Origin: Raillietiella orientalis | Lineage: Eukaryota | Length of the DNA: 64,000 nucleotides | Direction: 5' to 3' | Assembly: GCA_036172245.1 (NCBI GenBank) | Contig: JAYWIR010000032.1 | Coordinates: forward strand, 1,302,001-1,366,000 | Shown here: positions 1-64,000 of the stretch, one piece after another | Position numbering within the stretch: position 1 is the stretch's first letter | Layout: the number at the start of each line of letters is the position of its first letter | Position numbers and translations under genes: made by a program | Notes under the pieces: model-generated | Seen by the model: the letters and a program-made list of their open reading frames with translations, nothing else | Database searches by the model: none | What the model was told of the DNA's origin: nothing

Positions 1-2265
1 TTGACGAAAGCTGCATGTTCGAGGAACTGGGGGGAAGGAGCAACTTTGTGGGGGAACCCACAGCCGTTTTTTATCTCTGAGTGCTCACATGGAGGATGCG
101 ATCCAGGAAACTATTTCGTGCGCCGCCGCCTATATCCGCCCAGATGGGTGCAAATTACGGGAAAATGTGAGTCAGATGGCCGAAATCGCGCTTTCCAAAC
201 AAGCAGGTACAAAAACCACAGTCGCCTGAAGAGGAAGGGCATCGGATTGCCTTTCGGCCTCAAGGACGCAGCTCCTGTGGAAGGTGTCCTAAGGAACTCG
301 CGAAGTGTGGACCACCTCAGGGAGGACCTTTGGTAATGCTATCCAATTTGTTTCGATAGTGAAGAAACCATGGTAACCGATCACTTTGCCCGGTTTGGTA
401 AACTCTCGAGAAATTTTCTCATGTGCATAGTAGTCGCAAGAAGAATGCCGGTGATCTCTCTTAAAGCAAACACTTCAGATGTTCACGCCGTTTAGCTCCA
501 TGAAATGACACTCGTGCAGAAGACTCGGCATTCCGTGATCACCTTCGCAATCCATGTATGAGGCATTTCAAATTTCGGTAGGGCGAATCGGAAATACCTC
601 AAGAAAGCATTTGCCTTGTTGAGCTTGCGAGTAAATTCCTTCGGTATGGCTCAAGAAGTGCTCGTCCAAATGGTGAACTACAGATCGTCAGATGCTGAGG
701 TAAGGACAGTTCCAAAACAGAAGGCAGAAATAATGCCGCGAACACCACACTGAACTCGCAGTGACTCCCTTTGCTTTCCGCGAATCACTTGGACCTTGAC
801 GAAAGCTTCGGGGCCGGGGTGTCATACTGATGTGTTCTTTCTGTGTGAATCCAAGCGTCCATCAGGAACACGTGACGGGAAACCGAAATGCTTGTACAAA
901 TGCAGCAAGAAAAAATCTCTGAAGATTGACGTGAGTTCTCCGTCGGAAATGAACGTGCTGCCATCCCAGCTTTCTTGTCTCACTTTATGGGACCCGAATC
1001 TTGGTAAGAGGAGATGAAGCTTGTTCTTTCTTTCCTCCTTTTCATTTTTCCGCAAAGTTTTGAAAATAGATTTCTCGACACAGAAAGGCTGGGGAGTGCA
1101 TTACGATGAGACTTGGGAAATGAAATGCCTTCGTTTTAGGCATGACGCAAAAAAAGGAAAAGGGGAAAACCCTGCAATCAAGGCTGCAGGGTCGAATTTT
1201 TGCAAACGTTTCATGTGCACGGCCACCAGGAGAGCGATGTTTATTCAGCGTTGCAAATTTTCGGCTCCTGGCTGGGGGACATCTTGCTCTTGCTCGGAAT
1301 GACGTTCGTGTTTGGGAAGTTGCAAAACAACCACGTACTTACGATATGCCGAGCAATATGCTAAGGTCTGTGCATTTGCTGCTGGTTCGTCCGTTGGAGG
1401 ATGCTCACTCGCTCAAGATCAAGATAGGAGCGATCCTTCTGGAAACTGCTGCTCCCTATTCGTGAAGCGTCTCCCCGTAAAGATTACTTGAATGCCAACA
1501 GGAAAAGTAGCCGAGGATTTGAGACGCCATGCTACCGCCTTTCTCTTCTTTCGGAAGCAGTTGAGAAGAGGAGGGCGGAAGAAGCGGGTAGAGGAACTTC
1601 GTGAGAATCCATTCCTCCCGTGCAATACGAAAATCACACAAGTTTGCCGCGTGCGGAATCTGTGATGTTTCTTGAAAAGTTTCAAGCGAATGAAAAGTGA
1701 TTAAGGAAATGTTCCAGGCAATGCGTAAACTTCGCGGAGCAGCGTCTGCTGTAGATTTAGTGTATGGCTGTTACAAAAGGGAAAAAGCTTCCGGGAATGG
1801 CTTTGCATACTTCAAGTACGAAACATTTCAAGAAAGAGGTGAAGCTGAAGAAACGGAGCAAGGATTGCTTTTATTGCTAGTGTGAACTCAAGAAAGAAAG
1901 AAAAATAATAATAATTTTGCTAAAACGATAGACTCACGGGGCTGTTGTCAAAGCAAGCCAAAGATGATGTTTAAAACAGATGCGTTAAAAAAGTGGGTGG
2001 CATTCTCCGTTTTGACTTTGAAGAAAGGGCACCAACGATCCCGCCGATAGATATAAATTAACCATGAAAGCGAGCGTATCGATGTGCACTTGGCGTATAA
2101 GAATGTTGAAGGGCTACCTGCGTTTCGAAAGATTCGGAATGGAGCTTTATACTACTGGTTGCAAAACGGAACAGCACTCTCGGATACTTATTTTCTACCT
2201 CTTCTACTCTCTTTGCTTCACACACACACACACATACACTCGATCCCCTCTCTCTGGCTTTGCAG

Positions 2266-3613
2266 TTGCTTTGTCCTTCGTTCCTGTCCGGCAGTTCGTC
2301 GGGAGACCGAGGCTTCCACGCGATGCTCGAGGGTGTCCACAAGCACCTATGAGAGACAGCAGCAACCTTTCGGTGCTCCCGATAGCCGAGGAAAGCAACA
2401 GAAGAGCTCAGGGAACGGGTTTGGGGGGAGGGGGGGATCGTTGGACCAAATGGTGGGTCGAAGTGAGCTTCCCGCTTCCTGTGTGGGAGACCCAGATCGG
2501 ACCGCAGGACCTCTGGCTCGACCAGACGGTCAGCTGCCTCTCAGGCAAACCGTTTCCGTTGCCTCTATTACCAAACCAAGTTTGAAGGGCCTGGAGACCC
2601 TCCAAGCGCGCTTGTGCGCAGCCATCTTCCTCACTGATGCTCCTTTCACCTTCCCTTCGCTTTCTCGTTTCCAAGGAGGCAAGATTCCTAAGCAGCACGA
2701 AAAAGGCATGTCTGGGATGCGCAAGAGACCATCCCAGGTTCTCCCCCCTGTCACCTGGACCGAATCCCTCCTAGAGGACCCTCTGGAAGAGCATCCCAAG
2801 TCCGGGATCTCCGTGAAGAGGTGCACGTCCAGCATCCTGGATTACAGGAGGAATGCCGGAAGCCCCTCCCCGCTCCCGAAGGACCTGCCGCAGGGAAAAA
2901 CGGGGGAAGCAGAGCACTGCGCTGCTCAACCAGGATGCAGCGGTCGTGATGCCTCCTGCATCATGGCGGCGGACCAGAACCGGGAGCTCTCAGGCTGCTG
3001 CCTGGCAGCCTCCGGAAGAAACGCCCGGATCGGCGAGACGAGGGTCCCGGACCAGCGGAACAAGGGCTTCTCTTCCCCGCATCCCAAAGAGCTGGGGGAG
3101 TTCTCTCCCCTGGCGTGTCCCTGCTTTCCCTGCAACGCACCCGCCCGCAGCTTCGCCCAGGACGCAAGGACTTCGAGCGAGCGGCCCAAGGAGCTGCGAG
3201 GGGGCGGATGGGACTCACGGGGCTTCTGCGAAGAGAACCGGGCCCGCAAGCCCGAAGTGGTACTCACTCCGGAGGACGTGGCCGATGCCGCGGTGGTCAT
3301 CGTCATCAAGGGGCCCCGCGAACTGGGGGCCGGCCGCGTGAAGTGCTTCCTGCCCCGGCTGCGCCCCCAGACGGAGGACCGCTCCGGATTCGTAGCCCAG
3401 GTCATGCCGGGGAGCGACCCCGCCAGCTCCTCGTCCGGCCCACCCGGGGAGGCCATGCCGACCATCGAAGCGCTGAAGGTCGGCGACGGGGACCTCAAAG
3501 TCGCTGCCAAGAAGCACAGGAAGCACCACCACCACCACCATCGGAAGGAGAAGCGAGGGAAAGCTGACGGAAACCCCTCGAGGAAGGAAGCAAACGCCGC
3601 CTCTGCCTCCTAG
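2266..3613 (+). CDS. Probable 3'-terminal exon(s) of an unidentified protein (low complexity, basic/poly-His C-terminus)
   Basis: 509-codon open frame with strong G/C third positions from about 2900. Pyrimidine-rich acceptors end at 2265 and 2675. Stop TAG at 3611-3613 is followed by AATAAA at 3624-3629. No domain recognised; upstream exons not resolved. Confidence 0.45.
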
Positions 3614-5748
3614 GCAGCGGCCCAATAAAGATAAGAACGCTCTCCACCTACGGGAAGGGGAAAGGCTGCTTGGGGGAAACGGAGGAAGAGGGACCCTCGA
3701 CAGTGAGAGGGGGAAGAAGCTGCCTCCTCTCTTTGGCCCCTCCTTTCCCCTCCACTCGAGGCGGCGGCTTTCCCTGCTCGCGCCGTCGCTCGGGAGTGCC
3801 TGTCGGCTGCTCGGACGCTCCTCGGGGTTCTGTCCGCAGGAAGCTGAGATCTCGACGGCTCTAGGGAACGGTCCTTCTTCAGTCACCGCTGCCACACCCC
3901 GTGCCAGCACCGTGGTGAGGCAGCCAACAGGTACGCACCAAAGGGGATGGTCACCTCTAGAAGGCGCGAGAGGACCCCTTTTCTATCCCCCAGCCAGACG
4001 GGGGAAGAGGAGAAGCGCAGGCGACGGTTTGGGGCATGACGAGAGGAGGCACCTACAGCCGTCGCAGTGATGCCGAGCGTGTCCGCTGCCGTGAAGGCTG
4101 AACGTTCTGCAGTGCGTCGGCGTCGCTACATTTGGAAGGAAGGAGAGGGGGGGGAGGATCCTGGAAACGAAGGAAAACGCGAAATGAACGGCAGTCCGCT
4201 TGCTGAACAGGATTGCCAGGACGACTTTGCAATTATAATAAAATTGATACAATCGCAAAGAGATAATGTAAAATAATAATTCGATAAGTTAATAATGAGG
4301 ACGTGAGTGGATTATGATGTATACCTTTCGAGTTGGTGCTGCAGGCTCATTGTCGTGGAGACATGCGATGAATAACTAAAAACATTGCTAAGCCGATTTC
4401 CGTTCCGCGGCTGGGAGATTTCGGCTTTCATATTTTGAGCGTGAGTTGTAGCTCTCTGCAGTATCAGTCGAAAAAAGCAGTATCATTAGTAAATTATCAC
4501 TAGACAATTTCACTGCTGCTGCTGTTACCAATAGCCCTGCAACAGGAAGACAAAAAGAAAAGAAAAAAAAAGCCCCATCTGTACACATTCAAAAGAGTGA
4601 AAAAGCTTAGTTACTTCTAAAATTAAAAAGCCACGGGCACGCACACTGTTCGGAGAAACAGGCTTTTGAGACAGAAAGACGCACAGACTAACGGAGAGGA
4701 TCCCGCAGGTGTATTTTTCAACAAGCCTAGCATAGACTTCATGAATTCCAGTTGTTTCAATAACACTTGTAGCAGAAATCTTAAACAAATGACAATAAAG
4801 CGTATAAGAATCACACCAAAAACTTAAATGCACACGAAAAATTAATTTCGTTTCTTGGGTGTACTCATTTTTTTTAATTTTCAGAGAACAAGTCGATGGC
4901 TGACTGCTTGTCTTACCTACAAGGAAAGTCTGTATGTAGTTCTGCACTTTCAGTTGTATCTTCTGAATGGCACAGAAACAAGGAAGGAAGTAATACTATG
5001 TAGGAATTCGTTAAGGAAACCGAGTCTGTAAATTGAGGATCTCCTGGATCCAATTTACCCACATAAATTCACAACTATTTGCGGCCTTCAAAGAATCTCT
5101 TTCTCGACATGGGTTTCAGTTGACTTTGTGAGTAGTGTGAGCTTATAGTTAATTTCTCTCAGTTCAGTTCAGTACGGTTTGCTAAAGGTCACTCAAGTCC
5201 TAACATGATAATGATCACCATCTTACATCTATTAGAGAATCAGATCAGCATTCAGATGCTCACCATCCTCGGTATCTGATGGCAACAAAAAGTAGCAACA
5301 TATGTATAAAAATAAAAATGAAACGTGCAACATAAGTTTTCCCCATATATAGTTTGTCAGAGAAAGAAAACAGTTTGACTGAACTCAGCTTTGATTTTGT
5401 TTTCATTTTTCACGATTTCCCCGAGAGAGGGAACGAAAGCACTCGAGCAATACGTTGCGCTTTTGCACATTTTTTGCCGTATTTATTAGTTGGAGTTGGT
5501 ACTTTGTTTTAGTAATTTCACACCTAATAGGTTTTATTCAACGTTCCAATCGATTTTTACAATGGGTTTCTGGTTTTTCGATTCATGGATAATATTCATT
5601 TATCGCTAGTTTTCACACAAAAAGTGTTTATGTCTTCTACTGAAAGCATGAGATGAGTTAATCAACACATCCTTTGCTTAGCCTGTTTTGTTCATGCTAA
5701 ACTTTTCTCACCATGGGCCTCTTCATTCGTGATGACAGCTGTTAAAAC

Positions 5749-5802
5749 AGAAGCCGGATTTTGATTCCTCCAGAGCACTGAAGGAATCAAAATCCGGCTT
5801 CT
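5749..5802. repeat. Perfect 21-bp inverted repeat (hairpin)
   Basis: AGAAGCCGGATTTTGATTCCT (5749-5769) and its exact reverse complement (5782-5802), separated by a 12-nt spacer. Confidence 0.95.
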
Positions 5803-8800
5803 CACTAAAGGAAAAAAAAGAAAAAAACAAAAAGCAATCTCCACTCAGTATATCAATTTAAAATTTCGGGACCTGTCGAGCGAGACCTATGGAGAGGCCT
5901 TTGATGATCCGATCTATTCAGAGATGATGACTTGATTGGAACCATCTTCATCTTCCTACCTCGCAGAAGGAAATAACACTAAAGTAGTGCAAAGAGAACT
6001 GTTTCAAGCAACGTCCCTTGGTATTTGGAAATAATTTTGGATGTCATTTTTGAAAGTGTCAATTTTGCAAATGCTAACGAACTTGTTGACTTTCCACAGT
6101 ACATCGGCTTCTCAGAACCTCATTGATACACTTGAGGTGCGAACGAAAGCTGTTGGGCCACCTGTCATTACTTAATTATCGCTTGATCGTGCACTGTTTT
6201 TCTGTTTCCCTCACTTTTTTCCCCTATCCATCATTGTTTCTCGGAAAACTTGAAACCAAACCAAACCCGTATCTCAAGGAGGAACCTCCAAGTTTCGGGT
6301 ATTACGCTGCATTCGATTTAAACACTACACTAGTGTAAGTATAAATTATACCTACACTAGTGTAAGCTAATTTGTTTGTGCCAGATGATTAACTGCTAAT
6401 TCGTTTATTGGCTATAATTCCAAAGGACCCCTTCCAGTGCTTGGGAAATGAAATTTATGTACTTTGCTTTTCATCATAAAGATTTCCTACTGTCAATATG
6501 GAGTCAACAGTCTTCCCAGCTTAGTATGTCGAAAGAAGAGCTTCATTTTCTGCAGCAAGTGTGTTTTCAAAGAAGGCCGTCAGAAGTAATGAGAGTGTTT
6601 ATTACTTATGCATTTTCATTTGCCATTTCGGTAACTTACCCTTTCGTAAAGAATCCAAAAGTGTAAATAAACAAAGAAATGATTTCAGATGTTTGGTATG
6701 CACTATATACTTTGTGCGTACTTAGTTTTTTAAGATGAGCATTTTTTTTTGTTTTTTTTTAATAGTAGGAATTTATCGCTGAAGTCATGTCCGCGAAAAA
6801 GTGTTTGCTCGATTCTTTCACATCTTAAAATCCAATAGGATCAAAATTTTCTATTCATACCTGTTTTCTATTCACTCCAAACAAAGTGTTTCGAAATGCA
6901 GGATTACTCTCTAATTTAAGATTTCTATTTCACCTTGGTTGAACGCGTCTGATTAAGTTGTGTTTTTTATATGTAGTGATTTTTTAATCACGTGCATGCA
7001 CCACGTTCAAATCGTTATTTGAATTTGTTTGATGGAAAAGAATAAAAAACAAAAAAAAAATCGGGTTGTATGCTCAGTGAATTCAAGTTTCCATCCTTCC
7101 AAATTATTTATCACAGCATAAATGTGGATGTTTCCTGTTTCCCAGTCTGATGTTTTCTTGTATGGGCACTTATTTACGTGCACTCGAATACGTTTCACGA
7201 ATTTAATTACGATTATTTCAGTGGAAGATTTGGATAATAAATCGGTAGAGTTGTGGATGGCTTAATATTATGAACGAGTGAAATTGTGCGAATACAGAAC
7301 GAGCAATCATCTGGTGCTTTTTGATGTTGGATTTTCTTCCTTTTTTATTTGAAGGAGCAAATCGTTTGGAGTGTAATTTATGATCTGGCATTCCAAGACT
7401 CGCAAGGAGCTTGGGTTTCCACAAAAATTAGCAGCACAACAGGTAACGAACACGCTCTGTTTTGGATGGCATTGTTTTTAAAATTTTTTTTTTGTCCGTG
7501 TCGGTGATGGTACGTTGTACTTTCGAAAGTGCTTTTTTTCGAATAGTTGACGTGCCTCCACCATTTGTGTTTCCTCGGAGCCCTGGTCATATGCGTGACT
7601 CGCGTGTGGCATTGTGCAAGCACGTCGTGCGATACGTGAGACAGCAGCACAGCTCGTTTTCCCTGCCTGCCTACGTATCTCTACGTAGCCGTTCGTCCGG
7701 GATGCTGCAAAGATGCATCTCGGGAGCAACGGCGACGAATCGCGCGTGTGTGTGTGTGTGTGTGATTGTGCACATGTGCCCAGCGTGTTTTCCGACCCGT
7801 GCGTGTCCCGGACAGCTGACTCTTCCGCCGACGGGAGTGACCGTTTCCCAGCGACCTGCCGTGCTTTGGACATGTGTGTGTGTGTGTGTGAAACACGGTG
7901 GACACCGAGTCGTCGCTCGGCGTCCGAGTTTCGCAACCGAGGACCACCACCGACACCACCTCGTCGACACAAAGAGGTGTGTGCACGTGCGGAAGGCACA
8001 GTCAGCTGTTGATGGGGGCACGGCGCCCGCTCCTGGAGGGGGCGACTTTCGCGGACTCGGTGAAAAACGCAGGCAGGAAGTGAACCCGTTTCCCCTTTGG
8101 TTGCCTCCTTTTCCTTCCTTTTTTGTCAGCTCATCATAATCGATCCAGTTGAAAATTTGTGAACGTTCCCCGTTTCGGGGCTTCCGTGCATTGAGATTAC
8201 GTACGGACACGTATGTGTTTTGCAGTGTGTGTGTGTGTGTGTATGTTTTTACCCTGTGATTTTTGCGAGGCACAAAACTGCTTTTCCGTCCACCAAGTGC
8301 TAAACATTCCAGTGTACATCACACCGTGGTGTTTAGGTTGTGCCTTCCACCAAGTGAACACAGAAAATAAGAGATCCATAAATACCAGGTGTGTGGTACA
8401 CAGCGATCGATAGCCCAAGTTTTTCCCTGCGTGTTTGACAGCGTATTGAAAGTCCATCCGCAATTTAAGGGAAGTAAAATTCATTAAGATAAAACAAAAA
8501 AAAAAGAAAAGGACTTGCAATCTGTGTGCTCACTCTCTCCACGGTATCAAGCAATGTGGTGCTTTTCAGGGAAGTTTTTTTTTTTCTCCAAAAGGGATCT
8601 TTTTTTTGGGGGGGGGGGGTATGAAAGCTGCATGCAACAAAACACTATAAATATTATTATTTTTTTTTTTTCATTACGGTCAGCCGAACTGATTTGTCAG
8701 TGTTCTGATTAATAAAGTTTAATGTGTGACAGTATTCAAATGAAGAATTTTGCAGTTCTGTCTTATATTTGCAGCTTCATTTCAAAGTCTATTCTAAGTG

Positions 8801-8900
8801 TACTTGTACACCTTGATGTATTACACATGGAAGTATATGGAGTAAAAAGGCAACATTGAATCGAAATTTCAGCAAAATATTTGACAATTTTGTTTGGAAA

Positions 8901-11900
8901 ATGGTTGATTATTACAAAATTTTAGAGATTACTCGAAGTTCAACTATAGGAGATATTAAGAAAGCGTGAGTATTTTCTGGGGAACTGTAAGTTATAAAAC
9001 AGAGTACTGTAAATTAGTCTCATTGATTGTTTTCAAAATCCATTATACAATTGTTTTGCTAATTATTAGTTCATGCTTTCAGTATTCTGAAGTACATCAA
9101 ACGCATATTCTGATTATCATAGGAGCGTTCCGTCAATATTTATCTGACCTTTGTAAAATAATTTTCCAATCTTTTACAGCAGTTTGCTTTTAGCGCATGA
9201 AAAATGCAATTCAGATAGGAATATGAATTGCAGAATTAGTAGGTTCAGGTGAAATTTATGAAATTTAATTTATGGAATCCTTATCAGTTTCATTATTCAA
9301 ATGATTATATATTAAATGCTGATGTACTAATACTAATTTTATTCAGTACCTTACATCTGAAATGTTTCAAAACAGTGAAAATCGATGTATTAAAAGAAGT
9401 AGGTTAATATCCGGATTTGTACGACATCATTGCTACCGATTTGATCTAATTGCTTCATTGTGTTTTCATCAAAACATTGGTGATTTTTTGCAAGCAGTTA
9501 TTTAAAAAATTTCCTTCATGCACTAGTTTCATTCTGTTGAATTAAACTGTAGCCACTGTGTTCATAAAGCATAGCATATGCTTTATGTTTGAATTTCGAT
9601 GAATTCGTATTCATGTAAATTTTTAAGTACATTTGAATAACAATCTGTGTGGTGTAACAACTCTATTCAAGTTACCGAATATGCATTCATTACATATGAG
9701 TATATGCAAATTTAAATTATTTGGTCATATCTTCAGAGAAAAGTTTTTTTTTTTTTATATTAACACTGAATCTATTGTACCCTGAACTATATTATTTCTG
9801 TTGCTAACTTGGATTAGTTTTCCACGATTCATCAGAATTTTGTGCACCCTGCATCAGTTGTATCCATCGGATTTAAGAAACAATGAATTCAATTTTGGCA
9901 GCAAGCTATTCTATTATTCTTTCACAAAGTTTACCAACTGTAATCTCATTTTGTACTTCGTCTCACTGCAATGCATCATGAGCATGCATATCAGTGTTTC
10001 TTTAAAGGCCTGTTTAGTCCTAAAAGAGACACAAAAGTTTTGCTCAAGTGAAAGTAAAATTTAAGAAGCAAATCATAATCATATTACCAGCATGTGATGA
10101 GTATCTAAGTTGGCCAAAATGTGTTAGCACTCGAGAGGAAACTAAATGTAATTAATGCTTTTTAACACCTTTCAACTCTTGGCTGATCAACTGATTGTTG
10201 TAATTAAATTGCAATGCCCTCTTTTTTCTGGAACATTGTTTCAAGCTTACAATTTTATTTTTGTAATCATTGAAAAGTTGAATGAATAGCTACAAGAATC
10301 GATTCATTCAGAACCTAGTTTCATTCAAGAGTTTAATGCTTGGCAAAGAGCAGTCATGCATTTGTGAATATGACAGCAAATCTAAGAACCCATAAACCAA
10401 AACTTTAGATGGCAGGAATAAAGTATCTTTTCAATAATACTTTACAAAAAAAGGATTAAATAAAATGAACTGATAACATCATGAACAGTGAATTTCACTG
10501 CAACACTAGTTATAATTCATGATAAGCGGAAAAATGTCGAGAACTTAAGAGAAAACTGGCAGTGTAAGTAACCCAAGATGAATTTAAGATTGATTGCTGT
10601 TGATGTTCATTGATGTGTATTATTATTAATTTAAGGTGAAGTCAGCTGATTGGTTCTATAAGAATGTTCACTGAAAAATCATGGTATACTGCAGGTGTAG
10701 CTGAAATAAGAGTGTCTTTGTTGAAGTTCATGGTAGAGAAATGATGCAGTTAATTCTTTAATTGATTTTTTTGAACATCTTTCTCTATACAAGTCATCAT
10801 ATGTTGCATTCGAAAATTCGTCAAATCCGTTTTTCATTTTTCTCAATTCATTGAAAGATTAAGTCTATTCAGAATCTTAAAGCTGGGAAAAATTTTATAA
10901 ATGGGCTTTTTCTTAATTCTGTAGTTTGGATAGTATGGGAATGCTCTGTGTGAGTTTGAAATTAATCAAGTTTCCTTAAAGAGCTGAATGACATAAATTT
11001 AGGATGAAGCTATCTAAACAGAAATAAAAGCTGAATATTTGGAAAGTAGTTAAGACATATTTTAAGTGTAGGAATCTTACATTTCATTTTATTTCTTATT
11101 TTGTTTTCTATTTGCCTGAACCTTGTAAAGGGTTTTTTTTTTGTTTTAAACTTAACATTATAAGCTCCTTATGTATGAATTATACATATTATTTGTTGTA
11201 TGATGAAATTGAATAGTTATTGTAATTTACATGTGTAAGTATTTTTAAAGTGATAATGGTTCCCTGTAATTTGAGTTGGTTTTGGAACATTTTCAGTGAT
11301 GTTTTTCAAAAGTGCATGTATGAAACCTTATAATAATAGCCATGATTTAATTGTCTTAGTAACACTTTCTATTTGTTATTATGTTCCATCTAATAAGTAC
11401 TGATTACTATAAATGTTTTTAATTGGTTCGTAGATATCGGAAACTGGCATTGAGATGGCATCCAGACAAGAATCCAAATTCACAGGAAGAGGCGCATCGT
11501 AAATTTAAAGAGATATCTGAAGCTTATGAAGTTCTTTCAGATGGTTGGTAAAATATGAAATCTGTTTTACTGTGGTGCATTTGAATTTCATTTTTAACAT
11601 TTAACATGGTTTGTAATTGAGTTTCTTGTTTTTTTTACAGCCATGTTTCCAAAATTACTGGTTTCATGTTTCAGGAAGCTGCTAAAAGAGTATCTTCGTG
11701 TTAGATTTTTATTCATCAAATGGTTGAAGTCACTCCATTAATCCGTAACCATTTGTTCTCTCTCTTGTTTGTTTTAGCTTTTATTTAATTTCAGTGTACA
11801 GGGGGAGTTGTCACATTGAGATACTCATTTTCTTAGCTTTTTCTATTGCTGCTCTTATTTTCTTTTTTCTTACATGATCTTGTCCATTCTACTCTTTTGG

Positions 11901-12919
11901 GTGATACATTCCATTGAAGACTCCACGTAAAATTGGTTAGGAACCAAACAAAATTGCTTTGATACGATTGCTTTCCCAATATTGCTTGGTAACTTTTGTA
12001 CAGAATTAGCCAATGGAGTACTGTGTTGAATTAGAGGACAAATTTTTGTTTTTGTCTGTTTGGTATCAGGAAAATACATCCAAAATTCAGTAAAATAGTT
12101 ATGATAAATACCCTATTTCAATTTTGCTACTTTTTAGATAAAAAGCGTCGTATATATGATCAGTATGGTATAGAAGGCCTCAGAATAAAAGAAACAGCTC
12201 CTCCTGGAAGTAGAGGATTTCCAGAAGATCAGTTTGATTTTTCGTTTATTTTCCGAGATCCAGAAGAAGTATTCCGGGAATTTTTTGCTGGTGATCGATA
12301 TGTGGATCTCTTTGGAGGTAATGTAATATGAAACCATTTGTAATGTTTAGTGTCCAATGTGAGCATGTTGTGTAGCTGCATTTCAGCTTGTTTCCTTACT
12401 TGATGGGGGTGGGGGGGTGGGATGAAAATATTGATTTTCTACGAATATTAGTAGTGAAGCTTGGCTTTGTATGTGCTATTCTCTGCAGGCTTTGGTTTTG
12501 GGCATACCCGTGATCGGCGTTGCAATCGCAGAAATATGCGTAGCTGTAATGGTAGCAGCACTAGCCTGAGGCAGCATTCATTTGATCCATTTGGATTGGG
12601 ATTTGGATTCGACAGCAACTTTATGTCCCTTTCCGATTCATTTTCAGATGTTTTCGGAAGCATGTCTTCTGGATTTTCAAGTTTTTCAACAAATTTAGGA
12701 GCTGCTGGAGCTAGCATGCGTAGCACCTCCACTTCAACCAAATATGTTGGAGGCAAGAAAGTAACAACAGTCAAGTAAGTTTTAGTAATGGATTTATCTT
12801 CTACTGAATTTTATTTCCGTAGAGTAAAAGAGAATAACACAGAAACTGTGACAGTCTATGAGAATGATGTAATTGTATCAAAAACTGTAAATGGCCAACC
12901 TCAGCCAATTGGATATTGA
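8901..12919 (+). CDS. DNAJB6: DnaJ/Hsp40 subfamily B member 6-like (Mrj)
   Basis: Exons 8901-8965, 11434-11543, 12138-12317, 12489-12774, 12823-12919, all GT-AG with compatible phases. J-domain MVDYYKIL...[14 protein letters not shown]...EAYEVLSD, then [12 protein letters not shown], a G/F- and S/T-rich region and C-terminal [22 protein letters not shown] at 13138-13143. Confidence 0.95.
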
Positions 12920-14699
12920 TGTTTTATGCCATTGAGCACATTTGTGAAACATGGCAGCTTCTGTGTAATCAGGACATTCCATCAATAGTAAATGTTTCTC
13001 CCTCAGAAAAAATTTCATATAAACAAATTAATTGAGTTCAACTGGAGTTCTTCTGTAAATTATCTTCCATCCTACATAACATTGCACTGCTCTTGAGAAC
13101 AAACTACATATTCCAATGTCAATTTTTCAAATGACTAAATAAACCATCTTCCTTAGAAAGAAGCCATGCTTCGATTTTGTAATCACTGTAAGCTATACAA
13201 GTCCGACATTGATTACTTTAGAAATAATTAGTTTTTTTTGTGTGTGTTATGTGTACTAAGGTACTATGTGTTCTCCTCCAAGTGGTACTTGGCTTCCTTT
13301 GGGTACATGGAAATCTCTCAATTTCAAACTTTCAGAGAAGATGGTAATCTTCTGCCGTTCACTTGATTTATCCTTTGCATCTTTTTTTTTTTTTCCCAGC
13401 AAGTACGTTGGCATGAAAGTTAGACCAATTCTTAGTAGATATTTGGTTAGTCAGTTCCTCTGCTCAGTTCAAAGAAGTGCATTGCGTAAGATTTGCGAGA
13501 ATTTTCGGCTAAAATGGTCTGCCCTTGCGAGCACTCTTCCTCGTTGCAATGTGGTCTTTCAAATAACCACGAAATCGGGAAGAAATGGATTCTGTCAACA
13601 AATTGGGATTATTCACCAATGTGGACACTATCGCTGTTTGTACAAAGGAACAGGGCAACTGAACAGCCTCAGTCCCTCTATGCATGGTGGGCACCCATCA
13701 GATGGTGCACATTCTCGGCTTTCCCTTGACTCCTTTCCTCCAGATCACAAGTAATTAAAAGTCTGTTGCTGCATCGATGATTAAGCTGCATTTTCCCTGA
13801 GCATGGTCATGTTGAGTTGCAAATTCCGACCGGGAACTTTAAGGAGATTCCAAACAGTATTCCCTTATTTGTTCTTTTCCTTTTCTCGATTTCAAGTAAC
13901 ATTCATAGACTCTGAGTATTGCTCCTTTCTTTAACAGTTTGGTGGCTTCCAATTTCGAACGTTCGATCCTTTGCAGCGTTCGCGTGTGCTGTCTTCACAT
14001 TTAATCACTCTCGCTAATGTACGTACTCCATGGCGTACTATCATTTTGTCCCAAAAATTCAGCATACAGCACAATCATTTATTGAAGAGTTCAATAGTTT
14101 AAATGCTTTTTATGTTGCCTCGCCACACGCTCTCCGTACTCTTAGTTTTATCTCTTCGAAAGCTTAAACTCATCACAAATTTGCAATCTATAAACCCTCG
14201 TTTGTACATCTGATTTCACTAGGAATCTATGCTGGCTCTGAGCTTTTCCGTAAAAAGGCAATAACATCTGTCCATTTAGGATATTTCATTCTGCACTTGG
14301 CACTCTTTATGTGGCAACATCGAATCGTCTTATGAACATTTTGTCCACGAAGGTGCTGATTGCTGTACAAAAATTTTCGTGAAAACACAACCAAAACATG
14401 GACATTTATCTGATGAATTGCGTTGTCTTCCAGGATCTTTAGTTTTACTTTGCATTCTCCTAGAGATGAATTCCTCTCAGTGCTGATGATGCTGGTGGTC
14501 ATACCTTATGGAGATTGAAACAAATTTCAGGCATCAAACACTAAGCTCAAAAATACCTCAGAGTTTAGACTACATCGGCTTTTTTTTCCTTTTACAAAGA
14601 GTGAATGAACGAAAGGAAATCTAAGCTCGCACTTCTCATTCATCCACTGCGCGTGAGTAGAGGTTCGTAGAACAGAGGAGGAAGTGAGCGAAAGATGTG

Positions 14700-16200
14700 T
14701 AGGCAGAGTTTCCACTCATGCAGCAGAGAGGTTGTCCACAACTCTTCGGACTCACTGCTGGTCGCTCCAGCCAGTCTCCATGAAGACTCGCGTCCTTCGG
14801 CACCGTGTGGAAGCAGTGGTACTGCGTCAATCGTGGCTAGTGATCGTGACCTCGTTGGCACTTCAGTGCCTCCCTCGGAAACACCGATGGATTCAAGTTG
14901 AAGTGCACCTCGGCTGATGGCACTGCCATCCCCATCCATGCTGTGAAGCGGCATGATGGCAGCTTCCGCTGGAGGAAGTGCACCTTAGGAACAAAGGAAG
15001 GCAGCATCTTACCTAGTCCAGGAGTACGATTCGTACTTTCTCTAAAGTCGCCTTGGCCATCAGGGAATCGAGGTTCTGTGCGAACCTTCGCGTGTCGGTG
15101 TTAAAAGGTAGGACGTGGTGGCTCCCATGTCCACGAGAACGAGGAGGGTTGTGTGACTGCGTCTCGCGAGAGAACATGGGGAGCCAAGGTCATCTGAAGG
15201 AGAGTGTGGTCCAGTCGTCCGGCAGCATCGTCGTGAGCAAGGCTGACCCGGCTAGGCATTGAGGTGGCGATGCAGTTGAAGCACCTGGGTGTCCCGACCT
15301 GTTGGAAGGAAGGTCTGGTTGCCTTCAGAGGCTGATGAAGCGCTGGATTCGCTTCTGGACGGCAGGTCTTTGCTACCATAGAGGACCTCCATATGGAATC
15401 TCCATTCCCTTTCAGCCACTTCTTTTTGTTGTCCCGGTCTCCTGGTCAGGCGAGTTGAAGGAATCGCCTCCTCCTGAGAGAATCCCTGTGTGGTGCATCA
15501 TGCCCTCGAGTCCCTCAACCTGGAGAGATGGCGGGCTTGTCAGACTCTAGACTGGGACGATAGAGAGAGGGTTCTCGTTCCGGAGGATACGACTACTCAG
15601 TGACCATTGGAACAGGCACTGGGGTCTCCTACTTAGAACATTACTTTCTTACGCGGAGGACAGCGGTGTCAGCTCCTTGTGGACAAGAAGCCTTCATTCA
15701 TGCATCACCCGGATTTTCACTGAAGACGCTGTGTGGTATGCTGCGGATTGATACCTGCATCTCTTTCAGCCCCTCGGATCTCCGTGCTTCGCTGCAAGAA
15801 AACGTGCACACTTGTGCACGTCTGGAAGACTCTGTTCGCTAAGCCCGACCCCCCCCCCCCTTTCGTACTAGAGGCAAAATTACCGTAGAAGCCGTTATGG
15901 GGGGCGCAGAGGATGGAGCTGTGCTTGAAGGACTTCTCTGGAAGTCTTCTGTCTCTCCTTCGGTGTCAGAGAGGACTGTGCAGAAGAAACCAAGTAGGAG
16001 GTGGCCTGAGACTTGGAGGAGGTCTCAGTCCCCCTGGGTCCTGAAGAGCCGGATGCGACGCTGGGTTCCAGAGCGAAAAGACTGGAGCATGGGAATACCC
16101 AGCGGAGTATGTCCCCTGTTGACCTCGGAGCTCCTCCATTGTGCGCTCTCTTTGCACTGGGCGCTCCTAAGCAATACGAGGAGGGATCATGCGTCTAGTG
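14700..16200 (-). mobile_element. Decayed LTR-retrotransposon (Gypsy-like) gag-protease remnant
   Basis: GC-richer island. Minus strand reads TPRCFNC (zinc-knuckle start, about 15272-15292), then VRIVLLD* (aspartic-protease-like, about 15013-15036), in gag-pro order. Many stops and frameshifts; boundaries approximate. Confidence 0.4.
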
Positions 16201-16260
16201 CCGCAGTTTCCTCATCATGCAGTCGGTGAGGAGGGTGCGAAACCCTCCCATACTGGTGCC

Positions 16261-16728
16261 GATCAAAATCCCGAACATCGAAATCCCGAAAGATCAGTGA
16301 AAATATTTATGTATTCATTAAATATGTATTTACTATATGTAAATATACATTAATATACACACTAGACATGTATATTATTTATAATTCTAAATATATATAT
16401 TTAATATATATACTGATACATATGATTAATTATATTAATAGTATGCACGCGAATAAATATAAATAAATATGTGCATTGAAATAAATCTGTGTATCAATCC
16501 ACATTTTTTATAGAATGTATATTTATTTTTATTGCTTTTTATAATGTATATTAATCCACATACAATTGAAGAATATAAAAATGCATACATATTCATCTAT
16601 GCATAAATATATATTCAACATAATTAGATCAATATAGATAGTAATCTATACTTATTTATCCATTTTTATTTTTATATCCATATTTATACATATATATATA
16701 ATTTTTATGATCGTTCGGGATGTTGAGC
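16261..16728. mobile_element. MITE / non-autonomous DNA transposon remnant (Mutator-like by resemblance)
   Basis: Left end GATCAAAATCCCGAACATCGAAATCCCGAAAGATCA with tandem AAATCCCGAA units. Right end TGATCGTTCGGGATGTTGA is an imperfect inverted copy. Interior is extremely AT-rich. Confidence 0.55.
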
Positions 16729-17399
16729 GAAACAACCACCTTTCCTCTATGCTTCCTTTTTATTTTCTGCTGAGCTGTGCTTGGCAACACTCCGTCTTTG
16801 CATACGTTTTTTTCTGTTCAGATAAACTTTCCGGAATTCCCTGCTGATAATCCTCATCCATGCAAATGCTTACTTATTTTTTGAAAGACACGAACCACAT
16901 CTTGAAAATATGTGGAAGTTTAACGTGAAAAAGGAAATGAATTGATTTGTGTACGAACAAAACACCAAGAAAATAAGATTTCTATAGCTGACAGTGCGAA
17001 AAGAGCCACAGGAAATACAATAAAGCACAACTAATTTTTGAAAAGCTGAGAAAAATTTCAAAAATTGAAATTGAGTGGGAACACTGAGTTTATTGAACTG
17101 TAGCACATGAAATGGGGATTTATGATTTACACCAGAAGATCATTATAACCGATGATCATCTATCACGAATGGTAGTTTCATCACATTGCCACCTGATATA
17201 AAGTCTGGAACTCACAACTGCTCCATACTCTGCATGTAATGCCAAATGCATCTGTGATTTGTTTATGGATGCTTACATCTTATATACATAATCTGCTTGC
17301 ACTAATTTTCGCGAATTCTTCCATTCAGATACTTAGACCAATAAAACGAACTTTATGATGACATATAAGGTAGGGATTTCTAAATAAAGCCTACCAAAG

Positions 17400-18000
17400 G
17401 CGAATCGATGGGCGCGCCCATGGGAGCTTCATCGGGGGAAGACGAACTTGAGTCGTCTGGGGATCAACGTGGGTAGGACTTGTAAGCACTTCGGAGTAAT
17501 TATGGATGATGTTGGGACGACAAAAGCGTAGACCGACTGTCTTCGGGAGGAGAAGTCTGGTTATCCGTGGAGGAAGCTTGGGGACTCCTTGAAGAACTAG
17601 CGATTTTCCAAATCTGCATGAACAACTCCGTGATCACTATTGCACTCCAGCACACAATGACTGAGGATTCTTATACACCAAGCGATGCCATCGGTTGATC
17701 CTTGGGAGTTGCTCTCCGAAGTGCAATAAGTATGTTAAGATCGAAACAATTCCACACCTATTGATGGAATGTGGTACCCTTCTGTAGGAATAGGAGACTC
17801 TCGTGCCCAATCCTCACCACATTGCACTTGATAACGCGTTTATTTATTCACCGAAGGCATTGCACTGTCACATGGGTGAGGATCCTGCATTACATCCGCG
17901 GCATGGTCATGGTGCGCTTGAAAAGAGAAAATGTCAAGAAAGCATCGAGTGTCCTTCTGGACACTGCCGGGCTGCGGCATGTCTTCATTTGAAAGCAGCA
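17400..18000 (+). mobile_element. Decayed non-LTR retrotransposon ORF2 C-terminus (CCHC zinc finger)
   Basis: 17710-17772 translates CSPKCNKYVKIETIPHLLMEC, matching the C..C...ET..HL..EC motif at the end of LINE ORF2. Flanked by in-frame stops; boundaries approximate. Confidence 0.55.
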
Positions 18001-19322
18001 TACAGGGAAGACTTCACCCATATGATAAAAACTCATAGTTGGTAGGACTGGGCTGCTCAAATTCCGTTCTACCGCACCCTTTCGTATCCCTCTCTAATCA
18101 TGTACTTTGTTTTTGTCCCTTCTCCTTTGTACGGTATTCTTGGGTAGAACTCTGTGTGAACACCTTGTCTGGCCTTGTCTGGAAGAGTTTATTGAATATT
18201 GGTTGTTGTTTTTTTTCATTAAACGTTCGGAAGAGTTAGGAACTATGGATGAAGGTCCAACTGCAGCTACATCTATAAGTTTTCCATATGCAATTGAAAT
18301 TTCAGTAATAGCGCTTTATTTCCTTAAGTAATACCCTCCCTTCAGTAAGTCTTTTCCCAAGGTATTGCCCTAAATTGGAATTCAATGGAGAAAAGCCTTA
18401 AAAAAAATAAAAAATCATTTATCCGTTTCTGATAAAAGTTGAGTTTCCATTTGTGGATCATATTGAATCACCATGTTGCACAGCTCACGATAAAGATGCA
18501 GACTGAGGTTCTAGACTAATCTTTCTAAATTAGCTGTTCCTATTCTGTTTCACCCAAAGAATGCTGCAAGGGGTCTTCCTAGTTATGTCACTTACGAGTC
18601 TTGCAATACGTACAAGGCGATACTCGGGAATTTTTCGATTTTGCAAAGGAGGAAACGAATTTTATCCTAGAATGGAGCAAAGGCTTGAAGAAGCTCAAAG
18701 TTTACTTGGACGACATTATGCAACTGGAATCAAGTGTGACATCTTAGACAGTTTCATCACCTCCGACACCGCAGTAACTGATTGAACCCAATCACATGTT
18801 GACTCGGGGTGACCGTTCCTTCTCTCAGGTTCAACTCCGTGGCTGTTTTGATTCTCAGATGGCACTCAAACTTCATGTTCCTAGACACTGAAGGGTTCTG
18901 ATGGAGCCTGCGTTTGCTGTTTACCTAACCTCCTGAGGCGTATTTGCAAAGTCAAGTAGTTTTGTGATCTCGAGAGTCGGACCAATTATTTACTTCACTT
19001 ATTTTCACCACAGCGATGTGATTGACCATTGGACACGTGTTAATGAACAGAGTTCTTCCTGAATCAATCACGAGTGCATTGCATAAATTGCAACTTGCCA
19101 TCACAGGACTCCCAATAATTTGTTTTACTCATTAAAATCGTTTATTTAATTTCATTAATCGAATTGGCAGATGTCTGAGATTCACGATTAATTCTAAATG
19201 AAACGGTAATAAATAAATGCCAAAAAACATTTCAATAATGGCAAACAATATTTCTACAGAAAAGAACGCCTTCGAAATTCTGACCAATGAAAGTATCTCG
19301 TATGGAATAGTAGATCACTACA

Positions 19323-21077
19323 ATGTTTTCACGTGTGGGTGCCATCGTTTGCAAACATCGTTGCTACAATTTGCTGCAAAGATGGAACAGTTCCTTGGTA
19401 AGTGCTGTTATGTGGTTCAAAGTGCCACATGCCTCTGTAGCCACCATTAACCACAAGCAAGTATCCACATCTCAGACGAGGTGCCTATAAGCAGGTGGAA
19501 GGTGAAGACATTCAGTATTTCAAATCCATTTTGGATGATGGCCGAGTGGTAACAGATCAAGATGAACTTCTCTTTCGAAATATTGACTGGATGAAGAGCT
19601 TGAGAGGTAATTTGTTTTCTTGCGCCTGTTTATAGATAAGTAGGTTCCAGCAGAGTTTTGCTGAAACCTCATAGTGCAGAAGAAATTTCTGGCATCTTGC
19701 AATACTGCAATGCTAAAGCTCTTGCAATCTGCCCACAAGCCGGAAACACGAGTTTGGTCGGAGGTAGTGTGCCTGTTTTTGATGAAATCATTTTGTGCAC
19801 GGAAAAACTAAATAAAATAATAAGCTTTGATGAAACCACTGGTAATATATGTGTAGCCAAACTCAAGTGTTTTTAAAGATATTGTAAATAGGTATCCTTC
19901 ATTGTGAAGCAGGTTGTATACTAGAGCAGTTGGATGCTTTCGTAGCACAGCATAATTTTATGATGCCACTTGATTTGGGAGCCAAAGGCAGCTGCCAGAT
20001 AGGTGGCAACGTATCTACCAATGCTGGAGGTTTACGATTTATACGTTATGGTGGTCTGCATGGCACTACTATAGGGCTAGAAATTGTCCTGGCAGAAGGC
20101 ACAGTCATAAATTGCATGTCTGGTTTAAGAAAGGATAACACAGGATATGATTTGAAGCATCTGTTTATAGGTTCTGAGGGTACACTGGGAATTGTGACCA
20201 AAGTAGCCATCCAGTGTCCCATCAGGCCTAAGGTACTCAGTGTAGCTCTCCTTGGTAAATGATGCAAGGCACAAGCCAAATATTTACTCTTAAAGGATTA
20301 CAAACATTTCAGTCAGCAATAACCTGCCTTCAGCTATGCCGAGACAAGTTAGGAGAAATATTATCTTCTTGTGAATTTTTGGATTACCAATGTATGGAAG
20401 CAGTTGCAAGTCACTTGCATCAGTCATCCCCAATAGGAGATTTTCCATTTTACATGCTAGTAGAGGCAGCAGGATCTTTAGAAAGTAATGTTCAGCAGAG
20501 AATGGCAGATTGCATTTCGGATGCTATTGAGCACAGAATCATAGAGAATGGCACTATTTCCAGTAATCTCACCCAGTACAAGGTATAGGGCTTAATAGAT
20601 ACTGTTAATTGTGTTAGAATATCTGGCGTTTTAGGGAAGAAATACCAGAAGCATTACTATCTGTGGGTTATTGTTATAAATATGATATCTCATTGCCTCT
20701 TGCAAAATTTTACGAGGTTGTTTCAGTTATGAAAGAACGACTTGAAGGCCAGGCTATCATTCATTGCTGTGGATATGGTCACTTAGGTTGGTATTTGTTA
20801 AGGTGCCCAGTCACTTATGATAGCAGGTGATGGAAATATACATTTTAATGTAACAAGCAAAACATATGACCAAGAAGTTCAAGAAGCATCTCTGCCCTTT
20901 CTTTATGAATGGGTAGCAGAACAACAGGGAAGTATCAGTGCTGAACATGGCATAGGATTGCATAAACGAGATTATCTCAAGTATTCTCAGTTTCCTGAGA
21001 ACATCAATCTGATGAAGCAGTTGAAGTCTCTGTTGGATCCACATTCTATTTTGAATCCATATAAACTGTTTCCCTAG
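19323..21077 (+). CDS. D2HGDH: D-2-hydroxyglutarate dehydrogenase, mitochondrial
   Basis: Exons 19323-19397, 19441-19606, 19644-19841, 19892-20254, 20296-20582, 20618-20786, 20827-21077. Transit-peptide-like N-terminus. Motifs [92 protein letters not shown]. Confidence 0.97.
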
Positions 21078-23639
21078 TCATGGAAAGTACATGCAAATAG
21101 ATTATATTTATAATTTATGATCCTCATATTGCAATATATTATCAGGGGGTACCAAGCACAAATGTGGTTCATGGTACTTTCTAGGTGGATCTTCCTTAAT
21201 ATACTTTGCTGCAGCCAACTGAGTTAAAACCTAAACAATGTGGTTATGCAAAGGATATAATCATATGAGAGCTTACTTTAAAAGTTCGTGGCTCCCATAT
21301 TGCTAAATTCATGAGTGCTTTTCTGTCCAACTGGATGTTACACATTGCAAGTCCTTCCAAAAGAACCTTTAATGTTATTCCTAACTCATTACATGCACCA
21401 TGTAACCTATCCTCTGTTAGCTAATGTCATCCGAAGAATATTTTTCCATGAATTGTACTTACTAATCTAAATTCAATTTTTTTAATTTTTCTTCCAACAG
21501 TTGCATACTGCAAGGCCCGGTGCACTTTTCGAATCGCAAGACTATAACAGTTTCGAATTCTTCCATAAAAATGCTTCAGAAAATGCATACAATAGTTTAG
21601 TTTCATGCTTATCACATGCTCCAGGGTTACAATTCAGAAAGTTGAATATGATGACTTCAACATTAGAATCAAATGAAAATATTCAAATACTTACAGCGGA
21701 TAATTTCAAGATCCGTCGCCTCTTGAAATAATTACATGGCTTTGGTGCTCTTACGAGCAAGATGTTGTTTAGAAAAACCATTCTCAGGTAGCTCTCAATA
21801 GATGCTGCCTCAATTCTGACCAAATCACAGCACGTGGTTGCCAAGTGTGTCTACCAAAAAATAAGATAACTTGCACGGCGAAAAAATCATTCAGTTACTT
21901 TTCTCAAAGAACCGCTATCATCAACGCTATGATCCATTCTCTTATCATATCCATATTTTGTAGTATGTTTCCTTAGAAGCTAGAGTTTCTATTCTTTTAT
22001 AGCATACTACTGAAGCTATTTTGAATTTGCATCTTCCAATTCACAGACGTTATGAATTGCTTTAAGGGGTTTCTTTTATCTTCATATCAAAATTTTTACT
22101 CTCCAGCACCAACGTACTTTTAAAATACATGCTAAAAAAATTCATAAATAACAGATTCTCCTTTTCTTTTCCGAAGGGACAGTTGTTTTTCACAAGGGGC
22201 ACAAAAGTGCTCCAAAAACGGAAATTCAAAGTTACAAACGAAAACTATCTATACATCACTTCTCTGTCTCGAACCGAGTAATTTATTTGAAAGAAGATTC
22301 CTCTTAATTTGTGGAGGCTTCTTCATTTCATGAATCTAAGCATCTTGAGAAGAATGCAAGTTTCATAAACTGCCAACGAGGCCATACGACAATGATATGC
22401 ATCGTTTTACTTTACACTTAAGCAAACAAGAGTCGAATTTCCATTTATTTATTTTCCATTAAGAGCTTTAATCCAGTCCCAGTGTGTTTGAATGTGATTT
22501 GTTTTGACTTGGTGCATTATCTTACAAGTACATAATCGAATATCCTGTTCCATTCCGTCTTAATGAACTTCTGAGATTTTCATGCGAATCGAATTAAAAA
22601 ACAAGATGGATTACTTTTCTGTATTAAGGTATTCAATTCGAATGCGCGCATGCGACAAATAACAAAATTATTTTTGCAGAGCTTAATGAATCTTGCTATA
22701 TATTGATATGTTGAAGGAGTGTAACTTGACATAAGGATATGCTAAGATTTTTTTTTTATTTTTACAAAAATTATTAGAAGAGATTTTAAAGCTTCCTGCC
22801 CACTAATCATATATAAAATCACTCCACTTTTAAGTAGCTTTTTAAAATGAATATGTCAAAAGCATTTACATACATACATATATATACATATATAATAAAT
22901 AAAATTGACGTGTATCCATATATGTATGTCAAGTTTATTTCTTCTTCGTTCACTCACGACACTTAACATCCCATGAAATAATCTTAAAATTAGGTATTAC
23001 AGTATCTTTAGAAAGTAATTTTAGCATCGTTCATTGCAAATGCTGTTTTTTGATTGCTTCCAACGTCTTCTTTTGAATCCTGTTTCGATTCTCTTAACAC
23101 TCTGGGTGTTTGGACTTTGGGACTCTGAAGGCGGAAAAAAATACTGCGAGCCGTGGCAACCACTGAGGTTTTATGTGTGGTGGCATAAAGTATCCTTCGT
23201 GATGCGTTTTTTTCCTTCGGTCTTTCACCTTTTTTCACAGAGATTAGCAGATCGGAAGCAGGACGTTGGGATCACGTCACATATGAAGAAAATGCAACAA
23301 CTGAGCACTGGTCAGGAGTCTGCAAGTCGGAAAATGTGAGACCGAAAGCGAAATAAGAACTCCTAGACGCACCAAGGGATTCGAAGAACTTGCATGAGGT
23401 CACCCATGTAAGGAAATCGATGCTCGTCGTGCATCTGTGATGTAGGAAAGAAAAGAATTTGTCTCCATAGGAAAGGTTCATTAAAGCGAAGCAGATGAAG
23501 ATGATGTGAAACCGAAAGCCAAAGAAGGGCTTGAAGTATAGATGCTAAGAAATGGCTGAATTGGGGGATTCGGTAAAAGATTAGCAGGAATGGTCACCGG
23601 CTAGTACACACGATGGTTTTCTCGAACTTTTAGTGAGCG

Positions 23640-24270
23640 TTTGAAAAAGCAAAAGCACGAGTATTCGCATATTTACCCACCGGAGAACATGAAACCCCCT
23701 TTCAACGTATTTACGAATCCAGGAGCGCTGGATAATCGTGGAATCTTCCCGGTGTTCGTATTTGCTAAGGGAGCAAGAAGGCCACAGTTCAGCTCCGGAG
23801 ATCACCGCACCTCCTCTAAAGGGCAATCGATTCTTAAGGGGACACCGTAGCTCAAGAGTGGGGGTGGCGAAAAAGCTTCTGGGGAGCGTCTCCAAACCTG
23901 ATCACCCACAAACCGGAAACAACGGGCGCGAAACGATTCCCAAACTACCCGGACAGGTGTTAGTATGAGAAAACGCGAAACTGCTTCGGGCACAGATCTC
24001 CAGATCGAAAGGCTGTGGGCGTCCCAGTGAGCCTGTGACCAACCCCAGCCCCCGCAAACATGCTAAGATGCGCCCAATGAAGCTCATGCCTGCCCAAGGG
24101 CAAAAAGTGACTTGAAATATGTTTCTTGCCGCTCTCTCTACCTGCACCGAGATCAAACAACACCCACGTATGAAGTGAGGAGGGACTGCGTGCGCTTTGC
24201 ACCAAGGGCCCTCCTGCCCTGAGAAGGGCACAGAATTCTTCACGCTGCGATTCGCAGGGCGATTTGCACA
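23640..24270 (+). mobile_element. Decayed Gypsy-like integrase remnant
   Basis: SKPDHPQTG.NG.E (about 23890-23932) resembles the rve motif S.PYHPQTNG..ER. Downstream LRFAGRF (about 24245-24265) resembles the GPY/F motif. Frameshifted. Confidence 0.4.
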
Positions 24271-24918
24271 CAGGAATTTTTTTCATTTCTCGCACAAACA
24301 CACACACCCACCCACCCTGCAGTCCCCCCCCCCCCCAGTCATGTCGGTGAATTCCTTACGGCTGAAAAGACCACAAGATGCATACGGAAATCGTCCAGAT
24401 AACGTAATCCGCAGAAAACGAAACGGACGGTGCCGTCAGGCATGGGAGGGCGGTATTCGAGACAAATGTCGCCAGACGAAAGTGTGCTGTACGTGGGGCT
24501 TTGAAGAGTACATTTACACCCCCACCTTCGGTGAACCGCGACAGATCCTTCAGAGTCCACACACAGTATCCTACCTGGGATCCAAGAACACGACAATACC
24601 GAAATGCCCCGTCCTTCACTTGAAGGAAATGCCCTCTGCTCACCTGCTGTTTATGCTTGGGTAAAACGAAACACACGAGTTGTGACGGCGATAAATGGGC
24701 ACATATGCATTGAAAGTGCATCCGAAAACTCTCAAGACATGTGACTCCCCTTGTCCATATACACATGCTGCTGTGTGCATGTCACATTCATTTTAAAAAC
24801 ACGGTGGCAGAAAAAGACAGAAGGATTCGAAGCATTCTCTCGATTTTATTGGCTAAACCGCTCACAATTAATCCAATTGCGGAACAAAATAAATTTGATT
24901 ATAATATTCTTGTATAGC

Positions 24919-26324
24919 TCATTTTTTTGGTTTGATTTTGTCAAGTGGTAGATCAAATTCGGAATCATTGATGTTCAGCATTAGGGAACCTGTGCTAAGA
25001 TAGACTTTGTTCTGAGACTGGGCAATCTGCAACAAATTTGACATATGAAGTCAGTGGCAGGCACAATTTAACTTACTGTTTTGGCTATGTGCTGGGATGC
25101 ACGAATTTTACGTAGCTTCAAGTAACCTGGGTTTTTACTAATAGCTTCCCCTAAGTACATGATTAAGGTACATACAGGTTGTAAGCAGTGGAGCATCATA
25201 TCAAAAATCAGATTACTAAAGCATGATCATATGACAGGCAAACAAGCACCCAGCAATTTCCACCAATAATGTGTGCCAACTCTCATGTTGTTTTTTCCCT
25301 TGCACTAACAACTAAAGGAGACATGAGCAATTGCTTTGCCTTTGGTTTTACAGCTCGCAGTTGTTCAGTACTGCAGCCAAGAATCCAGAGGCCTCAACTG
25401 GGAAACTTGCTAATAACCTTTCTCACACTTATGTATCATCATTTGAATACAACACAACGTGCTAAATGAAAAGGATATCATTTGTGCTGCTTGTGCTTCA
25501 CCTTCTGCTTGCACAATCTTCTGTTGTCTCTCTTGCTTTGCTCTTTCAACATAGAATGCTGCCCGCTGAGCCTCTTGGTGGGCAACCTATCATATGTGTC
25601 ACCTCATGAATCAACAAAACACAAAGGAAAATACTTGTTTTGATTCCACAGCAGCAGTATATTCCTTACTGAAACTAAGTTCAGTAATGGATACGTCATC
25701 AAGAATGATATTGAAGTCTTTAGCACGTTCTACCAGCTGTTTGCGTACCAACAAAGATACTTGTTGGCGCTGTGTGATCAGCTGAGATGCATTAAATTTA
25801 GCCACCACACTCTTGAGCACTTCATTACAAATAGATGGAAGCACTCGTTCATCATAATCCAAACCCAAGTGGCGATACATTACAGGAAGTTGATCAGCAC
25901 GAGGTCGGGACAGAACTCGCAAAGAAATGTTCACCATTTGTAAATCCTTGCTACCAGTAGGTGACGAAATCTTTCGGGGACGTGATCTGAGATTTCACTT
26001 GGATGAAAGCTTGCATCTGGAATGCACTTACCGAATATCAAACACAATTGGATGCTGAAACCAAGGAATCCGAAAATGAAGACCTTCTGCATATATCTGA
26101 CTTCCTATGCCTCCAATCCGGTTAAACATGATTGCTCGATGGCCTCCATCCACTATAAATGCATGCATCTTTTATCTATGCAAAGATTTGTTACCTGTAA
26201 ACAATGACTGTGAAATACCAACAGCTGAAAGCCCTGCCGCAGCTAAAAGTGTAAATGCTGTGCTCATGCCCTGGGGACCTTTCCCCATCCTTCCAAATAA
26301 ATCACTCAGCTTACTTTGTGCCAT
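24919..26324 (-). CDS. PHB2: Prohibitin-2
   Basis: Exons 26324-26195, 26152-26032, 25986-25635, 25586-25479, 25154-25077, 25026-24919. Translation [20 protein letters not shown]...[15 protein letters not shown]...[21 protein letters not shown]...[13 protein letters not shown]...[12 protein letters not shown]. Confidence 0.97.
25155..25478 (-). other. U12-type (minor spliceosome) AT-AC intron of PHB2
   Basis: Minus strand: donor ATATCCTTTT starting at 25478, branch-site-like TACCTTAAT (25170-25162), terminal AC at 25156-25155. Removal joins ...[16 protein letters not shown] in frame. Confidence 0.95.
25201..25447 (-). ncRNA. U85-like composite box C/D-H/ACA scaRNA (predicted guide for U5 snRNA loop-1 2'-O-methylation and pseudouridylation)
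   Basis: C box ATGATGA (25442-25436). D box CTGA (25211-25208) is preceded by CTTTAGTAAT, antisense to U5 UUACUAAAG. Internal hairpin GCCTCTGG/CCAAAGGC has pocket TTCTT...GTAAAA, 14 nt before H box AAAGCA (25337-25332). Second hairpin CTCATGT/ACATGAG, then ACA (25274-25272). Confidence 0.9.
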
Positions 26325-26533
26325 CACTAATGAACCCAAACTACTACCAACTTAACAACTATATTACCAAAACAATACACCTGAGATTGAAGGTGGTAAC
26401 TTTTGGTTTGGCTTGCACCTACCACCCTATAAACAAAGTCCAGATTTCGATAAGGCAATTTATTGTCAATAGTAAGCATCATTGCCTCTTACAAAGTGCT
26501 CATGGAATCACAGATCCATGACTGTGAGTAATT

Positions 26534-27454
26534 TCAACGTGAAGAGGATGAGGAAGATGATCGACTATATCTTCTGCGTCTTGCTGGACTTCGTGAGCGT
26601 GAATGAGATCGTGAAGGAGTTCTCCTTCGCCTTATAGGGGACCGTCTACGTGGTGGTGAACGTCTAGCTCTGAATCTTGGTGGTGACCACCTTCTCTTCA
26701 TTGGAGGACCTCTTCTTATTGGAATTGGGCTTCTTCGTGGTGGAAGCATTCTTGGCTTTGGTAGTAGTACAGGAGCTGCAGTTATCTCTTGTCCATCAAT
26801 TTGCCCCCCATCCATATGCTTCATTGCATTCTCTGCTTCATCAGGAGTTTCAAATTCAACATAAGCAAACCCACGATTGAGATGTGGATGCAAGCGATCA
26901 GGAGGCATTTCTACATTCTTTACAGTTCCATAACAGGAAAATATTTCAACAACATGATCTTTTACAACATTTCTTGTAAGGCGACCTATATGAATTTTTG
27001 TTGGTCGAGGTGTAGGTGATCGTTCACGTTTCTTGCGTTTAGGGGATGGAGTTCTTGATTTTTGTTCCTTCTTTTCTTTAACAGGTTTCTCTTGGGCTTT
27101 CTCTTTCTCCTTTTTTTTCTTTTCTTCATCTGAAGGTACAGGTTTTGGTGAAACAGCAGGGGGAACCTTTGCTTTAACTTTTTTGTCAACTTTGCGATTC
27201 ACACTTGAGCTAGATGAGCTCGAATCACTACTAGAAGAACTAGCATGAGAAGAACTACTAGACTTAGAACTGCTAGAACTACTAGAGTGAGAACTATCAC
27301 CCGATGAACTTCGGCTCGATGAACTACTAGAGCTTGAACCTGAAGAATCCCGCTTTTTCTTAGTTTTCTCTCGGCCTCTCTCTTTTTTGTTTTCAGCTTC
27401 TGAAGCACTATCACTGGATGAGCTTTTGGCAGGACTCTGCCTATTGCGAGCCAT
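26534..27454 (-). CDS. RNPS1: RNA-binding protein with serine-rich domain 1 (ASAP/EJC component); single coding exon
   Basis: ATG at 27454 (MARNRQSP). Poly-Ser tract, RRM KIHIGRLTRNV...RGFAYVEF...MDGGQIDGQEI, and RS/P-rich tail. AATAAA on minus strand at 26464-26459. 5'-UTR acceptor TTTTTTTACAG ends at 27503. Confidence 0.97.
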   Translation of the reverse strand: MARNRQSPAKSSSSDSASEAENKKERGREKTKKKRDSSGSSSSSSSSRSSSGDSSHSSSSSSSKSSSSSHASSSSSDSSSSSSSVNRKVDKKVKAKVPPAVSPKPVPSDEEKKKKEKEKAQEKPVKEKKEQKSRTPSPKRKKRERSPTPRPTKIHIGRLTRNVVKDHVVEIFSCYGTVKNVEMPPDRLHPHLNRGFAYVEFETPDEAENAMKHMDGGQIDGQEITAAPVLLPKPRMLPPRRSPIPIRRGPPMKRRWSPPRFRARRSPPRRRSPIRRRRTPSRSHSRSRSPARRRRYSRSSSSSSSR

Positions 27455-28039
27455 AATTGAATACAATTACAATAGATATTTCAGAAACTTCTTTGTTGGG
27501 ACCTGTAAAAAAACCGTTACATATAACTGCAATAGGCAAACTCTGAAAGAGCAAAAACCAACCATCAAGAAAGCCGAACATAAATATTGAAGTTTATCCG
27601 TATTTTATACATCGCGCTCTTCAAACATGGCAAATTATTAATAACATTTTCAAGTGACTGAATAGTTTGAAATTCTGCAACTATCAAACTTGATACAAAC
27701 ACGCGCGCATACGCGTAATATAAATGGGGGGGGGGGAAAAAACGAACTTTTCGCGCACCTGTTTTCAACAGATCTCCAATTAACAATGCTTATGGCTTAA
27801 ATTGATAACATGCTCAATGCCAAATTTTTCCGTCAATACAATTTGCAATATTTCGAGGATAAACCTGTGGATACTTTCATTTCATAAGCAACCTATACAA
27901 GCAACTATGCAACTTGAAACGTATTTTCGCACACGCACGCATCTCTAATAACGCTACAGTGCTCGTTCAAAATGAGCTAAAATTTGAGCAAGATCATAAT
28001 CGGATGCAGAAAATCAGCCTATTTTCAATTTTACACATT

Positions 28040-28062
28040 GCGCACCATCTTCTTCCGGAATT
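28040..28062 (-). promoter_or_regulatory. Candidate first exon/promoter segment for RNPS1 (and possibly PHB2)
   Basis: Minus strand TTCCGGAAGAAGATG|GTGCGC: ETS-like and YY1-like cores plus a possible donor at 28045, in a CpG-containing patch upstream of the 27503 acceptor. Confidence 0.3.
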
Positions 28063-31000
28063 TCGGCGGTATCAGAAGCGTTATACTTGTCAGGATAGCC
28101 AAGAATAAGAAATTATTTTCACTAAATAGATATATGTCTGTTGGTATATATTTAGGGTTATGAAAATATCATCCGTTTAATTTGAAATAATATATAGGAT
28201 TCACGAGAAACGTAACTTTTGCAAACATAAATGAAACATAATTAAAACAGACAGAACCGAAAAATCATAGCAAATGTACCGCAAAAAAAAAAAATAAAAA
28301 ATACATTCTTGAACTTCATATAGTCACTTTTCTAATCCAAAAATCGCTAACTAGATCCGGAACGTTAAGAATTCGAAGAAAGCTATTTGATTCTGAAATC
28401 TGCAACTTCCTTTGTTTTATGCTGAGATTTTATCCAATTTACAAAAAGTTTAATGCGATTAAAAATAGCAATTTGCAGTTTATCTGTTGATACAGCAGGC
28501 CAGTTTCAAAAACTTGTTCTTGAATTATTAGGAATCATTAGAGTTACTGATAACAAATCGGAGTTTAAAGTAATTGCTTTCACAATAGCGAAATGAGAAA
28601 TGCTGATAGTAGTAAGTGCCCATATCATAAACAAATATGTTCAAAGCCCTTCGCAATAGGAAAATGGCATTCACAAAGATGAAAGTAACAGAATGTGTCT
28701 CATTTGCAAAGAATAAGAAACAGATACAAAATATCAGTAAAAGCAATTATCGAAAATCAAAAATATTTAAACAGTTAAAGATTCAATGAGCACTGCGCGA
28801 TGTCACACATTGAATGTTAAGGAGGAAAAAAAAGCAGATGCTTTAATAGAAATGGCTATTTTTTTTAGCTGAAAATGATAATGAACCTATAAGTGCTGTG
28901 CTACATCTAATTCAATGGATGCTTGAAAGCAATGAAAGTGAATAGATTGCACATATGGGATGGATTTCTTTCATTTGGAACTGATCCAATGTCGTAGTGA
29001 TTAGTCCAAAATGGAGATTCCTATAACCTAAATGAGAAAACTTCTACTTCTCCCTAAAATAAACAAATGCCATTTTTCCTTAACTCTGATTTGAAATACT
29101 TGGAGACCGCCTCGCAGATAAAACACATGCATAATGTAATGTTCATACTCACAGTATGATAAATATTCAAATGTAAATAAATGATGTTTATAGAATTCTT
29201 ATAAGAGGCTAATAAAAAATTCCTCATTATTTCCATAACATTATTATTTTTCTAAAGTTACTGCACGATGACTAAAAGCGAAGTCTACTTTAAAGCAATT
29301 TCCGCTGCTTCTCTGTTAAGCAGTTTATTTTAGGAAATATTTTGCAAAAATTCTGATCATCAAAAAAATCATAGCTTTATAGATGTAAGCAATCAAAAAA
29401 TATCGAACTATCTAGTTTAGCAAACTAGAAGATATATAACCCTGATAACAGATTTCGAAATGTATGACCATGTGAGTCTCTCAGGCAATCTCAGGTTAGA
29501 CCAGGGATAATTTCCTTCTCTAGCTTGAAACAGCGAAAAATGAAATGCCTATTCTCGCACCGAAAGTCAAATATTGTCAGCAGAAGAATTAATACAATTT
29601 AGGAGCTGCAGCCTTAAATATAGCCTGAATGCTTATCGCCATGATAATTGCAAATTTAAATCGGTACACCTGTCACATCATGGTCATGTCTGTGTTGCTC
29701 CTGCTGTGCATACGAAATAAATTTAATTCATTCTCATATGCATACTTCTTGATATTTTTCTAAAACAACCTTATTGACTACATATCTTGGCAAGCCACCT
29801 TGACTAATTAATGAGAAGTCATATGGCTTTAGGTACTCGATGAGTAACTTCGAGATACAGATCAGTTTCTCATCACATGACTAGTAAATTTTAGCACACG
29901 ATATTTCCATTGTCTATAAAGGGAAGAAAAAAACAGGATGAGAAATAGTCATGTGCTCAATCATTCTAAAGCGAATAACCTTGCTGGAATTTGTTTGGGA
30001 TCTGTCATTCATGTATATCTGTATACCAAGGTCTGCCTGCTGGAAATGGTCTTTATTTTCAGTCTACAGACAGCAATGCGTTTTACGAAATTAAAAAATC
30101 ATATGGAGATCCGATTTTGCAGATCCGAAATCCCGTTGAATATAAAAGGTTAATCGTTTACTGTTCTAGGAAGGTTGGAATATGAAAGTATTCTTCTCAA
30201 AGGGTAGATAGCAATATTCATTATACACTAATTTTAGGGAATCCCATCCAACAAAGGTAAAGAACCAAATGAAATTTTCCTCAGTGAGTTGAAAATATCA
30301 GACACATGCATACAGACTAGATGCTTTTAAAAAAAACTTCTGTCAATACTGAAAGCCAAAATATATTCTTGGGGTTTGAAGAATACCTTAAAGACCCTCG
30401 TGTCAAAAAGGTTAATTGCACCTGTCTTCTTTCGATAGAAATTGGATTTTCTGCCTGTTTTCATTAGAAAATACTAGAGGCCCTCATTCCTAATTTACAA
30501 TATTCATATTATCTAGGTCTTCCTTGTAGATATCTATTTCATTCATCCTAATGGTACTTAGAATTGTTGACTATCTATTCACTCTTGGGTCCAGAAAAGT
30601 ACAGTAAATTATAGTGTTCTAATCCAAAACACAAAATCAGGAGCCAAGCGAATAATATAGAAAAATAAAAATAGTGTTGCCGACTCGAGAACCAGTGATC
30701 TAATTTAGTAAGACCAGTGTACAATTCTCGAATTACAACTACATAATTATGTGTATTACATGATACCATGCAACTAAAGATAGTTTGATTGCCTTTCGTT
30801 CCTGAGCTGGGATTGAGTGGCTGGGTTTCAGCAACTGATCAGAGGAAGTATAAAAAATGTTGGTGTTTTTTTCTCTAATGAAACTTCTTCGAATAAGCTT
30901 TGCGTTGTAGTGAACTTGTAACATACTTTCGTCGAGTTTGAAACATATAACAGAAAGCTAATTGGAATACGCATTTCCATTTTCCTCCAGAAAAAACTGT

Positions 31001-31806
31001 AGTTTTCTATCCTATAGGTCCTTGAAGGTTCTGGTGCAGAAGAAATTTTTGACTGACTGATTAAGATGTCCTCCAAAATCCAAACACAGTTTTGAGCAAA
31101 TGAATATTTTAAATAAAAAAAATAATTTCTATTGGCATAAGATCGTTTCAAAATAATCATTTTCAAAGTGCTCATTGAAAACCAGCTAATTATATCGAAA
31201 AATGCCGATAGACTATCGTACATGCACATACGTGTATAGTATGCACACATACATAATGCATGTTTACGTATGGATATAGTTTTACGTGAGACACATTTAT
31301 CTAGAGAAAGCAAATATTTAAATAGCGGCACATTTTTGTACATGGGATAATTTAATTTTATTGAAGTTTTTTTTGGTTCTTCCTATGTTACTATACCTAT
31401 GTTTTGGTTTCTTTATATTGCACATTCTGTGTACGGGTTTGAATCAGCTTTGATTATGTTTGCTTAAATTAATAGGCGAACTGTATGATTTATCATCAAT
31501 TCGGTTTCATTCAAACGAATAGCAATATCTGTCTAGGTATAGGTTAGGAAATTTAGCGCTAAATCTTCATAAAATCAAATCTGGGTTGACAATTCTGACC
31601 TTTCCTCTGATACGTTGTGGAGTTTTCACGTGTTGGAGCCACTGGAATATTTACTCAATATTTTGAGTTTTTTTTTATTTTTGATTTAGTGGACAATTCT
31701 AAACAGAATTCAATCAATACCTTAATGTTAGTTGCATATTTCGTATCACATTAACTTAGGAATGCTTAGGATTTAAGCAACTTTTTTCTTCCGAAATTGC
31801 GTCTCC

Positions 31807-34800
31807 ATGCGTGTTATGGAAAGGTCAGATGAGAATTGTTTGTATTTACTATTTGTATTAATTTGGTGCTTCTAGTAATTTTAGTGCTTCTGAAGATAAA
31901 TTGCTTGAAAATGAAGGAGAAGATCTGGATTTAGACGATGAAGAGGTGGACGAGGATGCTTTGTTAGGTTCTCCTAATGATGGGGATGAGTTCCTGTTCG
32001 AGTATGTAAATAAATCGGGCAGTATTGGACCGTTTTTAATAGACAATAAAAAAGAAAATATTATGTAACCGATTTAGTGGATGATGTATATATTTTTTTT
32101 CCGTCTGACCTTGTTTTTATCATTGTTATGTTTGCACTGTTGTATTGCTTTTAGGGAGGACGTCCTAGAATTGGATGATCAGGAACATCTCGATGAGTTT
32201 GAACACGATGATGTAAGTATAATGAATAAGCATTCAGTTAAATTTCAGTGCGGGTGTTAAAATTTTATTAGTATTCATTAATGTCAATATTATGCACCCT
32301 ATGCCGATGTAAACACATATTTGTACGCATATATAAAAATTCACGATAGTATCAAGAAAAAACCGTCATCATGAAAGCATTTTTCTAATAAATAGGTATT
32401 TTTTGTTCCATGGTTATTTTTGAGTGGATAATATTAGACTATCTCATGTTTGAACTTATGCAATAATACAGATGAAGGTCATTGTTTTTGACAGGTTGCA
32501 TTCACAGGCTCTTATTTCTGGTACTTCTATGTTGTATAAGAATGCATTTTTTTTTTAATTTTATTGGATATGTTTGCAAAACCTGTATCTACTGTTATGA
32601 AGGGATATCAAACGTGAATGCATAATATGGGAAAAATAGGTGCAACGAATTCAGTGAATTTGATTATAAGTGAAAGAAGGATTTATGGGGTATTGCTGTT
32701 TATCGAAATTGCTTCTTGAGCAGTCATTGTTTCTTAAAAAAAAGAAAAAAGAAATTCATCATTAAAAAGGGAGTAAAGCTCCAATTTAATTTGCCTTTGA
32801 GTCCAAATGTTTTCAAGTAACTCTTGTAAGTTGGTCTCTTAGAAATCTATCGTGCAGAATCACGTTTTTGTAATATAATGCTAAAAATAAACTCTGATCA
32901 TTCACACCAGTGCATGTTGATTCAATGTAATTTCTTATGTATTGCATTAAAGAAGTAAGTAATTAAGTGATTTGCGATAAGTAATGGAATACTGTAACTG
33001 AGTCATCAAAGTTTTTTGTAATTTTTGAAAATGAAAAGCTAGTTACATATAAACACAAATTTTAGTTTATGTTGGTGTGATTTCAGTAGCATCATTAAAT
33101 ATATGTGTACAAAAGCTTCGAATAAATGTCAGATATATTTAATGCAATTTTGCATTTAGAAAGAGTAGTGTAATAGCAATGAAGTTCTGAACATTTACAA
33201 AACGTATTTGATTGCACCCCTTATGCCTCACTCTGATGGACATTGTAGTTAATTGCATTTCAAAACATTGCAAACTGTTGTAATTAATACTTTGAAAACT
33301 TCCACTGTTGCAATTTACACCTAGTCCAAAATCATGTAAGTTTAATGATAAATTGATCGTATTACTTATGCATCAGATACCTTTAATTGTAAATTGTCAA
33401 TGTACTTAACTTTTGCATATGTTGAATATCAAAAACATTAATATATAAAGTTTTCTGTTTTGCATGCTCTTTCTTTCTTTTGCATTTATAATGATAATGG
33501 GAGTCACTTTCAGTTGATAACTGAATCAATAATTCAACAGGGAGTGTGTTTATTCCCAGCATTTATTTGTAAGTATATCATTGTAAGTTAAGGGTGTGCT
33601 TCACTGTAAAAATTCAATTTTAATCAAATTTATTAAGCACACTCATTTATCCTTCCTGCTTTGCATCACACTGTGAAAATAGAGTTGAGACGTACTTACT
33701 AGTCAAAAGTCAAGGAACAGCAGAAAATCAGCACTTAAAAATGTGGAGCTGAATGAGATGTGTGTCATGATAAATGTCTTCCTTCAGCATTTGCAATTAA
33801 ATACCTCAATTTCTAGTTTATTCTGTTGCTAGCTTGTTCTGAATCTTTTTTTTTTTTTTTCTCCTCCTTTTGATTTCATTTCATTCCAAAGCAGTCATGT
33901 GAGTGTTTCAGTATATATATAATAGTTTCATTCACCATATCATTCTAGCTCTTTTATGGAGCTAGGTTACTGAAAATGTGTTCCATGGTTTTCCATTATA
34001 ATTGTTAATGCACGAATAGCAGTATGCTTTTCTGAACATTGCTTGCAAAAATATTTGTCAAACAATCGGAGGGATTATTGTTGTTTTATCGAAATTGTGC
34101 AATCGTAATTCTTTTTTAGGTTTGTGCATGTAACCACAAATATACCATGGATACAAATACTAGTGAACTTACGTAATTGTTCTAATAAAACTGATGACAA
34201 TGTTGTCAAAACTTCACTAAACTATTTTCAAATTGCGTAATGTATCAGTAATGACTGAGAACTACTGATTTGAATTGGGAAAAAACTGATTTGAGAAGTT
34301 AACTGAACATCGAGAAGTTTTTTTGTATACATGAAAACCGCAGTTTGTTTACTTGGGTGATAAAAATAGGGTTTCGGGAATGCAAAACTGATTGCTGACC
34401 CTTGAAGGATCCCAGAATTTGAATAGGTGCTTAAGTTTGAGAAATCAAATCGTTAAAATCTGGAAGAAAAAAAGTTTCTTAAATGAACACTCAGTCAGCA
34501 ATCAGTGTGGTCAGAGGTCACTTTTGATGCATGCATTCATTTTTGAATCAGTAGCCTTGTCAATTCACTTTAGGACCGTAAATAAAAAGAATCTTATATT
34601 AGTGACACAAATCAGAATGTGCATGAGTTTAATGAATTAAATGTTTAATGAGTTGTATGTCAAATGTTAAACAAGTTAAAACTTATTCAGTAGTTAAGGT
34701 CTTGAATGTGTAAAACCTTTTTTAAAAGGTATAAAAGGTATTTGATAATGGGAAAAATGGTGGACTTAGATGAATAGAAGCAAGAAAAACGATGAATGTA

Positions 34801-37746
34801 ACATCACAGGCGCATGGATGGGCAATCCCTTAGTATGTATTTCAAAGTAGATCTCAGTAAAAATATCCCAGTCCGTTGATTTGCTAATCTGCTTAGTATT
34901 CCTGTTGAAAATACTGACTATATTTTGAACTGGAATGTCAGCAGGTTAGCAGGTGAGACTTTTATGTGCTACCATTTGGATTTTTAGGAACATTAGCGTT
35001 TGGGATGGTAATGAATGTACATGAATCTCTTTAATCTCTTTCCTCACTTGAAAGCCATGGTCACATGTGAAGCTTGTACAAGTTGTTGATGCAATCTTGA
35101 TACTGTGGCTGATCATAAATGATAATGTGTGTTTGCCTTCCCAAGTGGTTGAAGAAGAATCAGTGTTCCCATTATTCATTTTTGTGTTTGTGTATTACAG
35201 ATTCCTAGTGAGCCCAGCAGGTTGTTGCAGTATGATCTGTGTTCAAACACAGAAATGCATAATGCTGTTGCCAACACAGATCACAGTGATGGTTTTGGTA
35301 TAGTATTCATTCATGCAGTTTTATTTGAAATAGCTATTTCTAGTAAGACAGAAAGGAAAGTATAGTTTACTGCACCAAGATGAAGAGGAAGAGGATAAGG
35401 AAGACAATTTGAATTCTGGTCGCTTGAGGTTCAAATCTGAAAGGAATACGAACATAATCTCTCTGTGTAGCAAACAGCAATCCAGGGTTATACCCGAATC
35501 GTTAGGTAAGTGCTGTTTATTCCTTCATGTTGTAACCAGATGTAGATGAAGTATTAACTTTGGAAGAGAAGGATAAACTAGGCAAAAGACTTCAAAAGCC
35601 AAAAAATGCAAGCAAGTTAACAAAGGCCAGCAACTCATATAAACGGAGACCATTGCATCATACAGTACCACCTCTTATGCCTCATGTTAAGGCAAAAAAA
35701 ATCTTGATTAATCCGCATTTTAAAGGAAGACCTAACGGTTAGTTATTGATTAACTCTTTGGGCATTCCACATGAGGACACTTTAGTTTGGAAGGATGGCT
35801 TTCACCCACCTCACATTGCTATGCAGTCTCAGTTGTCCAGCCATATGAGATCCACCATAAACACCCGAACTCATAATAAGAGTAAACCTGAATCGCAAGC
35901 TCGCCATCCACAGCCTTGGGTTCCTTCAAGCCACATGGCTAATCTTCTTAATGGGAATGTAACTTCTCATCCTCCACTTTTGCCTTCCTATCAGTCCGTT
36001 GATATTCAGAAGACATTTTCTCCTTCCCATTCAGAACGTTTGTTTCCCATCTGCAGTATGTTTCCCCAACAGCAGCAGTCGTTTTTCTCCTCGTCTGTTT
36101 CCCCACAATGTTTGCCGAAATCCGAGTTGCTGTCTGGAACATTGAGTAACTCGCTTCAAATGCATTCTCCATTTTTGGGAGAAACTCCAAGACTGCTTGG
36201 TCATGAACAAGTAAAGTATTTATATTTAAGTATGCTTTTTTATGGAATTGCAGTTTGTTGATAGATTGGATACTAGTTTTTCCAATGTTCAATCAATGGG
36301 GTATCATCCTTCAGAATACGAACAGCTGTTCTTTCCACCAAGTTCAGAACACTTGCCTTTCTCTTCAAACTGCATAACAAATCCATGTTTCCCATTTAGT
36401 CAAGAATATAAGCTGAGTTCCCAGTTTCAGTGTAATCCAGAATACGAAAGTTCACAGGGATATCAGGATTACGAATCAAAGCACCATTATTCATCGCATC
36501 AGTCATATAACTTTGAACGTAACCCGTGGTACTTACCAGCTGATCACGTCTTCCCCAAATCTACATATCAGCAGTCTTTACCAGTCAATGATCAGTGGCT
36601 TCAAGAAGTATGGAAGCCAAAAAATGCATCTTTTAACCATTTTAAGCAAGTGGATCTTCCTGTTCAAAGAAAATCTTCTGGAGAAAGAAGTGGTAAGAAA
36701 TTTCGGGTATGTACAGAAATAAATTCATGAGATGGCGTAACGCTTCATGTGTTTCTCAGAAACACTTTGGGGCGAAGCAGCAGACCAACTTACACCACAT
36801 CAAAACAGTGGACACTCAGCAGAAAAGTGGCACGATTGCTTCATCACAAAAGAAACAAACTGTTCCCGTGTCCACTTCTTCTCAGGTTTCCTCAAAAGAT
36901 GACCGTACTGTGACATGTGCATCTACACCTGTATCTGAATGCAAGACTGCTTCAGGATTGGTGGAATCTACCTCTCACCTGACTGCCTCTGATGTTACTG
37001 CATCCAAGTTTCCTGCATCAACCCTTACCATATCCAGTCATGATGCTCCAGTCCTTGGTGCCTCTAACCATGTACTTTCACTGCCTAGCTCTGTAGGATG
37101 CTCTTCCACTGTAGATAGTGTACCACATGCTAATGAATCCTGTCCATTACCCAATCCATCCAAAATTCAGTCATGGAGTGCATCCCTCAACTCAGAGCTG
37201 GATTCATCTACTTGCCAAGAAGATAGGCTCACCCAGCAGCTTCGTGAGCAGATTGAGCAGCAGAAAATTCAGCGCGCAGCTTTGTTGGCATTCAAAAAAG
37301 AAAGGCGTAAACAAATGGCTCTTAAATTACGGGAAGCCCTGCTGCATCAAAGGATGCAGGGCACCAAAGGGAATTCGCATTTCACTGCATCCAAAAAGTA
37401 TCAGCCATCAGCAAGCAAAGGGGATGTGCAAAATGGCTGTACTGAAGGGCGCATTGTGCTTAACAAGGTAAAAGGAGTTGGGAAACTCTTTTCACCTTTT
37501 TGAATTCAGCTGGCTAAACAGTCTGTACGTAATGTAAACTTGACAGGAGGCAGACAGGTCTTGGAGACGTCCCATCCCAACGGGCTTAAAAGCCTTTCAG
37601 ATTCTAATTCTAATAATCAGTTTTTAAAATCCGAAATGCCACGGACAGTTGTTATCAGTGATAGGTCACCTCCTGTGCACCAGAAAATTGTGCATCTGTG
37701 CAGCTCTCTGGATCCAATTGAGATAAAACCAACATGGCATCCTTAA
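31807..37746 (+). CDS. RBM33: RNA-binding motif protein 33-like
   Basis: Exons 31807-31823, 31876-32001, 32155-32212, 35201-35297, 35344-35505, 35546 (or 35540)-35737, 35786-36210, 36254-36706, 36760-37467, 37510-37746. Family-like blocks: DEDALL, EDVLELDDQEHLDEF, SGRLRFKSER...IPESL, KILINPHFKG and coiled coil IEQQKIQRAALLAFKKERRKQ. AATAAA at 37948-37953. Start could be 31816. Confidence 0.85.
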
Positions 37747-38599
37747 AATGGTAGGGATTTTCAACCAACATGTATGCCCCAATCGCATCTGGACCCTGAG
37801 CAGGTTTACAAAAGTCAGATTGACTGTTCATCAATTATTTTGTAACATGCATTCCATTCTTGTTTGATCAACAATAATTGGTATCAGCTGTGTAGGTACC
37901 TAGGTAGGGGCCAGTGCTGTGTATGCCGTTTCATTATTTATCATGCCAATAAATTATTGCTGCACATAGTGTGACTGAATACACTTAATTCTGTTTGTGC
38001 ATGTTTTTTCTCCCCTCCTCCCCCCCTTCAAAGTGACTTCAGAATGGCAGCCGTATGGTATCTTGCTAATTTTAAAACATTTCTGCCCTTGTGTCTCTTG
38101 CAGTTGTTATTTATAAGGTAAGTGATGCGTTTGCTTTTAAAAAGACCCAAATTCTTTATTTCAGATTTGTTGCTGTTGAGAAGTTCTATAATGCTGTTTT
38201 TTTTTCTTCCCTTTTTTTTTCCCCTGTTTTTTTTTTTTTTTTTTTCTTTTTTTGTAGACCTGTCAGTAAGAGCAAGGGAGGATATTCTGTGAAAATTGTC
38301 AGCTGTAACCAGAAGATTCATTTGTTTGTGTATATACGTAATTTTTTTTTTTTTTTAAAAAAAAAAAAAAGAAAAGAAATTGATTTATGAATTTGAATTA
38401 TTTATTTACCATTTTAAGTGAGTAAACTTGAATGCTGCATAGTCCATGTATGCACACAGGCAATAAACGGATTCTGTTGAACTTTGATATGTCATTTCTT
38501 TGAGGCCTTGCGAATGATAATATTCGGCCCGGAAATCAACACTGCGATGTATGGGGCCCGGGTAGGAACTGGGGTAATGAATGGGGCCCTGCGTGAATT

Positions 38600-39700
38600 C
38601 GGGGTTTATATAAACGCGCCGTCCACTGGCAAGGATTCTCTCATGGGATTTACCCTGAGTTCACTTGGTGAGACGTGCACGAATGTTGGAAGATGCGGGC
38701 TAGTAGTTGATCTTAATCGTAGGAGAAGATCCGGACTCGTAACTTCCGGAAGAACTTTGCTGGTTACGTGCCAACAGTTGCAGTCGGTCGTGGGAGCATT
38801 TGAATTTAATGATGTTGACATGTATCATGATGTGATGAAAATTGCAGGCTTAATACGTGAGTGCCGTCGAATTTCAAGTTGTCTGTAAAGTAGAATTAGG
38901 TTCTCTGGTATATGGTTGATGGGTGGCAAAGAGATGACGAAGGGGACTTTCATGATCTGGCAGTAGTGAGAATTACTAGGGGCAGTTGATGATAGTCCGC
39001 GAGGGACTCGCCCTTCGAGCGGTTTGTGTGTCGTTGCTTTGGTTATCCGGAAGCAACTGGTTTTCTTGATAAACTGTGATTAAGAAGAGTTCGATTTGGG
39101 ATGCTGCTCAGCGACGAGGAAGCATGAACCGCGTGTCTGGGTTCTGCTCTTGAAAAGGAACATCCGCAACGGGTACGGTGTTTCCAAGAAGAAACTTCCA
39201 AGCGCCCTCGAGCAAGTACTATTCCAGCTGCACGTGGTTCACGCAGGAGTTCGGAATTCGGCCTCAGTCCTGTGGAGTCTTCTTATCGCTCCTCCTGAGA
39301 TTACGTGTAGCAATCGGCCATGGGTGGATGCAGTGGATTTGTTTCCGATTGGCTAGTCTTTTGAATAGTTGGCTGCACGGTGACTTGAAACTTGGATAGT
39401 TTTCTCCTGTCTTCAGGTGAGCACGAATGCCGGAAAACTTCGCGTTACGCTCGGAAGCTGTGCGGAAGCCTCGAGGATTCGAGGGAAATTTGGGACGAAC
39501 GCCATCCTCTCACCTCTACTCCACGTGTTGTCAATGTCCCGAGATCTCGTTGTTCTTTTATGGTATTCTTCTCGTGTTCGAAGCATTCTACTTTGCAGCG
39601 TGGAGTTCCTCCTGCATGTCGCATCATCAGATCTTCCTCTGCTCTCGAATAGCTCGTGCATTTCAACGCAGGAAAACTCGCGTGACGCACTTGTTGGTGC
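38600..39700 (-). mobile_element. Possible decayed Gypsy gag remnant
   Basis: Minus strand KFSGIRAHLKTGENYPSFK (about 39440-39385) and KGESLADY (about 39015-38990) resemble gag capsid motifs. Heavily interrupted. Confidence 0.3.
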
Positions 39701-40896
39701 ATGAATGGAATGCATTGCACATCGGAAGAGTAAACGCTTTGCCGGAATTATACGGATCAAAAGTTCTTAGATCTGCAAGTTGGTCCGTGTAACACATCAA
39801 GTTGAAAATGCAGAGGGATCGTTTGGAGAGATTCGGAAGCCTTTCTATTTCCACATCGGTATTGCATATGTGACGTGAACGTCTTTCGTGAAAGCGCTTC
39901 AGGAAGATCAAACTGAACACACGATGTTCTTCCTCATCCTCCTTTCTCCATAAGATCCTTCCCTCATGCAACTGGTTTGCCAGTGATTTATGCCATCTTC
40001 TTTCATCCGCATATGTCAGGATACTCCAGCTACCAGCCCTGAATCACCGGAAATCGGAGGGCTCTGCTGAGAGATGCGATGGCTGCTGACAAACCGAAAA
40101 AGTAGCGTTGTTGTTCTTGGGAGAACGAGGGTGAGTCCTCGGGAACCTCGCTCCCAGCAGGCCAAAAGGGCACCTACCGCGTTTCCACTGCGGTCTCCTG
40201 TCCCTGTTGGGAGGCAAGGGGACCACGAACTGGGATCGTTCGACTGGTGTGAACTTGCAAGCGAAGACTTCGGATGCAGTTCTCCTTGAGAAGCTGGTGC
40301 TCCGTCTTGTTTGTTTGTTTTTTTTTTTCTTTTGCCTCATGCAATTCACAGATCGTTTCCAGATGCACCCATAATCAAAGTGTTTCTGATCTTTGGGTGG
40401 CACGTGCAAATACGATGCGGCGCGCGCGAGCACACCAGTGTGCTTTTCGATATCCGGTGTTTGAGAGACCTGCGGCACAACCCCATGAGGTCGGTGTTCA
40501 CCTGGAAGTGCTGTGCGTCTCGTAATAAGGCACTCCTATGCGTCTGTCTGGAGAAAACACCCCAGGTGTGAGCGGGAGCGTGAGATTCGCCGCACTCCCC
40601 TATCCTGATGAGCTGATCGAGCTCGCGTCTGTATGACCGGGAATCTGCAGATTCAGACACTTTCGAGCAGGTGCCGCTCAAGGCACTGTCGACCTTTTCG
40701 CGCTGGTCCTCAGGATCGACGATGGTTCCAAGCCAAAGTTCGAGCTCTATTTTCGTCCCTGAAATGAAAGTGGTGCTCCCGATCGACATTGCTTCGGGTT
40801 TCCTCCCTATCTTCCACTCTTTTACTCCTGCAGCGAATTTCAGAGAGAAGGCGCGCACAAAAACACCAGGGCAAAGATGGGGATGCCTGAGGATCT

Positions 40897-41520
40897 TGGA
40901 AGGGCCCTGGCGCTTTGGTGGCCGTGGTGGCTGCGGTGTCCGCGCGTGGTACGATGCATCGCGAGTTCGAATCCCGCCCAGGGAAGGGGAGTTGATGAGG
41001 ATGGGATGTGTGCGTCGTTGACTTTCGGTCCTCCCTTCGCAGGATAGGGCTGGTTGGCCTTGGAGACTCCGGGTGCGGCACTAATGGAACCAGCCGGGTG
41101 CTTCCTCTGACCGGCTGGGATCGGGAGTTGAGCCTCCGGGGTCCTTCCAAGAACCAGAGTCATTTCCCTTCGATACTCCTCTCCAGATGTGAAAATGAAA
41201 TAGTCCCCTTTTTCCTCGGGGAATGACCCTTCCTCGCGTACCGTTGAGCTGGTTGATACCTCCCCATTGTGTCTAGAAGCGCGTTGCTCCCTTCGGGGAG
41301 AGACCCCTTCAGAGAAAATTTGGAAGCGTGGCTTCGAGGTTCTCTTCAGAGGAGTGAACGAGGAGCGGATCCTTTCCGTGTTCCTTTCGGAGAGGATGGG
41401 GAAGAGGTTCCCTTTGGAGAAAACCAGGGCGAGGGTTCCCTTCCAAGATTCCCTCCCAAGCGTAAGAGGGGGAAAGACTCCTTCCTTCAGAGCCCTTCCC
41501 ATATTCATAGGGTACCCTTA
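40897..41520 (+). repeat. Dispersed ~600-bp repeat with tRNA-like head (SINE-like), copy A
   Basis: A-box-like TGGCCGTGGTGG and B-box GAGTTCGAATCC (about 40963-40974). Colinear similarity with the reverse complement of 48195-48777 (shared TGGCTGCGGT, GTTGGCCT, GGCTGGGAT, GAGCTGGTTGAT, GGAAGAGGTTCCCTT, ACTCCTTCCT). Confidence 0.75.
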
Positions 41521-41799
41521 TAAATTGAAGAGTTACGAGCACCCTCGGGAGACATGGGCGGCGTCGAGGAGCATCGTAAGCACCCCCGAAGAGGCGGACT
41601 GTTTTTCAGCACTTGGAGAACCGAAAAGGAAGCAACAGAAATTGGGAAGAAAGCAGCAGAAACAGAAGACCCCGGAAAGATCTCCTTCCGAAAGGCATTT
41701 TCACCATCCTAGGCCAATAGCAATGACCCCTCTGTGATGTCGCCACCAGTTTTTTAAAAAGATCCTGGAAGTCAGTTCAAGGCTTCCCGCGAAGGAGGG

Positions 41800-42400
41800 G
41801 AGGGGAACGGATACTGGCAACAGCTTGCGGAGACGACGGGAAGCTCGGAATTCGGCTGCAGAGCCGGCAGAGTCAACGGGGCGCCGGGGCAGTAGGAGAG
41901 AGTTGGCACGGTGCGGCTTCCCTTTCTCCTGCTTGAAGTCGGGCGCGACGGGGGCAGCGGGCGGATTTGCTCGCCGGCGCCGTCAGGGCGCATTCCCTCG
42001 CGTCTCCAGGAAGCGCCTCCCCTTCACGGATGCGGGCGGGAACCGCAGGAAGAATACGAGCGCGGGTCCCCCCCCCCTCTTGCCGTTCCGAATCCTTGCC
42101 GCCTAGCCCGGCGGAAGCAGGGGGGGCAGACCCGGAAACTCCTCCTCCCAGCTTGCGGGGGCGGCGCGTCCGCCCCGGGGAGGAAGGAAGGAGGGGTTAG
42201 GGAAGATGTATCCGGCTGGGTCCTCCTCTTCCGGTCTGCGTTCTGACGGATCTTGGAGGGGATGCCAGGTCGCGACTAGGTCCACCGCCTCAGGCTGGAC
42301 CCGATCAGTCGCTCTCCCGTCCTCATCCCTCAAGCTCGACGTCGAAGCCAGGTAAAGCCACGCCTTCCCTAACGACCGGGAGCAGCGGGACCGAGGCGGT
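41800..42400 (-). mobile_element. Possible decayed Gypsy reverse transcriptase/connection-domain remnant
   Basis: GRATDRVQPEAVDLVATWHPLQDPSERR...AGY resembles G..TDP.K..AV..WP.P....E.R.FLG.AGYY. Downstream VPTLSY resembles P.LAYP. Confidence 0.3.
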
Positions 42401-42646
42401 GCGGGGGTGCCAGCGGTGGCTGGGCCACGCCCCTGCCAGGGAGCGTTGCGCGACAACTTGGCAGGCGGCCGCCGAGGGGGAGCTCCGCGCTCTCCCTCCC
42501 TCTCCTCCCTGGCGCCGTGTAATTTTTAAGAGGAGATGCCGGAGCTTTCCCGGAGGAAGTCGGGAAGGGAGGCGCGCCCGGGAAGCAGGTCGCACTCTCC
42601 ACCCCCGCTGCGCCTTCCTGCCGATGCCGCCGCGCTAGCGAGCGCC

Positions 42647-43951
42647 ATGCTGATCGCCCAGCTCGCCGCCGTCGCCATGATAGCTGCAGTCGCCCCCGCG
42701 CCGCCCAAGCGGGAAGCCGTGGAGAACCTGCTCAAGGTAGCCTCGGGGGACGCCGCGCTCGGGATGGGGTCGGCAACCGCGCGCGGTGTCTTTCAGGTGT
42801 TTGGGCTGTCCGCCCCTGCCCACCTCCGGCCCGACAGCACGCCCCCGAAGTACATGCTCGACCTGTACCACAGCACCGTCGACCGCCGAGGCGTGAGCCG
42901 CGCCCCCAACCCGTACAACGCCAAGGTCATCCGCAGCTACACCGCCGTGCCTCGGGGCGACGCGGGGGACGGCCTGCGCTTCAACTTGACGGGTATCGGG
43001 GACGACGAGCACATCCTGGGGGCCGAGCTGCACGTCTTCTCCGCCGCGTCGCGCCTCCGCAGGGATTCCGTCTGCCAGGTACCCCACATCCCTTCTGCCC
43101 GGAGAGATCAACCCTCTCTCCTCCTTTCTCCTCTCCCCGGCCAGATGAGCGTCTACCAGGTCGTCCGGGAAGAAGGGAAGCTGCAAGACGCGTCCTCCCA
43201 TAGGCTGCTGGACGCCAAGTACGTGCTGCTCTCGACCGCCGGCTGGGTCATCTTCGACGTGCGGGAGGCTGCGGAGGAATGGACCAGGCACCAGGGGCGA
43301 AACCGGAGACTGGTCGTTGCAGCGGCGTGCGGCCCCGACCTCCGGTCGCCGGGTCCGGGAGTGCCCCTACGCTTCGGTGGCCACCCGGAGAAGCAGCCTT
43401 TGCTCGTCGTCTTCGCGGGCCGACGCACCGGGGACGACCCCTTCGTCCAGCAGGGCGAGATCTCCGCCGCCCCCCGGAGAAGCGGAGGCGACTGGGAAAC
43501 CGGACGCGGAGTCTTGCTTCCCACTCCCTCCTCTCCTGGAGCGTCGCCTTCACTGGGGAGCCAGGCCGAGCGCCGGCGGAGGTCGACCACAGGGGACGCC
43601 CCGGGGCGGGAGGACGAGGAGGAGGAGGCCGACGGTGACTGTGCGTCCCACGAGATGAAGGTGGACTTCTCGGAGATCGGGTGGTCCTCGTGGATCATCT
43701 CGCCCAAGGAGTACAACGCGTACTCGTGCAGGGGCCGCTGCCGCTTCCCGCTCAACCAGGCCCAGAGGCCCACCAACCACGCCACCGTCCAGAGCATCGT
43801 CCACGAGCTCGGCCTCCACGAGAACGTCACCGTGCCATGCTGCGTCCCCACGCGCCTCCTTTCGCTCTCCCTGCTCTACTTCGACGAGAACAACAACGTT
43901 GTCATCAAGCAGTACGACGACATGATCGCCGAGCACTGCGGGTGCCACTGA
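42647..43951 (+). CDS. admp: ADMP-like TGF-beta/BMP ligand, paralog A
   Basis: Exons 42647-42736, 42797-43078, 43145-43454, 43542-43951; the last intron is tentative (GC donor, GAG acceptor). Signal peptide, prodomain PPKYMLDLY...NPYNAKVIRSY, furin site RRRR. Seven-Cys mature domain with ADMP hallmarks IGWSSWIISP, FPLNQAQRPTNHATVQSI, LLYFDENNNVVIKQYDDM. AATAAA at 44034-44039. Confidence 0.92.
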   Translation: MLIAQLAAVAMIAAVAPAPPKREAVENLLKVASGDAALGMGSATARGVFQVFGLSAPAHLRPDSTPPKYMLDLYHSTVDRRGVSRAPNPYNAKVIRSYTAVPRGDAGDGLRFNLTGIGDDEHILGAELHVFSAASRLRRDSVCQVPHIPSARRDQPSLLLSPLPGQMSVYQVVREEGKLQDASSHRLLDAKYVLLSTAGWVIFDVREAAEEWTRHQGRNRRLVVAAACGPDLRSPGPGVPLRFGGHPEKQPLLVVFAGRRTGDDPFVQQGEISAAPRRSGGDWETGRGVLLPTPSSPGASPSLGSQAERRRRSTTGDAPGREDEEEEADGDCASHEMKVDFSEIGWSSWIISPKEYNAYSCRGRCRFPLNQAQRPTNHATVQSIVHELGLHENVTVPCCVPTRLLSLSLLYFDENNNVVIKQYDDMIAEHCGCH

Positions 43952-44680
43952 GGGGATCTCCGCCTCCACCCCCCCCAGGAAGGACCTCGAAGCCTCCCCT
44001 GCCCGCCCATGGGGGACCGGAAGCCGGCGGAGGAATAAACGAGAAGGGGGTCGACAAGAGGTCGAAAAGGGGAACCGGAAGATTCAAAGGGAGGAACAGC
44101 ATGGGGAGACTGGGTGGTGGGAAGGCAACCGAGGAATGAACGAACCAGGAAAGAGGTCGGCCCCCGAGTTCAAAAGGGGGGACCGGGAGGTGCAAGGGGG
44201 CTCTGGGGTGAGCAGCCTGGGGAGACTGGGGCGTGGGAAGGGGGAGAAGGAACGAACCAGGCAGGAAGGGGGGAGACCTTCAAAAACGTCTCTTTGCACT
44301 TCCCAGTGACCCCCAGACCGCGCGCAGGACAGGATGGGGTGGAGGTCAGTTGTGTGCAGAGGGGTAAAGGTTAGTGGCGGGAGGGCGAGCCCTCTCCCCC
44401 GTGCTGGGACCTTCCCTGTGGCCAAGCCTCCTCGTGCCGGGCGGGACTCCGCTCTTCGAGAGCTGCTGCCCGGGTTCCCGGAAGGGCAGCAGGCCGTAGG
44501 TCCGCCTGCAGCGATGGAGACGTGCTGCCCGGATGGATAAAGACAGGAGTCCTGGCGCCCCCTCCGCCGGCGCCGCCCTGCTCCCCGTACCTGGCTGCCG
44601 TGTGTCTCGTCTTTATTGAACGGGCGCGTCGGTCTTGCCGCCTGCCATCGGAAGGGGGGATGAGGGGGCAGGGGACGCCC

Positions 44681-46201
44681 TCACAGGCAGCCACACTCCT
44701 CTGCCACCATTTCGTCGTACTGCTTGATGACGACGTTGCCGCTGTTGTCGTAGTAGAGCAGGGAGATCGGGAGGAGGTTGCTGGGCACACAACAGGGCTT
44801 GGTGGCGTTCTTCTCCAGTGTCAGCTCGACGACGGTGCTCTGCACCATCGCGTGGTTGGACGGACGCTGTACTTGGCTCAGCGGGAAGTCGCAGTGGCCG
44901 CGGCAGGTGTACGCGTTGTATCCCATGGGCGAGATGATCCAGGAAGACCAGCCGATCTTCGGGAAGTCCACGAAGAGGTCGTAGCGGGAGCACTCGATGC
45001 TGGTCTGCGCCGCCGCGGGCGAAGCGGGTGGCGGCGGCGGCGACGAGGAGGGCGAGGTCTGCTCCTCCTCCTCCTCCTCCTCCTCCTCGTGCTGTTCCGC
45101 GGAGCCGCCGGGACTCCTCCTCCTCCTTCTCTTCCTGGTCTCCTCCAGGCCCATGCTGCTCTCCAGTATGTTGTCCACGGAGAACACGGTGTACACAGGC
45201 AGTTCCTTGTCTGGACGCGGGTGCCAGGGTCAGCGAGGCGAAGGGGAAGGGGGGAAGGAGGAGGAGGGAGGGAGGGAGGGTCGGCGGGCTACTCACGTGG
45301 AGGCAGCTTCTGCGGCCGGTCCTGGTTGTTGAATAGGACGAGGAGGGGCTGCTTGGGGCTACCCCGAGCCGCATGCTGGTAGGGGAGTTCTGCGGCCGCC
45401 TGGTCCAGCAGTGTCCTGGCGACCAGCAGGAACCCCCTGTTGGGACTGACGCTTTGCAGCCACTCTTGGATGGCGAGCCGCACGTGGAAGACGAGCCAGC
45501 CGGAGGTCGCGGGCAGCACGTAATGGCTGCCGATCAGCTTCTGCCCGGTGGCGTTGCTCGGGTCATCGCCGTCCCCGGCGCCCACCTGGTAGACCATCAC
45601 CTGCAGCAGAGAGGGCAAGGAAGGTGTGTGTATGTGTGGAGGGGGAGGTATTTCTCCTCCGGGCGACGGAGGTGGTGTGCTTCCTCACCTGGAAGATGCC
45701 GCCTCCACCCTCCTGGGCGGCCGCGCCCCCCGGGGGACCGCCGCTCTTCTTGAAGACGTGCAGCTCCGCCTCCAGCACGTACTCGTCCTGCTCGACACCG
45801 GAGATGTCGAAGAGCAGGTGGGAGGTGGTGCTGCGCTCCGCGGCCAGAAAGCTGCGGATGATGCGCGCATTGTGGGGGTTCGGTATTCTGGTGACGCCGC
45901 CCACGTCGGTGATGCTGTTGTACAGGTCCAGCATGTACTGCGGCGGCGGGGCGGCGTTCCTGGGGCGACGCGCGCCCGGGGAGGGCATCCCGAACACCTG
46001 CGGGGACGGATCGCGGTCGGCTTCCCCCTTCTCCGAGAGAGCCCCCCCCCCACTTGCCTGCTTCAACTTCTCCATGGCTTCCTCCTTCCTGGAGACGGCG
46101 GGCGGGTCCCGGGGCACGGGGCCTCCCGCCACCGCGCCCGCGAGCAGCAGGCCCGCGAGCGCCCACACCGCCGCCGCCGCTACTGCACCTACGCGGCTCA
46201 T
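44681..46201 (-). CDS. admp: ADMP-like TGF-beta/BMP ligand, paralog B (Pinhead-adjacent)
   Basis: Exons 46201-46058, 45997-45689, 45600-45297, 45210-44681; intron 1 is GC-AG (CAG|GCAAGT). Signal peptide, PPQYMLDLY...NPHNARIIRSF, furin site RKRRRRR. Mature domain IGWSSWIISPMGYNAY...FPLSQVQRPSNHAMVQS...NVVIKQYDEM. AATAAA on minus strand at 44617-44612. Confidence 0.92.
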
Positions 46202-46840
46202 CCTCTTCCGGGGGCCGACGCGCGCCGCTGGGCTTCCCCGAGCGAGTGGGGCTGCCGCCTCTCTCGGCGCCGCGACCAGCCGCCGCCCGCAAGGGGCGCC
46301 CGCCGCCGCGACCGAGTGACGACGACGAGGCTACGGCGTTCCGGGAAGGCGGCGGCGGCGGAGGCAGCGGCAGCGCGCGCGCGCGCGCGCAGGCGCGGCA
46401 CCGCCCTCTCTCGCGGACTGGACTGGCCCCGGAGCGCCCCTCACCTCCGGCGCCCCGGCGGCGACCGACCAACCGACCTCGCCGCCGGGACGGCGGGCGA
46501 TCGCGACCCCCCCCCCTCCCGTCGACACCCCCCGGCCACCGCCGCTCGAACCCGGCCGCCCCCGCGAGCCGGAAGAGGGAGCGACGGGGAGCAGAAGACA
46601 ACGCAGCCAGAAAGGATCTTTTTTTATTCGCCGCCGCCGGGCTGAACGCCCGAGGTCGCCGCGCTCCGAAGCCTCCTCCTCCTCCCCTCCTTCCCCCGGA
46701 AGAACGGGGAACCGGCATGGGGAGCAGCAGGAAAGGCGCGATCGGCCCCTCCTTCTCCTTCTCCTCCTCCTCGGGCGGGCGTGAAGTCCTGGGAGGGGAG
46801 GAAGGTCGAGTGCAGGCGAAAGGGGGTCGTCCGGGAGAGG

Positions 46841-47220
46841 TCACGAGCACTGGCATTCCTGTATGGACATCAGGAAACTCCTGTACCCGTCCTTGTTGGT
46901 GTAGGGGTGCCGCGTGTAGCCGGTGGGGTTGCACTTGGTGGTGCGCTTCAGCGACATCAGGCAGTTCTGCGGTATCCTGGGGTCACTAGGGTAGAGGGCG
47001 CGTGGGGAAGGGGCCCGGGCGGCTGGAGCGAGGGCGGGACGAGGGAGCGGATGCTCACCTGAGGACGCACTGGAACATCTCCCGGGAACACACGCCGACG
47101 CACGCGCCGATGTTGATTTGCTGGAAGGCACACAGGGAAAAGGGTCAGTCCCGGGATCTCGAGGGACGGGCCAAGGGGAGTTTCACGACTCCGATCTCCC
47201 TCCCTCTTCTTCCACTCCTC

Positions 47221-47273
<53 letters not shown>

Positions 47274-50200
47274 CCCTCCTACCGACGGGGGGAGGACACA
47301 GCGCCGCGGGCAGGACGGGATTGACGGCGGTGATTTCGGGAGACTCCCGCGATTTGGCAACCCTGGGTGCTTCTGCGCCTTAGCTATTTTTGGTCGCCGC
47401 CACACAGCACGCCCACCCCGCCCCGTCCTCGCTCAGCCGTCGCTCTTCGCGCCCGTCTCCGAATCGTCCTGGGACCCGCGCGCGCGTTGCCTTCTCCCTC
47501 CTCCCCTCCTCCTGCTCCCTTCTTCCTTGTCCTCCCTCCCTTCTCTTCCTCCTCCAACCTGCTTTCCTCCTCCGGTCTTCCTCTTCCCTTCCTACTCTTT
47601 CTCCCTTCCTTCTTCCTTTCCTTATCCCTTTCTTTCCTCCTCCTCTTCTTCTCCTTCTTTCCCCGCGCTCCCGGCCAGCGTCCCCGTTCGGACCGTCCGG
47701 AAGAAGGGGTCGCGAGGTGAGAAGCCACGAGGCGTTGCCTGTAACAACGCGAGCCTCCCTCGGAGGAAGCGTCGGCAGAGCAGGCAGGCAAGCAGGAGCG
47801 CCCGGGCGTCGGTTTTCGGTCTTCCCACTTCCGCGCTCGCGCGCGCGGGAGGCGGAGTTCGCAGCGTCTCTTCCCGTCTGAGAGGTAGCGCGGCCAGCGT
47901 CCACCACGACTTTCCCCTGCGATCATTCAAGGGGTCCTCCGTGGGGTCGACGGAGACGCTCCTTTCCTCCCGGCTCTCGGTGATACGCGCTCCGGCTCGG
48001 TCTTCAGGCCGCCGGCGAAGTCTCGCCCCCCCCCTTCCCCGCCACACACACACACACACATAACCTCCAGAACGCGGCCTCTTCACACTTCCGTCGCGAA
48101 AGCGAAGAGACGCACACCTGCGCGAGCGAACGGCCGGACGCATCGTGGACGACGAACGAACGAGACCGAGCGCCGTCTCCCAGTCGGGGGGTGACCCGTA
48201 GGGACCACCCTACGAACCCAGAAAGGGCTACGGAGGAAGGAGTTTGCCCTTCTCACGCTTCGTAGGGAAACTCCGGAGGGAATCCTCCACCCTGGTTGTC
48301 TCCGAAGGATCCCCAAGGGAACCTCTTCCTTGTTCTCTCTGGAGGGTTTCCCTGGAGAGGACCGCTCTTCGTTTCCTCCTCGCAAGGCGCTCCAATTTAA
48401 CACTCTGGAGAGATATCAATCAACCAGCTCTATGGAACGCAATGGAGGGTCCCCCTTGCAGGCGTGAGACGGCTCCGTTTTCACGAACGAAGGGGAACCC
48501 TCGAAGGGTACAGTGAACAGTGTCCCTTGATGTCTGGAAGGGACGCCGAAGGGTCAACTTCCAATCCCAGCCATTCAACGGGGGTACCCGGTTTCCGTCT
48601 TCCACCAGTGCTGTACCCTAAGCCTGCAGGCCAACAGGCATCGGAGAGGACTCGAAACCCGCGACGCATCACCCATTTCGCAGCGTCGGTCCTTATCCGG
48701 GTGGGACTCGAACCCGCAACGCTCGGTGCCACGCTCGCGGAGACCGCAGCCATGCGGCCTGTCCAGAGCCGTCTCCACGGGAACGACAACGTCGACAGGA
48801 TCGACCCTCCCGTTCCTGCCAGAGAGGTAGGCGAGCGGCAGTCCCGCATCCCCAAGTTCTGTCCTCTAGGCTGCGAAAGGAGAAAAAAAAGAGGAGGAAA
48901 CGACGAAGAGAGGAGCATTTTTGGCACGGTCCCTTCACTCCCATTCTAATAAAGGTCTGCTTTTCTCTCTTCGCGTCGATCTTCTCTAGAGACGTGATTA
49001 GTAAATCCATCTTCAGGAAAATCTGAATGAGCTATTAATAGCCTTCTCTGAGTCATCCTGCATGTAAGCAAACTATTTGTAGCTACAAAAAAAGACTCTG
49101 CTTATCTGAGTCACTTTTACAAAAATACTTTTGGTCGTTTTTTTTTCTTTGTCATTTTATTTTTTTTTTTTGTTCACTGCATAATTCTTGATTTAAAAAT
49201 GAATCTTTTTCGAGAGAAAAAGGGGAGTCCGGGGGTGGGAGGGAATCTTTTATTTTTTCCTTTCTTTGTTTCTTTCTCCCTTTCTCCCAGCATATTTTAA
49301 GAATTACTCTAGAGTTTTCGAAATTTGCTGAAAGAAATCATGGGCTTGCTTTTTCTTTATAAAGTACATTCAGCACACATACGAACGTCTGTAAACTTCT
49401 AATACATCGACATGGTTAATGTTGATCACAGTTAAAACCTCGAAGCCAGGTAAGTCGATCGTGGAATGTATATACATATATTTCATGCCCCCCCCCCCTC
49501 CTTTCCTTTTTGGCCTTTTCGTTTGTCGAAAGCTTCGTTGAGATTTTCAGCCAGCAAGGTTGAAAAGAAGGGAGATGAAGACCTCTCTCATCTTGGACCC
49601 AAAATCGAATGAACTTGCAATAATTATTCCACATCACAGAACACTACGGAAACATCAGACGTTGCTGAAGGTCAAAAACCGACCTTTCACATCTCATAGT
49701 TCGCAACTGGATAGATCTGTGTGTGTGTGCTTCAAGAGACGGAAGCTTCCGTACACAAAGAGAACACCATGTCAGTGTGTACTTTAAAGAGCAAAGGCCC
49801 ACCACCACCGTAAAGCGCGCGTCTCTCATTCCGCCCGTGTGACGAAACGCCGTGTAAACATCGCGTTCAGTCGCTTTCCCTGGTATTTCATTTCCCTTTT
49901 AATGTTTCTGTTTCATTTCTGTTTCACCGAAGTGGAAGATAAACAAGTGCGCTTGTAATGACATGGCACTGAGGAACAGATTCTCCAGAAAAGGCACAGC
50001 CATCACGGTCTTTACAGCCTGTTGCACGGTCACCTTCTGAAGGCGCCTTCTTAGCAAAGTACAACCAAAAGAAAGCGTTTTCAACACTTTGCATGGCACG
50101 AAGGAACGTACAGTACGGGAAATCAGCCGGAAGGTTACGGAAATGCAGAAAGACGCGACCGAACCAACGAAACCTTGCGAATGCTCGTACGTGTGGCAAC

Positions 50201-53200
50201 AAAACACGCATCCGTACAGGACTACGAGTTGTATACAGCTGGCTTCTCTCTACATATATTAAGCTCAATATGAAAAAAAAAAAAAAAAAAACCTCATCGT
50301 TTTCGGCGGAAGCTTTTCCAAAAGGAACCACTCGGGATGTTTAACTGAAATATTTTTTCTTACAAAGAAAAAATGTTTCTCTTCGGTTCGGAAACGGGCC
50401 GACTGGGATGCATGCGTTCTGCAACAGCTCTCGAGATGGCAGCATCAGACCGAAAAACGATCCGACCTCTCGATAAGCACATCGCGAAGCGAAAGGGGTA
50501 ACTGATAAACAAAATTACTTACTAAAGTCCTCGTGTTGTTTGGAGAACTTTCTTCAGATCCTTCCATTACAGAATGATCGTATACATATTCAAATCTGTC
50601 TAATCGATAACAGGATCCTAAACAGCCACAGGAAACTACTACATTAATTCCATATGATCCTAAACATGGATGCCAATTATAAGTTGATTAGCATAAGTAC
50701 CACATCTACCGTTCGGACTGTTCACGTGACGAGTGGTGTTTTGTGTTGGCTGGCATTGTAGATCTGAAGGACAATATGTATTGGTTAATTAAATTCAAGA
50801 AAAGGCTAATTATTCAATCAGTGTTCCTCCCAGCATCATTCTAGAACAAAATTGATTGCGGTCCTAGAGGCGCTGTGCTTGCGCGAGATCAGCGCAGCTC
50901 GGAGCAGTCGAAGCGCGAAGACACGTTTCATCCTTCACACGACCATTTCGCGGAAGATTGCGGCTACCCACTCAGATTCGTGATGCTCGTTTTTCATCTT
51001 ACGAACGTGCGCGCACGGTACACGCCGGCCCGACGCGTGCACCTTGTCCCTGCGCGTGTCGCGTGGACACAGTCAGTGCAATGCACAAGCACGCGGGTGT
51101 CCACTCTCTGGTCGCCTCCCCCCCCCCCCCCGACTTCTTGCGGTTTCTGGGAACCGACTCTCTCAGCTTCCCGGGGCGGCCACGTCCGCCCCCTCCCCCG
51201 CTCCCATGCGCGTGTACGATTTTCCCCAGCCGGTGGTGAACGCTATGCATCCGAGATGCATCATCCGGCGTCACGGAGGATCCCGTTTCAGAGGAGCCGG
51301 AAGGTTCCGTTCCTCTGGAGAATCTCTTCCTCTCTCACGCCCCGCAGCCGCGCTCCTGTTCTGTCTCCCTCATCCCTTCTTCCGAGGAGGGCGTCAGTCG
51401 TATGCCCCCTCTGCCAGCCGCAGTGGGAGTGACGGTCACCGGCAACGGATAGGTCGGTCTCCGGGAACGGGCGTGCTGCGAGCGCTCACCCGTTCCCGGA
51501 GCGGGCGATCCTCCGACCAGACTCCTTTTTCGAAAGGCCTTCCGGCCGCGGTGACCCGCGGTTGCACTCGTCTGAGGCAAAAAAGGAGGGCAGGTGGGGA
51601 TGAGAGGGGGGAAACGGAGGGGGCATGTCGGGTCGAACGACACTACTTAGGTGGTCCCTGCAATCAGCACGGAAGCCCACACAAGCAGGGCGCGCGCCCT
51701 CCCGCGATGCGGACGGACAGCGCGACGATAGCCGCTCCTGGGGCGTTGCTTCTTTTCTCCTTTCCCGCCTCCGCGCCTGAGCGCGAAGGTCGACGCGGAG
51801 CCGAGGGAGCGCGCGCTGGCGGCTTCCGGTCAAGCCGACCCGCGATCCCAGGGTCGAAGGAGCATCTCGTCCTACAAGAGGGCCTCTTCAGGAGGTCTGG
51901 TCCAGCCAGTGGTTTCATCATCGCCACAAAGAAAGTGGCCTCCAGACGGACGGGGTTTCGCCCTCCACAAGCCAAGGACCATCCCCGACCCCACCCCCTC
52001 CATCGTCAAGTGTCGTTGGAAAGGGAGAGCGGCGGGCATCTCGGGTGACCCGAGACTGGATTACAAGGGCGACCTCCTCATTCTCCTTTCCGCTCTGAGG
52101 GAAGTCTTGGGCGACACAGCGAAAGAGTTGCAGCGTCCGCGGACGTTTCGATCGGCCGGCTTGTGACCATAGGGGGAGGGGGGAACTCTTGCAGGCTGGC
52201 AGGAGGGAGGCAGGCACGAACCAGACTTGGTCCCGACCTCTTTCGCGGGCAAAAAGTCCTGACCCCGGTTCTCTAAGTTCTTGCCGGTGAGCTGGCCTCG
52301 CTCGTCCGAGACACCGGAAACGCATCGGGCAGCAGAGCACCCGCGAAAAGAGAGCTGACGAGTGTGGATACACCCTTCCGGCATCCAACTCGGAATTCAT
52401 TCGTCTTCGCTGCTTCCCCAGCCCGAACGAAACAAAAAAAAGCTCTCTCAAAGGGAAAGTTTGAAAAGAGCGCGTTCCAAGGGGTGGTGGAACCGGAAAA
52501 CCGCGAGGGAGCGAGGGTGGTAGACCGACGGTTCGAGAGAGAGCCGGGAAGCGGGTCAGAAACATCGCGCACGGGAATCTTTCGGTAGGGGAGGGGGAAG
52601 CCTATCGAGCGATGCAATGCACGCGAGCAGCACCTCTCACGAGATCCGAAATCTCGGCGCGGTGTCCTCAGTGTGCCCCCTGACAGGCCTCCACAGTTGT
52701 GCTCATCAACCGCATCTGTTTATTTTCCAAATTCGAGCTTCACGAATTCAGTGCCAGCTCTCTACGAATTTATTGAGTTCGCTTCCTTCCCCCCTCCCCC
52801 CCCCCCGGTCCTTGCATTGTTTCTGCCCTCTAAGGAAAAAAAAGAAAAGGGGTGGGTGGGACGAAATCATGGACAAAGCAGTATGGTTTCCTGTGGCTTG
52901 CCACTGGTGTGTGTCACCAATACAACTTTAGCACGGGAGGACAGAAGCCTCGCAGAGACAGCAGCGGTGGGTCACAGACCTCGACAAGGTGTGTGCCCTT
53001 CCTGTTTAGTTTCAAGTGGATTCGGACGCTGAGCTTCTCTTCTGGCTCCCACCGCAAGAGTTTTAACTCAATCGTCGCCGTTGCAAGAGTTCGCTCATCC
53101 GATTTCTGGCGAAGCGTTGAAATCCGTTCCAAAAAACGGCTGTGGCTTTCTGCAACTGCGACAGAACGTTCCGACATGCTGGAAGCTTTACGGCTCATTC

Positions 53201-56200
53201 GAACACGTGCTGTTGCTGAAACTGTGGTCAGAAACTGCGTCCTCTTCTCCGAGGAACTCTTCACGTACTAACAGTAGCAAATGTTCTGGAAGATTGCTCG
53301 TAATCCTGCCAGATTGGGACGTGCCACAACGATCTGCATATTTCTTTTTCTTTTTCTTTCAATATCGCATTTAATCATTTTTTTTTTTTTTTTCTTCCCC
53401 CTGCAGGAAACCAACCATTCATGCTTCTCATCATCGTTTACTTTTTCCTCTTCGAGATGAGAATCATTCTGACGAATTTCCGAACCGATGACAGTTTTCG
53501 CAGGCAGGCTATTAGAAATGTGATAACAGAATGTTTAGTGGGATGCAATTATAGTAGTGCACGAAAAAAAAAAAAAAAAAAAAAAGGTGTACAGCTGACA
53601 AAGATATGCGACATAAAGGCAACCGAGAGAGTTTGCGCACGTTGCCCCGGTTACCGTCTCATGTATTTATAACTTACAAGAGAGTTTCCATGGAGCAACT
53701 CATTGGTGGAATTTCGGTTCAGATTATTTTATGTGCCTTACGTTCGTGCTGAAATGCCCGATGATTCGTTTCTTGTACTCCTGTGTTCGCAAATTTTGTG
53801 GTGAAAGTTGATGCAAAACTAGTGTTTGCAAATTTTCTAGTGAAAAATTTTCGTTGGCTAAAAACAGAAACAGCAGGATCGGGAGCAATTAGCTACAAAT
53901 ATCCGTGTGAGGCCAAGTGACATTCAAAAACATCTTGGTCAAGTTGCTGTGGTTGTTTTTTTCCCCTCCCTCCCCCCTCACGTAAATATTCTCGACCACT
54001 TTCCTTTAAACATCAATCTTTAAGCACATTAATCTTCCTCAAAAACAGGTACATACAATTCAAATTTCACAATAAAGACTGGAAGATTATCGAAAGCAAT
54101 TTTTTTGTAGCATAAAGAGAGTTTTTTTTTTTTTTTTAATAGGAGGGGGTTCTTTAATTGCATTATTTTTATAGCAGAAAAGACACGAAAATTTTCGATC
54201 TTTCCGATCTGGTTTAATTGGTGGTAGTAACAAATTTGTCGTTTCATCTGTAGCGCATGTCGGGCTACGGCGTGTGGCAATCCTGCACACATTAAGTGTA
54301 TGTGCACGTTTCGATGTCTCTAAATGTGCGTACATTTTCAAGAAGAAACAGAATAAGGGTTTATGTAATCTGAAAACGGACTTTCCACGTGGCATGGCAG
54401 GAAAATTAAAGAAATTGCTTCGAGATCTAATAAAATTGTTACGTCTGCCATCTTAGCACGGCAGAAAAAAACAAATAGTAAACGTGGGGAGGAAGGGAAG
54501 GAGTGGGTGGGAAGGAAGAAGGGTTCTGTCAAGTTTTGGGGGGGGTCCTAACCTGCTCGAAAAGGATGGATTGCCTGATTTTCTCGATTTTTTTTTTTGC
54601 CTGCAAATCTGCAAACGGAAATAAACCCCATTCTGATCTTTCCGGTGTGCAGACCCATCCAAAATGGACCTGTAGCGTGCGTGTGACTGCCACAAGGCCG
54701 AGTTGCTCTGCTTTGCGGTGTCTTTTCGACCGAAAAAGTGACCCGTCAAGTACCAAGGAAAAATACGATCCGAATGTGGATGCATAAATCGGCAGATGCT
54801 GGTCCTCCCCCCCCCCCCTCCACTCAGCACACGGGGGAGGCGAATGGATGGCGAATGTATTTCGTTTCATTTTATTTTTTCGCTTCCTTGCCATCGAGAG
54901 TTTTTTTTTTTTTTAAAAAAAAAAAAATCAGATCCTATCGATCGGTTTCGCCTAGCCACAGTAAGTGAGCCAGTCTGCATTTGTCGAAACTTGTCCGCCA
55001 TCTGAACGGTTTCGTGTGCGCACTGCTGTGCTAAAACTGCACGTCGCATTTAGGGATGCGAAAAATCTGCGGCAGATTTCGATTCCGATTTCGCAATATG
55101 TAAGCGCCGTAGCGTTGCATTCGGTAAGGACGGAGATTTTTTTTTATTTTTTTTTTTTTTACCTTGAGAGCATTGTCCAGAACAGGTTCCGACATCTATA
55201 AGCTCTTCAAAAGGAGTTCCAGGAAAATAACGAATGATTTCTTCTTTTCTCTTACATGGACCGTTAGTTGATTCACACTTGCAATCTTCAATGACTGGAA
55301 CTTCACGCAGACCTTGAGTGGTGTAGCGACGTTCCAGTCGTTGGATGCTGGGTACGCACAGAGAACCGGGGCCACAGGCGTCTCGGTTGTGTATGTCTTG
55401 CAAAATCTAATGGAGATCAAAGTGTCTGAGCTGTTGCAAAGAGTCGCAGGCCGAGGGGCGGTCGCGACGCGGAACGGGTGCTATCCGAGCGAAAGGTCGC
55501 TGCCTTGCCCAGAAAGGTTCGCCCGGAGGAGGAAGGGGGGAGGGGGAGGAACCGTTCCCGATTTTCCCTCCCGGTCTCCCGGTGCCGCTTCCCATCTGCG
55601 CCTGCGGCTCTTTTCTCCCAGGTCGCGCGCGCACGCGCTCTCGCGAGAACGAGGAACCTTGGGCAACCCGACCCACCCGCGTGTCCGGCGATCGGAATGC
55701 TCGGCGTGAACGGGTCACGTGCTGGAAAAGCGCGCGCTTGCGCTCTCTCTCGAAAAGCCACGCCGGAGTGTTCCCGTCGCCTTCGCCGCGCGTCTTTTTT
55801 TGGCTTTCCTCGCGAGCACTGCGCACTGCCGGTCCGCCTCGGAGAGAGGCGACACGCGCATCGACAAAGGGGCGACATCCTCCCGCGAGGGGACCCAAGA
55901 AGCGTAGGACCGATTCCTACTCGAAGGTGGAGTAGCATCTTCTCCGTTTCTTGCGAACCCCCCACGGCTTCCCTCCCTCTCCCCTCCCCCCTCATCTTCT
56001 CTCAGTTTTCTTCGCGCTTGCGACGGGTGCGTGCAGCTGAGCATCGCCGGCTATTCGTCTCGAGGAGTTGTCAAGGCGGCAGCCGTCTGACCTCCCGAGA
56101 GGAGACTGGTCGCTTCGAGGTCTCCGGGGTGCGCCCTCGGAGTCTCGCGTCTCGCGAGCTGGAAAAGGGAGGAAGTCCCGCGGGTACCGGGGTTGGCAGG

Positions 56201-59200
56201 CGTTGCACCATCTCTCTCTCTCCTCTCTTGGGTCGCGCTGTCCGTCGCCATCTTCTCCTCCCTGGTGCGCCAAGCGAACGAGGACGGCGTCAACGCGAGC
56301 GGAGCGGCGCTGCTCGCTGCCCGAGGTCAGACCCAGGCGCGGGCCTTTCTGCGGAACTGGGCCCGCGGCTGCGGAAGGGAACGCGATCTCTCCTCGGTTC
56401 GAGGACCGCAGGACGAGGACACGCGGACTCTCCCGGAGAGACTTCCGGTCGGAGCGTTCGCAAAGACCGCGAAGGATCCGTTCCGTTCTCCCCCCCTCTT
56501 CCCCCTGCTTCCAGGGAATCCCCCCCCCCCCTTCCTGAGCGGGCGGCGAAGCGCCCCTCTGCCCTCGTCCCCTGAGATCCTCCAAGTCTATGAGGATGCT
56601 GCATACCCTTCCGACCATGCCGGCACGCTCAGAGCACTGCGAGGAAAGGGGAAGAGGAGGTTCCTGTCGGGAGCGGAAACTGCAACAGCGGTCCGGAGCC
56701 TCTGAACACCAAGGAAGGTCTCCAAAAGAGGGGAACTGCTCCCCCGATCCTTGAGATCCCTTCACCATGTCCCTTCTGCTTCCTCGGATGCCGGGCTGGA
56801 CCTGGACGAAGGCTCTTTCGGCTTTGGGGGGCATTGGCAGCCCTCTCAGGCTGGGAGGGCTCTCCTCCGTCCGTTTCAGGAAGAGTCGGAGAGGTAGCCC
56901 AGTGCGGTGAACGGGGAGGAGGAAGCGTTGGGGTCTGAGGATGCTGGAGATGAGGGAGGAAACCACCGGGAGGAACGGACTGCTTCGAACCGATGCTCCC
57001 TTGTGGGCCTCATGGCCGACGCCAAAAGGATCGAGTAAGGAACGAGGAAGTCGGATGAGTAAGTGAAGAGGAGGAGGAGGAGCATCAGCACCAGCATCTC
57101 CTTACTTCCGAATTTCCTGAGTTCACGCCAGTGCCGCAATTTCTTCCCTACCCGACGAAAGAGGAGGAGCGAAAGCTCCAGGAGGGCTGCGTACGGGGCC
57201 GACGTCTTCCTCTGCTTCCGTGCCTCCTGCTCTCTGCAGGACAGAGCAGGAAAGGTTCAGAGAAACAGCTGGTTCTTCCCTCGCACGAGATGCTGCTCGG
57301 ACCGCCTTTATCCTCCGGCAAATGCGCTCACTGTTCCTCTCTTCCTGTCCCTCCTCCACAACCAAGATTCAAGGAATTCGGTCCCTCCGGGAGGGCCACA
57401 TGTCGAGATCCAGGGGAATGCACACGTTTCCCCCGAGGTTGCATGACGATGGGTCGCAGACCTCTTGCACATCAGGAGGCGGCGCGTCGACATAGCCGGC
57501 GGCCAACTGCTGCTGCTTTGCACAGTGAGGATGAGGGGCTTACAGGAAATGGCAGGGGGCAAGAGTCCGAGGCGCTAATGGCAAAGCGCTCGGTTCGCGA
57601 CACATTCGTATTTGGATGAATTTTGAAGAATTGTCGGAAGCAGGAACCCACAGGATCCTGGAAGTCCACTCTTTCTCCTCCCGCCGCTTCAGGCCTCTTT
57701 CGTTTTCGTCCATCACTGAGACACACTCCTCTCACCTACGCTCCTTCGAAAACGGGTACGACAGCGCTGGTAGTATCTGACTGCACCCTTCCATGTAATC
57801 GGGAAAGCAACGGCGGGAAGAGAGCAGGGTACCTCCGTTTTCGTTTCCGGGAGATGGCGGCATTGCCCGCTTCCTGCTAACCCACAGCTCGGACGAGACA
57901 CAAACATGGAAACCACCTCTCCTCCTCTCCCTTCCGTTCCTCCATAAAGCGTTTTTTAACTTGACATCCAATGCATCTTCCAACCTGACCGCGGATAACC
58001 AACGGTGAACTCGAGGGGTTCCATAAAATCCAAGACCAAAGGCCCCATGATCTCACAAGGTTCCGTGCAGCCTCCGAACCGATATAGGATTTATTGTCAC
58101 TCTTAGAGAACTGCGGACTGAGTGAGTGAGTGAGTTCGAGGCAGGCACACACCTCGGTCATGTTTAGAAAAAAAGAGATATCTTTCCAGGACAGCACGAG
58201 AAGTACGTTCCAGTGAAGACAGGATCGCTGCAAACGGAACGTGGGAATGAGGACGAAGGACGTGCCTCGGGACTCCTTAGAAAGTATCATCTCAAAAGGC
58301 GTTCCAGAAGTCTTGGATGGGTCATTTTCAGACAAATAACTATCTGCTGGAAAATGTGCACCCACTCTTTGAGATAGTTCACACTTTTCGATTCTTAAAT
58401 ACGCTGTTAATTCGAAACAGCATTGTGCAGACATCATTAGGAGCTGAAATGTGTTGCACCCCAAATCTGTAACTACCACAGCTGATTCGCTTGCGGGCTC
58501 TTAGCCGAAAACGAAAGAAAGAGACTTTGATAGTGATAAATAAAAACTAACTGTCTCTTCTGTATTGTTTGTGTTTCCTATGCTAGCTAATCTCAGAGGT
58601 CTGCGAGCCCATTAGAGAAAAACAAGATTTCATGAGCAAAGACAAGGCTAATGGTGTCTAGCTTTTGGCTCCTTCCTGAGGCAGCGATTTGCACAACGAG
58701 CCTTTGTGGGAAGAAGGCACCCAAACATGAAGATAGATGAAGAAGGAGGTGAGTTAAAGGTTGAATCCTGGAAGGAAGCCTCCCCCGATTTCATTGCTGC
58801 ATTCTTGATTCCTCTCCAGGAAGAAAGCAGGACTTGATCGAATGCACCGGGGAGTAGCTCCACACCGATACAAAAGATGAAGTGTGAAAAAGGCAGAATG
58901 GGCTGCTTTAGCCCCAAATGAAGAACGCCATGCTGAAAACAGTCAGCAAGATTGCCTTTTCGGGCAATGAGAACGTCAATTTTTTTCCGTATGCTTGCAA
59001 CAGGAGCTTGCAGAAATGTTCGTTGAGATGAAAGTCTCAAAGCCCGTGCAAACAGCAAGTTTGCTGTTTCGTGCCCATGAAACAGCTTCCAAACTGGAAG
59101 GAGCACTTGTGCAACCACCTCTCATCATTCTTATGCAACGCGAACCTTCCATGAGAGTTCAAGAGGCAAAGGAAAATGGGTCCTGTTACCTACATCTTTA

Positions 59201-62200
59201 CCGCATTGCCCGTTTTCACCACGTTGCAGTTGCTTTCCACAATATTTCCCGCATTCTGCTTTCAGCGTTGGAATTGATTCGAAGTGCATCCGTGCTAATC
59301 CTATTAATTTATTATTCCCTTTTCTGAAATACAAACTCCCTTCACAAGATAGGAAACGAATAGATTGATTTAATACGTTTTACTGTCGGTCCGTAAAAAA
59401 AAAAAAAAAAAAAAAGTCCTTTTTACTCGTGCCTATCGACTTGCATTCACTGAAATGCAAAAAGAAGAAAAGTTTACGTGTGATGGTATTTAAGCCGTTT
59501 AGAAAAAAAATAAATGAAGCACAATTGGTTCTCTCTTACAGCAAAGCTTGGCTTCATGGATTTATGGTTTCTCTTTCTCGGAAGTTGCATTATTATACAA
59601 TTATGATAAGCACTAAACAATTACATCAATTAAAGTGAAACTGTTCCAATGAAGGATTTCACCAATAAGCCAGCAACTGCATCAAAAAATGATCAGCCGC
59701 TGAGATGAGACTACATTTCCGCTGGAAGAAAAGTATGTACCTGAATAACCGGCAACCGGCTCTAATTCGGATAGTGTACGGTGAGTCCACTATGCGTACA
59801 CGAATGATGAACACGAACACGCCCACATTTATGAGAAAAGGGGGAAACTGCACTAAATGCACTAAACACCATCAATAAAGTCAGTCAGGTTGCGTCTTCA
59901 GTAGCCTACGGGGCGAACCTCGTGAATTCGCAGCCCGCGCTATTTTTGGATCTTCAACAATGGGCGTTCGAAAGAGCGGTTGGCCTGGAAACGGCTCCGG
60001 AGGAGTGCAGGGTTACCTATGGTTCTCGGGTTGTGGAACCAGAGCCGGGGCAACATGGTCCATTTCGAAAGTAGGAGGATGGGCAGAGGATTCTCAGGTG
60101 TCCCTATTTGAGTGGGCTTCCTAACCTAAATCCATGTTTCGCAAGCCAGAAGAATAGGTTTCCTGCGTCCCCATTTTCATGCTTGTCACGGACCTGATAA
60201 GCTGTATGGTTCTCAAAGCTTACTGGTCTTTCGCTATTACCTTCTTCGTGTTCTCTTTTAATTTCCTTCCACAGGAATTTGAATGCTTGAAAGCAAAAAA
60301 ATTCCCAGACTAAGCGGCTGGATGAACGCTGTTTGTCGGCAGTTAGCAATGGAAAAGATGGTTCCACTCTCGAGGAACAAGGGGTCTTCGCGGAATTTTC
60401 AATCTGCATCAATCTGTACGTGATCTCCTCATGTAAAAACCGAGGACTGTGAGATGACCTAGGTGCAACAGGATCCGTTTGCAAACACAGCAAAGGCCTG
60501 AATTGCCACCGGTTATGTAAAATCAAGTACACTCCTGCAGCCGTGATCTTCTCGCCTGTTCAGTCGAGCCCGTGTCCCAAGGAGAATGCACAAAGACATG
60601 CGTCGGTGATCTGTCGGAAAGCATCCGCGTGTACCCTCGTCTTCCAGAGTGGTGTGCGGGATGCCATTTCATGCCAGGAAAAGACACACGGGAAGAAGTT
60701 ATCTTTCCGAAGCTCTCGAGGTAAAAGTCGGATTTCGAGTCCACGGGCCTCGATCCAGTTCGAAAATTCAGGAGCGCCAACTCTTAAGCGAATCTCGATG
60801 GGAAACTCGGAGGTATCGATTTTTTCTGAAAATCGGTTTTATTTCTTGAATTCAGGCTCCCTCAACGAAAAAAAAAAAGAAAAGAAAAGAAATTTCCTAA
60901 CGGAAACCTCTAGAAAACGGGAACGTTTTCTAGACTACGATGCTCACTTGGAGGAGACTCTCCCCCCCCCCCCTTCTTCACTTTTGGTCACTCAAAGGGT
61001 TTCCAAGTGACCAAGAATTAAGTCTTGAGGAGACAGGAAACGATTTTGTACTAGTCCTCCGGAAAGGACGTAACGACCCTTGACCTAACGAAGGCTGTCG
61101 AGAATGGTAATGTCAAATTTTTAAGTGCAAGGAAAAAAAATCCATAGGGTTTGCAAAATTTCACAGTGAGCTCTCCGGGCCTGAGTTAAGCTATTGGAGC
61201 GTTACTGATAGCTTAGTCAATCATTTCAAGCAATGCTGATGGAGGAGGAGGATGCGAATTCTCATTAGAAGCACAATGCATGATTTTCTATTGTACGCTT
61301 TACCCCAATCTGTTTATGGTTCCGTAAGAGTTTCCTCACGCTGGTAGTTTGTTTACTTTTTTAGCTCGTGGGAGACTTGGCAAGGATGCAGTGGTTTAAT
61401 CCAGGGGAATTTCTTGTTCGTTTAGGAATGCAGCGGTCAGTTATCCGATTCGAGATTCACTGAAAGGATGGTTGGTGCTCGTCAAGTAGCAAGTCTTTTA
61501 GGTTGCAACTCCGTAGATACTCCTCCAGAAGAACTGGAAAACGACTTGCTGTTGCTGTTGAAGCCTCTAAGGGGTCGCCTCCCACAGTAAGAACCACATT
61601 TATGTTCCTAAACTTGGAACAAGGCAGAGACGTCAAGGTTTCGTATGGTGAGACGGTTCTGCACATGACCAAAGCTCCGAGCCGTTCCCTGGTCAGGCCT
61701 CGCGCTTTCACCGTCATCTTTCTTAGGGTCGGTGTCGTTTTATGTCGCAAGTGTACCAAAACCGAGTACGCATATCAGGAGTTTCGTTTCAAGAGAGGCA
61801 TCACAAGCCAGGGTTCAGAGTATCCGGGCAGGATTCACCCCAAGGAGCGCAGGACAAAAGTGACCCGGCTCGGCTCAGTCAGGCACTTGTTCGAAAAGAC
61901 AGGGATTGAACTCGACCTGCAGATCAGCAAGCCAAGCCCTGAGGTCGATCTTTGGTTTACGAAGAGCAAGTTGATTCTAAGTATCCAAAGCAAAATGTAC
62001 AAGGGGAGGAACGTTCCTGTTGGGTCTCTTTTTCACCGGGCCCAGCTGGGATCCGCTTCCATCACATTTTCTCCGCTCCTTCCGGAGGCTGCGACTAGTC
62101 TGATCCATGCGCCTGCTTTTACCGCTCCGTCTCAGAGCACATGCGGATACTTCGTTTCCCTACTGCTTGAAATTCTAATGGTTTCCAGATCCATCCCTCG

Positions 62201-63191
62201 ATTGACTTGTCACCAAATAAGAGTGATTACGGGTTCATCATTCCTCTTGTCTCCCATAATCTTCCAATTGCATAGTTACAACGGCAGTTTCTGCTTATCT
62301 TTCGATCGCTAGATGTTCTACGTCATTTTTTTCTCCGTTTCTCAAGAGAGTTTCCGTCGATACCAACGAACACTGCGTCTCGCCTCCCTTGAAGAGGACA
62401 TGCAGCCGCGAAGAAGGCTCTCCGATGACCGGATAACTGAAGCAGTGAACCCTGCGTAGCTGGTTGATGTGACCTCACGAGATGACAAAGCAACAACCTA
62501 CATTCTGTGACATCGGGTGCCCGCGGACCGCTGCAGTTTTCCAAAAGAGAGAAATGCTCCAGAACGCTTGCGCCCGCCTGATAGATTCCTGACGCCGTCT
62601 CTTGGATACAGTCTCCGAGCATGCCTTGGGTCAAAGCCTGTGACCGACCTTCTCTTTAACACGTCCGTCCCAACAGCGTCTTTCTGGCATCACGTCAACC
62701 CTGCGCGATCCGCTCGCCTTCCGCAGCAGCCTCCGTGTCGGAGTGGGAACGCCGCTCGATAAGAATTGGTGAGCTCTCTTCCCCGGCTGGTGTTGAGGCA
62801 TCTTTTTACACGGAGCACAGTCCACGGCAATGACGCGTGCAGCGCATGTTCACAAGCAAGGTTCATTTTTTCTTCTTCTTCTTCTTCTTCTTCTTCTTCT
62901 TTTCTTCCCCTCCCCCCCCCCTCCCCCTCTTTCCGAAAAAAGCTGTGCGTGCCGTTGTCGTGGTATCCAGAGCCGCGAAGCTCGGCGCCTATTGACAGAC
63001 GGGAAGGCCAAGTACGAAAACAAAACAAAAAACAAAAAGAAGCAAAAACAAAGCCTTCTGATTGCACAACTTAAGCATGGATTGCATGGCTGTACACTCG
63101 CACGCGTTGTTGCGGCGGCGGAAGGGGAGGAATTCTGTTGCCATCAGTGTAATCAGGAGTCGTTTCATCAATTCGTTGGGTGCATCGTCCA

Positions 63192-63224
<33 letters not shown>

Positions 63225-64000
63225 CGTCCCCCCCTTCTATCTTTCGTTTTCTCTCCCTTCCTCGAAAAGAAAAGAATGAAAAAAAAAAAAAAAAAAAAAA
63301 AAAAAACGTGTCTTCTTACTGGAGTCTTCATGGGCGCGTATCGGTTCGACCGCCGCTTCCACGCAGCTCGTCGGTGCGCGCGGCGGGCGCGCGCGCAAAC
63401 GAATTCGGATGGGGGGGGGGTCTTCCTGCCTGCCGTCCTGGGGCGACAGAGCTAGCAATCGAGAGCTGCCAGCGGCCCTGGCGAGGTGGTGCTTAAGCGC
63501 GCGCGCGCGCGAGCCAAGAAGGGTAGCGGCGGGGACCCTTGGAGGAGGAGGAGGAGACCCCGCGTTTCCCTTTGCCGATCCGCGAGCGACCACCGGTCGC
63601 CTGCGCACACGAAACGGAGTGAGAATGGGAAAAGCTACATACTTCTTCAGCTTCAGTTAAATTGCTTAGGTCCAACCCCTTTATGTCTCGGAGTACGTTC
63701 TGGTAGACGCCGTGGCAAGCTTTCTGGCACCTCCCGATGTCGAGCAGCTGGTCCTCTAGAAAAGGGGAAGAAGAAGAAGGAGGAGGAGGAGGAGGAGAAG
63801 GAGGAGAAGGAGGAGGAAAAAACAAAAACAAAAACACCCCATGGTGGCGGGTCTGCGAGCGGGAAGCGCCAGGACCACGGTCAACTTCCCGCTGCTGAAC
63901 GCGTCGACGCGCGTCTTCCGCTTCGCACGCGCGTGCGCAAAGCTCCAACAATACAGCGCCATGCACCCGACAATGCGCGCATACCTATTTCTTGCAATCC
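46841..64000 (-). CDS. pnhd: Pinhead-like secreted cysteine-rich protein (three repeats), 5'-partial
   Basis: Phase-compatible exons: 64000-63985 (tentative), 63755-63643, 55406-55163, 50763-50710, 50659-50523, 47120-47059, 46985-46841. They give three repeats: LDIGRCQKAC...CVP...VIEDCKC, IDVGTCSGQC...CQP...VVVSCGC, INIGACVGVC...CNP...SIQECQC. AATAAA on minus strand at 46628-46623. Position next to ADMP supports the call. Confidence 0.85.
47224..47270 (+). repeat. (CT)n microsatellite
   Basis: Continuous TC/CT run in a Pinhead intron. Confidence 0.95.
48195..48777 (-). repeat. Dispersed ~600-bp repeat with tRNA-like head (SINE-like), copy B
   Basis: Minus strand GGCCGCATGGCTGCGGT...GGGTTCGAGTCCCACC. 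Body colinear with 40897-41520. Confidence 0.75.
56750..57150 (-). mobile_element. Possible decayed CR1/L2-like LINE ORF2 tail
   Basis: LRKFGSKEML...Y...HRFEAVR...LGYLS resembles the post-RT region of CR1/L2 elements. Confidence 0.3.
61420..61760 (-). mobile_element. Decayed LINE apurinic-endonuclease remnant
   Basis: NVVLTVGGD...LEEYLRSCNLKD...P followed by SRI(G) resembles APE motifs I.GGDFN / L.D / SRID. An RT-like IMGPLVLDFMEPL lies downstream on the same strand (about 58052-58010). Confidence 0.4.
62871..62900 (+). repeat. (CTT)n microsatellite
   Basis: About 10 tandem CTT units. Confidence 0.9.
63194..63221 (+). repeat. (CT)n microsatellite
   Basis: Continuous CT run. Confidence 0.9.

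Follow-up and report, generated by a model that had tools for sequence, protein, structure and literature searches.

U85 (SCARNA10) has been shown experimentally to guide two modifications of U5 snRNA, Cm45 and Psi46 (PMC5733568), and is described as conserved in vertebrates and invertebrates (PMC5733568, PMC6984369, PMC4053861). The fly U85 RNA is reported to be 316 nt long and to target C46/U47 of U5 (PMC2063731), while the chicken gene is placed in intron 3 of NCAPD2 (PMC2653536). Human U89/SCARNA12 is described as a 270-nt RNA with C/D and H/ACA boxes that is processed from a PHB2 intron (PMC10618143) and guides pseudouridylation of U46 in U5 (PMC10618143, PMC5733568). PHB2 is also reported as the host of an orthologous AT-AC U12 intron in flies and humans (CG15081/l(2)03709 intron 3 and PHB2 intron 5, respectively; PMC2831892), and, among U12-intron genes, l(2)03709 is described as showing the strongest down-regulation in U6atac mutants (PMC2952598). 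This host intron is among the few minor introns kept in flies. The words snoRNA and scaRNA are absent from these two papers on U12 introns, and a full-text literature search returned no paper tying the PHB2 minor intron to a U5 guide, a link that may show in genome browsers or in the original U85/U89 papers; nor was a host gene for fly U85 found in the literature searched.

Within the window, by which we mean the whole 64-kb stretch of DNA that was analysed, a PHB2 (prohibitin-2) gene runs on the minus strand from 26324 to 24919 and comprises six exons and 298 codons. The exon/intron model yields an 897-nt coding sequence with zero internal stops, and exon 3 shows 89-93% identity to PHB2 proteins of insects. 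Four of the introns are of the GT-AG type and measure 42, 45, 48 and 50 nt. Intron 4, which interrupts the protein between ..AQM and LGEA.., is delimited as follows.

25155..25478, minus strand: PHB2 intron 4, AT-AC, 324 nt (splice model keeping the coding sequence open)
25478-25470, minus strand: 5' splice site ATATCCTTT of intron 4 (intron ends from the exon model)
25169-25162, minus strand: branch-site-like ACCTTAAT, 8-15 nt from the end of intron 4 (sequence)
25156-25155, minus strand: 3' terminal AC of intron 4 (sequence)
25479..25586, minus strand: PHB2 exon 4 (exon/intron model)
25077..25154, minus strand: PHB2 exon 5 (exon/intron model)

Introns of the U12 AT-AC type are marked by a 5' splice site reading /ATATCCTT, a 3' AC and a TCCTTAAC-like branch site near the 3' end. 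All three marks are found in intron 4, which begins with ATATCCTTT, ends in AC and carries a ACCTTAAT that ends 7 nt before that AC. Judged by these sequence marks, it is a U12-type (minor-spliceosome) intron, as a first-pass annotation of this DNA had called it, and the only one of the gene. Fly CG15081 and human PHB2 likewise contain an AT-AC minor intron, as their introns 3 and 5, respectively, and from gene and intron type we infer that the window intron is their positional orthologue. The same annotation had set an intron of 324 nt against neighbours of less than 51 nt, which agrees with the exon model (324 versus 42-50 nt), and had ascribed the difference to a nested guide RNA; a predicted RNA of about 245 nt does account for the extra length of intron 4.

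That RNA, at 25202-25446 on the minus strand, is probably a genuine scaRNA gene of the U85/U89 family, a reading to which we assign a probability of roughly 0.85. Taken as such, it adds an ordinary new member to a known family, in an old conserved position. Its parts are listed below in the order in which they lie along the RNA.

25202..25446, minus strand: predicted mature composite C/D-H/ACA scaRNA, ~245 nt (Rfam snoU85 match and folds)
25442..25445 with 25202-25205, minus strand: terminal stem CAAA / UUUG (MFE folds)
25436..25441, minus strand: C box UGAUGA, within AUGAUGA ending at 25436 (sequence)
25338..25392, minus strand: H/ACA hairpin 1, with a large internal loop (folds; aligned to the Rfam U85 5' hairpin)
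Within hairpin 1, minus strand: basal stem GCCU/AGGC and upper stem GGCUGCAGU/ACUGCgAGCU (folds)
25388-25379, minus strand: 5' pocket strand of hairpin 1, CUGGAUUCUU (folds, Rfam alignment)
25351-25342, minus strand: 3' pocket strand of hairpin 1, GUAAAACCAA (folds, Rfam alignment)
25332..25337, minus strand: H box AAAGCA (ANANNA), directly after hairpin 1 (sequence and Rfam alignment)
25282..25327, minus strand: core of H/ACA hairpin 2, CUCAUGU/ACAUGAG and UCCUUU/AAGGGA, apical loop AGUUGUUAGUGC (folds)
25270..25272, minus strand: ACA box, in a context ACAUU common to the metagenome loci L066 and L072 described below (sequence)
25212..25222, minus strand: D-box antisense element GCUUUAGUAAU, with its 9-nt core at 25221-25213 (sequence)
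25208..25211, minus strand: D box CUGA (sequence)

The AUGAUGA lies about 33 nt after the start of intron 4 and the CUGA 47 nt ahead of its end. In the folds the C box and D box are joined by the terminal stem, which flanking pairs lengthen in the MFE fold, and between them the order hairpin, ANANNA, hairpin, ACA makes up a complete H/ACA domain nested within the C/D domain. Sequence and folds thus locate every part that had been proposed, namely a C box, a two-hairpin H/ACA module and a D box, and the predicted length of about 245 nt at 25202-25446 is close to the earlier estimate of ~247 nt at 25201..25447. Folding energy alone is not distinctive for the scaRNA region (z -1.78; a fold as good or better was obtained for 11 of 200 shuffles).

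The Cajal-body signal departs from the usual form. A ugAG CAB box is described as directing H/ACA scaRNAs to Cajal bodies (PMC4041459), and this canonical box is absent from both terminal loops of the window RNA. The loop of hairpin 1 is ACUGAACA, with UGAA instead of UGAG, and in the loop of hairpin 2, AGUUGUUAGUGC, the likeness of the stretch GUUAGUG to the fly C/D-type signal cgaGUUAnUg is confined to the 3' part of that signal. The first loop of the L066 RNA carries CGAG.

At gathering thresholds, Rfam gave no match in the whole 64-kb window. In E-value mode the snoU85 family (RF01296) matched 25203-25444 on the minus strand across model positions 1-329 of 329, with 22.7 bits and an E value of 7.8e-4 for 1 kb searched or 0.05 for the whole 64-kb window. 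Only one other match in the window had an E value of 1 or less, and a second Rfam family of the snoU85 clan also matched the region. The gathering score of RF01296 is 41 bits, and the window RNA, L066 and L072 all score lower (22.7, 32.0 and 24.5 bits), which is why the default scan of the window came back empty. A search with Rfam models of this type had been named as a check on the identification; it returned a full-length match, albeit one below the gathering score (22.7 versus 41). No U5 snRNA gene was found in the window by Rfam.

Immediately 5' of the D box lies CTTTAGTAAT, in which the fifth nucleotide upstream of the box is a G (25216). The pattern CTTTAGTAANCTGA, allowing up to one mismatch, has a single occurrence over the two strands of the 64 kb (0.08 expected) and at least once in 8 of 100 shuffled windows; the single match is exact and lies on the sense strand of intron 4. 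Over the 15 positions of guide and D box, 14 agree with the Rfam U85 consensus CUUUGGUAAUCUGAU, and the one difference replaces a G-U pair by an A-U pair. The D guide offers only 9 pairs, and its complement reads UUACUAAAG. The 3' pocket strand of hairpin 1 begins with GUAAAA, its G exactly 14 nt before the H box AAAGCA, and the 5' pocket strand ends in UCUU beside the upper stem, with 4 contiguous pairs versus 5 in L066 and L072. The two strands have the complements UUUUAC and AAGA, which stand two unpaired bases apart.

Complements of the D guide and of the pocket merge into one 12-nt sequence, UUUUAC-UA-AAGA, in which all 7 overlapping bases agree, and the unpaired target pair starts with a U, which occupies the pseudouridylation slot and is the next base 3' of the C opposite the fifth base from the D box. 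Since two independent guides agree on one sequence, two guide mechanisms are aimed at adjacent bases of a single target. U5 loop 1 carries the target sequence of U85-type guides. The D guide fits in register and sequence the general U5 loop-1 motif and the Rfam U85 consensus, which, rather than the host U5, served as comparators. The pocket brackets the U beside that C at 14 nt from the H box, where 14-16 nt are allowed. A bracket of TTCTT and GTAAAA with a 14-nt spacing had been pointed out by the first-pass annotation, and the spacing proves to be identical in L066 and L072.

In its architecture the window RNA is like U85/SCARNA10 of human, chicken and Xenopus and like fly U85 (scaRNA:MeU5-C46, CR32863), in all of which the H/ACA domain is described as nested in a C/D domain (PMC5733568, PMC2063731, PMC4053861). 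The division of labour also looks alike: in U85 the D guide is reported to address the U5 loop-1 C and the pocket of the 5' hairpin the next U (PMC5733568, PMC2063731, PMC4053861), as predicted for the window RNA. The Rfam U85 model aligns with it end to end. It differs in being shorter (about 245 nt, versus 316 nt for fly U85, 270 nt for human U89 and 329 positions of the Rfam model), in scoring below the gathering score, in lacking a ugAG CAB box and in residing in PHB2, whereas chicken U85 resides in NCAPD2. At the level of the host gene it is closer to U89/SCARNA12, with which it shares a place in an intron of PHB2, C/D and H/ACA boxes and a guide predicted to serve Psi46; U89, however, is described only as a Psi46 guide, and the window RNA also keeps an intact methylation guide, so that it combines a predicted U85-type function with a U89-type locus. 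Two points of background in the earlier annotation are borne out by the sources cited here, which place U89/SCARNA12 in PHB2 (PMC10618143) and attribute experimentally shown Cm45 and Psi46 of U5, the dual activity held to characterize U85, to that RNA (PMC5733568).

On the mechanism that these features suggest, the scaRNA would be transcribed within the PHB2 pre-mRNA, inside U12-type intron 4, and would be freed when the minor spliceosome removes that intron and exonucleases then trim it back to snoRNP-protected ends, as for intronic snoRNAs generally. The element upstream of the D box would pair with U5 loop 1, and this pairing would direct fibrillarin to 2'-O-methylate the counterpart of human C45. 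The following U (human U46) would be bracketed by pairing of its two flanks with the pocket of hairpin 1, allowing dyskerin to convert it to pseudouridine. We infer that the window scaRNA would be expressed, processed and localized to Cajal bodies, and that both catalytic outcomes would follow.

Related loci were sought in metagenome contigs with PHB2 exon 3, which matched 593 stretches; 424 were confirmed as relatives and the best 80 were kept. Most of the best 80 of these 424 loci are 1-1.9 kb long and uninterrupted across the junction, like spliced transcripts or intronless genes. Regular expressions scored 41 of the 80 as contiguous at the junction, a further 19 were inspected and all found contiguous (18 and L059), and about two dozen loci matching one or neither expression lay outside individual inspection. 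Across these 80 loci the guide and D-box motif, searched on both strands, occurs in two, L066 and L072, and ATATCCTT in four, L015, L040, L066 and L072. An intron at the PHB2 junction with both flanking exons was detected by script only in L066 and L072 (best 80 of 424); these introns are 436 and 402 nt long and both start with ATATCCTTTT. In L040 an ATATCC intron starts at the PHB2 junction and the contig ends after 309 nt of intron, within which no U85-like element was found. A scan of genome contigs with the same exon returned only two distant bacterial band-7 relatives.

Rfam was run on the six long loci among the 80 (L066, L072, L040, L031, L039 and L059; 27,266 bases), and two of the six gave full-length snoU85 matches: L066 at 3576-3890 (32.0 bits, E 4.5e-5) and L072 at 3501-3783 (24.5 bits, E 6.5e-3). 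A comparison of the PHB2 intron across species had been put forward as a check, and in both of these loci it places a full-length snoU85 within the AT-AC PHB2 intron. The L066 exon matches one database protein exactly and shows 92-96% identity to PHB2 from several acariform mites, and the L072 exon is nearest to the same mite set; both contigs thus apparently derive from mites, which are chelicerates, whereas the PHB2 of the window is closest to proteins of insects. L031 holds an intronless PHB2 on a 33-kb contig, L039 has a PHB2 intron elsewhere and none at this junction, and neither gave a snoU85 match in the DNA examined. As PHB2 genes without this intron exist, the scaRNA arrangement is widespread and not universal.

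Alignment of the three RNAs by their boxes reveals constant guides within changing stems. The span from C box to D box is 234 nt in the window, 304 nt in L066 and 272 nt in L072. All three share UGAUGA, CUGUAAA after the upper stem, ACAUU after hairpin 2 and the 14-nt guide and D-box string CUUUAGUAAUCUGA. Before GG, the 5' pocket strand reads CUGGAUUCUU in the window and CUGGUAUCUU and CUGAUAUCUU in L066 and L072, and the ANANNA boxes are AAAGCA, AAAGGA and ACAAAA (window, L066, L072), all at the 14-nt spacing. The terminal stems differ yet pair in each case (CAAA/UUUG in the window, GGCCA/UGGCC and UGGUC/GACCA in L066 and L072). Among the first four pairs at the base of hairpin 1, the window RNA departs from the other two at three, each time in both partners (C-G versus G-C, C-G versus U-A and U-A versus C-G). 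Guides that stay fixed while stems covary are what one would expect of a structured guide RNA under selection.

The covariation was tabulated by script from these three sequences in a box-anchored, hand-chosen register, as a table and not as a formal covariation statistic; box anchors were used because three MAFFT alignments put the 5' half of the window RNA out of register. A covariance model, R1, made from hairpin 1 of L066 and L072 (two sequences) recovered both training sequences and, at default filters, missed hairpin 1 of the window. With filters off, over 451 nt, the window hairpin was the top match, at only 8.9 bits and E 0.058. We read this weakness as that of an over-specific two-sequence model, and the result is not taken as positive evidence. 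The U85-type identity that the first-pass annotation had proposed is upheld by the anatomy, by the full-length sub-threshold snoU85 match and by the recurrence of this RNA in that intron at two independent loci.

Other explanations grant the locus less. It may encode a genuine, expressed scaRNA in which only one of the two guide activities works, either pseudouridylation, as in human U89/SCARNA12, or methylation, as in one of two Xenopus U85 copies. Precedents exist on both sides, in that U89/SCARNA12 is described as an independent Psi46 guide and in yeast one of the Xenopus U85 copies is reported to have yielded Cm45 alone (PMC5733568), and the 4 contiguous pairs of the 5' pocket strand beside the 9 of the D guide lend this some substance. 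It is nevertheless distinctly unlikely, given two intact antisense elements that sit in the correct register and recur in L066 and L072, with canonical spacings at the fifth base to the D box and 14 nt to the H box. Intron 4 could instead harbour a decaying, non-functional U85-type relic without stable RNP assembly, as might be argued from the sub-threshold Rfam score, the absence of a canonical CAB box and a length of about 245 nt against the 316 nt reported for dU85 (PMC2063731). Every box and both guides are intact, however, and the 14-nt guide and D-box string has been kept together with the pocket geometry in two distant loci whose stems have changed with compensation; moreover, a useless 245 nt would be expected to have been lost from a gene whose other introns are 42-50 nt, and decay is accordingly a very improbable account.

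Short boxes in an AT-rich intron may also resemble a guide by chance: ATATCCTT occurs 3 times in the window versus 2.06 expected, and the one-mismatch D-guide pattern arose in 8 of 100 whole-window shuffles. Yet the match is exact, on the sense strand and in the one intron to which the host of human SCARNA12 pointed beforehand, and its guide comes together with a C box, a terminal stem, an H/ACA domain and a pocket directed at the neighbouring base. The composite recurs, too, in two of two other complete introns recovered among the best 80 of 424 loci. Coincidence was rejected on the recurrence of the same composite in the L066/L072 intron with guides in a common register, and we allow it next to no probability. 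A structured splicing-regulatory element without guide function was also considered and rejected, as it leaves two guides on adjacent target bases unexplained.

A U85-type scaRNA in intron 4 of PHB2 thus remains the preferred reading, and it bears on where this guide first resided. The RNA has the double guide of the U85 type in the gene that hosts U89 in vertebrates, which suggests that the PHB2-hosted copy is old and that the NCAPD2-hosted U85 of vertebrates is a later copy; the PHB2 minor intron is plausibly an old home of this guide RNA. The scaRNA is conserved between the window lineage and two mite-like genomes. U5 is the single snRNA common to both spliceosomes. It would be a larger claim that an ancestral bilaterian guide for U5 loop 1 in the PHB2 U12-type intron was kept in arthropods, its production obligatorily tied to minor splicing and under selection, with real feedback onto the shared U5 snRNP. 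We regard this as unlikely; if true, the tie would help to explain how the PHB2 minor intron survived in lineages that lost most minor introns and reduced the size of the rest of their introns. Feedback of minor splicing on the spliceosomes through a U5 guide, which the first-pass annotation had raised only as possible, is speculation, and it raises the question of whether minor-spliceosome failure lowers the modification of U5 loop 1.

A conserved guide for spliceosome modification was missed by standard Rfam thresholds in the window genome and in two mite-like contigs, so that U85-type genes are probably under-annotated in arthropods. Elsewhere in the window, the encoded RNPS1 RRM is at most 79% identical to any protein, and its named best matches are from a stick insect, a louse and a tick.

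The predicted U85-type RNA in the AT-AC intron of PHB2 carries two further elements that may bear on its assembly and localization, one in the intron sequence flanking its ends and the other in its second H/ACA hairpin:

25447-25452 with 25196-25201 (-): UUGUAU / AUAUGA, intron flanks of the RNA ends, paired in the MFE fold
25303-25309 (-): GUUAGUG, apical loop of the second H/ACA hairpin, resembling the 3' part of cgaGUUAnUg

Pairing of the flanks in the MFE fold lengthens the terminal stem of the scaRNA to 10 bp, and it would provide an external stem aiding intronic C/D RNP assembly. The loop may be a variant CAB box of arthropods. According to one report (PMC4041459), cgaGUUAnUg is the Cajal-body signal of Drosophila box C/D scaRNA; GUUAGUG matches its 3' part but lacks the leading 'cga'. 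The equivalent region reads AGUUAUAU in L072 and CGUAGUG in L066, the two mite-like metagenome loci with a full-length Rfam snoU85 match in the same intron.

The L066 RNA also contains, in its 3' arm, a feature found neither in the window nor in L072:

L066 3814-3850: perfect local 15-bp hairpin, UAUAGAGAAUUGGCU/AGCCGAUUCUUUAUA

With this hairpin the C/D domain has gained a lineage-specific insertion. The L066 PHB2 exon is 100% identical to P0225, a protein of the fruit fly Rhagoletis zephyria named prohibitin-2-like, while the next-nearest named proteins all belong to acariform mites; the Rhagoletis record may be mite DNA inside a fly assembly.

No snoU85 match was found in any of three further metagenome loci encoding PHB2 relatives (0/3: L031, L039 and L040), two of which contain the following features:

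L031 2743-3645: PHB2 locus
L040 3297-3606: intron at the AKM|LG junction, starting ATATCC

PHB2 is intronless in L031, on a 33-kb contig, and in L039 an intron follows ..EAKQV and none interrupts the AKM|LG junction. The junction intron is present in L040, with no U85-like element in its first 309 nt, where the contig ends.

Base composition across the window (1-64000) is highly uneven, with G+C in 2-kb windows ranging from 30% (10-12 kb and 32-34 kb) to 69% (42-48 kb), and with 40-45% in the PHB2/RNPS1 island. Three further reading frames lie in the island and in a G+C-rich block:

26534-27466 (-): RNPS1-like frame, uninterrupted from stop to stop, 310 codons
42530-43951 (+): TGF-beta/BMP-family frame 1, ending ..CCVPT..CGCH
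44681-45229 (-): TGF-beta/BMP-family frame 2, ending ..CCVPS..CGCL

The RNPS1-like gene, apparently without introns, encodes a central RRM between RS-rich ends, and PHB2 starts ~210 nt downstream on the same strand. No database protein exceeds 79% identity to the RRM, and the best named matches come from stick insect, louse and tick. The two TGF-beta/BMP-family frames form a convergent pair within a block of 66-69% G+C, and the atlas clusters nearest to the first are BMP7-like, GDF7 and ADMP.

Follow-up and report, generated by a model that had tools for sequence, protein, structure and literature searches.

In Raillietiella orientalis, a crustacean-like arthropod, both genes of a neighbouring pair that encodes body-axis signals, Pinhead and the BMP-type ligand ADMP, have been locally duplicated, producing a novel version of a familiar gene arrangement. 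Four intact genes lie within 34 kb in the order ADMP-A > < ADMP-B < Pinhead-1 < Pinhead-2 (Table 1), extending beyond the end of the window, the 64,000-nt stretch of DNA that was analysed. They account for both Pinhead loci of the genome and for two of its six PF00019 matches. In structure and history, this cluster very probably reflects local duplication of both members of a tandem in one pancrustacean-like lineage. As far as the sequence goes, the locus amounts to a familiar pair that was duplicated in place.

Table 1. Features of the cluster in window coordinates. The position on contig JAYWIR010000032.1 is 1,302,000 plus the window coordinate; the numbering is continued past the window end for Pinhead.
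Feature	Position	Strand	Details
Dispersed high-copy repeat copy	40900..41530	+	Upstream of ADMP-A
ADMP-A	42647..43951	+	Exons 42647-42736, 42797-43078, 43145-43951 (possible third intron 43455-43541)
Possible ADMP-A intron 3	43455..43541	+	87 nt, phase 1; position matches ADMP-B intron 3
Candidate ADMP-A polyA signal AATAAA	44034..44039	+	From sequence
Candidate ADMP-B polyA signal AATAAA	44612..44617	-	From sequence
ADMP-B	44681..46201	-	Exons 46201-46058, 45997-45689, 45600-45297, 45210-44681; 428 aa
Spacer	46202..46840	.	639 nt; Pinhead-1 3' UTR (AATAAA 46628-46623), then G+C-rich ADMP-B promoter and 5' UTR
Pinhead-1	46841..64000 in window	-	ATG 291 nt past window end; 17,451 nt, 7 exons
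Pinhead-1 exons	64291-63985, 63755-63643, 55406-55163, 50763-50710, 50659-50523, 47120-47059, 46985-46841	-	From sequence
Copy of the same dispersed repeat	48186..48780	-	Pinhead-1 intron 5, mirror position upstream of ADMP-B
Pinhead-2	76958-69174	-	Wholly beyond window; 7 exons, 385 aa, 26 Cys; sequence-based model

A preliminary description had placed a very compact three-gene cluster at 42647..47120. That stretch covers just the final two of the seven Pinhead-1 exons rather than the entire gene, a second complete Pinhead raises the count to four, and compactness does not fit a cluster of this length in which Pinhead-1 alone takes up 17,451 nt. Its spacings were accurate: 639 nt separate the Pinhead-1 stop (46841) from the ADMP-B start codon (given as about 640 nt), and the convergent ADMP stops, both in open frames, are 729 nt apart (given as about 730 nt). 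The predicted 3' ends of ADMP-A and ADMP-B are ~570 nt apart, and the ADMP-A AATAAA may be incidental since it sits within a degenerate two-copy repeat (44019-44261). At most ~320 nt separate the Pinhead-1 polyA signal from the ADMP-B 5' UTR, which extends to 46302 or beyond. The arrangement of a Pinhead directly upstream of a same-strand ADMP is that of the Pinhead-1 > ADMP-B pair, and does not hold for ADMP-A or Pinhead-2.

ADMP precursors undergo cleavage at a basic site; the dimers are secreted and act through BMP receptors and Smad1/5 (Mad). ADMP-A and ADMP-B each encode a signal peptide, a TGF-beta propeptide, a basic cleavage site and a mature domain in which the conserved cysteines align. 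PF00019 and PF00688 scored above cut-off in both ligands (E 1e-34 and 9e-18, respectively, in ADMP-A), with signal peptides called by eye. Evidence of splicing came from RNA contigs of one metatranscriptome run of a related organism. ADMP-A introns 1 and 2 (60 and 66 nt, GT-AG, phase 0) are both spliced in a contig, as is ADMP-B intron 1 (60 nt, GC-AG, phase 0), and ADMP-B introns 2 (88 nt, phase 0) and 3 (86 nt, phase 1) agree by length. Five of the intron sizes proposed earlier for the two genes (60/60, 66/88 and 87/86 nt) are thereby borne out by RNA, while the 87-nt ADMP-A intron is unconfirmed, with no contig of the run covering it. This candidate is in frame and without a stop; its GC donor is weak, and its acceptor is GAG. 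Its third-position G+C is 19/29, lower than in every 29-codon exon window of ADMP-A (0/336 as low) and ADMP-B (0/401), which fits an intron; a third ADMP-A intron of 87 nt is plausible. ADMP-B is under purifying selection, with 37 of the 40 listed differences from the relative's contig being synonymous (expected 0.24).

The cysteine-rich exons join into one Pinhead homologue, as had been proposed. Pinhead-1 comprises 353 aa with 23 Cys, and its six introns (229, 8236, 4399, 50, 3402 and 73 nt) are all GT-AG; the window holds exons 2-7 plus the final 16 nt of exon 1. RNA contigs of the related organism map to exon 7 and to the bin containing exon 3, without a listed splice joint, and the Pinhead-1 junctions, like the Pinhead-2 model, are predicted. 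The Pinhead-2 stop lies 4882 nt from the Pinhead-1 ATG, and all six of its intron phases equal those of Pinhead-1. The two proteins are identical at 145 of 332 positions, and each has a hydrophobic N-terminal stretch and three (D/N)(I/V)GxC motif repeats. A phmmer search with Pinhead gave 125 matches at E <= 0.001; the 20 looked up came from arthropods, echinoderms and amphioxus, with 0/20 called Pinhead by the source. The top Atlas match was a cluster named Pinhead (0.87), taken as a lead. A Pfam scan of two Pinhead exons and one homologue found no family match, and word-index protein searches with a Pinhead exon and the last ADMP-B exon (one match) yielded no ADMP2 or Pinhead sequences. Complex prediction for two copies of mature ADMP-B with one 81-aa Pinhead exon, a fragment run without an alignment, scored 0.02, which counts neither for nor against binding. 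Pinhead-1 intron 2 contains a 369-aa frame (55995-57101), which had no Pfam match and was not counted as a gene.

The identification of both ligands as ADMP was confirmed by their position inside the ADMP clade (98/96; 49 rows, with Saccoglossus and Ptychodera ADMP among them). This clade stands apart from BMP2/4, BMP5-8, activin and myostatin types, the outgroups being the four other ligands of this genome, named by resemblance. ADMP-A and ADMP-B are identical at 174 of 377 positions overall (46%), with the prodomains more diverged (107/274, ~39%) than the mature domains (67/103). Both have Ile at mature position 89, which is Leu in 45/45 homologues, and both deviate from Gly39, present in 43 of 45. 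Among 52 near-invariant mature positions, ADMP-B alters five (three within 45-53) and ADMP-A three; the ADMP-B changes hint at a possibly altered specificity.

A phylogeny of the ligands, suggested earlier as a check for the mature domains, joins ADMP-A and ADMP-B as sisters among the sampled ADMPs, making them a lineage-specific duplicate. Support for this clade was 99/98 (27 rows) and 99/97 (19 rows), and 80/90 when seven partial metagenome ADMPs were added and the 87-nt segment was removed. It fell below 80 in a tree of the mature domain, where the nearest row to ADMP-B was still ADMP-A. Both ADMPs sit on long branches and have a third-position G+C of about 0.89, such that common composition could help unite them; a compositionally odd Gryllus row stayed apart from the pair in the 27-row tree. 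Pinhead-1 and Pinhead-2 group with 100/100 support (32 rows) and have in common a Gly present in 0/30 homologues. As the members of each pair are sisters, the cluster contains lineage-specific duplicates rather than an ancestral triplet. The earlier reading of an intact ancestral module thus stands for the integrity of the ADMP genes and the ancestry of Pinhead-1 > ADMP-B, and fails for the extra ADMP and Pinhead, which are later duplicates. ADMP-B would hold the ancestral slot right behind Pinhead, ADMP-A would be a copy that was inverted into a tail-to-tail position and has an upstream region to itself, and Pinhead-2 would be a direct tandem copy. Two separate duplication events are probable, with a weak indication that the ADMP duplication came first.

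Alternatively, the whole Pinhead > ADMP unit could have been copied in a single segmental duplication and then rearranged by inversions or a transposition, leaving two matched ligand-modulator pairs. Both genes are indeed doubled, with similar overall identities (174/377 and 145/332), but such an origin is unlikely. It requires either a tandem copy and two inversions or an inverted copy and a move, no credible Pinhead remnant was found in a search upstream of ADMP-A, and the non-coding match shared by the two ADMP upstream regions is a repeat. The post-duplication share of branch length also differs (ADMP ~70%, Pinhead ~45%), a weak argument given that rates change after duplication. The mirror-image match had been considered as a duplicated enhancer and was rejected, as it consists of independent insertions of a dispersed repeat. 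Queries with the two copies gave 3341 and 3187 first-look candidates, of which 40 were scored each; at 64% identity the copies resemble each other less than they do most of 21 others (best matches), and are not sisters. Besides this high-copy repeat, no non-coding similarity was found between the upstream regions of ADMP-A and ADMP-B. It is very improbable that the ligands are the ancient ADMP1/ADMP2 of ambulacrarians and xenacoelomorphs, retained as an ancestral triplet: the deep divergence (46% identity), trees without any true ADMP2 sequence, neighbour gene conversion that could hide an old split and multiple ADMP2 losses across Bilateria, raised as one possibility (PMC11226491), would accommodate this, but the two are united in 3/3 full-length trees and adjacent in the mature-domain tree, have rare residues in common, lack a high-identity conversion tract (DNA matches are 67-87%, at conserved coding stretches), and are rejected by AU tests from a position outside all other ADMPs (ADMP-A p 0.012, ADMP-B p 0.017) in a set without true ADMP2.

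Pinhead-ADMP linkage in other bilaterians, mentioned in the preliminary description, is published for arthropods to vertebrates. In agreement with this, Daphnia galeata ADMP (CAH0111354.1) and Pinhead (CAH0111355.1) have consecutive accessions, pointing to a linked pair, and one metagenome contig (L086) carries Pinhead > ADMP, then a different TGF-beta ligand. A Pinhead match was found at one of 58 metagenome loci, most with upstream sequence too short to judge. An apparent second ADMP copy on metagenome contig L049 was discarded as an assembly artefact, being a perfect 3950-nt palindrome. In Ciona intestinalis, Pinhead and Admp are described as a tandem (Imai et al. 2012, Science 337:964, after PMC6989304 and PMC8188501), with Pinhead right upstream of ADMP as here; the present locus, known from sequence, differs in that both genes are doubled and one ADMP is inverted. 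In the available portions of the literature, a cis test of the reason for the linkage is reported for Ciona alone. Zebrafish pinhead/admp and Xenopus Pnhd/Admp are likewise adjacent genes of the same two families, with Pinhead described as a secreted multi-cystine-knot ADMP modulator (PMC6989304; PMC8188501). Function has been assayed there, with opposite outcomes, Pinhead being an antagonist in Xenopus (PMC8188501) and an agonist in zebrafish (PMC6989304), and the portions available describe no duplicated Pinhead. Binding or modulation of ADMP by Pinhead is described for Xenopus and Ciona (PMC8188501). Two ADMP paralogues per genome also occur in sea urchins and hemichordates, where ADMP1 and ADMP2 have opposite-pole expression and opposite BMP control (PMC4600745; PMC11226491); that duplication is older and separate, whereas ADMP-A and ADMP-B are sisters among the sampled ADMPs. 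Among arthropods, the millipede Chamberlinius has a lineage-specific ADMP duplicate (CHUAL_006955, CHUAL_013856), the copies being much less diverged and on two contigs of unequal size.

Hardly any upstream DNA belongs to ADMP-B alone, and its distal enhancers would therefore most likely lie within the 16.4 kb of Pinhead-1 introns. Pinhead transcription could disturb these intronic enhancers, as proposed for Ciona, while the ADMP-A promoter, on the far side, would be free of Pinhead coupling. That the ADMP copies were kept because their regulation split is a tentative proposal. In zebrafish, the repression is described as connected with BMP signalling, and the pinhead mutant showed no spread of admp (PMC6989304), so cis-interference may not be universal. 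The earlier argument from the short spacer to transcriptional interference or intronic enhancers found no support, given a shorter gap elsewhere, the absence of motif enrichment and the repeat nature of the upstream match; nor was it refuted, as ADMP-B has only the ~320 nt or less between the Pinhead-1 polyA signal and its own 5' UTR. An RNPS1-like gene and PHB2, also within the window, lie head-to-tail 209 nt apart, and four BMP-response consensus patterns were not enriched in any of nine regions, spacer included (36 tests). A short silencer-type match at 48163-48177 recurred in 3/100 local shuffles, and 51/100 whole-window shuffles gave one match; it was dismissed after 36 tests, the full-length consensus being absent. 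Contigs of ADMP-A, ADMP-B and Pinhead-1 co-occur in one bulk RNA run of the related organism, which is uninformative per cell.

The four genes may instead be redundant, kept for dose or by drifted tissue splits in a gene-dense genome, with a spacer of no regulatory meaning, an explanation whose chances fall slightly short of even. The gap between the two housekeeping genes and the lack of motif enrichment are consistent with it, and ADMP has duplicated independently many times, as in the millipede pair (100/100), bryozoans (PMC13121700) and vertebrates (PMC3296468). On the other side, the Pinhead > ADMP order outlasted both duplications and is described as kept from arthropods to vertebrates (PMC6989304), and ADMP-B alters more near-invariant mature positions than ADMP-A (5/52 against 3). 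Dosage copies would also agree with the proposed duplication history. A more elaborate and rather improbable scenario is that this arthropod re-evolved a two-pole ADMP system like that of sea-urchin ADMP1/ADMP2, in which ADMP-B would have stayed cis-coupled to Pinhead-1, the inverted ADMP-A would have escaped and be expressed together with Pinhead, and the Pinheads would have become paralogue-specific partners, in line with the altered near-invariant positions of mature ADMP-B. If true, the locus would carry its own control for testing the cis-interference model outside chordates. With one ADMP behind Pinhead and the other not, in the same neighbourhood, comparison of the pair tests whether position matters, and the locus could be used to ask whether a gene silences the one beside it. 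That ligand and modulator were both retained in duplicate also makes the locus suitable for studying ligand-antagonist co-evolution. In Gryllus, single knockdown of ADMP is described as causing no patterning defect (PMC8051952).

A CHRD family search of the genome for Chordin/Sog gave no match, from which no loss is claimed. Three clustered VWC matches on another contig (C3) presumably resemble the Sog C-terminus.

The ADMP-Pinhead cluster of Raillietiella orientalis contains four genes, a second complete Pinhead having been overlooked in the preliminary description, which recognized three. When the genome was searched with a single Pinhead exon, another match appeared ~20 kb off, beyond the window (C32:1302001-1366000), and both Pinheads were modelled from 60 kb of the assembly (210 Mb in total) with 48 of 125 homologues, those of 240-450 aa. 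The two genes have six identical intron phases (1, 0, 1, 1, 0, 2) and GT-AG introns throughout, and their proteins are identical at 145 of 332 positions. The cluster runs ADMP-A > < ADMP-B < Pinhead-1 < Pinhead-2 over 34.3 kb, and its genes are real. No further Pinhead was found in the genome by the P0051 search (five matches, four in the cluster and one weak elsewhere, E 0.65), nor any further ADMP among six PF00019 matches, two being ADMP-A and ADMP-B; these gene counts are lower bounds.

Features of the cluster and its surroundings (window numbering; continued numbering carries the count past 64000; L011 and L013 are loci of the same assembly)
Feature	Position	Strand	Remarks
ADMP-A	42647-43951	+	gene model; PF00019 and PF00688 above cut-off
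ADMP-B	46201-44681	-	gene model; PF00019 and PF00688 above cut-off
Pinhead-1	64291 to 46841	-	sequence model; 7 exons, 353 aa, introns sum to 16,389 nt
Pinhead-2	76958 to 69174 (continued, outside window)	-	sequence model; 7 exons, 385 aa
Repeat copy	40900-41530	+	dispersed family, window
Repeat copy	48186-48780	-	dispersed family, window
Repeat copy	~104923-105388 (continued, L013)		dispersed family
Open frame, 1084 aa	L011:3422-6673	+	beyond Pinhead-2; no Pfam match
Frame, 200 aa	L011:6996-7595	-	beyond Pinhead-2; no Pfam match

Pinhead-ADMP linkage and ADMP duplicates in several lineages are already known; the novelty lies in the local doubling of both partners and in the inversion of one ADMP relative to Pinhead. 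Published work reports ADMP in Strigamia and its absence from Drosophila (PMC4244043) and two admp genes in bryozoans (PMC13121700), with related literature elsewhere (PMC11226491, PMC4600745, PMC8034876, PMC8753366, PMC3296468, PMC4571091, PMC8051952). No duplicated Pinhead or 2+2 cluster was found by title or abstract opening, mostly outside subscription journals; synteny figures or supplements of Imai et al. 2012 and Chang et al. 2016 could hold similar duplicates.

The spacings first described as ~730 nt between ADMP stops and ~640 nt from Pinhead to ADMP-B measure 729 nt and, from Pinhead stop to ADMP-B ATG, 639 nt. Of the intron positions and phases said to be common to the two ADMPs, introns 1 and 2 hold, lying in phase 0 at matching codons of the alignment (60/60 and 66/88 nt), as does ADMP-B intron 3 (86 nt, phase 1); ADMP-B intron 1 is GC-AG. 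The matching 87-nt segment of ADMP-A keeps the reading frame, has a weak GC donor and fits a candidate third intron, with which its low third-position G+C (19/29 vs 329/363 in exons) agrees, short of proof. ADMP-B departs from 5 and ADMP-A from 3 of 52 near-invariant mature positions (0 to 8 among 45 homologues), which for ADMP-B hints mildly at altered specificity. Between the ADMP 3' ends lies a degenerate two-copy purine-rich repeat (44019-44261; ~100-nt unit, copies 68% alike), within which the ADMP-A AATAAA sits.

RNA came from one run of a single study, X1, a metatranscriptome of a related organism (share of words 0.08), mapped to 41500-58500. Its ten contigs there (2, 5, 2 and 1 in identity classes 99+, 95-99, 90-95 and under 90) splice out ADMP-A introns 1 and 2 and ADMP-B intron 1 and agree by length with ADMP-B introns 2 and 3; both ADMPs are therefore transcribed in the related organism, at levels that cannot be ranked from contigs. 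Cover on Pinhead-1 comprises exon 7 and the bin with exon 3, with no Pinhead joints listed. ADMP-B is under purifying selection, since 37 of the 40 listed differences (of 79; all 40 within its contig) are synonymous, whereas the synonymous share of all possible changes is 0.24.

Pinhead-1 intron 4 (50660-50709) and Pinhead-2 intron 4 (72643-72824, continued numbering) have 3' ends that resemble each other and read in frame as His-x-Cys, directly ahead of a site lacking Cys in both proteins; 16 of 30 homologues retain this Cys. Non-canonical splicing there is possible.

In a 53-row mature-domain phylogeny, an analysis suggested by the preliminary description, both ligands fell in the ADMP clade (98/96), the tree giving no finer placement. 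Full-length trees made ADMP-A and ADMP-B sisters at 99/98 (25 of 47 homologues), 99/97 (15 homologues and 2 outgroups) and 80/90 (18 database proteins and 7 stitched metagenome ADMPs, ADMP-A minus the 87 nt); they share an Ile where 45/45 homologues have Leu. A position of either copy basal to every other ADMP was rejected by AU tests (p 0.012 and 0.017). An ADMP1/ADMP2-type pair is therefore unlikely, a grade kept at that level because all protein trees used LG+G4 with no mixture model, branches are long and G+C-rich, and true ADMP2 is absent from the sets. In a tree with 30 chosen homologues the two Pinheads pair at 100/100, and the Gly common to both occurs in none of these homologues. The nearest groups to the cluster genes are pancrustacean, with weak support. 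The branch share after duplication (ADMP ~70%, Pinhead ~45%) weakly favours two separate duplication events.

As regards the ancestral state, the accession numbers of ADMP and Pinhead in Daphnia galeata follow directly on each other. A Pinhead match occurs in one of 58 metagenome loci, L086 (2852-14964), which lacks 16 kb of contig upstream: Pinhead > ADMP, ~2.2 kb apart, precede a convergent myostatin/myoglianin-like ligand, with no second ADMP in that place. A similar ligand lies on separate contig C5 of the R. orientalis assembly. Metagenome locus L049:1-3950, considered as an inverted ADMP duplicate, is a perfectly palindromic contig and an assembly artefact.

By family, ADMPs would be secreted as dimers and signal via BMP receptors; published work describes Xenopus Admp as bound and inhibited by Pinhead (PMC8188501) and zebrafish Pinhead as a BMP-like ligand (PMC6989304). 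Between the Pinhead-1 polyA signal (46628) and the 5'-most position of ADMP-B with a match (46302) there are ~320 nt, and any distal enhancers of ADMP-B must therefore lie within or beyond Pinhead-1, within ADMP-B, or downstream. Cis-coupling of ADMP-B to Pinhead-1, with ADMP-A free, would be expected from this short gap, from the ADMP-A promoter, which lies on the far side from Pinhead-1, and from predicted ADMP 3' ends that do not overlap. It is nevertheless somewhat doubtful: RNPS1-like and PHB2 (named by resemblance; 24960-27454, -), a short-spacer control in the same window, lie head-to-tail 209 nt apart, and BMP-response motif scans gave no enrichment. That a two-pole ADMP system has re-evolved, with matched Pinheads, is improbable.

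A mirror-image non-coding match upstream of both ADMPs, initially taken for a duplicated enhancer, is a repeat family inserted independently, a further point against the coupling. The ~600-nt dispersed repeat (copies ~70% alike, >3000 first-look genome candidates) is probably an old SINE family; its head resembles a tRNA B-box.

Only six TGF-beta mature domains were found genome-wide (two ADMP and BMP2/4-, BMP5-8-, activin- and myostatin-like), none of maverick, BMP3 or BMP9/10 type, though split exons may escape the search. Three clustered VWC matches (C3:4941483-4942426; L097, L111, L114) resemble a Chordin/Sog C-terminus, and a further VWC cluster (C7:394246-397010) may be crossveinless-2. 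Near the two frames beyond Pinhead-2, CpG is markedly depleted in 1-kb bins 80001-83000 and 86001-88000 (continued numbering), with observed/expected 0.17-0.47 against ~0.7-1.25 in the cluster. An exon at 19888-20262 (+) resembles D-2-hydroxyglutarate dehydrogenase.
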